Source: a virus. Taken from it: 15,656 nucleotides of DNA. The stretch is taken from UHGV virus genome UHGV-0056727; one strand, given 5' to 3'. This document shows positions 1 to 15,656 of this stretch, piece by piece. Within the stretch, counting starts at the first letter, position 1, and the number at the start of each line of letters is the position of its first letter. Made by a program: the position numbers and the translations under genes. The notes beneath the pieces are model-generated. The model was not told the DNA's origin. It saw only the letters and a list, made by a program, of their open reading frames with translations, and ran no database searches.

Positions 1-1
1 G

Positions 2-382
2 TCGGATGTTATCCGGTGGTGGCGAAAACAACCTTTTGATTTGCAAATCCCGGAGCACCTAGGGAACTGTGTTTTTTGCATCAAAAAGTCAACGCAAAAG
101 CTGGGGCTTGCATGTAAAGACGAACCTGGTCTGATGCGGGTTTTTAATGAACTGGTTACAGGTAAACACGTCCGGGATGGTCACCGAAAGACAAATAAAG
201 ACGTTATGTACCGTGGTCATCTGAGCCTTGACGGGATTGCCAGAATGTATGCCGACAGCGACTACAGAAATTTGTATCAGGCGATGGTGCAAGCCAGGCG
301 ATTCGATACCGGCTCGTGTTCAGAGTCATGTGAAATCTGGGGTGATCAATTGGAGTTGAAATTCGAAGAGGTGGTGGCATGA
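2..382 (+). CDS. Hypothetical protein, C-terminal part (5' end lies upstream of the window); contains CxxC and CxxxC motifs
   Basis: Frame 2 is open from nt 2 with no stop before TGA 380-382, which overlaps the next gene's ATG (ATGA at 379-382). Function not recognised. Confidence 0.5.
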   Translation, partial: SDVIRWWRKQPFDLQIPEHLGNCVFCIKKSTQKLGLACKDEPGLMRVFNELVTGKHVRDGHRKTNKDVMYRGHLSLDGIARMYADSDYRNLYQAMVQARRFDTGSCSESCEIWGDQLELKFEEVVA

Positions 383-1083
383 CAACCAAAATTAACTATC
401 AGGCACTACGTGAGATAGCAAAACAGGCAACACAGGGCGAATGGGTCGCGTTTATTTCGACGGGTACAGGTACGTATGCTGTGCATACGCCCGGTGATAA
501 ACGATGTGAAGATGTTATCAAATGGACCGGCTTTGATGGGCTGAAAAACGCAGAGAACAACGCTCGTTATGTTGCCGCATTCAACCCAAAGGTTGCACTG
601 GAGCTACTTGGTGAAATTAAGCGCCTGGAGGACACAAATATTGATGCTATGTGCCGAATAGCACCGCTTGAGACTAAGCTCGCGGCGCTGGTGGCAGAGA
701 ACGCCGGGCTGAAACACGCAATGGCCGTAACTCTTGAGCATGTGTCGGTCACGGATGCAGGGCAGGCTGGTGTTGCTGCAATGATTATCAACGATGCCCT
801 ACACCACAGCGAAACTCCAGCTACCGATGCTTTTCTGGCTGAAATTCGTGCGGAAGCACGCAACGAGGGGATTAACTATACCGCCAGCCGTCTTGCTGCT
901 GCGTTCAATCACGGATTTATCAATAAGTCTTTGCGTGAAGTTTTCGACGTTACACGCATGATTTTGTCAGCGAAAGAAGAGTTGGCTAATGAAGCGCATC
1001 CGATTGATGGCCTGTCTGGTGAATATGCGGAGAAATCCCTTGAAGAATGGGCGGAACAGATTCGCAAAGGAAGCAGCCAGTGA
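379..1083 (+). CDS. Ead/Ea22-like family protein (234 aa)
   Basis: N-terminus MTTKINYQALREIAKQATQGEW... is the signature I associate with Ead/Ea22-like phage proteins. ATG overlaps the upstream stop. Shares identical 21-23-nt blocks with the ORFs at 2378 and 2662. Confidence 0.7.
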   Translation: MTTKINYQALREIAKQATQGEWVAFISTGTGTYAVHTPGDKRCEDVIKWTGFDGLKNAENNARYVAAFNPKVALELLGEIKRLEDTNIDAMCRIAPLETKLAALVAENAGLKHAMAVTLEHVSVTDAGQAGVAAMIINDALHHSETPATDAFLAEIRAEARNEGINYTASRLAAAFNHGFINKSLREVFDVTRMILSAKEELANEAHPIDGLSGEYAEKSLEEWAEQIRKGSSQ

Positions 1084-1370
1084 ATATCGACACGACAATA
1101 ACGATCGATACGCTCCTAAATACCGGTCTGGCACTTCTCGGTTGGCTTTACATCATGTCCCGTACATGGCGATGGCTGGGTTCCATTTTCCTAAAACAGT
1201 GGAAAAAACGGCGCAAACAGGAACTACGCCAGAAGGCATTAGAAGCGTTCTATGACGCATTTGAGCTTAGCCGTATTGAACCAGGTACAACAGCCAGGAT
1301 AGCGACAAAAGGCGACCTGATGATAGTGATGTTCCGACAGGAGAGAGCAGAGAAAGGGGAATCAGCATGA
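1080..1370 (+). CDS. Small membrane protein (~96 aa from GTG 1080; alternative ATG at 1047), one predicted TM helix followed by a basic segment
   Basis: GTG 1080 overlaps the upstream stop (GTGA) and the stop overlaps the next ATG (ATGA 1367-1370). Hydrophobic stretch LLNTGLALLGWLYIM then WKKRRKQELRQK. Confidence 0.4.
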   Translation: MNIDTTITIDTLLNTGLALLGWLYIMSRTWRWLGSIFLKQWKKRRKQELRQKALEAFYDAFELSRIEPGTTARIATKGDLMIVMFRQERAEKGESA

Positions 1371-2080
1371 AATTTTCCAAATTTTCTGAGTTGGTGAATC
1401 GTATTTTGTCCAACAACCACAGCCATCGTCGCGATATGGATGTAACAATCGTTGTTCATTCGCCTGGCAGCATTGGTTCAACACCTTCAGTTGAGGTTCA
1501 GTCAATTCACGCTGGTTTTGATTGGGATTCCGGGAAAGTGCTTATTTTCCCATCACAGCCACTGACCACGCTAACACCAGAACAGATTACTGATATCACT
1601 GATAGTGTGCGCAAAGGTCAGTCTTGGCACGCATTTCAGGAATACAAGAAGCATCAAGAGCAGTTGGAAAAATTGTCGATTGAACTGGATGCCGCAAAAC
1701 AGCGCATTGCAGAGCTGGATGGTAATCGCACGGCGCTGGCAGTGGAGAATGCCTCAATGAAGCTGTTTATCAGGGGCTGTTGCTACGTGTTTGATGGCCA
1801 GCAGGATGAAATATCTGATGCGTATATCTGCGCAACAGACGGAGGGATGCCGCAAATTCCAGCCACCGACGCTTTCCTGGCTGAAGTTCGGGCGCAGGGG
1901 GTGGATGCTGCTATAGAAGCTGCAAAAAATCTGGTGGCCCAAGAATATGAGTATAAGGATTTCAAAGCGGCGCAGAGTGATTGCTGTATGCACCCTGGTT
2001 CAGACCGGGTAGGGAAGGTTGAAATGACTGAGTGGTTAGTTGACTTTGCTGCCCAGCTTCGCAAAGGAGGCAACCAGTGA
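1367..2080 (+). CDS. Hypothetical protein (237 aa) with a C-terminal module paralogous to that of the 379..1083 protein
   Basis: ATG with upstream AAGGGGA RBS. C-terminal block ...TDAFLAEVRAQG...QLRKGGNQ parallels ...TDAFLAEIRAEA...QIRKGSSQ of the first Ead-like protein. Confidence 0.65.
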   Translation: MKFSKFSELVNRILSNNHSHRRDMDVTIVVHSPGSIGSTPSVEVQSIHAGFDWDSGKVLIFPSQPLTTLTPEQITDITDSVRKGQSWHAFQEYKKHQEQLEKLSIELDAAKQRIAELDGNRTALAVENASMKLFIRGCCYVFDGQQDEISDAYICATDGGMPQIPATDAFLAEVRAQGVDAAIEAAKNLVAQEYEYKDFKAAQSDCCMHPGSDRVGKVEMTEWLVDFAAQLRKGGNQ

Positions 2081-2376
2081 CTGTATGTCTTATTGATAAA
2101 CGTCGACGTGGGCAACAAATACCATCTGTTGAAATGCCGAATCACACATGGTTTTGCGTACTTGATATCGATGGTATGGATACGTTGGTTGACACTCGTC
2201 ATTACTGCGATACCGCAACAGCTACTCCGGCGAAAGCAAAGAAAATGGCTGCTCTGATAGAAAACTGGACTCCACCTGATGGTTGGTGCAATGGGAATGA
2301 TCGAGATTGGCACGAAAAAATGAAGGGCTATATCTGCGATTTTTTACGTAAATGCAACGGCTTCAGGGTGATGTGA
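2077..2376 (+). CDS. Small Cys-containing hypothetical protein (99 aa), GTG start
   Basis: GTG 2077 overlaps the upstream stop (GTGA), the same junction architecture as at 1080. The stop is 1 nt before the next ATG. Confidence 0.4.
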   Translation: MTVCLIDKRRRGQQIPSVEMPNHTWFCVLDIDGMDTLVDTRHYCDTATATPAKAKKMAALIENWTPPDGWCNGNDRDWHEKMKGYICDFLRKCNGFRVM

Positions 2377-2377
2377 T

Positions 2378-2665
2378 ATGACCAAAATTAACTATCAGGC
2401 ACTGCGTGAGGCGGCAGAACGTGCAATTCCGGCAATGGAACGTCTGTCAATGTTGCCAGTTGATGATGATTTGTTAAGTGAACAGGAACTTAAAGATTAC
2501 GGTGTGGATATTGATGCGCTCAACGCCTTCAAATTTCTGGCCGGACCAGAAACCGTGCTGGCGCTGCTGGATGAAAACGAAAGACTGTGTCGCGAGCTGA
2601 TAGCTCGTAATGGTGAGATTGAAGGGCTTCGGAAGTGGGCAGAAGAACGGGAGATGCAACCATGA
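2378..2665 (+). CDS. Short Ead-like N-terminal-domain protein (95 aa)
   Basis: ATG 2378 preceded by GGGTGA. N-terminus MTKINYQALREAAERA... A 23-nt block (2381-2403) is identical to 385-407. Confidence 0.6.
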   Translation: MTKINYQALREAAERAIPAMERLSMLPVDDDLLSEQELKDYGVDIDALNAFKFLAGPETVLALLDENERLCRELIARNGEIEGLRKWAEEREMQP

Positions 2666-3591
2666 TGACTTTTACCAGCGAACAATTAGCTACCTTACGT
2701 AAGATAGCGCAACAGGCAACACAGGGCGAATGGCGTGCATTCATCTCGCCGGACACTGGTACATATGCGGTGCATACGCCGGGGGATGAACGTTGCGGAG
2801 ACATTATCAAATGGCCTGGCTTTGACGGCCAGAAAAATGCAGAGAACAACGCAGAATTTATCGCAGCTTTCAACCCTAAATTAGTGCAGACACTGCTGGA
2901 TGAACGGGAAAGAAACCAGCAATACATCAAACGCCGCGACCAGGAGAACGAGGGGATTGCGCTTACGGTTGGGAAGCTGCGTGTTGAGCTTGAAGCAGCA
3001 AAATCAAAACTCAACGAGCAGCGTGAATATTACGAGGGAGTAATCGCGGATGGAAGTAAGCGCATAGCAGAACTGGAAAAACAATGCGCCGAATGGGAGC
3101 GAAAAGCATTAAGCAACTTTGAAGAGTGTGCTGCGATGGCTGAACGTATCGAAGAGATGCAGACAAAATCTGCACCAGATTCGTTTGGCATCATCGGTGA
3201 AAATATTCGAACACAGGACAATCGAATAACGTCAGATCCCATGTTTTGTGTGTATCAAAAGCGCGAAATCGCTGTTGATGCTGATTATGACCATGACCGG
3301 ATTGTCTGGGTTGACGAAGATGGCAATGAAGCCAATAAACGCCATAGTCGTCGTCTCGAGCTACTTCATGAAAACTTTCGAGAGCCACCAGAAAAATGGC
3401 GGCGCGTTGCTGTGAAAGATATTGATGAATTCGTTACCTGCTGTTTCACCGAACAGGGTTGTAAAGACTACCTGGCAGTCAATGGTCACAATCTTCGCTT
3501 GCCATTTATATATGTAAAAAGCGGTTTCAGGAACGCTGAATATATCGGCATAAGAAACTGGCTTGCTGGCATTCGCATCAAAGGAGAGTGA
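2662..3591 (+). CDS. Ead/Ea22-like family protein (309 aa from ATG 2662) with a coiled-coil middle and a distinct C-terminal domain
   Basis: ATG 2662 overlaps the upstream stop (ATGA). N-terminal ...QQATQGEWRAFISPDTGTYAVHTPGDERCGDIIKWPGFDGQKNAENNAEFIAAFNPK is about 70% identical to the 379 protein. Identical 21-mer at 2714-2734 and 424-444. Confidence 0.7.
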   Translation: MMTFTSEQLATLRKIAQQATQGEWRAFISPDTGTYAVHTPGDERCGDIIKWPGFDGQKNAENNAEFIAAFNPKLVQTLLDERERNQQYIKRRDQENEGIALTVGKLRVELEAAKSKLNEQREYYEGVIADGSKRIAELEKQCAEWERKALSNFEECAAMAERIEEMQTKSAPDSFGIIGENIRTQDNRITSDPMFCVYQKREIAVDADYDHDRIVWVDEDGNEANKRHSRRLELLHENFREPPEKWRRVAVKDIDEFVTCCFTEQGCKDYLAVNGHNLRLPFIYVKSGFRNAEYIGIRNWLAGIRIKGE

Positions 3592-3592
3592 T

Positions 3593-4110
3593 ATGGCGTT
3601 AACACACCGCGAACTCTGTCAGATTGCGTACAAGTTCCTTAAGCGCAACGGGTTCAAGGTTTGCTTTCATGACCGCTTTATAGCTGTAACCAGTACCGGA
3701 GAACAGCCAGATGCTATGGGATTCAGAAATTCAGCATCATGCTTGATAGAGGCGAAGTGTTCTCGTGCTGACTTGTTGGCAGATAGAAAAAAGCGTTTCC
3801 GTAAAAATCCGTCTCTTGGAATGGGCGACTGGCGATATTCTTTATTAGTGAGCCGGGAATTATTTCAGTTGAGGATTTACCTCCCGGCTGGGGATTACTT
3901 CACGTTGTTAACGGAAGAGTACGGAAAGTACATGGATGGCCCAAGGGGAATTGCTGTTGGGGTAATCCTGACGATAAGCCATTTACTGGGAATAAGCAGG
4001 TTGAATGCGATTACATGTTATCTGCATTAAGGCGCATGGAGCTAAGAGGACACCTTAATGAAATATATGACGGTGTAATTGTTAATAAGAAAGAAGGAAA
4101 CGCGGCATGA
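3593..4110 (+). pseudogene. Putative PD-(D/E)xK-motif protein apparently interrupted by a frameshift (frame 2 from ATG 3593, continuing in frame 1 to stop 4108-4110)
   Basis: Strong RBS AAGGAGAG before ATG 3593. PD...EAK motif in frame 2 (EQPDAMGFRNSASCLIEAKCS). Frame 1 is open 3805-4110, has no usable start, and ends on the ATGA overlap with the next gene. The annotated frame-2 ORF ends at 4030, leaving a 77-nt gap. Confidence 0.4.
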
Positions 4111-4463
4111 CCACTATTACCGACAAAGAACTGATTAAAGAAATCAAAGAGCGCATAGGCAGCTTGGACGTTCGAGACAATATTGAGCGCCGTGCTTATG
4201 AAATTGCACTGGCATCGCTGGAAGCAGAACCGATAGCGTGGGAATGCGGTGAAAACATAATCCTGTTTAACCCTGACACAGTTGAAGCATACGCAAAACG
4301 TGCGGAAATATCACCTAAACCACTATTCTCCGCGCCGCCAGCGCTGGTAGTGCCTGATAAGTTGCCGCGTGAATACAGAAACGGTTGGCCTCTTGCGTAT
4401 AGTGATTATGCTGAAGGCTGGAACGACTGCCGCGAAGCCATGCTTCAGGGAGATAAATCATGA
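4107..4463 (+). CDS. Hypothetical acidic protein (118 aa)
   Basis: ATG/stop overlaps with both neighbours (ATGA at 4107 and 4460). Confidence 0.65.
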   Translation: MTTITDKELIKEIKERIGSLDVRDNIERRAYEIALASLEAEPIAWECGENIILFNPDTVEAYAKRAEISPKPLFSAPPALVVPDKLPREYRNGWPLAYSDYAEGWNDCREAMLQGDKS

Positions 4464-4819
4464 TTAATCGTATCAAGCTGGAGCACATCCTCGAATATGC
4501 CAGGCAGCAGAGGCATATTGGTCAGCATTGTAAAATTCCACCAGGAGATATGGTTGAAATCATGGAGATTGCCATGCGCAAGGCTGGCAACTCTCCGGTA
4601 ACTCCGGATGGTTGGATAAGCTGTAGTGAGCGAATGCCGAATACCAAAACAGCCGTTCTTGTTGCCGTGGAGTTTGACAGGAAAGGTGACTGGCGAATGA
4701 AATGGGCTACTTACATCCCGGGGCATCCTGACGCTAATGATGGGTGGATAATTCCTGGTGCGTCGTGGAAACCGTCACACTGGATGCCGCTACCAGAACC
4801 GCCGCAGGAGGCAAAATGA
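4460..4819 (+). CDS. DUF551-like phage protein (119 aa)
   Basis: C-terminal W...RMP...VLVA...W...SHWMPLPEPP pattern, which I recall as DUF551. Coupled to both neighbours. Confidence 0.65.
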   Translation: MINRIKLEHILEYARQQRHIGQHCKIPPGDMVEIMEIAMRKAGNSPVTPDGWISCSERMPNTKTAVLVAVEFDRKGDWRMKWATYIPGHPDANDGWIIPGASWKPSHWMPLPEPPQEAK

Positions 4820-5076
4820 TGGATGTAAAAGAGAAGGTTTTGCAGGTGATACGTTCCCGTGCTGCCCTGCAAGAGAAAGCTCTCGGCGGGGAATATCCAT
4901 TCACGATAGCAACCTGGAATCTGCGGTTGGCAATGGAGAAGGAATTTCCTGATGAAGAATGGCGTTCGGCAGATTTGCGCAAAATTCTTATGGAGATGGC
5001 TAAAGATGGAACAGTATCCAAAGATACCCATGCCAGCCGGATTGGTCAGGCGGTATGGAGACTGGAGGTGAGATAA
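4816..5076 (+). CDS. Hypothetical protein (86 aa)
   Basis: ATG 4816 with AGGAGG RBS 7 nt upstream, overlapping the upstream stop. The ORF-track start at 4744 is a GTG extension in the same frame. Confidence 0.6.
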   Translation: MMDVKEKVLQVIRSRAALQEKALGGEYPFTIATWNLRLAMEKEFPDEEWRSADLRKILMEMAKDGTVSKDTHASRIGQAVWRLEVR

Positions 5077-5159
5077 TGAGCTGGCCTGAAGCATTCGCAA
5101 CGGTAGGAATTGTGATGGCGGCAGCACTGGGTTTGTATTCAATTTGTCGCTGGTGGTAA
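5076..5159 (+). CDS. Small hydrophobic peptide (27 aa, MSWPEAFATVGIVMAAALGLYSICRWW)
   Basis: ATG overlaps the upstream TAA (TAATG). GGAGG RBS 8 nt upstream. Single hydrophobic helix. Too short to be in the ORF track. Confidence 0.3.
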   Translation: MSWPEAFATVGIVMAAALGLYSICRWW

Positions 5160-5161
5160 CG

Positions 5162-5395
5162 ATGGGAAAATTAACTTTTGTAGTCGAATTTGAGGATGGT
5201 AAAGAGCCACCTGTTAGCGCCAATCTTGATGTTGCTGGTGGCAGGCTTGTTTCGGTTCTATTTGGTGACTACCGAGATGACTTCTTCCAACCAGAAGAAG
5301 TTGATGTAGTGCGAGAGGCATTAAACGAGTTAAGTGTTGATAACGATGATGCTCATGCGGAAATCATCCAAAAAATGGAACTGCTAACTCACTAA
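5162..5395 (+). CDS. Small strongly acidic protein (77 aa, about 18 D/E against 6 K/R)
   Basis: ATG 5162 lies 2 nt after the stop of the peptide ORF, with GGTGG upstream. The track start at 5144 is a TTG extension. Confidence 0.5.
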   Translation: MGKLTFVVEFEDGKEPPVSANLDVAGGRLVSVLFGDYRDDFFQPEEVDVVREALNELSVDNDDAHAEIIQKMELLTH

Positions 5396-5443
5396 ATTAT
5401 CAATTATGGTGCTATCACCTACGACACCGAGAGAAAATTTATA

Positions 5444-5566
5444 ATGTCAAAAGTAAATGTTTTGATTTTTTCAGCAATTGTTGGCTTTGGTTTTACTGCC
5501 GGAGTGCAGATTTATATTACGTGGAAAAAAATCATCAACTACGCATGGAGTTGTTTTATTAAGTGA
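5444..5566 (+). CDS. Possible small single-TM peptide (40 aa) in an AT-rich spacer
   Basis: ATG 5444, hydrophobic core VLIFSAIVGFGFTAGVQIYI then WKKIINYAW. No convincing RBS, so this could equally be a non-coding promoter region. Confidence 0.25.
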   Translation: MSKVNVLIFSAIVGFGFTAGVQIYITWKKIINYAWSCFIK

Positions 5567-5573
5567 GGTAAGT

Positions 5574-5867
5574 ATGTGGAGAGGTAATAATCATGGCAAA
5601 AGCCAGATGATACTTACCGAATATAAGCTAGACCACAAAACCAATAAATCACGCTCAGTATATTTGCTCCGGCACAATAGTCGCGTAAGAAATACCGTGC
5701 TGGAACAAAATCTGACAGTTGAAATGGATAATTACGGGGGCTTCAAGCCAGCAATTTCGCTTGATGATTTTCCTCGTGGTTTAAGCGAAAGAGAAGCAAT
5801 GCTGAAATTAGCAGAATGGCTACAAAGATTAAGCATTGCTATTGAAGATAACTGGTCTGAACCTTAA
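5574..5867 (+). CDS. Hypothetical protein (97 aa)
   Basis: ATG 5574 with GAGGT RBS 4 nt upstream. The track ORF 5478..5867 is the same frame from an upstream TTG. Confidence 0.45.
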   Translation: MWRGNNHGKSQMILTEYKLDHKTNKSRSVYLLRHNSRVRNTVLEQNLTVEMDNYGGFKPAISLDDFPRGLSEREAMLKLAEWLQRLSIAIEDNWSEP

Positions 5868-5873
5868 ATTTAT

Positions 5874-6248
5874 ATGATGACACTAAAACATTTTCTTGAC
5901 CGCCCATTATGGGCGGCAGCCGCAGGCTATGACTTTAATTATATGGATTGCATGTCTTATACTGCCAATGCATACGACCATTCGTTCAGCCTGCTGTTTA
6001 ATTCTTTAAGAATATTGCCGGAAACAGAAGTTGGAGAGCTTCATTTATGGCTATTGGGCTTTATCGCGGCTGTCGTTGGTATTGCTGTATGGCCTTTTAT
6101 TTTCTGGCTGGTGGCTGTTGTAGTGTGGTTTAAGTGCAAGACATACCGGAAAAAGTATTTCTTAGGTGATGGAATGACTGATATTGCCAAAATGAACATT
6201 GAAAAATGGACTAAGGAATGTGAAAAGAAATGGCGCAAAAAGAAATGA
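5874..6248 (+). CDS. Membrane protein (124 aa) with a roughly 30-residue hydrophobic segment and a polybasic C-terminus
   Basis: Segment LHLWLLGFIAAVVGIAVWPFIFWLVAVVVWF followed by KCKTYRKKY...KKWRKKK. AT-rich coding sequence, no clear RBS. Confidence 0.4.
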   Translation: MMTLKHFLDRPLWAAAAGYDFNYMDCMSYTANAYDHSFSLLFNSLRILPETEVGELHLWLLGFIAAVVGIAVWPFIFWLVAVVVWFKCKTYRKKYFLGDGMTDIAKMNIEKWTKECEKKWRKKK

Positions 6249-6871
6249 CCAGAATCACTGAAGAGCGTATATCAGAGATTATTTCCCGTATCGAAATGTA
6301 TGGTCACGGTGCTGGATATACGGCAGATGAAGTATTGGAAATAGCCCAGCAGATGCTGGCCTTGAGACAAAAAGAGCAACATGAAAGTAATACGTGTAGA
6401 TTTAATTTTGAGCAGTGGCTGGAACAGCAACGCGGAAAAATCGATGTGGACTGTGGTTGTGTGTCCACTGAAACATTCATGCACTGGCTGCGGGTAGCTT
6501 ACGAGGCTGGCAACTATCCGGATAGTTCGGTGCCAGCGCCAGGAAAGGGCGTCACCGGTGAACGTATCCGCATTAAGCCGCATGTTTATCGCGAACTGGT
6601 TAACCGTCTCCACGATACAGCGATCAAGTGTGCTGGCACCCAGCAATTACGAGAAAAAATTAGCCGTGTTTTGGGCGACGTTATTACGCCAGATCATCAT
6701 AAACAAGTCGAGAAAAGTGGCCTGGAAAGATGTCACCTTGAGGCGGCATTAAACATTAAGCCAGGGCATACGCTTGGCATTATTGATGCACTATTGGTTC
6801 ATAAGATGGCCAGGGCTTTATTGCCGCTGGTGGCTGATAAGCAAGAGGCGGGCCATGCCAACGAAAGCTGA
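6245..6871 (+). CDS. Hypothetical protein (208 aa from ATG 6245; in-frame ATG at 6230 also possible)
   Basis: ATG 6245 overlaps the upstream stop (ATGA). No recognisable domain. Confidence 0.55.
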   Translation: MTRITEERISEIISRIEMYGHGAGYTADEVLEIAQQMLALRQKEQHESNTCRFNFEQWLEQQRGKIDVDCGCVSTETFMHWLRVAYEAGNYPDSSVPAPGKGVTGERIRIKPHVYRELVNRLHDTAIKCAGTQQLREKISRVLGDVITPDHHKQVEKSGLERCHLEAALNIKPGHTLGIIDALLVHKMARALLPLVADKQEAGHANES

Positions 6872-7139
6872 GTTACAGGCGCGCATAGAGATTCTTGAAA
6901 AAGAGAATGCGAGTCTAAAAGGAATGCTGGCGCGGGCTGAAAGGGAATTATCAGGCAAATTATTGCCAGAAGAACTGCCACCAGCAGATATACCAGATCG
7001 AGTGTCCCGGTGGATGAAGTCTTTTGGTTTACCGTGGGAGGCTTTTTGGTGCTACGAGCATCGCAGATGGTGTGATGAACTTGATAGCAGTTTCCCCTAC
7101 TTTGCGGAAGGGAACACCTGCCCTGAGTGTAGGAGGTAG
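6855..7139 (+). CDS. Small protein (94 aa) with an N-terminal coiled-coil-like segment and a C-terminal CxxH...C...CxxC putative zinc-binding motif
   Basis: ATG 6855 preceded by GAGGCGG. The track ORF 6774..7139 is an upstream extension of the same frame. Motif WCYEHRRWC...CPEC. Confidence 0.5.
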   Translation: MPTKAELQARIEILEKENASLKGMLARAERELSGKLLPEELPPADIPDRVSRWMKSFGLPWEAFWCYEHRRWCDELDSSFPYFAEGNTCPECRR

Positions 7140-7143
7140 CGCG

Positions 7144-7401
7144 ATGTTTCGTCCTCGTCCAATACCGCCGAAAATAACTAATGGCTATCAGCCGAATACT
7201 CCAGAAATACAAGGGAGCGAGGGGCTTAAACCACCAGCACCACGTATTCCGCCTGTAGCAAGGAACGTATCATTACGACGAGAGTTAATATTAGCCTTGT
7301 CGCCCGTTCTGGCTGCCCGCCAGGATTGGGTAAGTAATGATGACCTGGCAGAAAAAATCACATCGCTGGTGGATAAAATTCTGCATAAAGCTGATCTCTG
7401 A
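7144..7401 (+). CDS. Hypothetical protein (85 aa), Pro-rich N-terminus
   Basis: ATG 7144 with AGGAGGT RBS. Last gene before a terminator hairpin. Confidence 0.55.
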   Translation: MFRPRPIPPKITNGYQPNTPEIQGSEGLKPPAPRIPPVARNVSLRRELILALSPVLAARQDWVSNDDLAEKITSLVDKILHKADL

Positions 7402-7412
7402 TCACCATGCTA

Positions 7413-7443
7413 AAATCCCCTCAATTCACAGAGGGGATTTTTG
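7413..7443 (+). terminator. Rho-independent terminator-like hairpin (stem ATCCCCTC / GAGGGGAT, 8-nt loop, followed by TTTTT)
   Basis: Perfect 8-bp GC-rich stem plus a U-run 12 nt after the stop at 7399-7401. The 3' stem arm GAGGGG is also the only SD-like sequence for the ATG at 7447. Confidence 0.55.
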
Positions 7444-7446
7444 TCT

Positions 7447-7713
7447 ATGTTGCATAGAGTTTTATGGAAAAGCGTTATTGTCGGCGCGATACTGGCTATA
7501 TCTGGGTGTGCAATGGTGCAATACAACGACGGTGAAAAGGTAAGCATACAGTCAGATGGTTGGTATGGCCTGGATAGCCTGCAAAAAACCGCAGATAAAG
7601 CCTGTCAGCAATATGGGAAGTCTAAAGCAGTATATCAGCATAGCGCGAACGCTAACCCTCATCTAGCGCCCGGTTCGGGTGTTCAGAATACCATCTGGAA
7701 ATGTGAGCCTTAA
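7447..7713 (+). CDS. Putative lipoprotein (88 aa; signal peptide with lipobox LAISG-C)
   Basis: N-terminus [21 protein letters not shown] is a classic lipoprotein signal. It sits where P1 has a small gene next to hot (possibly lxr, symbol not certain). Confidence 0.6.
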
Positions 7714-7715
7714 AT

Positions 7716-7967
7716 ATGAGCGACTGGAATATTGCAGCTAAAAGTCAGGAAGAACGGGATAAGGTTAACGTTGATCTGGCTGCCAGCGGTGTGGCGTACA
7801 AAGAGCGATTGAACATACCTGTCATAGCTGAACAGGTAGCCCGCGAGCAACCAGAGAATCTGCGCACCTATTTCATGGAACGGTTACGGCACTATCGGCA
7901 GTTAAGCCTCCAGTTGCCAAAAGGGAGCGATCCGGTGTATCAGAACGAGGATGCACCAAAAAAATAA
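7716..7967 (+). CDS. hot: Hot, homolog of DNA polymerase III theta subunit (HolE)
   Basis: Block [43 protein letters not shown] closely matches E. coli theta as I recall it. Position immediately upstream of humD as in P1. Confidence 0.85.
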
Positions 7968-8052
7968 CGGCAAGATGGGGGAGAAATGTGATTAGCCCCC
8001 AGCGTGGCGCGCCTACAAACCCCGCTTTCACAAACTATGCCTTTTCAATGTA

Positions 8053-8072
8053 TACTGTATGAATAAACAGTA
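8053..8072 (+). promoter_or_regulatory. LexA (SOS) box TACTGTATGAATAAACAGTA upstream of humD
   Basis: CTGT-N8-ACAG core with flanks close to the SOS-box consensus TACTGTATATATATACAGTA. Lies 19 nt upstream of the humD ATG, overlapping a TATACT -10-like hexamer. Confidence 0.8.
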
Positions 8073-8090
8073 TCATTGAGGTAAAACGCT

Positions 8091-8480
8091 ATGGGCTTCC
8101 CTTCTCCTGCGGCGGATTATGTTGAAAGCCGAATTTCTCTTGATCAGCAGATAATTAGACATCCTTCAGCGACCTACTTCATGCGGGCAGCTGATAGCCA
8201 TCACCGTGAGGGAATATTGCAGGGTGCTTTGCTGGTGGTTGATTCCTCGCTTACTCCGGTTGATGGTTCTCTGCTTGTGTGCGCTATGGAGGGTGAATAT
8301 CGCATAAAGAGATACAGGAAGTATCCGCGCCAGCACCTGGAGGACTTAAGCACCGGGAAGAAAGAGGCGTTACCAGTAGATGACGATGGATACACGGGCA
8401 GTAATGCTGTTTTTGGTGTGATCACTCATGTCATCAATGATGCCCGAAGTGGGGAATTTGATGATTGTCCGGTTATTTAA
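8091..8480 (+). CDS. humD: HumD, UmuD'-like translesion-synthesis accessory protein (129 aa)
   Basis: Starts GFPSPAADYVE..RI.L.Q.I.HPSATYF, which corresponds to the processed (UmuD') N-terminus of E. coli UmuD. GAGGT RBS and LexA box upstream. Confidence 0.9.
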   Translation: MGFPSPAADYVESRISLDQQIIRHPSATYFMRAADSHHREGILQGALLVVDSSLTPVDGSLLVCAMEGEYRIKRYRKYPRQHLEDLSTGKKEALPVDDDGYTGSNAVFGVITHVINDARSGEFDDCPVI

Positions 8481-8515
8481 GCTGCAAAGTGCTGGTGCTT
8501 TATGCCTGTGAAGTT

Positions 8516-8549
8516 TATAATTGTGTACACATAACGAGTACACGAGGTG
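8516..8549 (+). promoter_or_regulatory. phd-doc promoter/operator: TATAAT -10 followed by palindrome TGTGTACACA and half-palindromic GAGTACAC
   Basis: Perfect 10-bp palindrome at 8522-8531 and a related site at 8536-8543, between the -10 and the SD. Consistent with autoregulatory Phd binding sites. Confidence 0.6.
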
Positions 8550-8552
8550 TTT

Positions 8553-8774
8553 ATGCAATCCATTAACTTCCGTACCGCGCGTGGCAACCTTTCTGAAGTG
8601 CTCAACAATGTTGAAGCCGGGGAAGAGGTTGAAATCACCCGCAGAGGCCGTGAGCCAGCAGTAATTGTCAGCAAGGCTACTTTCGAAGCCTACAAAAAAG
8701 CGGCGCTGGATGCTGAATTTGCATCCCTGTTTGACACCCTGGACTCCACCAACAAGGAACTGGTTAACCGATAA
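8553..8774 (+). CDS. phd: Phd antitoxin (prevent host death), 73 aa
   Basis: [49 protein letters not shown]... matches my recollection of P1 Phd. Stop overlaps the doc ATG (TAATG). Confidence 0.92.
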
Positions 8775-9154
8775 TGAGGCATATATCACCGGAAGAACTT
8801 ATTGCGCTTCATGATGCGAATATAAGCCGCTACGGCGGCCTGCCGGGAATGTCAGATCCGGGTAGGGCAGAGGCCATTATCGGGAGAGTTCAGGCCAGAG
8901 TTGCCTACGAAGAGATCACCGACCTTTTCGAAGTCTCCGCCACCTACCTGGTGGCTACGGCGAGAGGGCATATATTCAATGATGCCAATAAGCGTACCGC
9001 GCTAAACAGTGCGCTGCTATTTCTACGCCGTAACGGGGTGCAGGTATTTGATTCACCTGAACTGGCAGACCTTACCGTAGGCGCTGCGACTGGCGAGATA
9101 TCTGTATCTTCTGTCGCCGACACGTTACGTAGATTGTATGGTTCTGCGGAGTAG
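8774..9154 (+). CDS. doc: Doc toxin (death on curing; Fic-fold kinase), 126 aa
   Basis: [25 protein letters not shown]... includes the Fic-like HxFx(D/N)(A/G)NKR motif (HIFNDANKR). Coupled to phd. Confidence 0.92.
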
Positions 9155-9158
9155 ATTA

Positions 9159-9338
9159 ATGGCACGCAAATACAACAAGTTGTCCCGTGAAGCGTTAAAG
9201 ATGCTTCTTGATGGCGTGAGTCGCCGCAAGGTAAAGCAATACCTGGTTGGTAAGCAAATTGGTGCCAGGACAGCTATTGCTGTGTTATGCCGTCAGGAAA
9301 TGGTTGTGCTTAAACAGAGAATGCCGGGCAGCAGATAA
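9159..9338 (+). CDS. pdcA: Small basic protein (59 aa), position of P1 pdcA
   Basis: ATG 9159 with GGAG upstream, immediately after doc. Symbol assigned by synteny only. Confidence 0.5.
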   Translation: MARKYNKLSREALKMLLDGVSRRKVKQYLVGKQIGARTAIAVLCRQEMVVLKQRMPGSR

Positions 9339-9365
9339 AGCCCAATCAGTGATTAAAGGTGTGAT

Positions 9366-10409
9366 GTGAAAGCCGTAATTACTCCATTTGTACAGAAAGA
9401 GCTTGGCCTCGCCACGTTCAAAGTGGATCAGGAGGTCAGAAAGCTGGTGGAGGCTGGCCGTAAATTTATTATGGAGCCGGTGCCGCGTGAGTTAATCGAG
9501 CACATGGAAGACGGCCTCGTTGTTACCGAGCAAACCATGGCAACAAATGAGGCGTTGCAGCCGTTTTTTAACAGCGATGAACTGTTTCGCCGTATTGGTG
9601 GAATTGACGCGCTGGTGGCGTGGTTGCGTAGGAAAGAGGGTCAATGCCAGGCCGCAGATCGTAGTTGGTGTGACAACCATATTGTCCACGCTGAACGAGA
9701 CAATAGCGCGGTGTTGTTGTGCTGGCATCACGATAACCATTACCGGATGCGTGGTTTTAATGAGCTGAAAGAAACGCTGCACAATAATCGCGTTAACTGG
9801 ATACTGGATGTCGCCCGTCAGGAAATGGGCCTTTCAAATAGCCATGATTTAAGTATTCAGGAGCTGTGCTGGTGGGCTTTCATGCGCAACATGATGCACC
9901 TGATGCCGGAAGAAGTCTGCCGCATATCAATAAATAAGATGAAGGCTACTCCGCAGGATAGCGGACCTCTGAAAGAGGCGGATATTCGCCCGTATGACGA
10001 TCGCGCTACAGCATATGTTCAGATGATGGAAGAACGCGCCGCGCCGATGCGTGCAAAAGTATGCCCTGTGGATGTTGACTCCGACCCTGGCATGGCGCAT
10101 TTCAAAATACCAAAACTGCAATCGCTAAAATTACCTGAGTACATGGACTTTGTTGCTTCCCGTCCATGCTGTGGGTGTGGAGCTGCGGGAGCTGGCGCTC
10201 ACATTACGCCTTATATCGTTCGTCATAGTCGATTATGCGCGCATGACATTTACGCAATTCCTCTGTGCCAGTCATGCCAGCGTGATATTGAGCGTGACCG
10301 CGATAATTGGGAGAAGACGCACGGTAGGTTGGCGATGCATCAACGATTGTTCTTTGATTACGCGCTTGGAGTGGGCGTTATCACAAGTCATTCGTCGAGT
10401 GTTAGATAA
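9366..10409 (+). CDS. pdcB: PdcB-position protein (347 aa), GTG start, Cys/His-rich C-terminal segment
   Basis: GTG 9366 with AAAGGTG RBS. C-terminal CCGCG...H...CAH...CQSC cluster. Symbol by synteny. Confidence 0.6.
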
Positions 10410-10410
10410 A

Positions 10411-10427
10411 ATTGCTCTAATGTATTG
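10411..10427 (+). promoter_or_regulatory. C1 operator-like 17-mer ATTGCTCTAATGTATTG upstream of lpa
   Basis: 13/17 match to the asymmetric C1 operator consensus ATTGCTCTAATAAATTT, starting 2 nt after the pdcB stop. Confidence 0.55.
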
Positions 10428-10497
10428 CTATTTCTTTAATCTAGGGTGTTATATTCCACGTTGATTAGTTGACATGGGCTAATCAGTAGGTGACAGG

Positions 10498-10950
10498 ATG
10501 TTACTTAACTGGCAGGGACGCCACTTCATGGAAATAAATCACTCACGAATAACATCGTACGAGATTGCGGATTACATGATCCGCACTAAATCTCTTCTAT
10601 CAGCGAAAGAACTCGCAGCAATTCTTGAAAAGGAATACCCGCATCTGGATGTCGATAAGCGCGATGTTTATCTGCGCTTAAAGGCTATCGCTGTGTCTAA
10701 GTATTCGTCTGTTTTGATAGATGACAGTACACGCCCACGTAGATTTCAGATCCACTCTCTGAATCCTGAATTCTTTCGCCGTAGCCGCGCTCCGCGCCGG
10801 TTTGATGAAAAACTCCAGAACGAACTCTATATGACGCAGGACGAAAAGGAACGCCGGGAGCACCAGCCTTGGGTAATGGCGCGTCAACTTTTCAATAAGG
10901 TGGCCCGTCAGCACCGTCATTACGGTAATGCCACATCCGCACGTATCTGA
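10498..10950 (+). CDS. lpa: Lpa (late promoter activator, gp10)-position protein, 150 aa (alternative ATG at 10528)
   Basis: ATG 10498 with AGGTGA RBS. Sits between pdcB and pacA as in P1, preceded by a C1 operator-like site. Symbol by synteny. Confidence 0.6.
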   Translation: MLLNWQGRHFMEINHSRITSYEIADYMIRTKSLLSAKELAAILEKEYPHLDVDKRDVYLRLKAIAVSKYSSVLIDDSTRPRRFQIHSLNPEFFRRSRAPRRFDEKLQNELYMTQDEKERREHQPWVMARQLFNKVARQHRHYGNATSARI

Positions 10951-11035
10951 TTGATTGCTTGCCCGTTCCGGGCCTTTTGACATGTGACTTTCGTTACCCT
11001 CGCGTCAAAAAGAGTTTTTACGAAAGGAAGCATAA

Positions 11036-12229
11036 GTGACCTGGGACGATCACAAGAAGAATTTTGCTCGCCTGGCGCGAGATGGTGGTTACACCATCGC
11101 ACAGTATGCCGCCGAGTTTAATCTTAACCCTAATACCGCACGTCGTTATCTCCGTGCCTTCAAAGAAGACACCAGGACTACGGACAGCCGCAAGCCAAAT
11201 AAGCCAGTCAGGAAGCCACTAAAAAGCATGATCATTGATCACTCTAATGATCAACATGCAGGTGATCACATTTCGGCTGAAATAGCGGAAAAACAAAGAG
11301 TTAATGCCGTTGTCAGTGCCGCAGTCGAGAATGCGAAGCGCCAAAATAAGCGCATAAATGATCGTTCAGATGATCATGACGTGATCACCCGCGCCCACCG
11401 GACCTTACGTGATCGCCTGGAACGCGACACCCTGGATGATGATGGTGAACGCTTTGAATTCGAAGCTGGCGATTACCTGATAGATAACGTTGAAGCGCGG
11501 AAGGCCGCGCGCGCTATGTTGCGTCGGTCCGGGGCCGATGTTCTGGAAACCACTCTTCTGGAAAAGTCTCTTTCTCATCTCCTTATGCTGGAGAACGCCA
11601 GGGATACGTGTATTCGCCTAGTGCAGGAAATGCGCGATCAGCAAAAAGACGATGATGAAGGTACTCCGCCTGAATACCGTATCGCGAGCATGCTAAACAG
11701 CTGTTCCGCGCAGATAAGCAGCCTGATCAACACCATTTACAGCATCCGGAATAACTATCGAAAAGAAAGCCGGGAGGCGGAAAAGCACGCTTTATCTATG
11801 GGGCAAGCTGGCATTGTTAAGCTGGCATACGAACGAAAGCGTGAAAATAACTGGTCAGTGCTGGAAGCGGCTGAATTCATCGAGGCGCATGGAGGAAAAG
11901 TGCCGCCCCTGATGCTGGAGCAAATCAAAGCCGATCTGCGTGCTCCTAAGACCAATACCGATGATGAGGAAAACCAAACAGCATCTGGCGCTCCATCACT
12001 TGAAGATCTGGATAAAATCGCGCGAGAACGGGCCGCCAGCCGCCGCGCTGATGCGGCATTGTGGATTGAGCATCGTAGAGAAGAAATTGCCGATATCGTC
12101 GATACAGGTGGTTATGGTGATGTCGATGCGGAAGGCATATCAAACGAAGCATGGCTTGAACAGGATCTGGACGAAGACGAGGAGGAAGACGAAGAAGTTA
12201 CCCGCAAACTGTACGGGGATGATGATTAA
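11036..12229 (+). CDS. pacA: PacA, small terminase / pac-recognition subunit (397 aa), acidic C-terminal tail
   Basis: GTG 11036 with AAGGAAG RBS. N-terminus [10 protein letters not shown]... The pac hexamer array lies inside the 5' part of the gene, as in P1. Stop overlaps the pacB ATG. Confidence 0.85.
11229..11387 (+). other. pac packaging site: 4 + 3 TGATC(A/G) hexamers, each carrying a Dam GATC, flanking the cleavage region
   Basis: TGATCA at 11229, 11236, 11248 and 11263; TGATCG at 11359; TGATCA at 11371 and 11382. This is the arrangement described for P1 pac. Confidence 0.8.
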
Positions 12230-13713
12230 TGGCCAGAAGTTGCGTAACGGACCCACGTTGGCGCGAGCTGGTGGCGCTATATCGTTATGACTGGATTGCG
12301 GCCGCTGATGTGTTGTTTGGGAAGACACCAACCTGGCAGCAGGATGAGATCATTGAGTCCACGCAGCAGGACGGCAGTTGGACAAGTGTGACCTCCGGCC
12401 ATGGTACTGGTAAATCGGATATGACGAGTATCATTGCAATACTCTTCATCATGTTTTTCCCCGGCGCTCGCGTCATTCTGGTCGCTAACAAAAGACAGCA
12501 AGTCCTTGATGGTATTTTCAAATACATAAAGAGCAATTGGGCTACTGCTGTTAGCAGATTCCCGTGGTTGTCGAAGTATTTCATTCTTACAGAAACGTCT
12601 TTTTTTGAGGTGACTGGCAAGGGTGTTTGGACAATATTGATAAAGTCCTGTCGCCCCGGAAATGAGGAGGCGTTGGCTGGTGAACACGCCGATCATCTCT
12701 TGTATATCATCGACGAAGCGTCGGGTGTGAGTGATAAAGCATTCAGTGTGATAACAGGTGCGCTGACCGGTAAGGATAACCGTATTCTGCTTCTTTCCCA
12801 GCCTACGCGACCTTCAGGCTATTTCTACGATTCACACCACAGACTAGCTATTCGCCCGGGAAATCCTGATGGATTGTTTACTGCGATAATACTGAATAGT
12901 GAAGAATCTCCGCTTGTAGATGCAAAATTTATACGAGCAAAACTTGCGGAGTATGGCGGTCGTGATAACCCCATGTACATGATCAAAGTACGTGGTGAAT
13001 TTCCCAAATCTCAAGATGGCTTTCTTCTTGGTCGTGATGAGGTTGAGCGGGCGACGCGGCGAAAGGTCAAGATTGCCAAAGGATGGGGCTGGGTTGCATG
13101 TGTTGACGTTGCTGGTGGCACAGGACGAGATAAGTCCGTTATTAATATCATGATGGTGTCCGGCCAGCGAAATAAACGCCGTGTAATCAACTATCGTATG
13201 CTGGAATACACAGACGTTACAGAAACGCAGTTAGCCGCCAAGATTTTCGCAGAATGTAACCCAGAACGGTTCCCGAACATAACCATAGCTATTGATGGCG
13301 ATGGCTTGGGGAAATCGACGGCTGATCTAATGTACGAACGCTATGGCATTACCGTCCAGCGTATCCGCTGGGGTAAAAAGATGCACAGCCGTGAAGATAA
13401 AAGCCTTTATTTCGATATGCGCGCTTTCGCGAATATTCAGGCGGCAGAAGCTGTAAAATCAGGGCGTATGAGGCTTGATAAGGGGGCTGCGACTATAGAG
13501 GAAGCATCAAAGATACCGGTAGGGATAAATTCCGCAGGTCAATGGAAGGTGATGTCAAAGGAAGATATGAAGAAAAAACTCAACCTGCACTCACCGGACC
13601 ATTGGGATACATATTGTTTCGCTATGTTGGCGAACTATGTTCCCCAAGATGAAGTGCTTAGCGTCGAAGACGAAGCGCAGGTTGATGAAGCTCTGGCATG
13701 GCTTAATGAATAA
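12229..13713 (+). CDS. pacB: PacB, large terminase subunit (494 aa)
   Basis: Walker A-like [14 protein letters not shown] motif, and the length and position expected for P1 PacB. Confidence 0.9.
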
Positions 13714-13738
13714 CAATTTGACCATGCCGGATGGAAAA

Positions 13739-14590
13739 CTATTGCGCGCTTTCGGGGTTGCTGTTTACTGGCTGCCCCTTCTTAGTTTTACGGCTGCGCG
13801 TAACTGATGCGGCTGATTTGACCTTTTTCTCTTCGCGAGTGATGGCAATTTGTTTTTTTACATTTTCAATATCTGCCAGGCGATATATTTTTGCCTGCGG
13901 CCAGCGGTCGCAGATGATCGGTTCTATAGAGTCATAAAGGCTAAATTTTGCTTTCTCGAATTCACCGTTGATGATGATTCCATCACGGAGAGTTTCATCG
14001 CAGATAAACACACCACACAGCGGCACATGGTAACTAACTGATTTACCATCATTGTAGTTAGGGCTACTGGAAATGTAATGGACGCGCAGCATTGTTTCGC
14101 TAAAGCCGTGTACACGCATACGGAATTTTTCATCCTCCGGGTACTGCTTCATTAGCTCTTTTGTTGCTTCCAGGTTCTCTATGTATTTCGCACTGTGCTC
14201 ATTGATCCCCGCGCTTTTCTGGATGCGAATGTCCTTATCAATCAGATGAATAATGCGGCCAGCGGTCATGTTGACGCTGTTCACAGCTTCTGTCTGATAA
14301 GTAGTAACCTTACGCACACCGCGAAGGATGTTAGGCACTGGATATAAAATAGTCTTTGGGATATTGAGGTCTGGGTACTGTTCCAGTTCCCGCGCCATTA
14401 AAGTCCATTTATCAATTTCAGCCTGAATGCTGTCCGTTTCTTTGAACGGCAGAACGACAACCGGGCGAACAGGACGACCGTCGCTGGCGGCATCAACGTG
14501 TTGGGCGCGTGCAACAGCTTTTTTTAGAAAGAGATCCCTGAAGCTGACGAACTCCTGGTACAGTTGTTCGCCGTAGACATAATTTATCAT
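13739..14590 (-). CDS. c1: C1 repressor of lysis (283 aa)
   Basis: MINYVYGEQLYQEFVSFRDLFLKK... matches my recollection of P1 C1. Strong GGAGGAGG RBS. Convergent with pacB, 25 bp between stops. Confidence 0.92.
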   Translation of the reverse strand: MINYVYGEQLYQEFVSFRDLFLKKAVARAQHVDAASDGRPVRPVVVLPFKETDSIQAEIDKWTLMARELEQYPDLNIPKTILYPVPNILRGVRKVTTYQTEAVNSVNMTAGRIIHLIDKDIRIQKSAGINEHSAKYIENLEATKELMKQYPEDEKFRMRVHGFSETMLRVHYISSSPNYNDGKSVSYHVPLCGVFICDETLRDGIIINGEFEKAKFSLYDSIEPIICDRWPQAKIYRLADIENVKKQIAITREEKKVKSAASVTRSRKTKKGQPVNSNPESAQ

Positions 14591-14612
14591 TGATCCTCCT
14601 CCAGAATTGACA

Positions 14613-14655
14613 TGGCCAACAACTCACAGCGGATTACACTGGGAGTTGTTGGCCA
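14613..14655. repeat. Perfect 13-bp inverted repeat TGGCCAACAACTC-N17-GAGTTGTTGGCCA in the c1 leader
   Basis: Read directly from the sequence. Lies between the coi stop and the c1 start, with no U-run after it on the transcribed strand. Confidence 0.6.
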
Positions 14656-14684
14656 CCATTATAGAAGGATCCAACGAAAATAAT

Positions 14685-14701
14685 AGATTTATTAGTGCAT
14701 T
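14685..14701 (-). promoter_or_regulatory. C1 operator-like site (14/17 on the minus strand) at the coi stop / c1 leader
   Basis: Plus-strand AGATTTATTAGTGCATT compared with the reverse-complement consensus AAATTTATTAGAGCAAT. Confidence 0.45.
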
Positions 14702-14910
14702 TATTGTGAGTCTGGCTGGTTAGTGGCCATGAGATATTCGATTGTGTCAGTGAGATCATCCAGGTCGTCTTGGGTGATGCGGTACTCCTGATTGGATATC
14801 TTTGAGTAGTGTTCAGCAATGGCGCGGGCAGCGTCGGTTTCGGCGGGGTCTACAGATAAAGCGTTAGAGCAATGTCTAACGTCGTCGATGGTTGGTGGAA
14901 TGAAAGCCAT
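14701..14910 (-). CDS. coi: Coi, C1 inactivator (69 aa)
   Basis: 69-aa acidic protein immediately upstream of c1 in the same orientation, as in P1 immC. Confidence 0.85.
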   Translation of the reverse strand: MAFIPPTIDDVRHCSNALSVDPAETDAARAIAEHYSKISNQEYRITQDDLDDLTDTIEYLMATNQPDSQ

Positions 14911-15148
14911 AATTATGCCTCACTGTATTGACAACACAGAGCCTGAAGCTCTGACCTACTGTTTCACCCATGATCCATGCTGGGGTAATCTAACAACATT
15001 GCGCTGTGTGTAAGATGAGCAATGCATAGCTGTAATGCCGTTGTATAAGGTTTCCCTGTTTGCTCATTTCCTTCTGAGCCGCTCTACAACGCTGAAGACA
15101 CATTAAATAGTGAATCCAAAGTCGTATTACGAAACGGCGGCAAAACTA

Positions 15149-15165
15149 TAATTTATTAGAGCAAT
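15149..15165 (-). promoter_or_regulatory. C1 operator (16/17) within a TTGACA-N15/16-TATAGT-like promoter reading toward coi and c1
   Basis: Minus strand reads TTGACAATTGCTCTAATAAATTATAGTT; the operator fills the promoter spacer. Confidence 0.65.
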
Positions 15166-15231
15166 TGTCAAACAACTATGAAAAACAATCCAGTTTTTGG
15201 CTGGTGGAGTGGGATTTTTCTCTCAAAATTT

Positions 15232-15248
15232 ATTGCTCTAATAATTCT
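15232..15248 (+). promoter_or_regulatory. C1 operator-like 17-mer ATTGCTCTAATAATTCT (15/17)
   Basis: Faces the operator at 15149-15165, 43 bp before loxP. Confidence 0.6.
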
Positions 15249-15291
15249 TGATTTTTATGCGCAGCTGGACGTAAACTCCTCTTCAGACCTA

Positions 15292-15325
15292 ATAACTTCG
15301 TATAGCATACATTATACGAAGTTAT
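15292..15325 (+). other. loxP site (ATAACTTCGTATA-GCATACAT-TATACGAAGTTAT)
   Basis: Exact 34-bp canonical loxP: 13-bp inverted arms around the 8-bp asymmetric spacer. Confidence 0.95.
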
Positions 15326-15396
15326 CTTAAGGGTTATTGAACATGATTAATTTACCTGTAAATCCATACAGTTCAATACCTTATCAGGTCAAATAG

Positions 15397-15418
15397 TGAT
15401 CACTTGATCATTTGATCA
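15397..15418 (+). repeat. Three TGATCA hexamers (Dam sites) phased at exactly 8 bp
   Basis: TGATCA at 15397, 15405 and 15413, followed by an 8-bp inverted repeat GCGCTACG...CGTAGCGC (15424-15482). Probably a methylation-sensitive promoter region downstream of loxP. Confidence 0.55.
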
Positions 15419-15514
15419 AGGTTGCGCTACGTAAAATCTGCGAAATGTTGGCAGTGTTAGTGCTCCAGATTTCGCGTAGCGCACTTAGCACCACCAATCA
15501 ATCAGAGGTGAAAA

Positions 15515-15656
15515 ATGGGATATTCAGCTGCTAAAGTGTCCACTCATCTTGAGCTTGAGAAAAACCGTGGTTACTGGCGGGCAAAAGGGTTTGATCGTGA
15601 TAGTTGCCAACTGTCATTATCGCGCGGTGAAGAGAAAATAGAACGCACGCGCGGTC
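15515..15656 (+). CDS. Hypothetical protein, N-terminal 47 codons (3' end beyond the window); not Cre
   Basis: ATG 15515 with GAGGTG RBS 4 nt upstream, open to the window end. MGYSAAKVSTHLELEKNRGYW... has no resemblance to the Cre N-terminus MSNLLTVHQ... Confidence 0.4.
   Translation, partial: MGYSAAKVSTHLELEKNRGYWRAKGFDRDSCQLSLSRGEEKIERTRG

Follow-up and report, generated by a model that had tools for sequence, protein, structure and literature searches.

That Ea22 has pro-lysogenic activity and forms a tetramer is known only from experimental work with lambda and with Stx phages (PMC7093339, PMC10834534). The protein consists of a variable N-terminus, a coiled coil, and a variable C-terminal domain with a terminal K/R-G-E (PMC7093339, PMC10834534, PMC8614690), and partial duplications and split genes in the family have been described for 933W (PMC8614690). 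P1-like phage-plasmids contain a variable region H (pmgT...humD) and take part in gene flow with phages (PMC9603915, PMC10879196). For phage mosaicism, a boundary-sequence model has been put forward, in which homologous recombination takes place at short conserved intergenic sequences (PMC3233612). In the literature library searched, no paper mentions Ea22 together with P1-like elements or phage-plasmids.

The window (the whole stretch of DNA analyzed, 15,656 nucleotides of virus genome UHGV-0056727) is a P1-like phage-plasmid, as its P1 backbone, 98.7% identical from position ∼6500 onward, indicates; the P1-family context assumed in the preliminary description is correct. The accessory genes at 379-3591 are located inside variable region H of P1-like elements (PMC9603915), upstream of humD-phd-doc, and differ among P1-like plasmids. 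In keeping with this region, they are plasmid-variable and have blocks in common with chromosomal prophages. They very probably represent a portion of a long, tightly packed plus-strand accessory operon, whose genes are of the kind that lambdoid phages carry in their exo-xis ("ea") region. No plus-strand promoter-like site was found before position 8027 of the window, and terminator-like sites on this strand were limited to 6760-6778 (weak) and 7412-7441 (strong). The setting differs from that of lambda ea22, which is located between exo and xis in a lambdoid phage and is transcribed early from pL; in addition, the window has four consecutive family members, of which one is a remnant. The genes are as follows.

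1-382, plus strand: PAPS-reductase-domain gene, of which the window edge leaves the 3′ part (sequence, and RefSeq annotation of L001 and L003, which are homologous loci); an ATGA combines its stop with the start of ORF379
379-1083, plus strand: ORF379, 234 aa, Ead/Ea22-like (PF13935, 88.5 bits, 7.9e-25; phrog_368, 3e-70)
1080-1370, plus strand: DUF4752 gene, 96 aa, GTG start (Pfam, 2.4e-42; RefSeq homologue WP_001018057.1, 291 nt)
1367-2080, plus strand: ORF1367, 237 aa (phrog_368, 1.6e-75; phrog_6026, 1.2e-53)
2077-2376, plus strand: DUF7739 gene, 99 aa, GTG start (Pfam, 1.5e-21; RefSeq homologue WP_000215167.1, 300 nt)
2378-2665, plus strand: ORF2378, 95 aa, what remains of the 5′ part of a truncated ea22 gene (Pfam Ead_Ea22, 67.7 bits, 2.1e-18)
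2662-3591, plus strand: ORF2662, 309 aa, complete Ea22-like gene (Pfam Ead_Ea22, 125.5 bits, 2.9e-36)
3593-4110, plus strand: operon gene after ORF2662, in which 2 extra nt near 3835 shift the frame compared with intact 171-aa homologues

ORF379, ORF1367, ORF2378, and ORF2662 are all present as previously described. Membership in Pfam Ead_Ea22 (PF13935) was defined as an HMM score above the gathering threshold of 27 bits. The assignment to Ead/Ea22 holds on this basis for ORF379, ORF2378, and ORF2662, but ORF1367 has no Pfam match and is linked to the family only via phrog_368 and via a BLASTP match to the central region of ORF379 (E 6e-7). ORF1367 is widespread on contigs of ∼90-100 kb. ORF379 comprises a leader, a type-B N-domain, a central helix, a Q-type C-terminal domain, and a type-1 tail (QIRKGSSQ before the stop); ORF1367 has a distinct N-domain (phrog_6026), a helix, a Q′-type C-terminal part, and again a type-1 tail (QLRKGGNQ before the stop). 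ORF2662 joins a type-B N-domain to a lambda-like coiled coil, a W-type C-terminal domain, and an AGIRIKGE tail. The preliminary description had all four ORFs sharing modules; shared parts are indeed seen, but ORF2378 is a truncated remnant with a leader, a type-A N-module, and ∼25 residues from the beginning of a second coiled-coil type. An ea22 of an E2348/69 prophage that runs on to 165 aa matches its 3′ part at 95.7% identity, and chromosomal copies of ORF2378 are labelled "incomplete, missing C-terminus" by PGAP.

ORF2662 is similar to lambda Ea22, with 82% identity over 74 aa of the coiled coil (E 6e-38) and the identical eight-residue end AGIRIKGE; for ORF2378, identity to lambda Ea22 is 39% over 69 aa (E 2e-8). 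ORF2662 may have the three-part layout of lambda Ea22: in an AF2 model of partly low confidence, a small N-domain precedes a single long helix (residues 72-169; block-mean pLDDT 73-93 for residues 71-150), and the C-terminal domain has a pLDDT below 50. The structure model of ORF1367 was of low confidence throughout. A terminal K/R-G-E is present only in ORF2662 (IRIKGE); ORF379 and ORF1367 differ from lambda Ea22 in ending with RKGxxQ (RKGSSQ and RKGGNQ, respectively), and ORF2378 ends with EMQP. The C-terminal domains of the window yielded no PDB match and differ from the solved one of lambda.

Within and between these ORFs, the following modules and repeated blocks can be delimited.

385-411, plus strand: leader island copy 1 (TKINYQALRE), containing an exact 23-mer at 385-407
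407-615, plus strand: type-B N-terminal module copy 1 (QATQGEW...NAENNA...AFNP), containing an exact 23-mer at 422-444
812-852, plus strand: PATDAFLAEIRA island copy 1, common to ORF1367 (supported by the BLASTP match above)
1854-1894, plus strand: PATDAFLAEVRA island copy 2 (nucleotide repeat; breakpoint clustering)
2576-2904, plus strand: 329-nt segment, by alignment present in the window and in pNJS001-1 and missing from five other P1-like plasmids
2696-2904, plus strand: type-B N-terminal module copy 2, containing an exact 23-mer at 2711-2733
2905-3078, plus strand: lambda-type coiled-coil module (RERNQQYIKRRDQENE...RIAELE), matching lambda Ea22, with breakpoints at ∼3000 and 3070-3080
3079-3567, plus strand: W-type C-terminal domain, in other phages joined to at least nine different N-terminal modules

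Both exact repeats noted in the preliminary description exist. One is the 23-mer ACCAAAATTAACTATCAGGCACT (385-407 and 2381-2403); the other, given as a 21-mer (CAGGCAACACAGGGCGAATGG), is part of a second 23-mer, AACAGGCAACACAGGGCGAATGG (422-444 and 2711-2733), and its second copy is at 2713-2733 instead of 2714-2734, the first being at 424-444. The surrounding similarity is lower: 76% nucleotide identity between 407-615 and 2696-2904 (73% aa identity over 73 residues), 85% between 812-852 and 1854-1894, 89% between the tails of ORF379 and ORF1367 (1057-1083 and 2054-2080), and 80% between 2555-2584 and 2884-2913. Because 407-615 and 2696-2904 are homologous at 76%, an exact run of 23 nt within them is not especially unlikely (probability estimated at roughly 0.1). 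The identical blocks represent the most strongly conserved islands in homologous genes of a very large mosaic family and are neither signs of recent conversion nor recent duplications.

The mosaic character becomes apparent when relatives are considered. The modules of 155 distinct relatives fell into 11 N-terminal and 22 C-terminal clusters, which occurred in 58 combinations, and similarity breakpoints clustered at islands (among them 810-850) and at connectors, although the loci were ascertained via the W-type domain or the connector pattern, which biases both counts and breakpoint histograms. As the preliminary description had suggested, module order was compared with other P1-like plasmids, and these differ from the window by a 329-nt and a ∼2-kb indel, both bounded by islands. 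The 329-nt segment is bounded by CTGCTGGATGAA, the LLDE 12-mer (2564-2575 and 2893-2904); this exact match of only 12 nt is short for RecA-type recombination. In pZ0117EC0062-2 (L211), the ∼2 kb between two leader copies, from the first Ea22 gene through the DUF7739 gene, are missing. The split junction resulting from the presence of the 329-nt segment was found in 8 of 5426 E. coli genomes, the fused form being the common one. Positions 2552-3595 are 96% identical to a chromosomal lambdoid prophage (L009), in which the upstream N-module differs and the copy sits between recombination genes and torI/intS. Homology, module combinations, and island-bounded indels are shown by these comparisons. 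Recombination between paralogs, as first proposed, is borne out insofar as these indels and prophage L009 support an exchange of module variants, but the alleles stem from the lambdoid gene pool and not from local paralogs. That the crossovers themselves occur within the islands is suggested by the clustering of breakpoints and by the island-bounded indels.

At the 3′ ends of the modular genes, three short connectors are found.

1057-1083, plus strand: type-1 connector copy 1 (tail codons, AAGGA Shine-Dalgarno, GTG overlapping TGA)
2054-2080, plus strand: type-1 connector copy 2 (AAGGAGG, 6-nt spacer, GTG overlapping TGA)
3568-3595, plus strand: type-2 connector GGCATTCGCATCAAAGGAGAGTGAtATG (tail GIRIKGE, AAGGAG Shine-Dalgarno, stop, 1 nt, ATG)

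Both type-1 ends read (A/C)TTCGCAAAGGA(A/G)GCA(G/A)CCAGTGA, and the GTG codons at 1080 and 2077 overlap the TGA stop, just as the earlier reading had it; the ORFs that they initiate encode the DUF4752 and DUF7739 proteins, and the RefSeq homologues have exactly the lengths given by these starts (291 and 300 nt). A junction was regarded as coupled when stop and start overlapped or were separated by at most 1 nt and a Shine-Dalgarno sequence was located 5-9 nt 5′ of the start. This layout was found at AAAGGAAGCAGCCAGTGA (1066-1083), AAAGGAGGCAACCAGTGA (2063-2080), and AAAGGAGAGTGATATG (3580-3595). Within the operon, stop and start overlap as GTGA at 1080-1083 and 2077-2080 and as ATGA at 379, 1367, and 2662; TGAnATG is present at 2374-2380 and 3589-3595. 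As in translationally coupled junctions, such overlaps go along with AAGGAG(G) 6 nt before the start, but unlike in ordinary ones, a single junction sequence is reused over many unrelated gene pairs.

The type-1 pattern was present in at least 120 IMG/VR stretches and joins at least nine upstream to 14 downstream protein clusters; in a survey of loci ascertained by the central 21 nt, a block of ∼33-36 nt was conserved, with unrelated sequence on both sides in 46 distinct flank combinations. A block of ∼35 nt with unrelated flanks and this many combinations, together with breakpoints at gene and domain borders, resembles what the boundary-sequence model describes. The block differs from it in lying within coding sequence and doubling as ribosome-binding site and start/stop overlap; in addition, some islands are intragenic, at domain borders, and recombination is here inferred from sequence. 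The type-2 connector is identical in sequence at the end of lambda ea22. Among 147 type-2 tails, 106 were followed by an ATG 1 nt after the stop, with 22 downstream clusters, and nucleotide diversity rose from 0.01 to 0.5 exactly past TGAnATG. The junction is most probably, in the main, a translational-coupling and ribosome-binding element common to many unrelated genes, and downstream translation may be coupled to the upstream gene.

It is also conceivable that the tails (RKGGNQ, AGIRIKGE, K/R-G-E) are functional C-terminal peptide motifs, for example a ligand or a degradation signal, next to which the Shine-Dalgarno sequence is incidental. Lambda retains AGIRIKGE and AAGGAG without a start codon right after, and 21 of the 147 type-2 tails have no nearby downstream ORF, so the tail is not always a ribosome-binding site. 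Eight residues are conserved, more than a Shine-Dalgarno sequence needs; conservation reaches past it (GGCATTCGCATC), which could reflect peptide function, and conservation of the motif has been noted (PMC7093339). A synonymous-site test is powerless here, third-position diversity in the W-type domain being only 0.05. However, the same type-1 tail is attached to the unrelated upstream proteins mentioned above, the spacing of AAGGAG(G) to the start codon is constant at 6 nt, and in L001 AAGGAG is retained in another reading frame. Moreover, the KGE and KGGE variants demonstrably track the downstream gene and not the C-terminal domain, both being found within the same C-terminal-domain cluster. 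A peptide function as the main reason for the conservation is therefore unlikely. The AGIRIKGE tail, which is related to the repeated type-1 junction, probably accounts for what has been published as a "K/R-G-E motif of unknown significance".

As to the origin of the array, the four related ORFs in the same orientation within 3.2 kb, the 23-nt exact blocks, and the stretches of 76-89% identity could point to local tandem duplication of one ancestral ea22 in a P1-like plasmid, with copies that diverged and swapped parts and identical blocks as remnants or gene-conversion tracts. This is improbable: the N-module common to both copies has diverged to the 76% and 73% given above, every module is matched far more closely (95-100%) by phages and prophages elsewhere, which are unrelated elements, the same modules recur in the 58 combinations outside the window, and chromosomal prophages with other flanks contain an identical split junction. 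The short repeated sites at module borders and their many-to-many pairing could also point to active programmed shuffling (a shufflon, invertase, or cassette exchange) that uses the repeats as recombination sites and varies the proteins within a population. Yet the repeats are direct and inside coding sequence, only weak inverted repeats occur in 300-3700, none of which flanks a module, no recombinase family was matched (Pfam for proteins at 41-4030 and PHROGs for ORFs at 379-4819), and the variation is between lineages, not inside one record; such shuffling is very improbable, and the locus differs in these respects from shufflon, invertase, DGR, and integron systems. Chance matches or low-complexity artefacts may account for some short repeat-finder families (15-20 nt, 75-84%). 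For the 23-mers, a chance origin is ruled out by simulations and in-register homology: when 300-3700 was simulated 200 times with a Markov-1 model, exact direct repeats reached a maximal length of 11.3 nt on average and never exceeded 16, compared with 23 nt observed twice, as the preliminary claim of above-chance identity required, and the repeats are in register within homologous protein modules.

We therefore favor, with a probability of roughly 80%, the reading that these are mosaic Ea22-superfamily ORFs that arose through recombination with a very large pool of enterobacterial prophage genes and are joined by portable connectors. In each ORF, a long stalk, helical or coiled-coil, would link an N-terminal module to a C-terminal domain that varies, and exchanges would preferentially start or stop at the leader (KINYQALRE), the LLDE/coiled-coil start, the PATDAFLAE island, and the 3′ connectors. 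Type 1 (...FAAQLRKGGNQ and stop, ∼35 nt) and type 2 (...AGIRIKGE and stop, ∼24-28 nt) would be portable blocks, each supplying the last upstream codons, a near-consensus Shine-Dalgarno sequence, and the next start (as a GTGA overlap or 1 nt past the stop). Since a connector carries both Shine-Dalgarno sequence and start, a cassette joined there would be translated at once in the operon. By homology, the proteins may act like lambda Ea22, that is, be pro-lysogenic. The locus is a real and well-illustrated case, yet an ordinary example of known phage mosaicism, and as such of modest interest.

The window is P1-like phage-plasmid DNA, 98.7% identical to classical P1 from ~6500 to 15300, with E. 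coli plasmids of 92–117 kb as its best whole-window matches. The four ORFs claimed in the preliminary description were all present on the + strand, in a region that falls in variable region H (pmgT...humD) of P1-like plasmids (PMC9603915).

Genes of the Ea22 region and of the P1 backbone in the window
379–1083, + strand: ORF379, 234 aa; Ead_Ea22 (Pfam, 7.9e-25), phrog_368 (3e-70)
1080–1370, + strand: DUF4752 gene (Pfam, 2.4e-42)
1367–2080, + strand: ORF1367, 237 aa; no Pfam match, phrog_368 (1.6e-75); N-terminal 113 residues correspond to phrog_6026, a family of ~121 aa
2077–2376, + strand: DUF7739 gene (Pfam, 1.5e-21)
2378–2665, + strand: ORF2378, 95 aa; Ead_Ea22 (Pfam, 2.1e-18)
2662–3591, + strand: ORF2662, 309 aa; Ead_Ea22 (Pfam, 2.9e-36)
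8091–8480: humD-like S24 peptidase, P1 backbone
8547–9154: phd/doc toxin-antitoxin pair, P1 backbone
9366–10409: DUF968 gene, P1 backbone
10498–10950: lpa, P1 backbone
11036–12229: pacA, P1 backbone
12229–13713: pacB, P1 backbone
13739–14590, minus strand: c1 repressor, P1 backbone

Gene junctions in the Ea22 region were ATGA/GTGA overlaps or TGAnATG, no promoter-like site was found on the + strand before 8027, and the + strand terminator-like sites comprised a weak one (6760–6778) and, as the first strong one, 7412–7441; the region thus looks like a single tightly packed operon. A GTG start had been described over the TGA stop after both shared C-terminal ends, and this arrangement was seen at 1080 and 2077, behind each RKGxxQ end. 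The RefSeq homologues of the DUF4752 and DUF7739 genes are 291 and 300 nt long, which are the lengths counted from these GTG codons. An in-frame ATG at 1047, within the end of ORF379, would add 11 residues to DUF4752; in the protein so extended, the Pfam match begins at residue 18, and the RefSeq homologues start at GTG 1080. In the gene after ORF2662 (3593–4110), 2 nt are inserted near 3835 (CGATATTC vs CGATTC, with intact 171-aa homologues of 97% identity as the reference), because of which the ORF starting at 3593 stops early at 4030 and the normal ATGA overlap with the 4107 gene is gone; a pseudogene is likely here, or else a sequencing error. The region appears to tolerate gene decay. The ORF379 homologue in pNJS001-1, the closest relative of the window, is annotated as frameshifted (L001, 3379–4081), and in other P1-like plasmids the annotation marks several small ORFs downstream as frameshifted or partial.

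The proposed Ead/Ea22 relationship was borne out by the Pfam matches of ORF379, ORF2378 and ORF2662. The family is very large: ORF2662 was matched by 7983 of the 8000 scored candidates. In pairwise comparison, ORF379 and ORF2662 had the type-B N-terminal module in common (73% over 73 aa), and the leader TKINYQALRE was the only part shared by ORF379 and ORF2378. A central helix and the PATDAFLAE(I/V)RA island were common to ORF379 and ORF1367 (BLASTP, E 6e-7), whose tails also correspond in DNA (1057–1083 vs 2054–2080, 89%); the repeat finder returned the latter pair together with diverged homology at 407–615 vs 2696–2904 (76%), 812–852 vs 1854–1894 (85%), and 2555–2584 vs 2884–2913 (80%). The identical 23-mer reported at 385–407 and 2381–2403 was found there (ACCAAAATTAACTATCAGGCACT). 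The second pair, reported as an identical 21-mer (424–444 and 2714–2734), is indeed identical but extends to 23 nt (AACAGGCAACACAGGGCGAATGG, 422–444 and 2711–2733), and the second copy of the 21-mer exists but lies at 2713–2733. Repeat identity exceeded chance, the longest exact direct repeat being ≤16 nt in 200 random sequences with matching first-order composition vs 23 nt observed. Local tandem duplication was considered as the origin of the Ea22-like genes and rejected. The leader of ORF2662 also contains a near-palindrome (GCTACCTTACGTAAGATAGC, 2689–2708; overlapping 14-nt arms, 93% complementary), which was scored in addition as a minus-strand terminator-like site.

The coiled coil of lambda Ea22 was 82% identical to that of ORF2662, and the last eight residues of the two proteins, AGIRIKGE, are the same. 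What is known of the function of the Ea22-like proteins of the window comes by analogy only, from lambda and Stx Ea22, which favour lysogeny (PMC7093339, PMC10834534). In the AlphaFold (AF2) model of ORF2662, built on a 28-sequence alignment, a small N-domain is followed by a single long helix (72–169), with block-mean pLDDT of 73–93 in residues 71–150; mean pLDDT of the model was 55.5, and below 50 in the C-terminal domain. Mean pLDDT of the ORF1367 model was 46. The alignments were shallow because the homologues listed (best 120 hits) were 72–100% identical. Searched by sequence against the PDB, ORF2662 gave no match and ORF379 gave matches at chance level only. The N-domain of ORF1367 (1367–1700) is small and beta-rich. 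A relationship of ORF1367 to a multi-ubiquitin-domain protein (9d59_A; E 0.013 with the full length, 0.11 with the N-domain alone) was dismissed as probably a chance match, an unrelated dehydrogenase having scored equally well. No PADLOC defence model matched.

The modules recur in many-to-many combinations. In IMG/VR contigs, the W-type C-terminal domain of ORF2662 was linked to at least nine N-terminal modules, and among 155 distinct leader-bearing proteins from all fetched loci, 58 combinations of 11 N-module clusters with 22 C-terminal clusters were counted (9–10 C-terminal partners for each main N-module), a number biased by the choice of loci. The ends of high-identity matches between the window and ~210 loci, subject to the same bias, clustered at 380–390, 810–850, 1080, 1840–1850, 2060–2080, 2370, 2410, 2570–2580, 2840–2890, 3000, 3070–3080, 3560–3590, and 4100–4120, that is, at islands and gene borders.

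P1-like plasmids showed a recurring order with many variants: PAPS-reductase, [small ORFs], a first Ea22 gene (Ea22#1), DUF4752, an ORF1367-type gene, [DUF7739], and a second Ea22 gene (Ea22#2) of 142, 205, 250, 294 or 295 aa depending on the plasmid, the 205-aa form having the lambda C-terminal domain. In five of these plasmids, Ea22#2 is a single gene running from the type-A N-module through CTGCTGGATGAA into a lambda-type coiled coil. In the window and pNJS001-1, 329 additional nt (2576–2904) lie between two copies of the 12-mer CTGCTGGATGAA and divide Ea22#2 into ORF2378 and ORF2662. Of 5426 complete E. coli genomes, only 8 had this split junction, four of them on P1-like plasmids and four on chromosomes, the fused form being the usual arrangement in the 2288 matching genomes. 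ORF2378 is a truncated remnant, since an ea22 gene of an E2348/69 prophage, 95.7% identical to its 3′ end, runs on to 165 aa and PGAP labels the chromosomal copies as "incomplete, missing C-terminus." Positions 2552–3595 matched a chromosomal prophage at 96%, where the remnant has another N-module; this block, which ends at the LLDE island on one side and at the 3′ connector on the other, has apparently been transferred from one type of element to another. Plasmid pZ0117EC0062-2 contains one Ea22 gene (connector, leader, type-A N-module, W-type domain) and lacks Ea22#1, DUF4752, the ORF1367-type gene, and DUF7739; in the alignment, the difference falls inside the leader island, which is the 23-mer sequence of the window. 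Among phage records, DNA of the Ea22 region was found mostly in Stx and other lambdoid phages.

Two short connectors join these genes. The type-1 connector (TTYGCCGCCCAGCTTCGCAAAGGAGGCAACCAGTGA, ~35 nt) has 6 nt between AAGGAGG and GTG, and its pattern (CGCAAAGGAnGCAnCCAGTGA) was present in at least 120 IMG/VR stretches. The fetched loci contained 147 occurrences, and the ORFs that start with GTG behind them formed 14 protein clusters, including Ea22 (76), DUF7739 (14), DUF4752 (9), one cluster that from its N-terminal sequence is presumably a methyltransferase, and a 335-aa protein that we take, again from its sequence, to be PAPS reductase. The upstream proteins formed at least nine clusters, every one ending (Q/E/L)(L/I)RKGG(N/S)Q. 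The conserved block (TTYGCCGCCCAGCTT plus the pattern, ~33–36 nt) occurred in 46 distinct flank combinations, with unrelated sequence on both sides. When one genome per species was scanned, four matches were obtained (one Escherichia and three unrelated MAGs), with ~4 expected by chance by our estimate for 19 fixed bases in 596 Gb; the environmental MAGs with the exact pattern (L213, L214, L216) are not evidence of wider distribution, and the scan speaks for a narrow range of the connector, nothing more.

The type-2 connector (GGCATTCGCATCAAAGGAGAGTGAnATG, ~24–28 nt) ends ORF2662. An ATG lay 1 nt past the stop in 106 of 147 such tails (ATTCGCATCAAAGGAG...), 22 downstream clusters followed, and nucleotide diversity rose from 0.01 to 0.5 directly past TGAnATG. 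In a set chosen independently of the tail (68 Ea22 proteins downstream of type-1 connectors, 20 C-terminal clusters), ...KGE-TGA-n-ATG and ...KGGE-TAATG variants coexisted in at least five C-terminal clusters, and the gene behind KGGE was always MRVACIG...; the tail thus tracks the downstream gene. Plasmid pNJS001-1 keeps AAGGAG in another frame, which yields KENS*. Taken together with the type-1 results, these observations indicate that, in function, the Ea22 tail is part of the downstream gene, for which it serves as ribosome-binding site. This offers an explanation for K/R-G-E, a "motif of unknown significance" in Ea22 (PMC7093339), in that AAA-GGA-GAG contains AAGGAG; no such explanation was found in the literature searched, the coverage of which was incomplete. 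Against a pure ribosome-binding-site reading, 21 of the 147 tails had no nearby ORF, and tail conservation reaches upstream of the Shine-Dalgarno sequence. Lambda ea22 ends as in the window (GGCATTCGCATCAAAGGAGAGTGA), and the sequence just downstream of it (lambda record L010, ~29830–29846, minus strand) continues with GATCGG..., with no start codon, whereas other phages have TGA(T/G)ATG and then a gene; the lack of a start codon directly after the lambda tail weakens an explanation by Shine-Dalgarno alone, and loss of the downstream cassette from lambda is a possibility. Because the W-type domain hardly varies, a synonymous-site comparison of peptide and RNA constraint on the tail has no power.

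With a probability of roughly 0.45, slightly below even odds, we propose that the connectors act as standard plug-and-socket joints, through which cassettes are swapped any-to-any and are still expressed, and that K/R-G-E is the footprint of the downstream Shine-Dalgarno sequence rather than a protein motif. A single short block would provide the last codons of the upstream gene together with the ribosome-binding site and start codon region of the gene that follows, and its length would just suffice for homologous recombination by the phage or the host, making cassettes exchangeable among the lambdoid prophages and P1-like phage-plasmids found in Escherichia and its relatives. For efficient RecA-type recombination in E. 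coli, the ~35-nt connectors and the 23-mers are close to the lower length limit, and they lie within the range that phage recombinases use. We infer that exchange took place by homologous recombination at the islands. At the LLDE junction the match of 12 nt is short, so partial homology in the flanks may have contributed more there. The cc2/type-B junction near 2650–2660, without extended homology, looks like a single illegitimate event that spread afterwards. Exchange at the islands agrees with the "conserved boundary sequence" model, of which PMC3233612 gives a summary.

[quoted passage not shown] The Ea22 region of the window reveals no new kind of system and is ordinary phage mosaicism, real and well supported, to which it adds a single minor insight. 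It offers a clean, countable case of phage accessory genes rebuilt from domain-sized pieces, and it illustrates how genes pass between lambdoid prophages in the chromosome and P1-like phage-plasmids. The ribosome-binding-site reading is a simple, testable account of a motif unexplained in the Ea22 literature. For annotation, ORF2378-type genes are remnants, and in many genes of the Ea22 region the sequence of the last codons probably reflects the ribosome-binding site of the gene that follows, which calls for caution in taking tail motifs as protein features.

What the first reader, a model, noticed from the sequence alone, without database searches (positions are those of the whole stretch)
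3593..4110. Apparent frameshift splitting a PD-(D/E)xK-motif gene
An ORF with a strong RBS and a PD...EAK nuclease-like motif runs in frame 2 from 3593. The reading frame that ends on the ATGA overlap with the next gene (4107-4110) is frame 1, which is open from 3805 but has no start codon. Every other junction in this operon is tightly coupled, whereas the frame-2 ORF stops at 4030 and leaves a 77-nt gap. The simplest reading is a single gene carrying a 1-nt deletion near 3835-3845, the TATTCTTTATTAG region. It could be a pseudogene, a sequencing error, or a genuine two-frame arrangement.
Basis: partly seen in the sequence, partly recalled or inferred. Interest (0 to 1): 0.5.

Follow-up and report, generated by a model that had tools for sequence, protein, structure and literature searches.

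The report
Frameshift-broken MmcB-like nuclease gene
A conserved 171-residue phage/plasmid nuclease-like gene is split here by a 2-base insertion (AT to ATAT), so this copy is an ordinary frameshift pseudogene and not a special two-frame gene.

Summary
An ORF starts at 3593 and stops at 4030. The frame that ends on the ATGA overlap at 4107-4110 is open from 3805 with no start codon before 4015.

Intact relatives are a single 516-nt gene of 171 aa, for example phage P7 Upf89.0, Stx phages and IncI2 plasmids. The window differs from the closest allele only by two extra bases, AT to ATAT at 3835-3838.

In relatives, both halves are under purifying selection in the single native frame. No rescue-competent slippery site exists.

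The same frameshifted allele occurs in three other metagenome contigs, at least two of them on an IncI2 plasmid backbone. It is therefore not a random read error. It is absent from 1,102 copies in complete E. coli genomes, 245 PLSDB plasmids and IMG/VR.

In the window the allele sits as a 400-520 nt patch inside otherwise prophage-type flanks. That is either gene conversion or a low-coverage assembly chimera.

The parts
3582..3588 (+). Shine-Dalgarno (AGGAGAG) of the disrupted gene. The stop codon of the upstream Ead/Ea22-like gene is at 3589-3591.
   Evidence: Sequence read directly.
3593..3835 (+). 5' part of the gene in its native frame: codons 1-81 (M1 to R81). Includes the PD-(D/E)xK motif residues D40 (3710-3712), E53 (3749-3751) and K55 (3755-3757).
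   Evidence: Translation. Alignment to intact homologues. The motif aligns with D/E/K of PDB 3DNX.
3835..3838 (+). ATAT where every intact homologue has AT. This is the 2-nt insertion (tandem AT duplication) that causes the frameshift.
   Evidence: Alignments A1 and A2. Among all fetched loci, 124 carry AT and 3 carry ATAT.
3838..4110 (+). 3' part of the native gene, now out of register (window frame 1): codons 82-171 plus the TGA of the ATGA overlap. Not translatable from the 3593 start.
   Evidence: Translation. Deleting 2 nt gives a clean 171-aa ORF. This half carries 14 invariant residues across the family.
3836..4030 (+). Out-of-frame tail actually read from the 3593 start: 64 aberrant codons plus TAA at 4028-4030.
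   Evidence: Translation. In relatives this frame shows 11 synonymous to 34 non-synonymous variants, close to the random expectation, against 29:16 in the native frame.
3652..4050 (+). Patch in which the window is 100% identical to the IncI2-plasmid allele but differs at 15 SNPs from the O157-prophage cassette. That cassette matches the flanks 2955-3651 and 4051-4639 perfectly.
   Evidence: SNP map.
4107..4463 (+). Downstream gene (118 aa, hypothetical). Its ATG overlaps the native stop of the disrupted gene (ATGA at 4107-4110). It has its own AAGGA Shine-Dalgarno 8 nt upstream of the ATG.
   Evidence: ORF list and sequence. Gene table.
3787..3793 (+). A_AAA_AAG heptamer in the zero frame. It is the only canonical -1 slippery site in the ORF, but the -1 frame stops at 3802-3804, so it cannot rescue the gene.
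   Evidence: Heptamer and stop-codon scan.

Best explanation
Positions 3593-4110 hold one gene, not two. It is a copy of a conserved 171-aa accessory gene of enterobacterial phages and plasmids (phage P7 Upf89.0; phrog_9263/631).

The copy is inactivated by a 2-bp tandem duplication, AT to ATAT at 3835-3838. Translation from the strong RBS at 3593 yields the native residues 1-81, then 64 out-of-frame residues, and stops at 4030. The last 90 native codons are left unread in the frame that ends on the ATGA overlap.

The intact protein is a single-domain PD-(D/E)xK nuclease-fold protein (D40, E53, K55). Its closest characterised relatives are DUF1052/MmcB-like proteins. By inference only, it would cut or process DNA in a repair or recombination setting.

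The frameshift falls inside core strand β4. It removes β4 to β6 and the C-terminal helices, so this copy is most likely non-functional. The downstream gene keeps its own Shine-Dalgarno and can probably still be translated (inferred).

Shown here: the gene structure, the nature and position of the lesion, its rarity, the fold, and purifying selection on the single frame. Inferred: the loss of function, the nuclease activity and the biological role.
For: Lesion and gene structure
- Base-level alignment shows only a 2-nt insertion relative to intact 516-nt genes that end on ATGA.
- The closest alleles in complete E. coli genomes and in PLSDB are 99.6% identical, that is 516 of 518 bases.
- The repaired ORF is 171 aa and identical to a common allele.

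Family evidence for a single frame
- PHROG hits span both halves in a single stretch.
- 325 homologues were found; full-length ones are 160-176 aa.
- Invariant residues lie on both sides of the shift.
- Synonymous to non-synonymous variants are 29:15 and 29:16 in the two halves of the native frame. Random expectation is about 21% synonymous. In the frame the window now reads, the count is 11:34.

The allele is real
- The exact 145-aa product is on record in 4 contigs; the three retrieved come from three ENA assemblies. The 518-nt module is 100% identical in them.

Fold
- AF2 model: pLDDT 88.8, pTM 0.82, with β4 at residues 80-85.
- Foldseek: E 1.1e-5 to 3DNX.
- 3DNX is DUF1052/PF06319 (PMC3424549).
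- MmcB is described as a PD-(D/E)xK endonuclease protecting Caulobacter from mitomycin C (PMC9578287).
- Viral structure hits are annotated MmcB-like.
Against: - No expression or activity data exist.
- The catalytic D/E/K residues all lie upstream of the shift, so a residual or altered activity of the 145-aa product cannot be excluded.
- The allele has never been seen in an isolate genome.
- The window contig has only 3.5x coverage. Whether this particular P1-like element really carries the lesion is therefore uncertain.
- Pfam, NCBIfam and PADLOC give no significant hit, so the functional label rests on fold similarity and sub-threshold sequence matches.
Confidence: 0.87

Rival explanations
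1. The ATAT allele is real but belongs to a co-resident IncI2 plasmid. On this reading, its presence inside the P1-like contig is a metagenome-assembly chimera. Bubble-popping or a path switch between two ~97% identical alleles would produce it. The P1-like element's own copy might then be intact.
For: - Window positions 2955-3651 and 4051-4639 are 100% identical to an O157-prophage cassette. Positions 3652-4050 are 100% IncI2-type.
- The stretches shared by both alleles at the patch edges are only 59 and 61 nt. That is about the k-mer size typically used by SPAdes (my knowledge).
- Contig coverage is 3.5x.
- No phage record carries the IncI2-type allele; the best phage hit is 97.5% identical.
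Against: - The same contig is recorded for 2 samples.
- Mosaic exchange at gene boundaries is the norm in this region. The same IncI2-type allele also occurs in a chromosomal context next to a DUF551 gene (H111). A genuine gene-conversion tract would look identical.
Confidence: 0.3
2. The 2-nt insertion is a sequencing or assembly error, and the gene is intact in nature.
For: - Low coverage of 3.5x.
- The allele is absent from 1,102 places in 820 complete E. coli genomes and from 245 PLSDB plasmids.
- It is also absent from IMG/VR, the GTDB representative genomes and JGI metagenomes.
Against: - The identical insertion is present in three further contigs. The two retrieved come from other ENA assemblies with different contig-naming styles (NODE_, k127_, k109_) and have a different backbone.
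- A 2-nt non-homopolymer insertion is not a typical Illumina error (my knowledge).
- Caveat: L126 and L127 are 100% identical over 2.5 kb, so they represent one plasmid lineage.
Confidence: 0.05
3. A genuine two-frame arrangement: programmed -1 (or +2) ribosomal frameshifting or transcriptional slippage restores a full-length protein.
For: - Frame 1 is open from 3805 through the ATGA overlap.
- An 8-bp GC-rich hairpin lies at about 3851-3889, just downstream of the shift site.
Against: - Apart from the three ENA contigs with the identical allele, no relative has the two-frame layout: 124 AT copies against 3 ATAT copies.
- The only X_XXY_YYZ heptamer, at 3787, runs into a stop at 3802. No homopolymer of 6 nt or more lies in the rescue window.
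- The hairpin region folds no better than shuffled sequence (z -1.68).
- The three carriers examined are 100% identical, so there is no evolutionary support.
Confidence: 0.02
4. A functional split or neo-functionalised gene. The 145-aa product (native 1-81 plus a new hydrophobic tail) or the 31-aa frame-1 ORF (4015-4110) has a selected role. That role would explain why the allele appears on two backbones.
For: - The D40/E53/K55 motif is retained.
- The allele occurs in both IncI2 and P1-like contexts.
- The ATG at 4015 lies 13 nt upstream of the frame-2 stop codon, which could allow re-initiation.
Against: - Truncation inside β4 removes about half of a single-domain fold.
- The tail frame shows no coding constraint in relatives.
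- There is no Shine-Dalgarno before 4015.
- The gene is broken in at least 5 other independent ways elsewhere, as expected of plain decay.
- A neighbouring gene decays at a comparable rate.
Confidence: 0.04

Closest known systems
Phage P7 Upf89.0 (AAQ07564.1; AF503408 89016-89531) and its orthologues in Stx-converting phages, phage TL-2011b/c, Yersinia phage vB_YpM_39 and IncI2 plasmids
   Same: The same gene: 97-99.6% nucleotide identity and the same start. It follows an Ead/Ea22-like gene in P7, as in the window. It has the same ATGA overlap with the next gene.
   Different: Those copies are intact at 516 nt (171 aa). The window has two extra bases at 3835-3838. All are annotated only as hypothetical or unknown function.
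DUF1052 / MmcB-like DNA repair protein family (Pfam PF06319; PDB 3DNX, SPO1766; Caulobacter MmcB)
   Same: - Single-domain PD-(D/E)xK fold of similar size.
- Shared motif D...IE(A/C)K.SR.DF.AD.K.
- Distant family members give sub-threshold PF06319 hits.
- Phage homologues by structure are annotated MmcB-like.
   Different: - 24% identity.
- The protein itself gives no Pfam hit at E up to 1.
- It is carried on phages and plasmids of Enterobacterales rather than being a chromosomal SOS gene of alpha-proteobacteria.
- No functional data exist for this clade.
Archaeal Holliday junction resolvase Hjc (PF01870) and other minimal PD-(D/E)xK nucleases
   Different: All hits are below threshold. The C-terminal half resembles DUF1052, not Hjc. 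There is no evidence of junction resolution.
dnaX-type programmed -1 frameshifting (A_AAA_AAG)
   Same: An in-frame A_AAA_AAG heptamer exists at 3787-3793.
   Different: It lies upstream of a -1-frame stop at 3802 and cannot join the two halves. It is also present in intact alleles, where it simply encodes the conserved K66-K67.

Membership tests
Frameshift pseudogene of a single conserved gene | Intact homologues encode one protein that spans both reading frames. | tested here: met
   171-aa intact ORFs in P7, TL-2011b, vB_YpM_39, an O157 prophage and IncI2 plasmids. 95 of 113 complete IMG/VR copies are intact. Full-length homologues occur across Enterobacterales.
Frameshift pseudogene of a single conserved gene | A discrete indel, not a multiple of 3, relative to the intact allele at the frame switch. 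| tested here: met
   2-nt insertion, AT to ATAT, at 3835-3838. It is the only difference from the closest alleles.
Frameshift pseudogene of a single conserved gene | The lesion is present in the DNA molecule and is not an artefact. | tested here: inconclusive
   The same allele is in 4 contigs; the three retrieved come from three ENA assemblies. It is never seen in isolate genomes. In the window it could have been grafted in by assembly. Raw reads are not available here.
PD-(D/E)xK phosphodiesterase superfamily | Catalytic signature D ... (D/E)xK on strands β2 and β3. | tested here: met
   D40, E53 and K55 are invariant in 44 homologues. They sit at strands 41-45 and 48-54 of the model and align with D/E/K of 3DNX.
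PD-(D/E)xK phosphodiesterase superfamily | αβββαβ core fold. | tested here: met
PD-(D/E)xK phosphodiesterase superfamily | Metal-dependent nuclease activity. | not testable with these tools
   Requires biochemistry.
MmcB-like / DUF1052 (Pfam PF06319) | Score at or above Pfam's gathering threshold (22 bits). | tested here: not met
   No hit for the repaired protein or for any of 44 close homologues at E up to 10. Distant relatives reach 16-18 bits.
MmcB-like / DUF1052 (Pfam PF06319) | Whole-domain structural match to the family's solved representative (3DNX). | tested here: met
MmcB-like / DUF1052 (Pfam PF06319) | Role in tolerance of DNA cross-linking agents; SOS regulation. | not testable with these tools
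   Known for Caulobacter MmcB (PMC9578287). No data exist for this clade.
Programmed -1 ribosomal frameshift | Slippery heptamer X_XXY_YYZ in the zero frame within the overlap of the two frames. | tested here: not met
   The only heptamer (3787) lies upstream of the frame-1 stop at 3802. None occurs in 3805-4027.
Programmed -1 ribosomal frameshift | The two-frame layout is conserved among relatives. | tested here: not met
   124 single-frame AT copies against 3 ATAT copies that are identical to one another. There are 0 carriers in 1,102 E. coli places and 245 plasmids.

The most novel reading that the evidence does not exclude
The frameshifted allele may really have moved by gene conversion between a conjugative IncI2 plasmid and a P1-like phage-plasmid. 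It may persist because loss of this MmcB-like nuclease is favoured, for example because the nuclease is costly or toxic to the carrier. The many independent lesions of the gene in prophages would then reflect selection for inactivation rather than neutral decay.
Probability: 0.08. Interest if true: 0.4.

Novelty: new member of a known kind. Interest (0 to 1): 0.15.

Why it matters
The main value is for annotation. The 3593-4030 ORF and the 76-nt "gap" should be annotated as one disrupted gene, not as a 145-aa protein plus intergenic DNA.

Three by-products are modestly useful:
- This widespread accessory gene has 3,245 cluster representatives, has no Pfam family and is labelled "hypothetical" everywhere. 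It can now be described as an MmcB-like PD-(D/E)xK nuclease.
- RefSeq/PGAP labels intact copies as "frameshifted", apparently because a 58-aa fragment from a common broken allele serves as the reference.
- The same mutant allele on an IncI2 backbone and in a P1-like contig is either a trace of recent plasmid to phage-plasmid exchange or a warning about strain-level chimeras in low-coverage metagenome contigs.

None of this is surprising to a specialist.

Tried and rejected
- **Family libraries.** Pfam, NCBIfam and PADLOC gave no significant hit for either frame product or for the repaired protein.
- **Rfam.** Nothing on the window at gathering thresholds.
- **GTDB representative genomes.** The scan found neither allele. 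The collection holds one genome per species, so this is uninformative.
- **JGI metagenomes.** No ATAT carrier.
- **afdb50 fold library.** Not available.
- **Programmed frameshifting.** The heptamer, homopolymer and hairpin checks were all negative or non-significant.
- **Selection for loss.** I asked whether the gene is broken unusually often. It is broken in 16-18 of about 111 IMG/VR copies, by at least 5 other independent lesions. The only neighbour with enough copies is broken in 4 of 14. The control is sparse and gives no sign of an exceptional rate.
- **Separate C-terminal gene or domain.** Rejected, because 3DNX aligns over the whole length and the fold is a single domain.

Full report
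**1. The observation**

- An ATG at 3593 follows AGGAGAG (3582-3588) and the stop codon of the upstream Ead/Ea22-like gene.
- The ORF encodes P39-D40...E53-A54-K55 and stops at TAA 4028-4030.
- The frame that ends on the ATGA overlap with the next gene (4107-4110) is open from 3805, after TAA at 3802-3804.
- That frame has no start codon until an ATG at 4015.
- The untranslated gap is 76 nt.
- The gene junctions from 379 to 5076 overlap or abut, apart from this one.

**2. One gene, broken by a 2-nt insertion**

Joining the two frame translations gives a protein that matches phrog_9263 over residues 3-172 in one stretch (E 1.4e-121). It also matches phrog_631 (E 1e-92).

Intact genes of 516 nt (171 aa) that end on the same ATGA overlap occur in:
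- phage P7, where the gene is Upf89.0;
- TL-2011b and Yersinia phage vB_YpM_39;
- many Stx-converting phage records, where tblastn finds the full 171-aa reading frame.

A base-level alignment shows that the window has ATAT where all intact copies have AT (3835-3838). The closest alleles in complete E. coli genomes and in PLSDB are 99.6% identical. That is 516 of 518 bases, so they differ only by this insertion. Deleting two bases restores a 171-aa ORF identical to a common allele. The lesion is a 2-nt insertion rather than a 1-nt deletion, with the same effect on the frame.

**3. The single frame is the selected one**

- A protein search found 325 homologues. Full-length ones of 160-176 aa, at 60-99% identity, occur in Klebsiella, Lelliottia, Cronobacter, Pectobacterium, Serratia, Morganella, Providencia and others.
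- In an alignment of 44 of them, invariant residues lie on both sides of the shift: W80 and R81 before it, then G98, W99, G100, L101, L102, G114, P129, F130, K134, E137, A144, R146, R147 and G152 after it.
- Among 63 distinct intact DNA alleles from IMG/VR, variants are 29 synonymous to 15 non-synonymous in the 5' half. They are 29:16 in the 3' half.
- Random expectation is about 21% synonymous. In the frame the window now reads past the insertion, the count is 11:34.

**4. Recoding is not supported**

- The only canonical slippery heptamer in the ORF is A_AAA_AAG at 3787-3793. It lies upstream of the frame-1 stop at 3802, so it cannot join the halves.
- There is no homopolymer of 6 nt or more in the rescue window.
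- A hairpin at about 3851-3889 is not more stable than shuffled controls (z -1.68).
- The layout is not conserved. Of all loci fetched, 124 carry AT and 3 carry ATAT, and those 3 are identical to one another.

**5. Is the lesion real?**

The exact 145-aa frameshifted product is on record in four contigs:
- the window's own contig, ENA ERZ1308086 NODE_2017, 15,656 bp, coverage 3.5, seen in 2 samples;
- a 17-kb human-gut contig (ERZ916432, locus L126);
- a 2.5-kb contig (ERZ19650499, locus L127);
- one further contig of 20-50 kb, listed as similar to L126 and not retrieved.

In L126 and L127 the 518-nt module is 100% identical to the window, including ATAT, while the flanks differ. Their backbone is IncI2, 98.3% identical over 8.3 kb to pPG20180050.1-IncI2. 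L126 and L127 are 100% identical to each other over 2,552 nt, so they count as one lineage. A random error confined to the window's assembly is therefore unlikely.

The allele is nonetheless rare. It was not found in:
- 1,102 places in 820 complete E. coli genomes, or 245 PLSDB plasmids, where the best identity of a 72-nt probe is 70/72;
- IMG/VR;
- GTDB representative genomes, although the intact allele is absent there too, so this scan is uninformative;
- JGI metagenomes.

**6. A caveat about the window itself**

Compared with an O157:H7 prophage cassette (L001), the window is identical over 2955-3651 and 4051-4639. It differs at 15 SNPs plus the insertion within 3652-4050. That interval is exactly where the window is 100% IncI2-type.

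So the mutant allele sits as a 400-520 nt patch inside otherwise prophage/P1-type DNA. The stretches common to both alleles at the patch edges are only 59 and 61 nt. With 3.5x coverage, I cannot distinguish a genuine gene-conversion tract from a strain-collapse chimera in the metagenome assembly. Only the raw reads can settle this.

**7. What the gene is**

The window is a P1/P7-like (IncY-type) phage-plasmid segment. It carries hot, humD, phd-doc, pdcB, lpa, pacAB and c1. The gene lies in its variable accessory operon of lambdoid "ea"-type genes. The 3004-4583 cassette is absent from the nearest complete P1-like plasmid.

Sequence libraries give no name. An AlphaFold2 model built from the 44-sequence alignment is confident (pLDDT 88.8, pTM 0.82). 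It shows a single domain with helix 5-18, strands 23-26, 41-45 and 48-54, helices 58-71, strands 80-85, 100-105 and 108-113, and helices 134-160.

Structure comparisons:
- Foldseek agrees, with E 1.1e-5.
- 3DNX is the structural representative of DUF1052/PF06319/COG5321 in the PD-(D/E)xK catalogue (PMC3424549). Pfam now names that family MmcB-like.
- The profile-to-PDB alignment lines up D40, E53 and K55 and a shared SR.DF.AD.K motif.
- Viral structure hits are annotated MmcB-like.

A profile search finds 3,245 cluster representatives at E up to 1e-3. Distant members reach 16-18 bits on PF06319 against a cut-off of 22.

The family is therefore best described as an unnamed sister family of MmcB-like nucleases. 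It works like one by fold and motif, but it is not a member by Pfam's criterion. Caulobacter MmcB is an SOS-regulated PD-(D/E)xK endonuclease that protects against mitomycin C and cisplatin (PMC9578287). Any such role here is inference.

**8. Consequence of the lesion**

The shift falls after R81, inside core strand β4. It replaces the remaining 90 residues, which carry β4 to β6, the C-terminal helices and 14 invariant positions, with 64 unrelated residues. 3DNX aligns over the whole length, so the lost half is part of the one domain and not a detachable module. Loss of function is the likely outcome (inferred).

The downstream gene has its own AAGGA Shine-Dalgarno 8 nt upstream of its ATG, so polarity is probably mild (inferred).

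**9. Context: this gene decays often**

Of 113 complete AT copies in the IMG/VR sample, 18 are broken by other lesions:
- a 2-nt deletion at the E53 codon (10-12 copies, depending on how two variant alignments are read);
- a 5-nt deletion at nucleotide 403;
- a nonsense mutation at codon 38;
- a 1-nt deletion at nucleotide 344;
- a 1-nt insertion at nucleotide 226.

Two of the 18 were flagged only because of an ambiguous base (N), and one of those carries an in-frame 6-nt insertion.

The one neighbouring gene with enough copies is broken in 4 of 14. The data therefore fit ordinary decay of accessory prophage genes and give no sign of special selection.

**10. Verdict**

This is an ordinary frameshift pseudogene of a conserved gene that had no functional name. 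Interest is low.

Noticed in passing
L001 3194-3372 (NZ_CP017442.1) and L128 6001-6179 (NZ_CP043212.1): RefSeq/PGAP annotates the intact 516-nt ORF as a 179-nt 'frameshifted' pseudogene and leaves the rest unannotated, although it translates cleanly to 171 aa. 179 nt equals the 58-aa fragment made by the common 2-nt-deletion allele (phrog_16308) plus 2 nt. A broken allele therefore appears to serve as the reference protein.
   Followed up: partly
window 2955-4639: Flanks 2955-3651 and 4051-4639 are 100% identical to an O157:H7 prophage cassette. The gene interior 3652-4050 is 100% IncI2-plasmid type. This is either a gene-conversion patch or a metagenome-assembly chimera; the contig coverage is 3.5x.
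   Followed up: partly
window 3787-3793: A dnaX-type A_AAA_AAG heptamer lies in the zero frame and is also present in intact alleles. A -1 shift there would terminate at 3802 and give a product of about 70 aa. It probably just encodes the conserved K66-K67.
   Followed up: partly
IMG/VR loci L005-L124 (e.g. L007, L015, L023, L047, L080, L107): The same gene is inactivated by at least 5 other independent lesions. One is a 2-nt deletion exactly at the catalytic E53 codon, shared by 10-12 contigs.
   Followed up: yes
window 4107-4463: The downstream 118-aa hypothetical gene has homologues broken in 4 of the 14 IMG/VR loci that carry it (L043, L070, L080, L107). A diverged partial paralogue also lies upstream in the IncI2 backbone (L126 around 5353-5480).
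   Followed up: no
window 3004-4583: This 1.6-kb cassette holds the end of the Ead-like gene, the nuclease gene, the 118-aa gene and the start of the DUF551 gene. It is replaced by a different cassette (DUF4014, HNH endonuclease, a longer DUF551 protein) in the nearest complete P1-like plasmid, pNJS001-1. The rest of the window is 99.3-99.7% identical to that plasmid as far as 13711 and 97% beyond.
   Followed up: partly
protein family of window 3593-4110 (alignment A3): The family has 3,245 cluster representatives at 50% identity with E up to 1e-3, and 2,452 with E up to 1e-10, yet it has no Pfam or NCBIfam model. It looks like a sister family of PF06319 MmcB-like.
   Followed up: partly
window 3851-3889: An 8-bp GC-rich inverted repeat (GCCGGGAA...TCCCGGC) lies inside the coding sequence. 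The region's folding energy is not significantly better than shuffled sequence (z -1.68).
   Followed up: partly

What the first reader, a model, noticed from the sequence alone, without database searches (positions are those of the whole stretch)
4107..5395. Small acidic proteins in the coupled operon as candidate DNA mimics or anti-defence factors
The 77-aa product of 5162-5395 has about 18 Asp/Glu against 6 Lys/Arg, and the 118-aa product of 4107-4463 is also net acidic. Small, strongly acidic early phage proteins are a recurring signature of DNA-mimic anti-restriction or anti-defence proteins. These sit in a non-essential-looking operon of unknown function.
Basis: inference. Interest (0 to 1): 0.45.

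Follow-up and report, generated by a model that had tools for sequence, protein, structure and literature searches.

The report
Small acidic accessory proteins, P1-like plasmid
Two small genes in a dispensable, repressor-controlled operon of a P1-like phage-plasmid are real, and one is unusually acidic and belongs to an uncharacterised "conserved head plus acidic tail" family borrowed from lambda-like prophages, but nothing shows that either mimics DNA or blocks a bacterial defence.

Summary
ORF 5162-5395 encodes 77 aa with 18 D/E and 6 K/R (net -12, pI 4.16). ORF 4107-4463 encodes 118 aa with 22 D/E and 15 K/R (net -7, pI 4.66). Both lie in a tightly coupled gene string.

The window is a P1-like phage-plasmid. 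The string fills the known variable, non-essential region between pap and hot. Its cargo comes from the lambdoid exo-xis/ea/nin accessory gene pool.

The 118-aa protein is only ordinarily acidic. It is a free-standing copy of modules that elsewhere form part of Ea22/DUF551 mosaic proteins, and it carries a premature stop in Stx2 phage 1717. It is not a credible DNA-mimic candidate.

The 77-aa protein is under strong purifying selection (dN/dS 0.02) and its family stays acidic. It belongs to a larger family with a conserved 36-aa N-terminal head joined to unrelated tails. Those tails are acidic in 80-95% of members; others are DUF551-like, and one is Tad2-like. Homologues sit in early operons of lambdoid prophages. 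In the closest P1-like plasmid the operon follows a C1 operator.

Neither protein matches any known DNA mimic, anti-defence protein, Pfam family or solved fold. An acidic decoy or inhibitor role is plausible but untested.

The parts
4107..4463 (+). 118-aa protein (A118). It belongs to phrog_5117. The AlphaFold model has an N-terminal helical hairpin (aa 6-39), a small strand/helix middle part, and a C-terminal helix carrying the GWNxCRxAML motif. It is a free-standing copy of modules found inside Ea22/DUF551 mosaic proteins.
4460..4819 (+). 119-aa DUF551 protein, translationally coupled to A118 by an ATGA overlap.
   Evidence: It matches Pfam PF04448 at E 6.2e-22. The overlap is read.
4816..5076 (+). 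85/86-aa protein in phrog_2814, annotated 'eaa protein' in phage RCS47.
5076..5159 (+). Unannotated 27-aa hydrophobic ORF (MSWPEAFATVGIVMAAALGLYSICRWW). It is coupled on both sides.
   Evidence: The sequence is read. Its DNA is conserved at 82-85% identity in many Stx phages that lack the 77-aa gene.
5162..5395 (+). 77-aa acidic protein (E77), phrog_3876, whole gene including the stop codon.
5162..5269 (+). E77 head: aa 1-36 (MGKLTFVVEFEDGKEPPVSANLDVAGGRLVSVLFGD). It is predicted as a beta-hairpin and is the conserved N-terminal module of a larger family.
   Evidence: Column identity is 81% in the N-terminal half (aa 1-42). The head alone matches most of the 151 representative proteins that score E<=0.001, and these carry different C-termini. 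It also occurs in stand-alone proteins of 46-70 aa. The strands are modelled at moderate confidence (pLDDT 64-73).
5270..5392 (+). E77 tail: aa 37-77. It contains the DYRDDFF motif and two amphipathic acidic helices (aa 44-56 and 62-74).
   Evidence: Column identity is 48% in the C-terminal half (aa 43-77), but the median net charge of that half is -8. The helices are modelled at pLDDT 82-90.
5444..5566 (+). 40-aa hydrophobic ORF (phrog_5525). In P1-like elements it travels with E77 as a cassette.
   Evidence: The PHROG match is. It is annotated in SJ46. In RCS47 the 27-aa ORF, E77 and this ORF are replaced together by an ASCH-domain gene.
379..7139 (+). The surrounding string of accessory genes, all on the + strand, that fills the P1 variable region between pap and hot. 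It includes Ea22-like, DUF4752, DUF551 and unknown genes. The window starts downstream of its promoter.
   Evidence: No + strand sigma-70-like site was found in 1-8000, and a terminator-like hairpin lies at 7412-7441.

Best explanation
Shown: both ORFs are real, translationally coupled genes in the cargo of the known variable, non-essential region of P1-like phage-plasmids. In phage P1 this position holds pmgT to upfO, between pap and hot. In this window the cargo comes from the accessory gene pool of lambdoid prophages (the exo-xis / ea / nin regions).

Inferred from the closest relative: the operon is read from the C1-repressed promoter just downstream of pap. It would therefore be silent in the lysogen and switched on early after infection or induction.

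The 118-aa protein is a stand-alone assembly of three short modules. These are a helical hairpin, a PLFxAPP linker segment and a GWNxCR helix. Elsewhere the same modules form the N-terminal or middle part of Ea22/DUF551 mosaic proteins. Its charge is ordinary. I regard it as a member of that mosaic pool, probably a scaffold or oligomerisation piece, and not as a DNA mimic.

The 77-aa protein belongs to a previously undescribed family. The family has a conserved 36-aa N-terminal beta 'head' joined to interchangeable tails. Most tails are short and strongly acidic, but their sequences are unrelated.

My best mechanistic guess for the 77-aa protein is an inference, not a demonstration. The head would supply folding, oligomerisation or docking. 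The acidic tail would occupy a basic, probably nucleic-acid-binding, surface of a host or rival-element protein. The protein would then act as a small stoichiometric decoy or inhibitor. The target could be a defence system, or it could be a transcription or repair factor. This is 'works like an acidic decoy', not membership of any known DNA-mimic family.
For: Identity of the element. The window's ORFs correspond in length, order and position to the annotated pacA, lpa, phd, doc, humD and hot genes of the P1-like phages SJ46 and RCS47. Coi is 100% identical to P1 Coi.

Variable, non-essential region. PMC9603915 lists pmgT-upfO-hot as variable region 8 of P1-like phage-plasmids. PMC10695390 scores pmgT to upfO as non-essential in P1.

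Early control. The P1 record annotates the C1 operator OpmgT (Op88) overlapping predicted sigma-70 promoters directly after pap. The same stretch, with the operator ATTGCTCTAATAAATCT, is present after pap in pNJS001-1. That plasmid is the closest relative of the window (99.7% identity over 79% of positions 1-7500). No other + strand promoter-like site occurs in window 1-8000.

Lambdoid origin. The neighbours carry Pfam Ead_Ea22 and DUF551 domains. A118 is 99% identical to a gene in the exo-xis region of Stx2 phage 1717, downstream of the Ea22-like gene and immediately upstream of the DUF551 gene. E77 homologues lie at the distal end of pL operons in the order N-kil-gam-recT-exo-methylase-TraR-like-[E77]-xis-int. 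Short family members lie near Lar and Ea22 genes, or behind DUF551 genes in nin regions.

Real, constrained gene. E77 has dN/dS 0.02 against SJ46. It is present in at least 217 plasmid records.

Conserved charge. The family median net charge is -12, and the variable C-terminal half is still at -8.

Head-plus-tail family. A profile search found 151 representative proteins at E<=0.001, most matching only positions 1-36. Tails are net negative in 78 of 98 representatives and in 79 of 83 short proteins. Median charge density is -0.13 and -0.28 respectively. Examples of tails are ALEEPEEDED and VIQDMDDMELD.

Interchangeable modules. The same head is fused to DUF551-like domains, to a Tad2-like domain (PF11195, E 1.1e-12) and to the GWNxCR module of A118.

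A118 as a module. It aligns to the N-terminal part of DUF551 proteins of 145-207 aa. It also matches an internal stretch of the broad phrog_60 profile, whose other positions match Ea22-like and DUF551 proteins of this window.

Against: Both models have low global confidence (pTM 0.46), and the conserved head is the least confident part. Surface charge patterning could therefore not be assessed.

The head could be conserved partly because gene 5' ends act as recombination junctions in mosaic phages, rather than for a shared biochemical role.

The promoter and operator lie outside the window and are inferred from a relative. Expression timing has not been measured.

The characterised exo-xis proteins affect the lysis-lysogeny decision and transcription, not defence (PMC10834534, PMC8614690).

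No conserved partner gene was seen next to E77 homologues.
Confidence: 0.45

Rival explanations
1. E77, and perhaps A118, is a true DNA mimic in the manner of Ocr, ArdA or AcrIIA4. Its folded surface would copy the phosphate pattern of B-DNA and block restriction-modification or other DNA-targeting defences.
For: E77 has a net charge of -12 over 77 aa, comparable in density to known small mimics; that comparison is from my own knowledge and was not computed here. The charge is conserved across the family. The gene sits in an early accessory operon. Orphan DNA methylases, Gam and a Lar restriction-alleviation gene occur in the same operons in relatives.

Against: In the wider family the tails are often only 10-25 residues of low-complexity acid. 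That looks like a flexible tail rather than a rigid phosphate-mimicking surface.

A118's acidity is ordinary (rank 16 of 80), and the gene is broken in Stx2 phage 1717.

Coi shows that the same charge signature in this same element can serve a different function.
Confidence: 0.1
2. E77 and A118 modulate phage development or host physiology, as the characterised exo-xis proteins do. Those include Ea22, Orf60a/61/63 and the TraR-like Orf73. They tune the lysis-lysogeny decision, the SOS response or RNA polymerase rather than countering defence systems.
For: Homologues occupy the same exo-xis position as those genes, next to zf-dskA_traR (Orf73-like) and Ea22-like genes. Ea22 likewise has a conserved N-terminal part and variable, predominantly acidic C-terminal domains, one variant of which is DUF551 (PMC10834534). 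Exo-xis proteins are proposed to act on transcription factors or RNA polymerase (PMC8614690).
Against: E77 and A118 show no homology to any of the characterised exo-xis proteins; they fall in separate PHROG families. P1-like elements use a different immunity circuit (C1/Coi/Ant), so a lambda-specific developmental target is not obviously present. This rival is not exclusive of the decoy mechanism, because the target could be a transcription factor.
Confidence: 0.25
3. One or both ORFs are functionally neutral by-products of mosaic recombination. They would be gene fragments carried along in a hot spot with no selected function of their own.
For: A118 consists of modules that elsewhere are parts of larger proteins. 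It has a premature stop in Stx2 phage 1717. The neighbouring ORF 3593-4030 is frameshifted relative to its homologue in phage 1717. The cassette containing E77 is replaced by an ASCH-domain gene in RCS47.
Against: E77 has dN/dS 0.02 with substantial synonymous divergence. It keeps its length of 76-83 aa across several genera and is present in at least 217 plasmid records. The A118-type arrangement recurs, intact, in many clusters.
Confidence: 0.1
4. E77 is the acidic neutralising partner (antitoxin-like) of the small hydrophobic peptides that flank it, the 27-aa ORF at 5076-5159 and the 40-aa ORF at 5444-5566.
For: The three ORFs are tightly linked. In P1-like elements they behave as one cassette, which RCS47 replaces as a unit. 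Antitoxins are often small and acidic; this is general knowledge.
Against: E77 homologues in lambdoid prophages lack homologues of these peptides. The 27-aa ORF is conserved in many Stx phages that have no E77. There are no hits in PADLOC or to Pfam toxin-antitoxin families.
Confidence: 0.05
5. They are morphogenetic or scaffolding components, as the P1 gene names at this position ('pmg', putative morphogenetic) suggest.
For: The only support is the position and the historical naming of the P1 genes there.
Against: The P1 genes at this position are non-essential (PMC10695390) and are not homologous to the cargo in this window. The operon is preceded by a C1 operator and sigma-70 promoters, not by a late promoter. 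In lambdoid prophages the homologues sit in early operons, far from the structural genes.
Confidence: 0.03

Closest known systems
Ocr (T7 gp0.3) and ArdA DNA-mimic anti-restriction proteins
   Same: Like E77, they are small, strongly acidic proteins made early by mobile elements. The proposed mode of action is also alike: occupying a DNA-binding surface.
   Different: There is no sequence, profile or fold similarity. E77 is shorter. Its conserved part is a mildly acidic head. Most of its charge sits in a variable tail rather than on a rigid, conserved surface. No activity is known.
Lambda and Stx-phage Ea22 and the exo-xis accessory proteins
   Same: They share the genomic neighbourhood and early expression. 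They share the mosaic build, with a conserved N-terminal part and swappable, predominantly acidic C-terminal domains (PMC10834534). They share the DUF551 partner domain. A118 overlaps the same broad PHROG profile (phrog_60) as Ea22-like and DUF551 proteins.
   Different: E77 has no detectable homology to Ea22, Orf60a, Orf61, Orf63 or Orf73, and it lacks a coiled coil. The documented Ea22 phenotype is pro-lysogenic development, not anti-defence.
P1 Coi (C1 repressor inactivator)
   Same: Coi is encoded in the same window at 14701-14910 on the - strand. It is 69 aa with net charge -10 and pI 4.06. It is C1-controlled, and the P1 record annotates it as inactivating a DNA-binding protein. It is the nearest functional analogy for an acidic decoy in this element.
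   Different: There is no sequence similarity; Coi falls in a different PHROG family. It is at a different locus, and its target (C1) is known.
Tad2 (Thoeris anti-defence 2, PF11195)
   Same: One relative, P0325, joins the E77-type head to a Tad2-like domain. The head can therefore carry a domain type associated with anti-defence.
   Different: E77 itself has no Tad2-like domain. Only one such fusion was seen. PF11195 membership does not prove sponge activity.
[quoted passage not shown]
   Same: It occupies the same slot between pap and hot, downstream of the same C1 operator and promoter. It is likewise non-essential and variable among P1-like phage-plasmids (PMC9603915; PMC10695390).
   Different: The gene content differs. 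This window carries lambdoid ea-type genes and not the P1 genes.

Membership tests
Ocr/ArdA-type DNA-mimic anti-restriction proteins | Sequence or profile homology to the Ocr or ArdA families. | tested here: not met
   Neither protein has any Pfam, NCBIfam or PDB-sequence hit at E<=0.1. Profile searches against the PDB also found nothing.
Ocr/ArdA-type DNA-mimic anti-restriction proteins | A fold resembling a solved DNA mimic. | tested here: not met
Ocr/ArdA-type DNA-mimic anti-restriction proteins | A large excess of acidic residues. | tested here: met
   E77 has net charge -12 over 77 aa, and this is conserved in the family. A118 meets the criterion only weakly (net -7 over 118 aa; rank 16 of 80 in the background set).
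Ocr/ArdA-type DNA-mimic anti-restriction proteins | Surface carboxylates spaced like DNA phosphates on a rigid dimer. | not testable with these tools
The oligomeric state was not modelled.
Ocr/ArdA-type DNA-mimic anti-restriction proteins | Relief of restriction in vivo, or competition with DNA in vitro. | not testable with these tools
   This requires an experiment.
Anti-CRISPR proteins (small acidic type, e.g. AcrIIA4 or AcrF2) | Homology to a known Acr, or an adjacent HTH 'aca' regulator gene. | tested here: not met
   The AcrIIA4 match to A118 has E = 1.4, which is chance level. No HTH family was found in the neighbouring genes that were scanned.
Lambdoid exo-xis / ea / nin accessory gene pool | Homologues lie in early-operon accessory regions of lambdoid prophages, either between the recombination genes and xis/int or in the nin region. 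| tested here: met
   A118 lies in the exo-xis region of Stx2 phage 1717. E77 homologues lie distal in pL operons of Citrobacter and other prophages. Short family members lie next to Lar and Ea22 genes, or behind DUF551 genes in nin regions.
Lambdoid exo-xis / ea / nin accessory gene pool | Mosaic sharing of sub-gene modules with Ea22/DUF551 proteins. | tested here: met
   A118 corresponds to the N-terminal part of DUF551 proteins and matches an internal stretch of phrog_60. The E77 head is fused to DUF551-like domains and to the A118-type GWNxCR module.
Lambdoid exo-xis / ea / nin accessory gene pool | Dispensability and presence/absence variation. | tested here: met
   A118 has a premature stop in Stx2 phage 1717. 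The E77 cassette is replaced by an ASCH-domain gene in RCS47. pNJS001-1 lacks the A118 segment. No deletion phenotype was tested.
Cargo of P1-like variable region 8 (pap to hot) | Location between pap/pmgS and hot/humD/phd-doc on a P1-like backbone. | tested here: met
   The region is syntenic with SJ46, RCS47, pNJS001-1 and P1. The region itself is defined in PMC9603915.
Type II antitoxin or toxin-antitoxin module | A conserved adjacent toxin partner and homology to a toxin-antitoxin family. | tested here: not met
   There are no PADLOC or Pfam toxin-antitoxin hits. The flanking hydrophobic ORFs are not co-conserved with E77 outside P1-like elements.
Tad2 (Thoeris anti-defence 2) | Presence of the PF11195 domain. 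| tested here: not met
   E77 has no Pfam hit. Only the distant relative P0325 carries the domain.

The most novel reading that the evidence does not exclude
The 36-aa beta head defines a large, undescribed family of tiny early proteins in temperate enterobacterial phages and phage-plasmids. The head would be a portable oligomerisation or targeting module. It would present polyacidic tails, or alternatively DUF551-like or Tad2-like domains, to neutralise DNA-binding host immunity proteins. On this reading E77 is one member of a new modular class of anti-defence decoys.
Probability: 0.15. Interest if true: 0.65.

Novelty: new member of a known kind. Interest (0 to 1): 0.35.

Why it matters
P1-like phage-plasmids are common carriers of resistance genes in E. 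coli and Salmonella. Their few variable regions are where host-interaction functions are likely to sit.

If the 77-aa protein and its head-plus-acidic-tail relatives turn out to be inhibitors of defence systems or of other DNA-binding proteins, several things follow. There would be a new, easily recognised family of counter-defence genes. The recurrent N-terminal modules in the poorly understood exo-xis/nin accessory regions of lambdoid and Shiga-toxin phages would have an explanation. A compact 36-aa module for building inhibitors would become available.

If they are not, the result still helps. It shows that acidity alone is a weak predictor, and that the 118-aa protein is an ordinary piece of a mosaic.

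Tried and rejected
- Family scans. Pfam, NCBIfam and PADLOC scans of both proteins and their neighbours gave no informative hits apart from DUF551 and Ead_Ea22 in the neighbours. PHROGs returned only families of unknown function.
- PDB sequence and profile searches found nothing. The AcrIIA4 hit at E = 1.4 and the SAMP2 hits at E about 0.6-0.8 were rejected as chance.
- A118 and E77 are not homologous to each other (hhalign probability 1.2%).
- A third large protein search, using the head alignment, returned only short proteins. It gave no domain-architecture statistics, but it did reveal the stand-alone head-plus-acidic-tail proteins.
- Regulatory and RNA checks. There are no C1 operators or + strand promoter-like sites inside the accessory string, no Rfam match in the window, and no counterpart of the P1 late promoter LPhot upstream of hot.
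- Literature. No paper mentions these accessions or PHROG families. None links the exo-xis region to anti-defence. The P1 genome paper could not be read, and the P1 RNA-seq paper gave no timing for this region.
- The toxin-antitoxin idea involving the flanking hydrophobic ORFs was rejected because they are not co-conserved with E77.
Full report
**What the window is.** The ORF map and megablast place the window on a P1-like phage-plasmid (genus Punavirus). The window's ORFs correspond in length, order and position to the annotated pacA, lpa, phd, doc, humD and hot genes of SJ46 and RCS47; pacB (12229-13713) and c1 (13739-14590, - strand) match the layout of those genes in the P1 record. Coi (14701-14910, - strand) is 100% identical to P1 Coi. 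Positions 379-7139 are a string of + strand genes in the slot that in P1 holds pmgT to upfO, between pap and hot. That slot is one of eight known variable regions of P1-like phage-plasmids (PMC9603915). Its P1 genes are non-essential (PMC10695390). In this window the slot holds Ead/Ea22-like genes (2378-2665, 2662-3591), a DUF551 gene (4460-4819) and families of unknown function. This is cargo typical of the exo-xis/ea regions of lambdoid and Shiga-toxin phages (PMC10834534).

**Checking the observation.** The counts are right. ORF 5162-5395 encodes 77 aa with 18 D/E, 6 K/R, net -12 and pI 4.16. ORF 4107-4463 encodes 118 aa with 22 D/E, 15 K/R, net -7 and pI 4.66. Both have plausible ribosome-binding sites, and their starts match those of their homologues. 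The genes are tightly coupled: an ATGA overlap at 4460-4463, a stop-start overlap at 4816-4819, TAATG at 5074-5078, and a 2-nt gap before 5162. An unannotated 27-aa hydrophobic ORF (5076-5159) lies just upstream of the 77-aa gene, and a 40-aa hydrophobic ORF (5444-5566) lies downstream.

I compared both proteins with 80 small proteins from the window and comparable operons. The 77-aa family is the most acidic group. The 118-aa protein ranks 16th, which is unremarkable. This background is small and includes six family members.

**The 118-aa protein (A118).** It belongs to phrog_5117 and also matches an internal stretch of the broad phrog_60 profile. A large search found 1644 relatives. Many of them are DUF551 proteins of 145-207 aa in which the whole A118 sequence forms the N-terminal part, followed by a linker and DUF551. 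The alignment shows three shuffled sub-modules:
- a helical hairpin ending in IALASLEAEP;
- a middle segment ending in PLFxAPPxxVVP;
- a C-terminal helix carrying GWNxCRxAML.

**The 77-aa protein (E77).** It belongs to phrog_3876. It has 106 close relatives, all in Enterobacterales. The gene occurs in at least 217 plasmid records, mostly 80-117 kb and non-mobilizable, which is the profile of P1-like elements. It occurs in only three phage records.

It is clearly a selected gene. Against SJ46, pS is 0.216, pN is 0.006 and dN/dS is 0.02.

**A wider family.** A profile search of 1.8 billion representative proteins found 151 proteins at E<=0.001. Most match only positions 1-36. This 36-aa head sits at the N-terminus of proteins whose C-termini vary widely:
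- DUF551-like (for example P0262, P0266, P0321);
- a Tad2-like PF11195 domain (P0325, E 1.1e-12);
- the GWNxCR module of A118 (P0355; pairwise E 3e-5);
- cysteine-rich, zinc-ribbon-like tails;
- a hydrophobic segment.

Most often the tail is acidic. Tails are net negative in 78 of 98 representatives, with median charge density -0.13. They are net negative in 79 of 83 stand-alone proteins of 46-70 aa, with median density -0.28. The sequences are unrelated, for example ALEEPEEDED and VIQDMDDMELD. E77 is the DYRDDFF-plus-two-helix subtype. Negative charge thus recurs across unrelated tails. That is better evidence for selection on charge than the composition of one protein.

DUF551 is found attached to three different N-terminal parts: Ea22 with its coiled coil (PMC10834534), the A118-type hairpin, and the E77-type head. 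I therefore infer that these N-terminal parts are interchangeable scaffold or oligomerisation modules, and that the tails are the effector parts. This is an inference and has not been shown.

**Context and timing.** E77 homologues in Citrobacter and related prophages lie at the distal end of the early-left operon. The order is N, kil, gam, recT, exo, Dam/MT-A70 methylases, a TraR-like zinc finger, NinX, DUF4222, the E77 homologue, then xis and int. Short family members lie two genes downstream of a Lar restriction-alleviation gene and next to Ea22-like genes. Others lie directly behind a DUF551 gene in the nin region of the early-right operon.

For the P1 context, the P1 record annotates the C1 operator OpmgT (Op88) overlapping two predicted sigma-70 promoters immediately after pap. 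The same sequence is present in pNJS001-1. That plasmid matches the window at 99.7% identity. Inside window 1-8000 there are no C1 operator matches and no + strand promoter-like sites until the one at 8027-8056. A terminator-like hairpin closes the string at 7412-7441. Early, C1-repressed expression is therefore likely, but it is inferred from a relative and has not been measured.

**Weighing the interpretation.** Several points favour a decoy or inhibitor role for E77:
- conserved charge across the family and across the wider head-plus-tail family;
- early accessory operons that also carry methylases, Gam and Lar;
- a hot-spot location;
- one Tad2-like fusion of the head.

Several points weigh against calling it a DNA mimic or an anti-defence protein:
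- there is no homology or fold match to any known example;
- the models are of low global confidence, so charge patterning could not be examined;
- many family tails look like short flexible acid runs rather than rigid surfaces;
- the only characterised proteins of this neighbourhood affect phage development and transcription (PMC10834534, PMC8614690);
- Coi, in the same window, has the same signature (69 aa, net -10, pI 4.06) and is annotated as a repressor inactivator.

The flanking hydrophobic ORFs are not co-conserved with E77 outside P1-like elements, so a toxin-antitoxin reading is weak.

**Verdict.** The genes are catalogued hypothetical proteins in a known variable region. The modest new point is the head-plus-acidic-tail architecture and its module sharing with DUF551, Tad2-like and A118-type domains. 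I found no description of it in the literature I could search. Interest is moderate to low unless an activity is demonstrated.

Noticed in passing
window 14701-14910 (- strand): Coi is 100% identical to P1 Coi. It is 69 aa with net charge -10 and pI 4.06, as acidic as the 77-aa protein. Its annotated role is inactivating the C1 repressor. It serves as an internal control showing that the 'small and acidic' signature is not specific to anti-restriction.
   Followed up: yes
window 5076-5159 (+): An unannotated 27-aa hydrophobic ORF is translationally coupled between the 85-aa gene and the 77-aa gene. Its DNA is conserved at 82-85% identity in many Stx phages (for example 933W and VT2-Sakai) that lack the 77-aa gene.
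   Followed up: partly
window 3593-4030 (+): This 145-aa ORF matches Stx2 phage 1717 gp06 (172 aa, noted there as similar to P7 Upf89.0) in two different reading frames, aa 1-82 and aa 83-145. One of the two copies is therefore frameshifted. The PHROG profiles also match only the first 82 residues.
   Followed up: partly
L003 4606-4962 (Stx2 phage 1717): The copy of the 118-aa gene in this phage is 99.7% identical to the window but has a stop codon at position 45. The record annotates only a 44-aa fragment.
   Followed up: yes
window 385-430, 2381-2426, 2674-2719; also 407-615 versus 2696-2904: Three genes in the string (379-1083, 2378-2665, 2662-3591) begin with the same Ea22-type N-terminal coding segment. 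A fourth gene (1367-2080) shares the C-terminal part of 379-1083. These are repeated mosaic paralogues within one operon.
   Followed up: partly
window 7412-7713 (+): A terminator-like hairpin (7412-7441) is followed by a 90-aa ORF with a lipoprotein-like signal sequence (LAISGC), assigned to phrog_7757. The ORF directly abuts hot. It occupies the place of P1 upfM-upfO, and the P1 late promoter LPhot is absent.
   Followed up: partly
window 41-382 (+); L012 4510-5382: The first ORF of the window is the C-terminal part of a phosphoadenosine-phosphosulfate-reductase-family protein. In pNJS001-1 that protein is the second gene of the accessory operon. Enzymes of this family in phages are sometimes linked to DNA modification; that statement is from memory and was not tested.
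   Followed up: no
L002 5474-5755 (phage RCS47): RCS47 carries an ASCH-domain gene exactly where this window and SJ46 carry the cassette of the 27-aa ORF, the 77-aa gene and the 40-aa ORF. The flanking genes are the same on both sides, so this is a clean cassette swap.
   Followed up: partly
protein P0325 (a representative): In this protein the 36-aa head of the 77-aa family is fused, through an acidic linker, to a Tad2-like domain (PF11195, E 1.1e-12). Its genomic context could not be looked up.
   Followed up: partly
window 5001-6500: G+C content dips to 0.39-0.43 across the 77-aa cassette and the next genes, against 0.45-0.51 on either side. This agrees with the reported link between low G+C and the variable hot spots of P1-like elements (PMC6906374, PMC9603915).
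   Followed up: no
window 1-8200, + strand: Only 4 sigma-70-like sites were found on both strands, against 13.0 +/- 4.1 expected from shuffles. Only one of them is on the + strand (8027-8056, just upstream of humD). This fits one long polycistronic unit driven from outside the window.
   Followed up: partly

Follow-up and report, generated by a model that had tools for sequence, protein, structure and literature searches.

The 15,656-nucleotide stretch of DNA analysed here (UHGV virus genome UHGV-0056727, referred to as the window) carries on its plus strand a short open reading frame (ORF) of 27 codons plus TAA at 5076..5159, which runs from the ATG at 5076-5078 to the stop codon at 5157-5159 and encodes the microprotein MSWPEAFATVGIVMAAALGLYSICRWW. 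The last base of the TAA of the upstream gene (5074-5076) is also the first base of this ATG, giving a TAATG stop/start overlap at 5074..5078 that constitutes a translational coupling junction. A Shine-Dalgarno (SD) motif, GGAGG, is located at 5064..5068, 7 nt 5' of the ATG and within the last codons of the upstream gene; the overlapping start, the position of the SD inside the upstream coding sequence and its spacing (5-9 nt being the range sought) are those of a translationally coupled gene. The upstream gene (4816..5076, plus strand) encodes an 86-amino-acid protein assigned to phrog_2814 and is itself preceded by a gene with a DUF551 domain match (4460..4819, plus strand). On the other side, the ATG at 5162 of a gene for a 77-amino-acid acidic protein (phrog_3876; 5162..5395, plus strand) lies 2 nt past the microprotein stop, and the GGTGG at 5152..5156, within the last codons of the microprotein ORF, is likely, as read from the sequence, to be the SD of this gene. 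An initial annotation had given these coordinates, the TAATG overlap, the GGAGG ribosome-binding site and the 2-nt gap to the next ATG, all of which are correct on the sequence. It had also described the ORF as unannotated, and the slot is indeed empty in the near-identical RefSeq plasmid pNJS001-1 and in phage SJ46, as it is in every RefSeq record inspected, that of phage 933W among them.

A second in-frame ATG at 5055..5057 (plus strand) would yield a 34-amino-acid form, in which METGGEI precedes the peptide. This codon is probably not the normal start of the microprotein: it is limited to the context of the 86-amino-acid upstream gene, and in SJ46 the equivalent ATG is followed by an in-frame TGA.

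The microprotein gene lies in an 'ea-like' accessory operon, a long series of co-directional genes of a P1-like phage-plasmid, in which ribosomes ending the upstream gene, or loading on the GGAGG, would initiate at the overlapping ATG. The first terminator-like hairpin with a clear U-tract found downstream on the plus strand by a terminator scan, at 7412..7441, is likely to end this operon, a weaker consensus match being present at 6760-6778. No promoter-like site was detected on the plus strand before 8027, nor on either strand at or near 5076-5159. A search for C1 operators located them close to lpa, inside pacB and around c1 and nowhere else, leaving the accessory block with no such site on its upstream side. 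The window yielded no promoter for the operon. On the minus strand, an ORF of 170 amino acids (4711..5223) spans the microprotein ORF. A structured RNA element was considered and rejected: the window contains no match to an Rfam family, and shuffled controls fold better than the 161-nt region does (z = +2.2).

Distribution and genomic contexts

The microprotein gene is present in 1452 of 5426 complete E. coli genomes, in a total of 2148 copies with up to six per genome, as well as in 90 phage records including 933W and VT2-Sakai. Across 89 unique contexts it follows at least five unrelated upstream genes, among them DUF551 genes, the most frequent direct upstream neighbours elsewhere, phrog_2814 genes, a coiled-coil gene ending in '...NIEQEVNR' and Ead-like genes ending in '...ISVEDILR'. 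A start/stop overlap, either ATGA or TAATG, is kept in essentially all of these contexts, and GGAGG or AGGAGG is found at the same distance in nearly all of them, whatever the upstream gene, GGAGGA also occurring; phage 933W has a weaker SD, AAGGTG. At least ten different sequences follow the ORF, including the 77-amino-acid gene, several terminator hairpins and hok/sok. On the chromosome, the microprotein gene is in most contexts the final ORF before a terminator or hok/sok, and in 933W and many O157 prophages it lies directly upstream of hokW/sokW. The 77-amino-acid gene accompanies it in P1-like plasmids and not in most chromosomal prophages. Early or accessory genes (DUF551, Ead/Ea22-like, hot, humD, phd/doc) surround the cassette across contexts; lysis genes were not found nearby, and the adjacent endolysin or spanin gene that would mark a holin or antiholin by location is absent. 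In these arrangements the gene behaves as a self-contained cassette, composed of the SD and the ORF, that recombination has brought behind many different Ead/Ea22/DUF551-type genes in lambdoid prophages, including the Stx phage 933W, and in P1-like plasmids.

No family was found for the peptide in Pfam, PHROG, NCBIfam or PADLOC. The 27-, 34- and 24-amino-acid forms gave no match to the PHROG profiles, whereas all neighbouring genes did. Two subthreshold hits were rejected, namely the Pfam family DUF7512 (16.5-17.5 bits, below the gathering threshold of 27), a compositional match of hydrophobic segments, and KdpF (TIGR02115; 14.7 bits, below the cut-off of 26.85). Protein databases were searched with a natural 40-amino-acid stop-loss variant and then with the family alignment. 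The exact window peptide is absent from a collection of 15 billion proteins, and one GenBank entry differs from it by a single residue (A8T). GenBank entries of 27-40 amino acids, labelled 'bacteriophage', 'prophage' or 'hypothetical protein', belong to the same family and occupy the same genomic slot, as exemplified by EIL24003.1 (MSWPEAFTTVGIVMAAALGLYSICRWW), AOM45384.1 (MTWPEAFTTVGIAMAVALVVYSICRWG), UVY42991.1 (the SJ46-type allele) and WP_290124247.1 (a 40-amino-acid form). They are sporadic automatic predictions, for which no function, family model or publication was found. An apparent fusion to DUF551, suggested by a 90% cluster shared with 121-amino-acid DUF551 proteins, proved to be a clustering artefact, since the sequences share nothing.

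A degenerate DNA pattern, run against 185,579 genomes, returned five matches, in Escherichia, in Shigella, in one likely contaminant contig and in one high-GC MAG; as about one match is expected by chance, the last of these is by itself no proof of a wider family. Profile searches did find divergent family members among metagenomic and other enterobacterial sequences. The motif 'WPEAF' occurs in no relevant paper of the literature searched, and the peptide was not found in the available part of the supplements of the Sakai small-gene Ribo-seq paper or of the supplementary files of the Enterobacteriaceae microproteome paper (PMC11188072).

Conservation and coding status

The initial annotation had argued from placement, which it considered too good to be random. 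Taken alone, this argument is weak: the TAATG and the GGAGG form part of the 3' end of the upstream gene, and their junction is a general docking site also used by other genes. In most lambdoid relatives, a gene encoding an ASCH domain starts there. A stretch of 27 codons free of stops is expected by chance with a probability of about (61/64)^27 = 0.27. Judged from its own letters, the window does not show more than chance, and the non-random signal comes from the comparison with relatives.

Thirty-six distinct 84-nt alleles were compared, about half of which encode the identical peptide MTWPEAFTTVGIAMAVALVVYSICRWG. Their mean pN/pS is 0.18, and a minimum spanning tree contains 57 synonymous and 33 non-synonymous changes, when 23-26% synonymous would be expected (p ~1e-14; as the sequences are related to one another, the counts are only partly independent). 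Changes in the stop codon always produce another stop, and forward frames +1 and +2 are interrupted by stops in all 36 alleles. Intact alleles differ in length by multiples of 3 nt only (6, 9 or 12 nt), through in-frame 6-nt (Ala-Met) expansions and one 12-nt deletion, among others. The first 33 nt are far more conserved than the remainder of the ORF. The SJ46 allele, MSWPEAFAIVGVAMAIAAIFIFWG, illustrates how far the rest can diverge: with 24 residues, a length difference of 9 nt and only 15 of 42 positions matching in its 3' part (ungapped), it is still open and still hydrophobic. Even where the 3' halves are unalignable, alleles retain the reading frame, the start, the position of the stop and the hydrophobic character.

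The wobble-coincident antisense frame, as expected, mirrors the synonymous excess (49 versus 23), and for this reason the selection test alone does not fix the strand, which rests on the start codon, the SD, the cassette boundaries and the hydrophobic character of the product. That antisense frame has no start and no ORF of 20 or more amino acids in the window. An antisense gene in the frame of the 170-amino-acid ORF was also rejected, this frame containing stops in 32 of the 36 alleles.

Conservation of the ORF and of its coupling, which the initial annotation had proposed as a check, was found in most relatives, while a minority show loss of the start, a frameshift or loss of the stop. Disruption with conserved flanking genes, which it had named as the observation that would speak against a gene, is confined to such a minority: the start codon is changed to ATA (the SJ46-type allele) in 5 of the 89 unique contexts, with both flanking genes intact, and in 16 of the 44 loci that have both flanking genes. 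One frameshift and two stop-loss variants occur among the 89 contexts, and more are present in the protein database. The existence of these variants indicates that the gene is dispensable in some lineages, although the upstream ATG at 5055 may rescue those with an ATA start. Purifying selection, indels in multiples of three and the recurrence of the overlap and SD behind at least five unrelated genes bear out the view of a real coupled gene. The ORF at 5076..5159 is almost certainly translated; it is a genuine gene, maintained by selection and missed by standard annotation, whose tiny product is a predicted single-helix membrane peptide.

The predicted membrane helix

The window peptide carries an [S/T/N]-W-P-E-A-F cap at its N-terminus and R-W-W at its C-terminus, with 19 residues (A6-C24) making up the hydrophobic core; the corresponding C-terminal cap in the family is the basic and aromatic Y-S-I-C-R-W-G/W. 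Its best 19-residue window, AFATVGIVMAAALGLYSIC, has a mean Kyte-Doolittle value of 1.98. AlphaFold2 predicts one helix, with a mean pLDDT of 84 and values of about 92-98 over the helix core, and W3 and W26 flank the hydrophobic core. Hydrophobicity and the AlphaFold2 model thus both describe a single-pass membrane segment, with a helix of about 19 or more residues and interfacial aromatic and charged flanks, in keeping with the single transmembrane helix suggested by the initial annotation. The product is, on these predictions, very probably a membrane helix.

A family, here termed W-P-E-A-F, was defined by [S/T/N]-W-P-[E/D]-A-[F/I/L], G11, a 19-residue hydrophobic core, an aromatic residue at 21 and a basic and aromatic pair at 25-26. 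The window peptide displays every one of these features in alignments and profile searches. Distant members keep W-P-E-A-F, G11, the aromatic residue at 21 and the basic residue at 25, while the core diverges. The sequence S/T-x-x-E is known as a helix capping box, and residue 2 (S, T or N) and residue 5 (E or D) would together fit such a role. Variability along the helix has no significant 100-degree periodicity (permutation p = 0.80), so a single conserved binding face has no statistical backing and is not claimed.

Net charge is negative on the N-terminal flank in 141 of 146 family sequences and positive on the C-terminal flank in 120 of 146. From the acidic N-terminal and basic C-terminal caps, an N-out/C-in topology is predicted; this orientation, which also relies on the positive-inside rule and on the precedent of the Pf3 phage coat protein, is reasonably probable. 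The Pf3 coat, a structural protein of a filamentous-phage virion, is 44 residues long, adopts an N-out/C-in topology and is inserted in a YidC-dependent manner, and the proton-motive force drives the translocation of short acidic N-tails such as its own. It resembles the microprotein in its short acidic N-tail, single hydrophobic helix and basic C-terminal flank and serves as a model for the predicted topology and route of insertion, although the microprotein is roughly half as long and shows neither homology to it nor a structural role. Upon insertion into the inner membrane, the short acidic N-terminus would be periplasmic and the Arg/Trp end would lie at the cytoplasmic face.

Possible modes of action

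The initial annotation had suggested that the peptide might inhibit a host membrane protein or be a toxin. Several small inner-membrane regulators of enterobacteria (AcrZ, MgtS, MgrB, PmrR, KdpF and CydX) are shorter than 50 residues, span the membrane with one helix and lack a signal peptide; they work by attaching to a larger membrane protein inside the bilayer. The microprotein is similar to them in size and in having a single transmembrane helix, and a shared mode of action is the favoured proposal. It differs from them in lacking any sequence relationship, no curated family model scoring above its cut-off, and in being a mobile phage cassette of early operons, while these regulators are chromosomal and have their own regulation. 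By lateral helix-helix contact, the peptide would bind a larger membrane protein of the host or the phage and modulate it, the invariant end motifs together with G11, A15 and L18 acting as specificity determinants. The explanation as a whole, a mobile mini-gene for a membrane helix that modulates a membrane-protein partner, is considered likely; that the peptide acts through binding of such a partner is, taken separately, a tentative proposal.

The microprotein also shares features with the intergenic small ORF families of Enterobacteriaceae, of which 67,297 clusters under purifying selection, mostly hydrophobic, have been described (PMC11188072). As portrayed there, these ORFs of 15-70 codons lie between annotated genes, are hydrophobic and evolve under purifying selection, as does the present gene, which is set apart by its behaviour as a mobile cassette in phage early operons and by its conserved W-P-E-A-F cap. 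It is conceivable, though rather doubtful, that the W-P-E-A-F class as a whole represents bilayer-embedded phage modulators of a specific host inner-membrane protein, active early in the lytic cycle, or else a detachable tail anchor that brings Ead/Ea22/DUF551 early proteins to the membrane. On the modulator reading, a transporter, a DNA-entry route, a protease or an insertase would be candidate targets, and takeover of the target protein or exclusion of other phages candidate effects.

Among the alternatives, a membrane-depolarizing or pore-forming toxin comparable to TisB, DinQ, ShoB or Hok, which would help to shut down the host or to set the timing of lysis once the early operon is turned on, is unlikely, even though several features recall such proteins. 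Type I toxins (Hok/Gef, TisB, DinQ, ShoB, Ibs, Ldr) are like the microprotein in size, hydrophobicity and single transmembrane segment (24-27 residues in the microprotein), and the small-residue motif G11-x3-A15, extended to G11-x3-A15-x3-G19 in the window allele, is of the kind used in helix oligomerization. Hok is a physical neighbour in 933W-like prophages, and the position directly upstream of hokW/sokW could be taken to mean that membrane-active peptides cluster there; this adjacency is, however, one among at least ten downstream contexts. Moreover, the gene combines a strong SD with coupling to upstream genes, instead of its own promoter and tightly repressed translation, and neither an antisense promoter-like site over the ORF nor an Rfam antitoxin RNA was found. 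The peptide matches no toxin family in Pfam, NCBIfam or PADLOC, its core contains no charged or strongly polar residues that could line a pore, and a single genome can tolerate as many as six copies.

A membrane tether or partner of the upstream protein, that is, a split-off tail anchor recruiting soluble Ead/Ea22-like or DUF551-type proteins to the inner membrane, is distinctly improbable. The cassette does lie almost always directly 3' of, and coupled to, an Ead/Ea22/DUF551-type gene or the phrog_2814 gene located behind such a gene. In one lineage the upstream Ead/Ea22-like gene runs into the peptide in the same frame without an intervening stop, and two diverged fused versions, P0101 (143 residues) and P0107 (206 residues), provide a hint of the Rosetta-stone type. 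Nevertheless, the upstream partners belong to several families with unrelated C-terminal ends, and the fusion is restricted to two clusters. The fused forms also retain an internal ATG with GGAG 9 nt 5' of it, so that the free peptide could still be made, or the fusions could be gene-caller extensions.

It would be very surprising if only the act of translating the ORF mattered, with ribosomes handed from the upstream gene to the 77-amino-acid gene and the peptide itself irrelevant. Both junctions in the window are tight (a 1-nt overlap and a 2-nt gap), and the last codons of the ORF hold the likely SD of the 77-amino-acid gene, but selection acts on the amino-acid sequence, distant homologues of that gene are coupled straight to their own upstream gene without the mini-ORF, and the relay would lack a recipient in most chromosomal contexts, where the ORF is the last one ahead of a terminator or hok/sok. 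Finally, a chance ORF, conserved as DNA (a recombination linker or an RNA element) or read on the other strand, is hardly credible: an open frame of this length is not rare, the more conserved first 33 nt could serve as a recombination junction, the 170-amino-acid antisense ORF overlaps it and the wobble-coincident antisense frame shares the synonymous excess, but the reading frame and hydrophobicity persist across alleles with unalignable 3' halves, intact alleles differ by multiples of three, no Rfam match or stable fold exists and neither antisense frame offers a maintained ORF.

The microprotein gene is a concrete and well-supported case of a functional gene that current annotation has missed, with no model in PHROGs, Pfam or NCBIfam. 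Within E. coli it is very common, about a quarter of the complete genomes carrying it, and it occurs in EHEC prophages and in P1-like phage-plasmids that carry resistance. A product of 27 residues is easily synthesized, tagged and mutated. Should it be merely a dispensable accessory peptide, the practical consequence would be limited to better annotation. If a host membrane protein is indeed its target, it would add a phage example to the few characterized membrane microprotein regulators. The microprotein could also help to make sense of the unexplained Ead/Ea22/DUF551 accessory regions and, were the tail-anchor reading true, would give the long-enigmatic 'ea' genes a first functional handle.

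Setting of the ORF in the window

The window is 99% identical to the E. coli plasmid pNJS001-1 across 90% of its length and is collinear with the P1-like phage-plasmids SJ46, P7, RCS47 and P1, its gene order running from a lambdoid 'ea'-type accessory block, which includes Ead/Ea22-like, DUF4752 and DUF551 genes, to hot, humD, phd/doc, pdcB, lpa, pacA/B and c1. Despite the close match to pNJS001-1, pacA is an intact 397-aa ORF in the window (11036–12229) and is annotated as frameshifted in the plasmid (comparison locus L167, 11913–13107). From the start of the window to ~7.4 kb every gene lies on the + strand; no promoter-like site was found on this strand ahead of 8027, and no hairpin before the one at 7412–7441 has a clear U-tract. 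Sites resembling the P1 C1-repressor operator (ATTGCTCTAATAAATTT; one to three mismatches, chance expectation 0.07) are located at 10411–10427, 12925–12941, 14685–14701, 15149–15165 and 15232–15248, upstream of lpa, within pacB and around c1, and none was found in the accessory block (1–7400).

Within this block, the ORF at 5076..5159 (+ strand) encodes MSWPEAFATVGIVMAAALGLYSICRWW, followed by TAA. Its ATG at 5076 uses the last A of the TAA stop (5074–5076) of the upstream 86-aa phrog_2814 gene (4816..5076), a Shine–Dalgarno sequence GGAGG (5064–5068) lies 7 nt ahead of this ATG, and the downstream 77-aa phrog_3876 gene starts at 5162, 2 nt past the stop, all of which agrees exactly with the initial annotation. 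In a mechanical ORF list the frame begins further upstream, at an in-frame ATG (5055), and codes for a 34-aa form. Since an open frame of 27 codons has a chance probability of ~0.27, the window by itself is no proof of a gene. The ORF had been considered too well placed to be random; the placement is accurate, but is not evidence in itself, because, among lambdoid relatives of the 86-aa gene, most use the same GGAGG...TAATG junction to initiate an ASCH-domain gene, MANLQLAVKGEYF... (loci L099, L096, L115 and others, at the equivalent of 5064–5078, the end of the phrog_2814 gene). In some relatives, a hairpin follows what is left of this ASCH-domain gene, a truncated stub of 13 codons (MANLQLAVKGE*). 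The junction does show that any sequence occupying the slot is translated as ordinary genes are.

Another small ORF with a hydrophobic product (5444–5566, + strand; 40 aa, MSKVNVLIFSAIVGFGFTAGVQIYITWKKIINYAWSCFIK) separates the 77-aa gene from the 97-aa gene. Its PHROG match is phrog_5525 (E = 1e-23); SJ46 annotates it as J46_0090, RefSeq pNJS001-1 does not, and it has a weak Shine–Dalgarno sequence (GAGAG, ~10 nt upstream). A leftward promoter-like site, TTGCCA-17-CATACT (5599–5571, - strand), is a consensus match at 9 of 12 positions, and an RNA from it would be antisense to this ORF.

Coding selection and variant alleles

Loci gathered through the flanking proteins and a degenerate DNA pattern provided 89 unique sequence contexts. 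These contain 26 variants of the peptide and 36 distinct alleles of 84 nt, about half of which differ in their synonymous codons and specify one and the same peptide, MTWPEAFTTVGIAMAVALVVYSICRWG. The ORF is a real gene under purifying selection in these relatives: mean pN/pS is 0.18, and a minimum spanning tree contains 57 synonymous versus 33 non-synonymous changes, where 23–26% synonymous changes are expected (p ~1e-14). The stop codon is replaced solely by other stop codons, and in each of the 36 alleles the remaining two forward frames are closed by stops. As expected, the wobble-coincident antisense frame used as a control displays the same synonymous excess (49 versus 23); it contains no ORF in the window. 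A 170-aa antisense ORF of the window was also considered and rejected, its frame being interrupted by stops in 32 of the 36 alleles.

In the divergent SJ46-type allele (MSWPEAFAIVGVAMAIAAIFIFWG, 24 aa), the 3' part matches at 15 of 42 positions (ungapped) and the length differs by 9 nt, while start and frame are kept, the product stays hydrophobic and the next gene still begins after a gap of 2 nt. A 12-nt deletion allele is also present, and in-frame Ala-Met hexanucleotide expansions generate forms of 29–35 aa; in five database sequences (P0064, P0065, P0066, P0072 and P0162), GCGATG-type expansions lengthen the transmembrane helix by 2–8 residues (e.g. ...GIAMAMAMAMAMAVALVVY...). Slippage alters the helix length with the frame unbroken.

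The initial annotation had named disruption of the ORF between conserved flanking genes as evidence against it. Such disruption does occur: the ATG of the SJ46-type allele is replaced by ATA (TAATAAGC) in five of the 89 contexts, corresponding to 16 of the 44 loci with both flanks intact (among them L052, L083 and L263, at the equivalent of 5076–5078). In these variants the upstream in-frame ATG (5055 equivalent) is open, allowing a possible METGGEVISWPE... form, whereas in the ATG-bearing SJ46 the upstream frame is closed by TGA; the ATA variants are either null alleles or initiate at the upstream ATG. Frameshift and stop-loss variants exist and are rare. Together, these losses are typical of an accessory gene and do not overturn the selection signal.

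A mobile cassette and its wider family

The ORF with its Shine–Dalgarno sequence is a mobile cassette. Upstream genes of at least five kinds precede it, encoding several DUF551 proteins (ending ...PEPPQEVNQ), phrog_2814, a coiled-coil protein (ending ...NIEQEVNR), Ead-like proteins (ending ...ISVEDILR) and others; it invariably overlaps them by ATGA or TAATG, so that the coupling noted in the window is maintained in relatives. Two unrelated upstream genes share their final 18 nt (CAGGAGGTGAATCRATGA), and the cassette therefore brings its own ribosome-binding site. Downstream, P1-like plasmids have the 77-aa gene; other sequences that follow the cassette are several differing terminator hairpins and the hok/sok locus. 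The latter, seen with Stx phage 933W and numerous O157 prophages, is the commonest context besides the 77-aa gene among the loci collected. The copy in the Stx2 phage 933W, MTWPEAFANVGTVMAVVLVVYSICRWR (NC_000924.1, ~58826–58909, minus strand; L295, 2501–2584), is unannotated and overlaps the ST933Wp77 stop directly upstream of sokW/hokW.

BLASTN located the 84-nt ORF in 1452 of 5426 complete E. coli genomes, in up to six copies per genome (2148 in total, 1987 chromosomal and 161 on plasmids), and TBLASTN in 90 phage records, including 933W, VT2-Sakai, Min27 and BP-4795. Its unannotated status was borne out: the slot is empty in the RefSeq records inspected, pNJS001-1 and SJ46 leave it unannotated, and it appears sporadically in GenBank as a 'bacteriophage protein' or a 'hypothetical protein' (EIL24003.1, AOM45384.1, UVY42991.1). 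One divergent allele, read from an upstream start, corresponds to a 40-aa hypothetical protein on >1000 contigs. None of the Pfam, PHROG, NCBIfam and PADLOC models searched matches the microprotein, and its motif was not found in the literature searched.

The 90%-identity cluster containing the 27-aa peptide is represented by a 121-aa DUF551 protein with no sequence in common with it, and several GenBank entries name the peptide 'DUF551 domain-containing protein, partial'. The cluster was probably chained through mislabelled partial ORFs (e.g. GGESMTWPEAF...), an artefact of the database that may lead to wrongly transferred annotations. The 369-bp contig JQCU01000559.1 (L165), assigned to 'Acinetobacter idrijaensis', carries a one-residue variant of the window peptide in the DUF551/microprotein/77-aa order of E. 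coli phage loci, and is most likely to be a contamination of that assembly.

Profile searches, one against 1.84 billion representative proteins and a second that was word-indexed, retrieved divergent members, all unnamed (MNWPEAFAITGVAMAIAFLVYVICRWGKNVRRD; MTWPEAFVIVGVVLGFAWIVHSVCKWLEN...; MNWPEAFVIVGIFVSMAFIIWAVMRYNRVE...), some on non-enterobacterial metagenome contigs with an ATGA overlap and a Shine–Dalgarno sequence. Family-wide conservation comprises [S/T/N]2-W3-P4-[E/D]5-A6-[F/I/L]7, G11, usually A15, an aromatic residue at 21, a basic residue at 25 and an aromatic residue at 26. Two longer relatives from beyond the enterobacteria were also observed: a 52-aa ORF on a metagenome contig (MTWPEAFVIVGVVLGF...; L292, 137–295), with a Shine–Dalgarno sequence and an ATGA overlap, and a 65-aa ORF in a high-GC Pseudobdellovibrionaceae MAG (MTWPEAFAIVGVAF...; L162, ~7458–7655, - strand), with a Shine–Dalgarno sequence, a match which alone may be due to chance, about one being expected.

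Predicted topology and possible functions

The single transmembrane helix proposed initially is consistent with the AlphaFold2 model, which predicts one helix spanning residues 10–33 of the 34-aa form (3–26 of the peptide; mean pLDDT 84, ~92–98 in the helix core), and with a Kyte–Doolittle mean of 1.98 over the best 19-residue window. The N-terminal flank has a net negative charge in 141 and the C-terminal flank a net positive charge in 120 of 146 family sequences, which, by the positive-inside rule and by analogy with the Pf3 coat protein, suggests N-out/C-in insertion. The S/T/N-x-x-E/D pattern would fit a helix capping box, setting the start of the helix at the interface.

We tentatively consider that the microprotein modulates a larger membrane protein from within the bilayer. 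Three features speak for a specific and benign binder: end motifs that are conserved while the core varies, a coupling to early genes that is strong and constitutive, and the fact that several copies are tolerated. A conserved helical face was looked for and not found (p = 0.80). The size of the microprotein and the hok neighbourhood would also suit a depolarising toxin-like peptide, an unlikely identity, as it lacks the regulation that defines type I toxins. A function as a tether for the upstream Ead/Ea22/DUF551 proteins appears doubtful, although their genes are constantly adjacent and two in-frame fusions are found (P0101 and P0107): in a metagenomic lambdoid prophage (L289, 3001–3432) an Ead/Ea22-like gene runs into the microprotein without a stop (...PPLESNK-MSWPDAFAIAGVAMSIALIVFAICRWG), the internal ATG retaining GGAG 9 nt upstream, and the product is predicted to be a C-terminally anchored Ead-like protein. 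A pure ribosome relay is excluded by the varied contexts of the cassette and by distant homologues of the 77-aa gene that lack the ORF. A relay-only ORF and a non-gene are both highly improbable.

Hydrophobic microprotein genes are a known kind (PMC11188072), of which this ORF is an unrecognised member, and the initial annotation was essentially right. The ORF is notable for being so prevalent, for moving like a cassette and for the W-P-E-A-F cap that it conserves.

Follow-up and report, generated by a model that had tools for sequence, protein, structure and literature searches.

Independently shuffled accessory genes in a low-GC tract of a P1-like phage-plasmid, within a putative C1-controlled early operon

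The operons of P1 (OpmgT/Op88) and P7 (Op(hea)) resemble the locus described here in position, in having a C1 operator and promoter, in low GC content and in the replacement of genes. The locus is the hypervariable pmgT-humD region, "highly variable region 8" of P1-like phage-plasmids (PMC9603915), and a low-GC "region of difference" has been described at the same place (PMC6906374). The genes that canonical P1 carries here, pmgT, pmgU and pmgV, are scored as not essential to lytic growth (PMC10695390). Canonical P1 has only pmgT-pmgU-pmgV (~1.4 kb), whereas the lineage studied here has ~9 kb of lambdoid-type genes. In lambdoid phages, the exo-xis, ea and nin regions hold delayed-early, nonessential mosaic genes (Ea22, Ead, eaa, DUF551). 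Our locus is like these regions in its surrounding gene families, in the homologues of its 97-aa and 40-aa genes, in gene-by-gene mosaicism and in its coupled small ORFs. It differs from them in lying in a P1-type plasmid-prophage, probably under C1 control and not N/Q antitermination, and its three proteins have no homology to any characterised exo-xis protein.

The window analysed here is a stretch of 15,656 nt from the virus genome UHGV-0056727. A first-pass annotation had placed it in the P1 family, and comparison confirms that it is a P1-like phage-plasmid, with pNJS001-1 as the closest plasmid (99-100% identical). Within it, positions 5396-6250 had been described as an AT-rich, moron-like insert. 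Our analysis indicates that this segment is a set of independently shuffled small accessory genes, that is, ordinary phage mosaicism, and the best explanation overall, which we consider likely, is that these genes are shuffled within a C1-controlled early operon.

Gene layout and the surrounding operon

The three ORFs called in the segment are all present on the + strand. They encode a single-TM peptide of 40 aa (5444-5566), a soluble protein of 97 aa (5574-5867) and a membrane protein of 124 aa (5874-6248), which match phrog_5525 (E=1e-23), phrog_1258 (E=2e-49) and phrog_2638 (E=2e-63), respectively, over the full length of the profiles. Every one of the aligned relatives, in sets of 28 and 34, matches the same PHROGs. 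Most of the interval 5396-5573, which had been taken for the only sizeable gap in the operon, is filled by the 40-aa ORF, and this ORF is conserved as a gene. The true spacer is 48 nt long (5396-5443) and is the sole real gap within the segment; the spacers at 4031-4106 and 5077-5161 are both longer. The chain of overlapping genes, said to be broken at this point, in fact continues through it, with the segment genes coupled to those around them. The 97-aa gene has a GAGG Shine-Dalgarno sequence that overlaps the 40-aa stop codon, its distance to the 124-aa gene is 6 nt, and the 124-aa gene is joined to the next gene by an ATGA (or 19-nt) overlap. Upstream of the segment, and in the same low-GC tract, the + strand gene at 5162-5395 encodes a very acidic protein of 77 aa (net charge -12; phrog_3876, E=8e-53). 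This gene has a GC content of 0.419 and a GC3 of 0.32, and its pN/pS is 0.03-0.14 against SJ46 and pZX35-94k.

In SJ46, RCS47, P7, P1 and pNJS001-1, the locus lies between pap and hot/humD/phd/doc on the same strand. The C1 operator is upstream of the window and hence was read in the nearest relative, pNJS001-1, where ATTGCTCTAATAAATCT (1 mismatch) is found immediately 3' of pap. The operator/promoter region of pNJS001-1 is 98% identical to the annotated regions of P1 OpmgT/Op88 (P1pmgT/P2pmgT), P7 Op(hea) and SJ46. At the other end, an intrinsic-terminator-like hairpin with a T run (7412-7444, + strand) ends the long + strand operon; its 11-pair stem at window 7412-7441 corresponds to 11017-11046 of locus L016. 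The sole + strand promoter-like site between the operator and this hairpin overlaps the operator. Up to L016 11017, the + strand has no strong predicted terminator, and a weak 6-pair hairpin at L016 10365 is downstream of the segment. The remaining genes of the operon are Ead/Ea22, DUF4752, DUF7739, and DUF551 or eaa-type genes.

The operon would therefore be read as starting at the C1-controlled OpmgT (former Op88) just after pap and ending at the 7412-7444 hairpin, with the segment ~7 kb into a polycistronic unit of ~9 kb. In this lineage, the operon has taken the place of canonical P1's pmgT-pmgU-pmgV. The segment genes are translated by coupling and have no recognisable transcription signals of their own, and from these two features we infer that they would stay unexpressed in the lysogen and come on once C1 repression lifts at infection or induction. 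Control by the operator over the whole 9 kb is suggested by homology with P1 and P7 together with the absence of predicted terminators. Judged from the sequence, early C1-controlled expression of the segment genes is somewhat more probable than not.

Lambdoid phages also carry morons, of which gp15 of HK97 is an example. The segment might accordingly be a true moron, an autonomously transcribed, acquired cassette whose membrane proteins, expressed in the lysogen, protect it by superinfection exclusion or abortive infection. It shares with morons a deviant base composition, an accessory nature, with presence varying among P1-like elements, and two small membrane proteins; in addition, the 40-aa gene follows the 48-nt spacer and has a TATAAT hexamer immediately 5' of its ATG. 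However, the promoter of its own that the first-pass annotation thought likely did not emerge. A consensus scan, which could miss weak or non-canonical promoters in AT-rich DNA, found no + strand sigma-70-like site in 4800-6900 and no + strand -35/-10 pair meeting the scan criteria. Terminator-like + strand hairpins were likewise absent from 4800-6900, so that none lies between 5396 and 6700 and the segment has no terminator on either side. In the spacer at 5396-5443, the promoter and terminator scan and the searches for C1 operators and late-promoter boxes found no recognisable promoter, operator or terminator, and neither a C1 operator nor an Lpa late-promoter box was found in the segment. 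Coupled to their neighbours, the genes lie deep inside an operon that has a conserved C1 operator at its head; they have no PADLOC or Pfam defence matches, they travel separately, not as one unit, and they take the place of other genes instead of being inserted between them. Their homologues occur in early replication/recombination arrays, among them arrays in Proteus Gorganvirus phages and in a 100-kb Alteromonas phage, which does not suggest a role restricted to the lysogen. Defence of either kind, expressed in the lysogen, is also made less likely by the position of the genes inside a C1-repressed early operon. A true moron is therefore unlikely.

Base composition and mosaicism

The segment was said to be more AT-rich than its flanks, and the sliding-window analysis bears this out. 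GC is 0.385 in 5396-6250 vs 0.478 across the remaining window. An 855-bp scan has its global minimum at 5430, ~3.3 sd under the mean, and 5396-6250 itself ranks 55th for low GC among 14,802 overlapping 855-bp windows. The GC3 of the three genes is 0.386 vs 0.481 in the other + strand genes (Fisher p=0.003), and the contrast sharpens to p=1e-4 once the 77-aa gene is added. Gene by gene, GC3 is 0.32-0.42 in the low-GC tract and 0.44-0.54 in neighbouring genes. The left edge of the tract is at ~5250, and the tract thus takes in the 77-aa gene. In other genomes, the GC of the homologues matches that of their own surroundings (0.47-0.53). As to cis elements, the tract contains no tandem repeats and no Rfam family, and its direct and inverted repeats are short and at chance level.

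The AT-richness might also have arisen without any foreign origin, from the make-up of membrane and basic proteins together with relaxed codon selection, in weakly expressed genes that are old residents of P1-like elements. The biggest deficit falls at first codon positions (GC1 of 0.42 in the segment genes vs 0.58 in the other + strand genes), which reflects amino-acid content, and part of the AT-richness is therefore due to amino-acid composition and not to foreign origin. The GC3 of the 124-aa gene (0.42) is near that of some neighbours. Between P1-like plasmids, the alleles share 90-99% identity, a sign that the genes are not recent arrivals in the lineage. Against this, GC3 is also significantly reduced, both with and without the 77-aa gene, and the GC3 of the gene for the soluble 97-aa protein is 0.36 here but 0.50-0.61 in its Salmonella and Klebsiella prophage homologues. 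Many P1 relatives lack these genes altogether. Composition and relaxed selection as the whole cause are quite improbable. The low GC at synonymous sites would instead mark alleles acquired, by recombination at gene boundaries, from a phage background of lower GC.

P1, P7 and D6 do not have the three genes. At least part of the segment is present in 309 of ~601 P1-like plasmids, and the 97-aa and 124-aa genes are found together in 221. This presence/absence test across P1 relatives supports the earlier view that the genes are accessory and not housekeeping. The proposal of a horizontally acquired accessory cassette holds with respect to deviant composition and variable presence, but not with respect to the cassette as one unit, because each gene is also found without the others. 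Module junctions fall at gene borders (~5568 and ~5855-5867), and in other genomes the segment genes have other neighbours. In RCS47 an ASCH gene, and in L017 and L018 genes for 69-aa and 249-aa proteins, fill the same slots; in L017 and L018, other genes come after the 97-aa gene. That relatives hold other genes in the same slots indicates gene-by-gene replacement, not clean insertion. The replaceable unit extends beyond the segment to the whole ~9-kb operon.

We consider it very likely that the segment consists of mosaic accessory genes without their own transcription signals. The three genes, or four with the 77-aa gene, would have been drawn from the lambdoid "exo-xis / ea / nin" early gene pool. 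In Uetakevirus-type phages, the ea22/eaa region holds homologues of the 40-aa peptide that are likewise 40 aa long and 47-50% identical, and lambdoid prophages carry homologues of the 97-aa gene in their PL and nin regions.

Properties of the encoded proteins

The first-pass annotation could assign none of the three proteins to a known family, and our searches agree, since PHROGs 5525, 1258 and 2638 are all catalogued as function-unknown families. Pfam, NCBIfam and PADLOC returned nothing significant for the 40-aa, 97-aa and 124-aa proteins. The PADLOC defence models gave zero matches at E<=0.1 among five proteins tested, the best of the profile searches against PDB sequences reached only E=0.46, and no literature on the protein accessions or PHROG numbers turned up.

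The 40-aa peptide, annotated as J46_0090 in SJ46, is a single-TM peptide as first described, with one hydrophobic segment (hydropathy 1.83 over residues 7-25). Its ORF is intact across alleles, and the pZX35-94k allele carries an in-frame 9-nt insertion. The selection signal on this gene is weak (pN/pS 0.76). The 97-aa protein has zero hydrophobic segments, consistent with its description as soluble. Its family comprises 129 homologues in Enterobacterales prophages, nearly all of 97 aa and with a conserved MWRG start, and the gene is under purifying selection (pN/pS 0.11-0.26). The AF2 model is confident (pLDDT 86) and has a four-stranded beta meander followed by a long C-terminal helix; structural comparison of this predicted fold gave no informative match.

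The 124-aa protein has the hydrophobic segment and polybasic tail that had been reported for it. The segment spans 31 residues (57-87) with a hydropathy of 2.6 and a conserved P-F-x-F-W kink. The N-terminal part has a net charge of -4 and the C-terminal part, the tail, a net charge of +8, so that the positive-inside rule predicts an N-out/C-in topology. The AF2 model is all-helical and poor (pLDDT 57); it is therefore not usable for a fold search, and the predicted topology is taken solely from the charge bias. An alignment of 28 family members (A3) has the conserved N-terminal motif KHFxDxPxWAAAAGYDFNxxDC. The family is small, with 35 clusters at 50% identity among 1.84 billion representatives, and is confined to gammaproteobacterial phages among matches with an identified source. 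Homologues are carried by other temperate phages, Proteus Gorganvirus phages and a 100-kb Alteromonas phage, where they occur without a 97-aa homologue and beside exonuclease, Dam, NinB and primase genes. The neighbours of distant homologues were checked as cryptic homologues of the partner gene, and none is related to it. A holin or other lysis protein was rejected as a candidate, as the neighbours everywhere are early, replication, recombination or methylase genes and never lysis genes.

A CptA/YgfX toxin (Pfam PF07254, Cpta_toxin) was also considered for the 124-aa protein and rejected. In both, a basic region comes after a hydrophobic segment, and this yields a weak alignment (E=0.08, 13.5 bits vs a cut-off of 27.3 bits). 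The match is not family-wide, occurring in 2 of 28 family members at E>=0.026 amid scattered matches to other TM families, and there is no conserved partner gene. The toxin/immunity pair once suggested for this locus, with a CptA/YgfX-like 124-aa membrane toxin and the 97-aa protein as its neutraliser, is very improbable: the two genes are adjacent, tightly spaced and co-occur in the 221 plasmids, and the Pfam match exists, but its score is far under the cut-off, the 97-aa gene is often without the 124-aa gene, the upstream neighbours of 124-aa homologues are dissimilar to the 97-aa protein, and the absence of conserved two-gene linkage, with each gene recombining and occurring independently, contradicts a pair.

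Possible roles and significance

At low confidence, the genes may encode "host-handling" proteins that are made early and are dispensable. The site of action of both the 40-aa peptide and the 124-aa protein would be the inner membrane, and the working part of the 124-aa protein might be its conserved N-terminal motif of ~30 residues. The 97-aa protein, small and soluble, would bind a protein of the host or of the phage. Any specific biochemical role is doubtful. Early-expressed membrane superinfection-exclusion proteins include Imm and Sp of T4 and Sim of P1. As small early inner-membrane proteins, these offer a plausible analogy for the 40-aa and 124-aa proteins, and an analogy only, since no sequence or profile similarity to the segment proteins was detected. 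A tentative joint reading, for which the chances are small, is that the 124-aa protein represents an uncharacterised class of early inner-membrane effectors, and that the 40-aa, 97-aa and 77-aa proteins are independent host-modulating or anti-defence factors. If this were so, the 124-aa protein, with its motif perhaps in the periplasm, could block DNA entry by competing phages, or alternatively could counter, in the lytic cycle, a host defence associated with the membrane.

The genes and the variable locus are already known and catalogued, and the mosaicism is real but ordinary; no long-standing question is made newly testable by these results. Their main value is a correction, in that the low-GC dip does not mark a defence island complete in itself. 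What it marks is the AT-richest portion of a long early operon that is replaceable, putatively C1-controlled and already documented as variable in P1-like phage-plasmids. As widespread "known unknowns", the three proteins are present in ~300 sequenced phage-plasmids of E. coli and Salmonella, and a functional assignment of any one of them would therefore annotate many genomes. The gain in annotation would come chiefly from the 124-aa protein, with its conserved motif, and from the confidently folded 97-aa orphan.

Placement and base composition of the segment

The AT-rich segment (window 5396–6250, + strand) is best viewed as three accessory genes of unknown function that are already catalogued and shuffle independently, and its host locus as a known hypervariable, low-GC and probably C1-controlled early operon of P1-like phage-plasmids. 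Sequence similarity places the window in a P1-type phage-plasmid, as the first-pass annotation had assumed. In megablast searches, Salmonella phage SJ46, Escherichia phages RCS47 and vB_EcoM-813R1 and many E. coli plasmids of ~90–100 kb had stretches 95–100% identical to the window. The top match, pNJS001-1 (NZ_CP114131.1), showed 99% identity over 90% of the window and 100% identity to the segment. In annotated relatives the segment lies on the + strand, with pap on one side and hot/humD/phd/doc on the other; lpa, pacA, pacB and c1 are farther downstream.

The pmgT–humD interval belongs to the eight 'highly variable regions' that have been described in P1-like phage-plasmids and linked to low GC (PMC9603915). 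The pap–pmgU region diverges from P1 in one compared P1-like plasmid, and recurring regions of difference were placed at borders with AT-rich loci (PMC6906374). For lytic growth of P1, the genes pmgT, pmgU and pmgV score as nonessential (PMC10695390). Elsewhere the operon carries Ead/Ea22-like (three copies), DUF4752, DUF7739, DUF551 and eaa-type genes, a pool known from the lambdoid exo-xis/ea region (PMC10834534). The Ead/Ea22-like ORFs (379–1083, 2378–2665 and 2635–3591, +) share one operon, and the overlapping pair may represent pieces of a gene that was rearranged. In the PLSDB entry of pNJS001-1, part of the stretch 379–3591 has no listed genes.

The AT-richness is real and statistically supported. 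A sliding-window check gave a GC of 0.385 for the segment vs 0.478 for the rest of the window, ~3.3 sd under the mean of 855-bp windows (rank 55 among 14,802 overlapping windows, the lowest being at 5430). GC3 was 0.386 in the three segment genes vs 0.481 in other + strand genes (Fisher p=0.003; p=1e-4 with the 77-aa gene at 5162–5395, +, included). The shift at first codon positions was even larger (0.42 vs 0.58), so the AT-richness is partly a matter of amino-acid content. The start at 5396 has to be revised, because the low-GC tract begins at ~5250 and takes in the 77-aa gene. In Salmonella and Klebsiella prophages, homologues of the 97-aa gene share the composition of their surroundings (GC 0.47–0.53, GC3 0.50–0.61), whereas the P1-borne allele is lower (GC 0.40, GC3 0.36), which favours acquisition of the segment alleles from a lower-GC background.

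The 77-aa protein has a phrog_3876 match; a pN/pS of 0.03–0.14 shows strong purifying selection, and the GC3 of its gene is likewise low (0.32). It is strongly acidic (18 D+E vs 6 K+R, net −12), a composition that recalls DNA-mimic-type early proteins, to which homology was not found. A second AT-rich dip (15000–15450), where GC falls to 0.34, contains matches to the C1 operator at 15149–15165 and 15232–15248, upstream of c1 (13739–14590, − strand), and is presumably the immC control region.

The three genes and their products

The three ORFs have the features first described, and each matches a PHROG profile over its full length. The 40-aa ORF (5444–5566, +) has one hydrophobic segment and matches phrog_5525 (E=1e-23), the 97-aa gene product (5574–5867, +) has none and matches phrog_1258 (E=2e-49), and the 124-aa protein (5874–6248, +) has a 31-residue hydrophobic stretch (residues 57–87) and matches phrog_2638 (E=2e-63). 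All are function-unknown families, and the proteins matched no family in Pfam, NCBIfam or PADLOC, consistent with the earlier failure to assign them.

The 97-aa family has 129 homologues in Escherichia, Salmonella, Klebsiella, Citrobacter, Erwinia and others. With few exceptions they are 97 aa long, and a conserved MWRG start sets the beginning of the gene at 5574; its pN/pS of 0.11–0.26 indicates purifying selection. The 40-aa ORF is already annotated in SJ46, and Uetakevirus-type phages have 40-aa homologues with 47–50% identity. In plasmid pZX35-94k (L029 1985–2116) the allele is open at 13% nucleotide divergence, with an in-frame 9-nt insertion (43 aa). A pN/pS of 0.76 is a weak sign of constraint. 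The 43-aa allele has many amino-acid changes outside the conserved core FSAIVGFGFTAGVQ; the ORF is kept open, though under loose constraint only.

The 124-aa gene has few close relatives; when 1.84 billion representatives were scanned in full with an HMM, 35 clusters emerged, all of ~105–130 aa. A 28-sequence alignment revealed a conserved N-terminal motif, KHFxDxPxWAAAAGYDFNxxDC (P11, A14 and G18 invariant), a conserved P-F-x-F-W kink within the hydrophobic segment and a variable basic tail. The N-terminal part has a net charge of −4 and the tail +8, for which the positive-inside rule would predict an N-out/C-in topology. The AF2 model was poor (pLDDT 57). The CptA membrane toxin was rejected as a candidate: Cpta_toxin scored E=0.08 and 13.5 bits vs a 27.3-bit cut-off, and matched weakly in only 2 of 28 relatives amid scattered matches to other TM families. 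Homologues include vB_YenS-P840 ORF53 (Yersinia phage; L019 3501–3860) and VB_PmiS-Isfahan gp07 (Proteus phage; L020 3477–3830). The public labels 'conotoxin' and 'ribonucleotide reductase large subunit' on these homologues look like annotation errors, because these proteins are ~117–119 aa and belong to phrog_2638.

Gene coupling and transcription

The first-pass annotation saw a broken chain of overlapping genes, with 5396–5573 as the only sizeable gap. With the 40-aa ORF a real gene, the spacer is only 48 nt (5396–5443), and those at 4031–4106 and 5077–5161 are longer. Downstream coupling is tight: the 40-aa gene ends in a TGA that overlaps the GAGG Shine-Dalgarno of the 97-aa gene, the 124-aa gene follows the 97-aa gene after 6 nt, and the next gene overlaps by ATGA (RCS47 annotation) or 19 nt (SJ46 annotation). 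An unannotated 34-aa ORF, METGGEIMSWPEAFATVGIVMAAALGLYSICRWW (5055–5159, +), with one hydrophobic segment and no PHROG match, takes up the greater part of the 85 nt in front of the 77-aa gene and may or may not be a gene.

The proposal of an own promoter did not hold. A consensus scan of 4800–6900 gave no + strand sigma-70-like site or terminator-like hairpin, the C1-operator matches of the window are confined to the vicinity of lpa, the inside of pacB and the surroundings of c1, and no Lpa late-promoter box was found within the segment. Directly after pap, pNJS001-1 has a one-mismatch C1 operator. This region is 98% identical among P1, P7, SJ46 and pNJS001-1 (230-bp alignment); in the P1 record the operator is called OpmgT (former Op88) and overlaps two predicted promoters, P1pmgT and P2pmgT, and in the P7 record it is called 'Op(hea)'. 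A strong hairpin with a T run lies at 11017–11046 of the pNJS001-1 region L016 (window 7412–7441). Between operator and hairpin, the + strand has a single promoter-like site, which overlaps the operator, and a single further hairpin, which is weak (6 pairs). We infer that the segment is probably transcribed as part of a ~9-kb C1-repressed early operon. The best inference from sequence is early expression and dispensable host-handling roles, with the 40-aa and 124-aa proteins at the membrane and the 97-aa protein in the cytoplasm. A lysogen-expressed defence role, such as the superinfection exclusion or abortive infection suggested earlier from base composition, small membrane proteins and the supposed promoter, is less likely.

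A 44-aa membrane-protein ORF (MNTAFKIIMAAIYFWLFSITFGGIVAHG...) directly follows OpmgT upstream of the window (L016 2053–2140 / L001 2279–2413); it is ~98% conserved in P1, P7, SJ46 and pNJS001-1, and everything downstream is variable. In the stretch 7412–7713 (+), the strong terminator-like hairpin AAAATCCCCTC...GAGGGGATTTTTGT closes the long operon. Directly 3' of it and just before hot, an ORF with its ATG at 7447 has a lipoprotein signal (VGAILAISG|C) and a phrog_7757 match; it resembles a stand-alone accessory gene more than the segment does.

Distribution and modularity

At this locus canonical P1 carries pmgT-pmgU-pmgV and nothing else, and P7 and D6 are without the segment; its presence varies among P1 relatives. 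Its reading as a single insert is not supported: BLAST junctions recur at gene borders (~5568 and ~5855–5867). RCS47-type elements have an ASCH-domain gene in place of the 77-aa and 40-aa genes, and some plasmids retain the 97-aa gene followed by unrelated 69-aa and 249-aa genes. Outside P1-like elements, the 97-aa family is found among varying neighbours in lambdoid prophages, in their PL (N-Ral-...) and nin regions. There the 124-aa family adjoins exonuclease, Dam, NinB/RusA, O/P or helicase/primase genes, in temperate phages of Yersinia, Klebsiella and other enterobacteria and in Proteus Gorganvirus phages, with a distant homologue in a 100-kb Alteromonas phage. No similarity to the partner gene was found among neighbours of these homologues. 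This differing company indicates independent modules rather than a cassette, and a toxin/immunity pair, as had been suggested for these small membrane proteins, is therefore less likely. In PLSDB, pacAB is present in 601 records; some part of the segment occurs in 309 of all records and at least 80% of it in 221. Among complete E. coli genomes, 308 of 5,426 carry the segment, and 313 of its 317 places are plasmid-borne.

What the first reader, a model, noticed from the sequence alone, without database searches (positions are those of the whole stretch)
15292..15656. Canonical loxP followed by a phased TGATCA triplet and a non-Cre ORF
loxP is exact. Downstream lie three TGATCA hexamers at 8-bp phasing (15397-15418), an 8-bp inverted repeat, and then a well-initiated ORF (GAGGTG RBS, ATG 15515) whose first 47 residues are unrelated to Cre. 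As I recall, cre in P1 starts about 0.43 kb from loxP, which would fall just beyond the window end. This ORF would then be an upstream gene in the Dam-regulated cre promoter region, or the element carries something else next to loxP.
Basis: partly seen in the sequence, partly recalled or inferred. Interest (0 to 1): 0.45.

Follow-up and report, generated by a model that had tools for sequence, protein, structure and literature searches.

The report
P1 loxP, cre promoters, cra gene
This is the well-known stretch of a P1-type phage-plasmid that runs from the loxP recombination site through the methylation-sensitive cre promoter region into cra, the small gene of unknown function just upstream of cre, so the finding is real but ordinary.

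Summary
loxP is exact at 15292-15325. Three TGATCA hexamers lie at 8-bp phasing (15397-15418). A well-initiated ORF starts at 15515 and is unrelated to Cre.

All of it is already annotated in phage P1, P7 and phiW39. The ORF is cra (Sternberg's 1986 "ORF1", 73 aa). In relatives it stops 7 nt before the cre ATG, in a different frame. A plasmid that differs from the window at one base in 457 continues into cra and cre exactly as predicted.

The GATC hexamers are the annotated Dam sites over the two alternative -35 hexamers of promoter pR1/P3cre. The triple form is the common P7-type allele; reference P1 has two.

- the LexA box and the leftward P2coi promoter
- the C1-controlled P4cre promoter that reads through lox
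- promoter pR2 inside cra

The "8-bp" inverted repeat is really 18-nt arms with a 25-nt spacer.

cra is a genuine gene (dN/dS 0.07-0.27) and stays next to cre down to 64% Cre identity. It has no domain, no informative fold match and no known function.

The only unannotated features are the conserved inverted repeat and a CCAATCAATCAG leader motif.

Verdict: already known, low interest.

The parts
15232..15248 (+). C1 repressor operator Oc1e (ATTGCTCTAATAATTCT), annotated in P1 as possibly controlling cra and cre
   Evidence: Corresponds to P1 94724-94740. The sequence was read and is identical in NZ_CP012491.
15248..15277 (+). Promoter P4cre (-35 TTGATT 15248-15253, -10 TAAACT 15272-15277), which reads rightward through loxP
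   Evidence: P1 annotation 94740-94769, mapped by coordinates. No experiment was done here.
15292..15325 (+). loxP: 13-bp inverted arms around the canonical spacer GCATACAT
   Evidence: Exact match, unique in the window. Annotated as the lox recombination site in P1, P7 and phiW39.
15345..15348 (.). Position of P1/P7 'Dam methylation site 1'. The window reads GATT instead of GATC, so the site is lost.
   Evidence: Alignments. It is the only difference from NZ_CP012491 in 457 nt. The same allele occurs in about 12 of 102 surveyed lox loci.
15349..15376 (-). Leftward promoter P2coi (-10 TAAATT, -35 TTGAAC on the minus strand), which reads across lox towards imcA, imcB and coi
   Evidence: P1 annotation 41-68 on the minus strand. 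The sequence was read.
15354..15373 (.). LexA box (CTGT-N8-ACAG at 15356-15371) overlapping P2coi
   Evidence: Annotated as a LexA binding site in P1 and P7. A CTG-N10-CAG motif is kept in all diverged lineages.
15397..15418 (.). Three TGATCA hexamers at 8-bp phasing, equal to Dam sites 2-4 of P7. Reference P1 has TGACCA at the first position.
   Evidence: About 85 of 102 surveyed loci have 3 GATC here and 17 have 2. Some have lost one whole 8-bp unit.
15412..15437 (+). Promoter pR1 / P3cre: -35 TTGATC at 15412-15417 (alternative -35 TTGATC at 15404-15409), -10 TAAAAT at 15432-15437. The spacers are non-canonical, at 14 or 22 nt.
   Evidence: P1 annotation 104-129 and X03453 147-180. A canonical-spacing promoter scan finds nothing here.
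15423..15483 (.). Conserved inverted repeat with arms TGCGCTACGTAAAATCTG / CAGATTTCGCGTAGCGCA and a 25-nt spacer. The left arm covers the -10 of pR1. Its function is not annotated.
   Evidence: The arms are conserved, and the spacer is fixed in length but free in sequence across diverged lineages. There is almost no covariation. The motif is unique in a 95.7-kb relative. There is no Rfam match.
15494..15505 (+). CCAATCAATCAG leader motif abutting the ribosome-binding site
   Evidence: Conserved (CCAATCAWTC core) in every lineage, although the first downstream gene differs between them.
15505..15510 (+). Ribosome-binding site GAGGTG of cra
   Evidence: Annotated as a putative rRNA-binding site in X03453.
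15515..15656 (+). cra (Cre-associated protein; ORF1 of Sternberg 1986). The first 47 of 73 codons are present; the rest is cut off by the window end.
   Evidence: The 47 residues are identical to Cra of phiW39 and NZ_CP012491. Annotated as cra, Upf0.2 or ORF1. PHROG 804, E = 7e-35. dN/dS 0.07-0.27.
15591..15620 (+). Promoter pR2 / P2cre inside cra (-35 TTGATC 15591-15596, containing a GATC; -10 CATTAT 15615-15620; 18-nt spacer)
   Evidence: P1 annotation 283-312 and X03453 332-361. GATC at 15593.

Best explanation
The window ends inside the lox-cra-cre module of a P1-type (Punavirus) phage-plasmid.

loxP is the target of the Cre tyrosine recombinase, whose gene would begin about 88 nt beyond the window end.

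The 190 bp between loxP and the ORF are a two-way control region. A LexA-controlled promoter (P2coi) fires leftward across lox towards the immunity genes. Promoter pR1/P3cre fires rightward. Its two alternative -35 hexamers are TTGATC, so each carries a Dam site. Methylation of these GATC sites modulates transcription of cra and cre. A further, C1-operator-controlled promoter (P4cre) lies left of lox and reads through it.

The ORF at 15515 is cra, a real 73-aa protein gene. It is co-transcribed with cre and also houses the internal cre promoter pR2; pR3 lies just beyond the window.

Shown here: sequence identity, annotation transfer, intactness and purifying selection of cra, conserved cra-cre adjacency, and conservation of the control region.

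Inferred from the literature: promoter activity, the Dam effect, and LexA and C1 binding.

Cra's biochemical role is unknown. It is dispensable for plaque formation.
For: Identity of the region:
- 99.1% identity over 457 nt to phiW39, to records deposited as Punavirus P1 / Escherichia phage P1 (MH422554, MH445380, MH445381) and to SJ46; 98.5% to P7; 96.6% to the reference P1 genome. The feature under the match is named cra / lox.
- The feature tables of P1, X03453, phiW39 and P7 give lox, the Dam sites, LexA, P2coi, P3cre, cra, P2cre, P1cre and cre in this order. P4cre and Oc1e lie left of lox.
- NZ_CP012491 differs at 1 of 457 nt and continues into a 73-aa cra, then a 343-aa Cre 7 nt later.

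cra as a gene:
- Saturated synonymous change against 21-28% nonsynonymous change between lineages.
- cra-cre adjacency with an 8-nt step is kept at 80% and at 64% Cre identity.
- cra and cre are non-essential for plaque formation (PMC10695390 Table 2).
- The literature places cra between loxP and cre (PMC2409434).

The triplet: it is not chance, and it is the majority allele among 102 lox loci.
Against: The last 26 codons of cra and all of cre lie outside the window, so their presence in this particular element is inferred from near-identical relatives.

pR1 has a non-canonical spacer (14 or 22 nt), and a consensus scan finds no promoter. Its reality rests on the 1986 mapping, which I could not read.

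The size and direction of the Dam effect, and which promoter it acts on, are recalled from that paper's title and the GenBank notes. They were not re-examined here.

The conserved inverted repeat and the CCAATCAATCAG motif are not explained by the published annotation.
Confidence: 0.93

Rival explanations
1. The ORF is not a gene. On this view it is only the untranslated leader of cre, which happens to be open and is conserved because it carries promoters pR2 and pR3.
Against: The frame is open over 71-73 codons in lineages whose synonymous sites are saturated, with dN/dS of 0.07-0.27. Conserved protein motifs (ELEKNRGYWRAKGF, VKAEPILYTLLKTII) persist in relatives at 32-41% identity. Some of those relatives are not next to cre at all. 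There is a strong RBS, and in other lineages the start overlaps the stop of the upstream gene by 4 nt.
Confidence: 0.04
2. This element carries a different gene, not cre, beyond the window end. On this view loxP here is an orphan site or is served by another recombinase.
For: cre itself is not in the window. Gene content between lox and cre does vary among relatives: extra genes of 356 aa and 68 aa occur upstream of cra, and one contig has a 131-aa ORF between cra and cre.
Against: The window's last 457 nt differ at one base from a plasmid that has cra and then cre. 552 plasmid records cover at least 80% of the 1057-nt query. Every oriented lox locus examined that extended far enough had a Cre-like gene downstream.
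Confidence: 0.02
3. The phased GATC cluster is mainly a sensor of hemimethylation, for example a SeqA-type binding site, rather than a simple promoter modulator. It would couple cra-cre expression, or recombination at the nearby lox site, to passage of the replication fork. This is compatible with the main explanation.
For: There are three GATC sites within 22 bp. A GATC cluster is retained at this position in diverged lineages, although the surrounding sequence changes. The same genome uses GATC-hexamer clusters at pac, at 11229-11387. Cre's role in resolving dimers is a post-replication task; this last point is established knowledge and was not tested here.
Against: The number of sites is not fixed: it is 2 or 3, and one 8-bp unit is deleted in several phages. 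Reference P1 works with two. The 8-bp phasing does not put the sites on one face of the helix. There is no direct evidence.
Confidence: 0.15
4. The conserved inverted repeat at 15423-15483 is an operator for a phage protein. The obvious candidate is Cra, because it is present in every lineage. Binding there would give autoregulation of the cra-cre operon at pR1.
For: The arms are conserved in sequence. The spacer is fixed at 25 nt but free in sequence across five lineages, with almost no covariation. This pattern is typical of a two-half-site protein target. The left arm covers the -10 of pR1. Cra is small, basic and always downstream of this region.
Against: The Cra model shows no recognisable DNA-binding fold. 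Transcripts from P4cre would contain both arms, so an RNA hairpin (-32 kcal/mol, z = -1.9) is not excluded. Remote Cra relatives occur without cre. Nothing was tested experimentally.
Confidence: 0.15

Closest known systems
Phage P1 lox-cra-cre region (GenBank AF234172 positions 94724-94800 and 1-1467; X03453, Sternberg et al. 1986)
   Same: Same order and spacing of Oc1e/P4cre, loxP, LexA box/P2coi, Dam sites, pR1, cra, and pR2. 96.6% nucleotide identity. Cra differs at one of the 47 residues seen here (A5T).
   Different: Reference P1 has TGACCA at the first hexamer, so it has two clustered GATC sites rather than three. It keeps the GATC at +37 that the window has lost (GATT). There are a few substitutions in the spacer of the inverted repeat.
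Phages P7 and phiW39, and P1-like IncY plasmid prophages of E. coli (for example NZ_CP012491)
   Same: They share the three phased TGATCA hexamers, annotated in P7 as Dam recognition sites 2-4, and Cra identical over the 47 residues in phiW39 and NZ_CP012491 (P7 differs at residue 43, E to V). Identity is 98.5-99.9%.
   Different: Only the C-to-T change at 15348, which removes Dam site 1. The same allele is present in about 12 of 102 IMG/VR lox loci.
Diverged P1-like lineages of Salmonella, Klebsiella and other Enterobacteriaceae (loci L006-L011, L032, L115)
   Same: They have the same lox arms, LexA box, GATC cluster, inverted repeat with 25-nt spacer, CCAATCAATC motif, and a cra-cre pair with an 8-nt step.
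   Different: A 356-aa gene (PHROG 7674, unknown function), with or without a 68-aa gene, is inserted between the control region and cra. Cra is 71 aa and 59-68% identical. One lineage has the lox spacer ACACACAT.
Other promoters with GATC in a hexamer that are regulated by Dam methylation (IS10 transposase pIN; P1 pac cleavage site)
   Same: GATC lies inside a recognition element, so methylation state changes protein binding. The same window holds the pac-type hexamer clusters at 11229-11387. The comparison with IS10 is from general knowledge.
   Different: Here the sites sit in two overlapping alternative -35 hexamers of a promoter with unusual spacing. At pac they control cleavage, not transcription.

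Membership tests
loxP site of P1-type phages | Two 13-bp inverted arms ATAACTTCGTATA around an 8-bp asymmetric spacer GCATACAT | tested here: met
   Exact 34-bp match at 15292-15325, unique in the window.
loxP site of P1-type phages | A cognate Cre recombinase gene encoded nearby, about 0.43 kb to the right | not testable with these tools
   The window ends 88 nt before the expected cre start. cre is present in all close relatives, including a plasmid differing at 1 of 457 nt.
Cra (P1 ORF1 / Upf0.2; PHROG 804) | Sequence homology to P1 Cra | tested here: met
   The 47 residues are identical to phiW39 and NZ_CP012491 Cra, with one difference from P1 Cra. Full-length Cra matches PHROG 804 at E = 7e-35.
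Cra (P1 ORF1 / Upf0.2; PHROG 804) | Position between lox and cre, ending a few nt before the cre ATG | tested here: inconclusive
   The start is 190 nt right of loxP, as in P1. The 3' end and cre are outside the window. In relatives the stop is 7 nt before the cre ATG.
Cra (P1 ORF1 / Upf0.2; PHROG 804) | Evolves as a protein-coding gene | tested here: met
   dN/dS of 0.07-0.27 between lineages with saturated dS. Intact in 71-73 codons. Conserved motifs persist in relatives at 32-41% identity.
Dam-sensitive cre promoter pR1 / P3cre | GATC within the -35 hexamer(s) TTGATC, upstream of -10 TAAAAT | tested here: met
   TTGATC at 15404-15409 and at 15412-15417, and TAAAAT at 15432-15437, identical to P1 positions 96-129.
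Dam-sensitive cre promoter pR1 / P3cre | Transcription starts here and responds to Dam methylation | not testable with these tools
   This rests on Sternberg et al. 1986 (title cited; GenBank notes). The paper is not held in the library.
LexA-controlled P2coi | SOS box CTGT-N8-ACAG overlapping a leftward promoter | tested here: met
   CTGTAAATCCATACAG at 15356-15371, annotated as a LexA site in P1 and P7. Binding was not tested.
C1 operator (Oc1e) controlling P4cre | 17-bp match to the asymmetric C1 operator ATTGCTCTAATAAATTT | tested here: met
   ATTGCTCTAATAATTCT at 15232-15248, which corresponds to P1 94724-94740.

The most novel reading that the evidence does not exclude
Cra is a small regulator or accessory factor of the Cre system. 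On this reading it binds the conserved inverted repeat at 15423-15483 (17-18-nt arms, fixed 25-nt spacer), which overlaps the -10 of pR1. That would autoregulate cra-cre, or influence events at the adjacent lox site. It would give a function to a gene that has been called 'Cre-associated' since 1986 without any assay.
Probability: 0.12. Interest if true: 0.4.

Novelty: already known. Interest (0 to 1): 0.08.

Why it matters
It matters little as a discovery. The region has been sequenced, mapped and annotated since 1986 and 2004, and it underlies the Cre/loxP tool.

The residual value is threefold:
- It fixes the window as a P1-type phage-plasmid carrying the common P7-type control-region allele.
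- It documents that cra is a selected protein gene tightly linked to cre across lineages, yet still without a function and widely mislabelled 'creatininase'.
- It points out two conserved but unannotated elements in the cre control region, the 18-nt-arm inverted repeat and the CCAATCAATCAG motif. Both would be cheap to test.

Tried and rejected
- Pfam and NCBIfam on full-length Cra gave nothing significant. PADLOC gave nothing for Cra or for the inserted genes of 356, 68 and 131 aa.
- An Rfam scan of 14600-15656 at E up to 1 gave no match.
- I tested for an RNA structure at the inverted repeat. One pair of 16 shows a compensatory change and the covariation term is about 0, so RNA structure is neither supported nor excluded. 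The pR1 leader alone folds no better than shuffles (z = 0.29).
- I looked for a regulon of the repeat-arm motif in a complete 95.7-kb relative. It occurs only at this locus. CCAATCAATCAG-like words occur 5 times against 0.6 expected at up to 1 mismatch, but not in consistent positions, so I did not pursue them.
- A consensus promoter/terminator scan of 15100-15656 found nothing. The published promoters are all sub-consensus.
- Lobocka 2004, Sternberg 1986 and a Dam review are not held in the paper library. The Dam effect therefore could not be read at source.
- I rejected the idea that the ORF might be an N-terminal extension of Cre, because it is in a different frame with a stop before cre.

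Full report
**The observation**

The sequence at 15292-15325 is an exact canonical loxP. It is the only match in the window even with three mismatches allowed, and no shuffle produced one.

Three TGATCA hexamers lie at 15397, 15405 and 15413, exactly 8 bp apart. None of 3000 Markov simulations of the window produced such a triple, and the analytic expectation is 3e-7.

GAGGTG at 15505-15510 precedes an ATG at 15515. The frame stays open for 47 codons to the window end. The product has no similarity to Cre.

The '8-bp inverted repeat' is the core of a larger one. Its arms are 18 nt (15423-15440 and 15466-15483), 89% complementary and 25 nt apart.

**What it is**

The last 457 nt of the window are 99.1% identical to phiW39, to records deposited as Punavirus P1 / Escherichia phage P1 (MH422554, MH445380, MH445381) and to Salmonella phage SJ46. 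They are 98.5% identical to P7 and 96.6% to the reference P1 genome. The feature under the match is named cra ('Cre-associated protein') and lox.

The window as a whole is a P1-type phage-plasmid segment. It holds pacA (11036-12229), pacB (12229-13713), c1 (13739-14590, minus strand) and coi (14701-14910, minus strand), followed by lox.

The curated P1 record gives every element in this stretch:
- C1 operator Oc1e and promoter P4cre lie left of lox and read through it.
- lox itself follows.
- 'Dam methylation site 1' is at +37.
- The leftward promoter P2coi overlaps a LexA box.
- Dam sites 2 and 3 follow.
- Promoter P3cre (Sternberg's pR1) has a -35 hexamer that contains Dam site 3.
- cra occupies 207-428.
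- P2cre (pR2) lies inside cra, and P1cre (pR3) at its end.
- cre starts at 436.

The 1986 record X03453 already lists the ORF as 'pot. ORF1 (aa 1-73)' with its ribosome-binding site. A 2008 paper describes cra as the short ORF between loxP and cre (PMC2409434).

Mapping by coordinates (P1 position 1 = window 15309) places each of these signals in the window with the expected sequence. They are listed under 'parts'.

**Does Cre follow?**

The window stops 88 nt short of the expected cre start. Plasmid NZ_CP012491 differs from the window's last 457 nt at a single base. It continues with the remaining 26 codons of cra, then TGA, then 7 nt, then the ATG of a 343-aa integrase-family protein.

The same holds for P1, P7 and phiW39. 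cra and cre are in different frames.

**How this copy differs from P1**

Reference P1 has TGACCA at the first hexamer, so it has only two clustered GATC sites. P7 and phiW39 have three, annotated in P7 as Dam recognition sites 2-4.

I scanned IMG/VR for lox arms with any spacer and oriented the hits by the LexA box. That gave 104 loci, of which 102 were long enough to classify:
- About 85 have three GATC sites in the cluster and 17 have two.
- Several phages lack one whole 8-bp unit.
- The window's only peculiarity is GATT instead of GATC at +37 (15345-15348), which removes Dam site 1.
- About 12 loci share that allele, and 7 share the window's exact 215-nt haplotype.

The triplet is therefore the majority state, not a special feature of this element.

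**Is cra a real gene?**

A search of 5.8 billion proteins found Cra only in P1-like plasmid prophages of Escherichia, Salmonella, Klebsiella and Cronobacter, down to 59% identity.

Between the 73-aa and 71-aa lineages, synonymous sites are saturated (pS 0.69-0.80) while nonsynonymous change is 0.21-0.28. Where it can be computed, dN/dS is 0.07-0.27. The motifs ELEKNRGYWRAKGF and VKAEPILYTLLKTII are nearly invariant.

A profile search of 1.8 billion representatives added a handful of relatives at 32-41% identity. One of them (41%) again sits 8 nt upstream of a Cre homologue that is 64% identical to P1 Cre. Another sits next to umuDC-like genes with no cre in the sequence available.

Cra is therefore a selected protein that travels with cre but is not strictly confined to it.

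Its function remains unknown:
- It has no Pfam, NCBIfam or PADLOC match, and its PHROG (804) has no function assigned.
- A CRISPRi survey lists cra and cre as non-essential for plaque formation (PMC10695390).

**The control region in other lineages**

Diverged P1-like elements keep several features:
- the lox arms (one lineage with spacer ACACACAT)
- the LexA box
- a GATC cluster
- the inverted repeat
- a CCAATCAATC motif just before the ribosome-binding site

However, they insert a 356-aa gene, with or without a 68-aa gene, between this region and cra. Both inserted genes are PHROGs of unknown function. One contig has a 131-aa ORF between cra and cre.

The control region therefore drives an operon of variable content that always ends in cra-cre.

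**The inverted repeat**

This is the one substantial element that the P1 record does not annotate.

- Across five lineages the arms are conserved in sequence (consensus GCGCTACGYRAAWTCTG). The spacer is always 25 nt but differs freely in sequence.
- RNAalifold finds the hairpin, but only 1 of 16 pairs shows a compensatory change and the covariation term is about zero.
- The left arm covers the -10 hexamer of pR1. A pR1 transcript would therefore lack it. A P4cre transcript would contain both arms and could fold into the hairpin (-32 kcal/mol, z = -1.9).
- The motif occurs nowhere else in a complete 95.7-kb relative, and Rfam has no match.

The pattern fits a two-half-site protein target better than an RNA structure, but neither is shown. 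Cra is the obvious untested candidate. I give that reading about 0.12-0.15.

**Mechanism, and its basis**

Shown here:
- the identity of every signal by sequence and position
- selection on cra
- conserved linkage of cra to cre
- conservation of the control region

Taken from annotation and literature, not re-tested:
- The promoters fire.
- Dam methylation of the GATCs in the pR1 -35 hexamers modulates transcription. The title of Sternberg et al. 1986 states 'regulation by DNA methylation'. The paper itself is not held, so the magnitude and the promoter assignment are from the GenBank notes and my recollection.
- LexA binds the box over P2coi.
- C1 binds Oc1e.

Note that pR1's spacers (14 or 22 nt) are non-canonical, and a consensus scan finds no promoter here.

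**Verdict**

The feature is already known in full, in a common allelic form. Interest is low.

Noticed in passing
window 11229-11268 and 11360-11387: Two clusters of GATC/TGATCA hexamers inside pacA: four TGATCA in the first cluster, and three GATC in the second, of which two are full TGATCA hexamers (11371, 11382). They have the layout of the Dam-regulated P1 pac cleavage site. They account for most of the window's excess of TGATCA (15 observed against 5.7 expected).
   Followed up: partly
window 15515-15656, and protein clusters P0002, P0024, P0030, P0031: Cra homologues (71-73 aa, no enzyme domain) are named 'creatininase' in NCBI, nr and UniRef and in many plasmid records. This looks like a name propagated from the gene symbol and not a function.
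   Followed up: partly
window 15423-15483: The inverted repeat has sequence-conserved 17-18-nt arms and a spacer fixed at 25 nt but variable in sequence across five P1-like lineages. It overlaps the -10 of pR1, is unique in the genome of a relative, and is not annotated in the P1 record. The 1986 record X03453 lacks 2 nt in the right arm compared with the complete genome, probably an old sequencing error.
   Followed up: yes
window 15494-15505: CCAATCAATCAG, immediately 5' of the cra ribosome-binding site, is conserved in all lineages even where the first downstream gene is different. Similar words occur 5 times in a 95.7-kb relative against 0.6 expected, at up to 1 mismatch. The meaning is unknown.
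   Followed up: partly
loci L006, L007, L108 (spacer ACACACAT); L050 (GCGAACAT); L085 (GCATGCAT); L093 (GCGTTCAT): These are natural lox sites with canonical arms but variant 8-bp spacers in IMG/VR P1-like contigs. They may be naturally incompatible lox variants.
   Followed up: no
loci L017, L042, L052, L063, L077, L085 compared with window 15397-15418: The 8-bp unit TGATCAnn is present two or three times among P1-like phages. This looks like slippage-type copy-number variation in the pR1 -35 region.
   Followed up: partly
L006 1188-2504; L008, L010, L032, L115; L094 5882-6277 (minus strand): Diverged lineages carry a 356-aa gene (PHROG 7674), with or without a 68-aa gene (PHROG 19934), between the lox control region and cra. 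The 356-aa gene's stop overlaps the cra start by 4 nt. One contig has a 131-aa ORF between cra and cre. None of these matches Pfam or PADLOC.
   Followed up: partly
locus L043 4673-4877; Lactococcus phage Q33 (JX564242) 17548-17590; Cronobacter phage JK004 48019-48051: One IMG/VR contig has three lox sites within 205 bp, and two unrelated phage records contain isolated lox-like matches. These may be engineered constructs, cloning scars or contamination.
   Followed up: no
window 7410-7443: A 13-8-13 palindrome, CTAAAATCCCCTC-AATTCACA-GAGGGGATTTTTG, followed by T residues. It looks like an intrinsic terminator between genes.
   Followed up: no
window 15269-15278 and 15429-15438: The -10 regions of P4cre and pR1 share the word ACGTAAA(C/A)T(C), 160 nt apart on either side of lox.
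   Followed up: no
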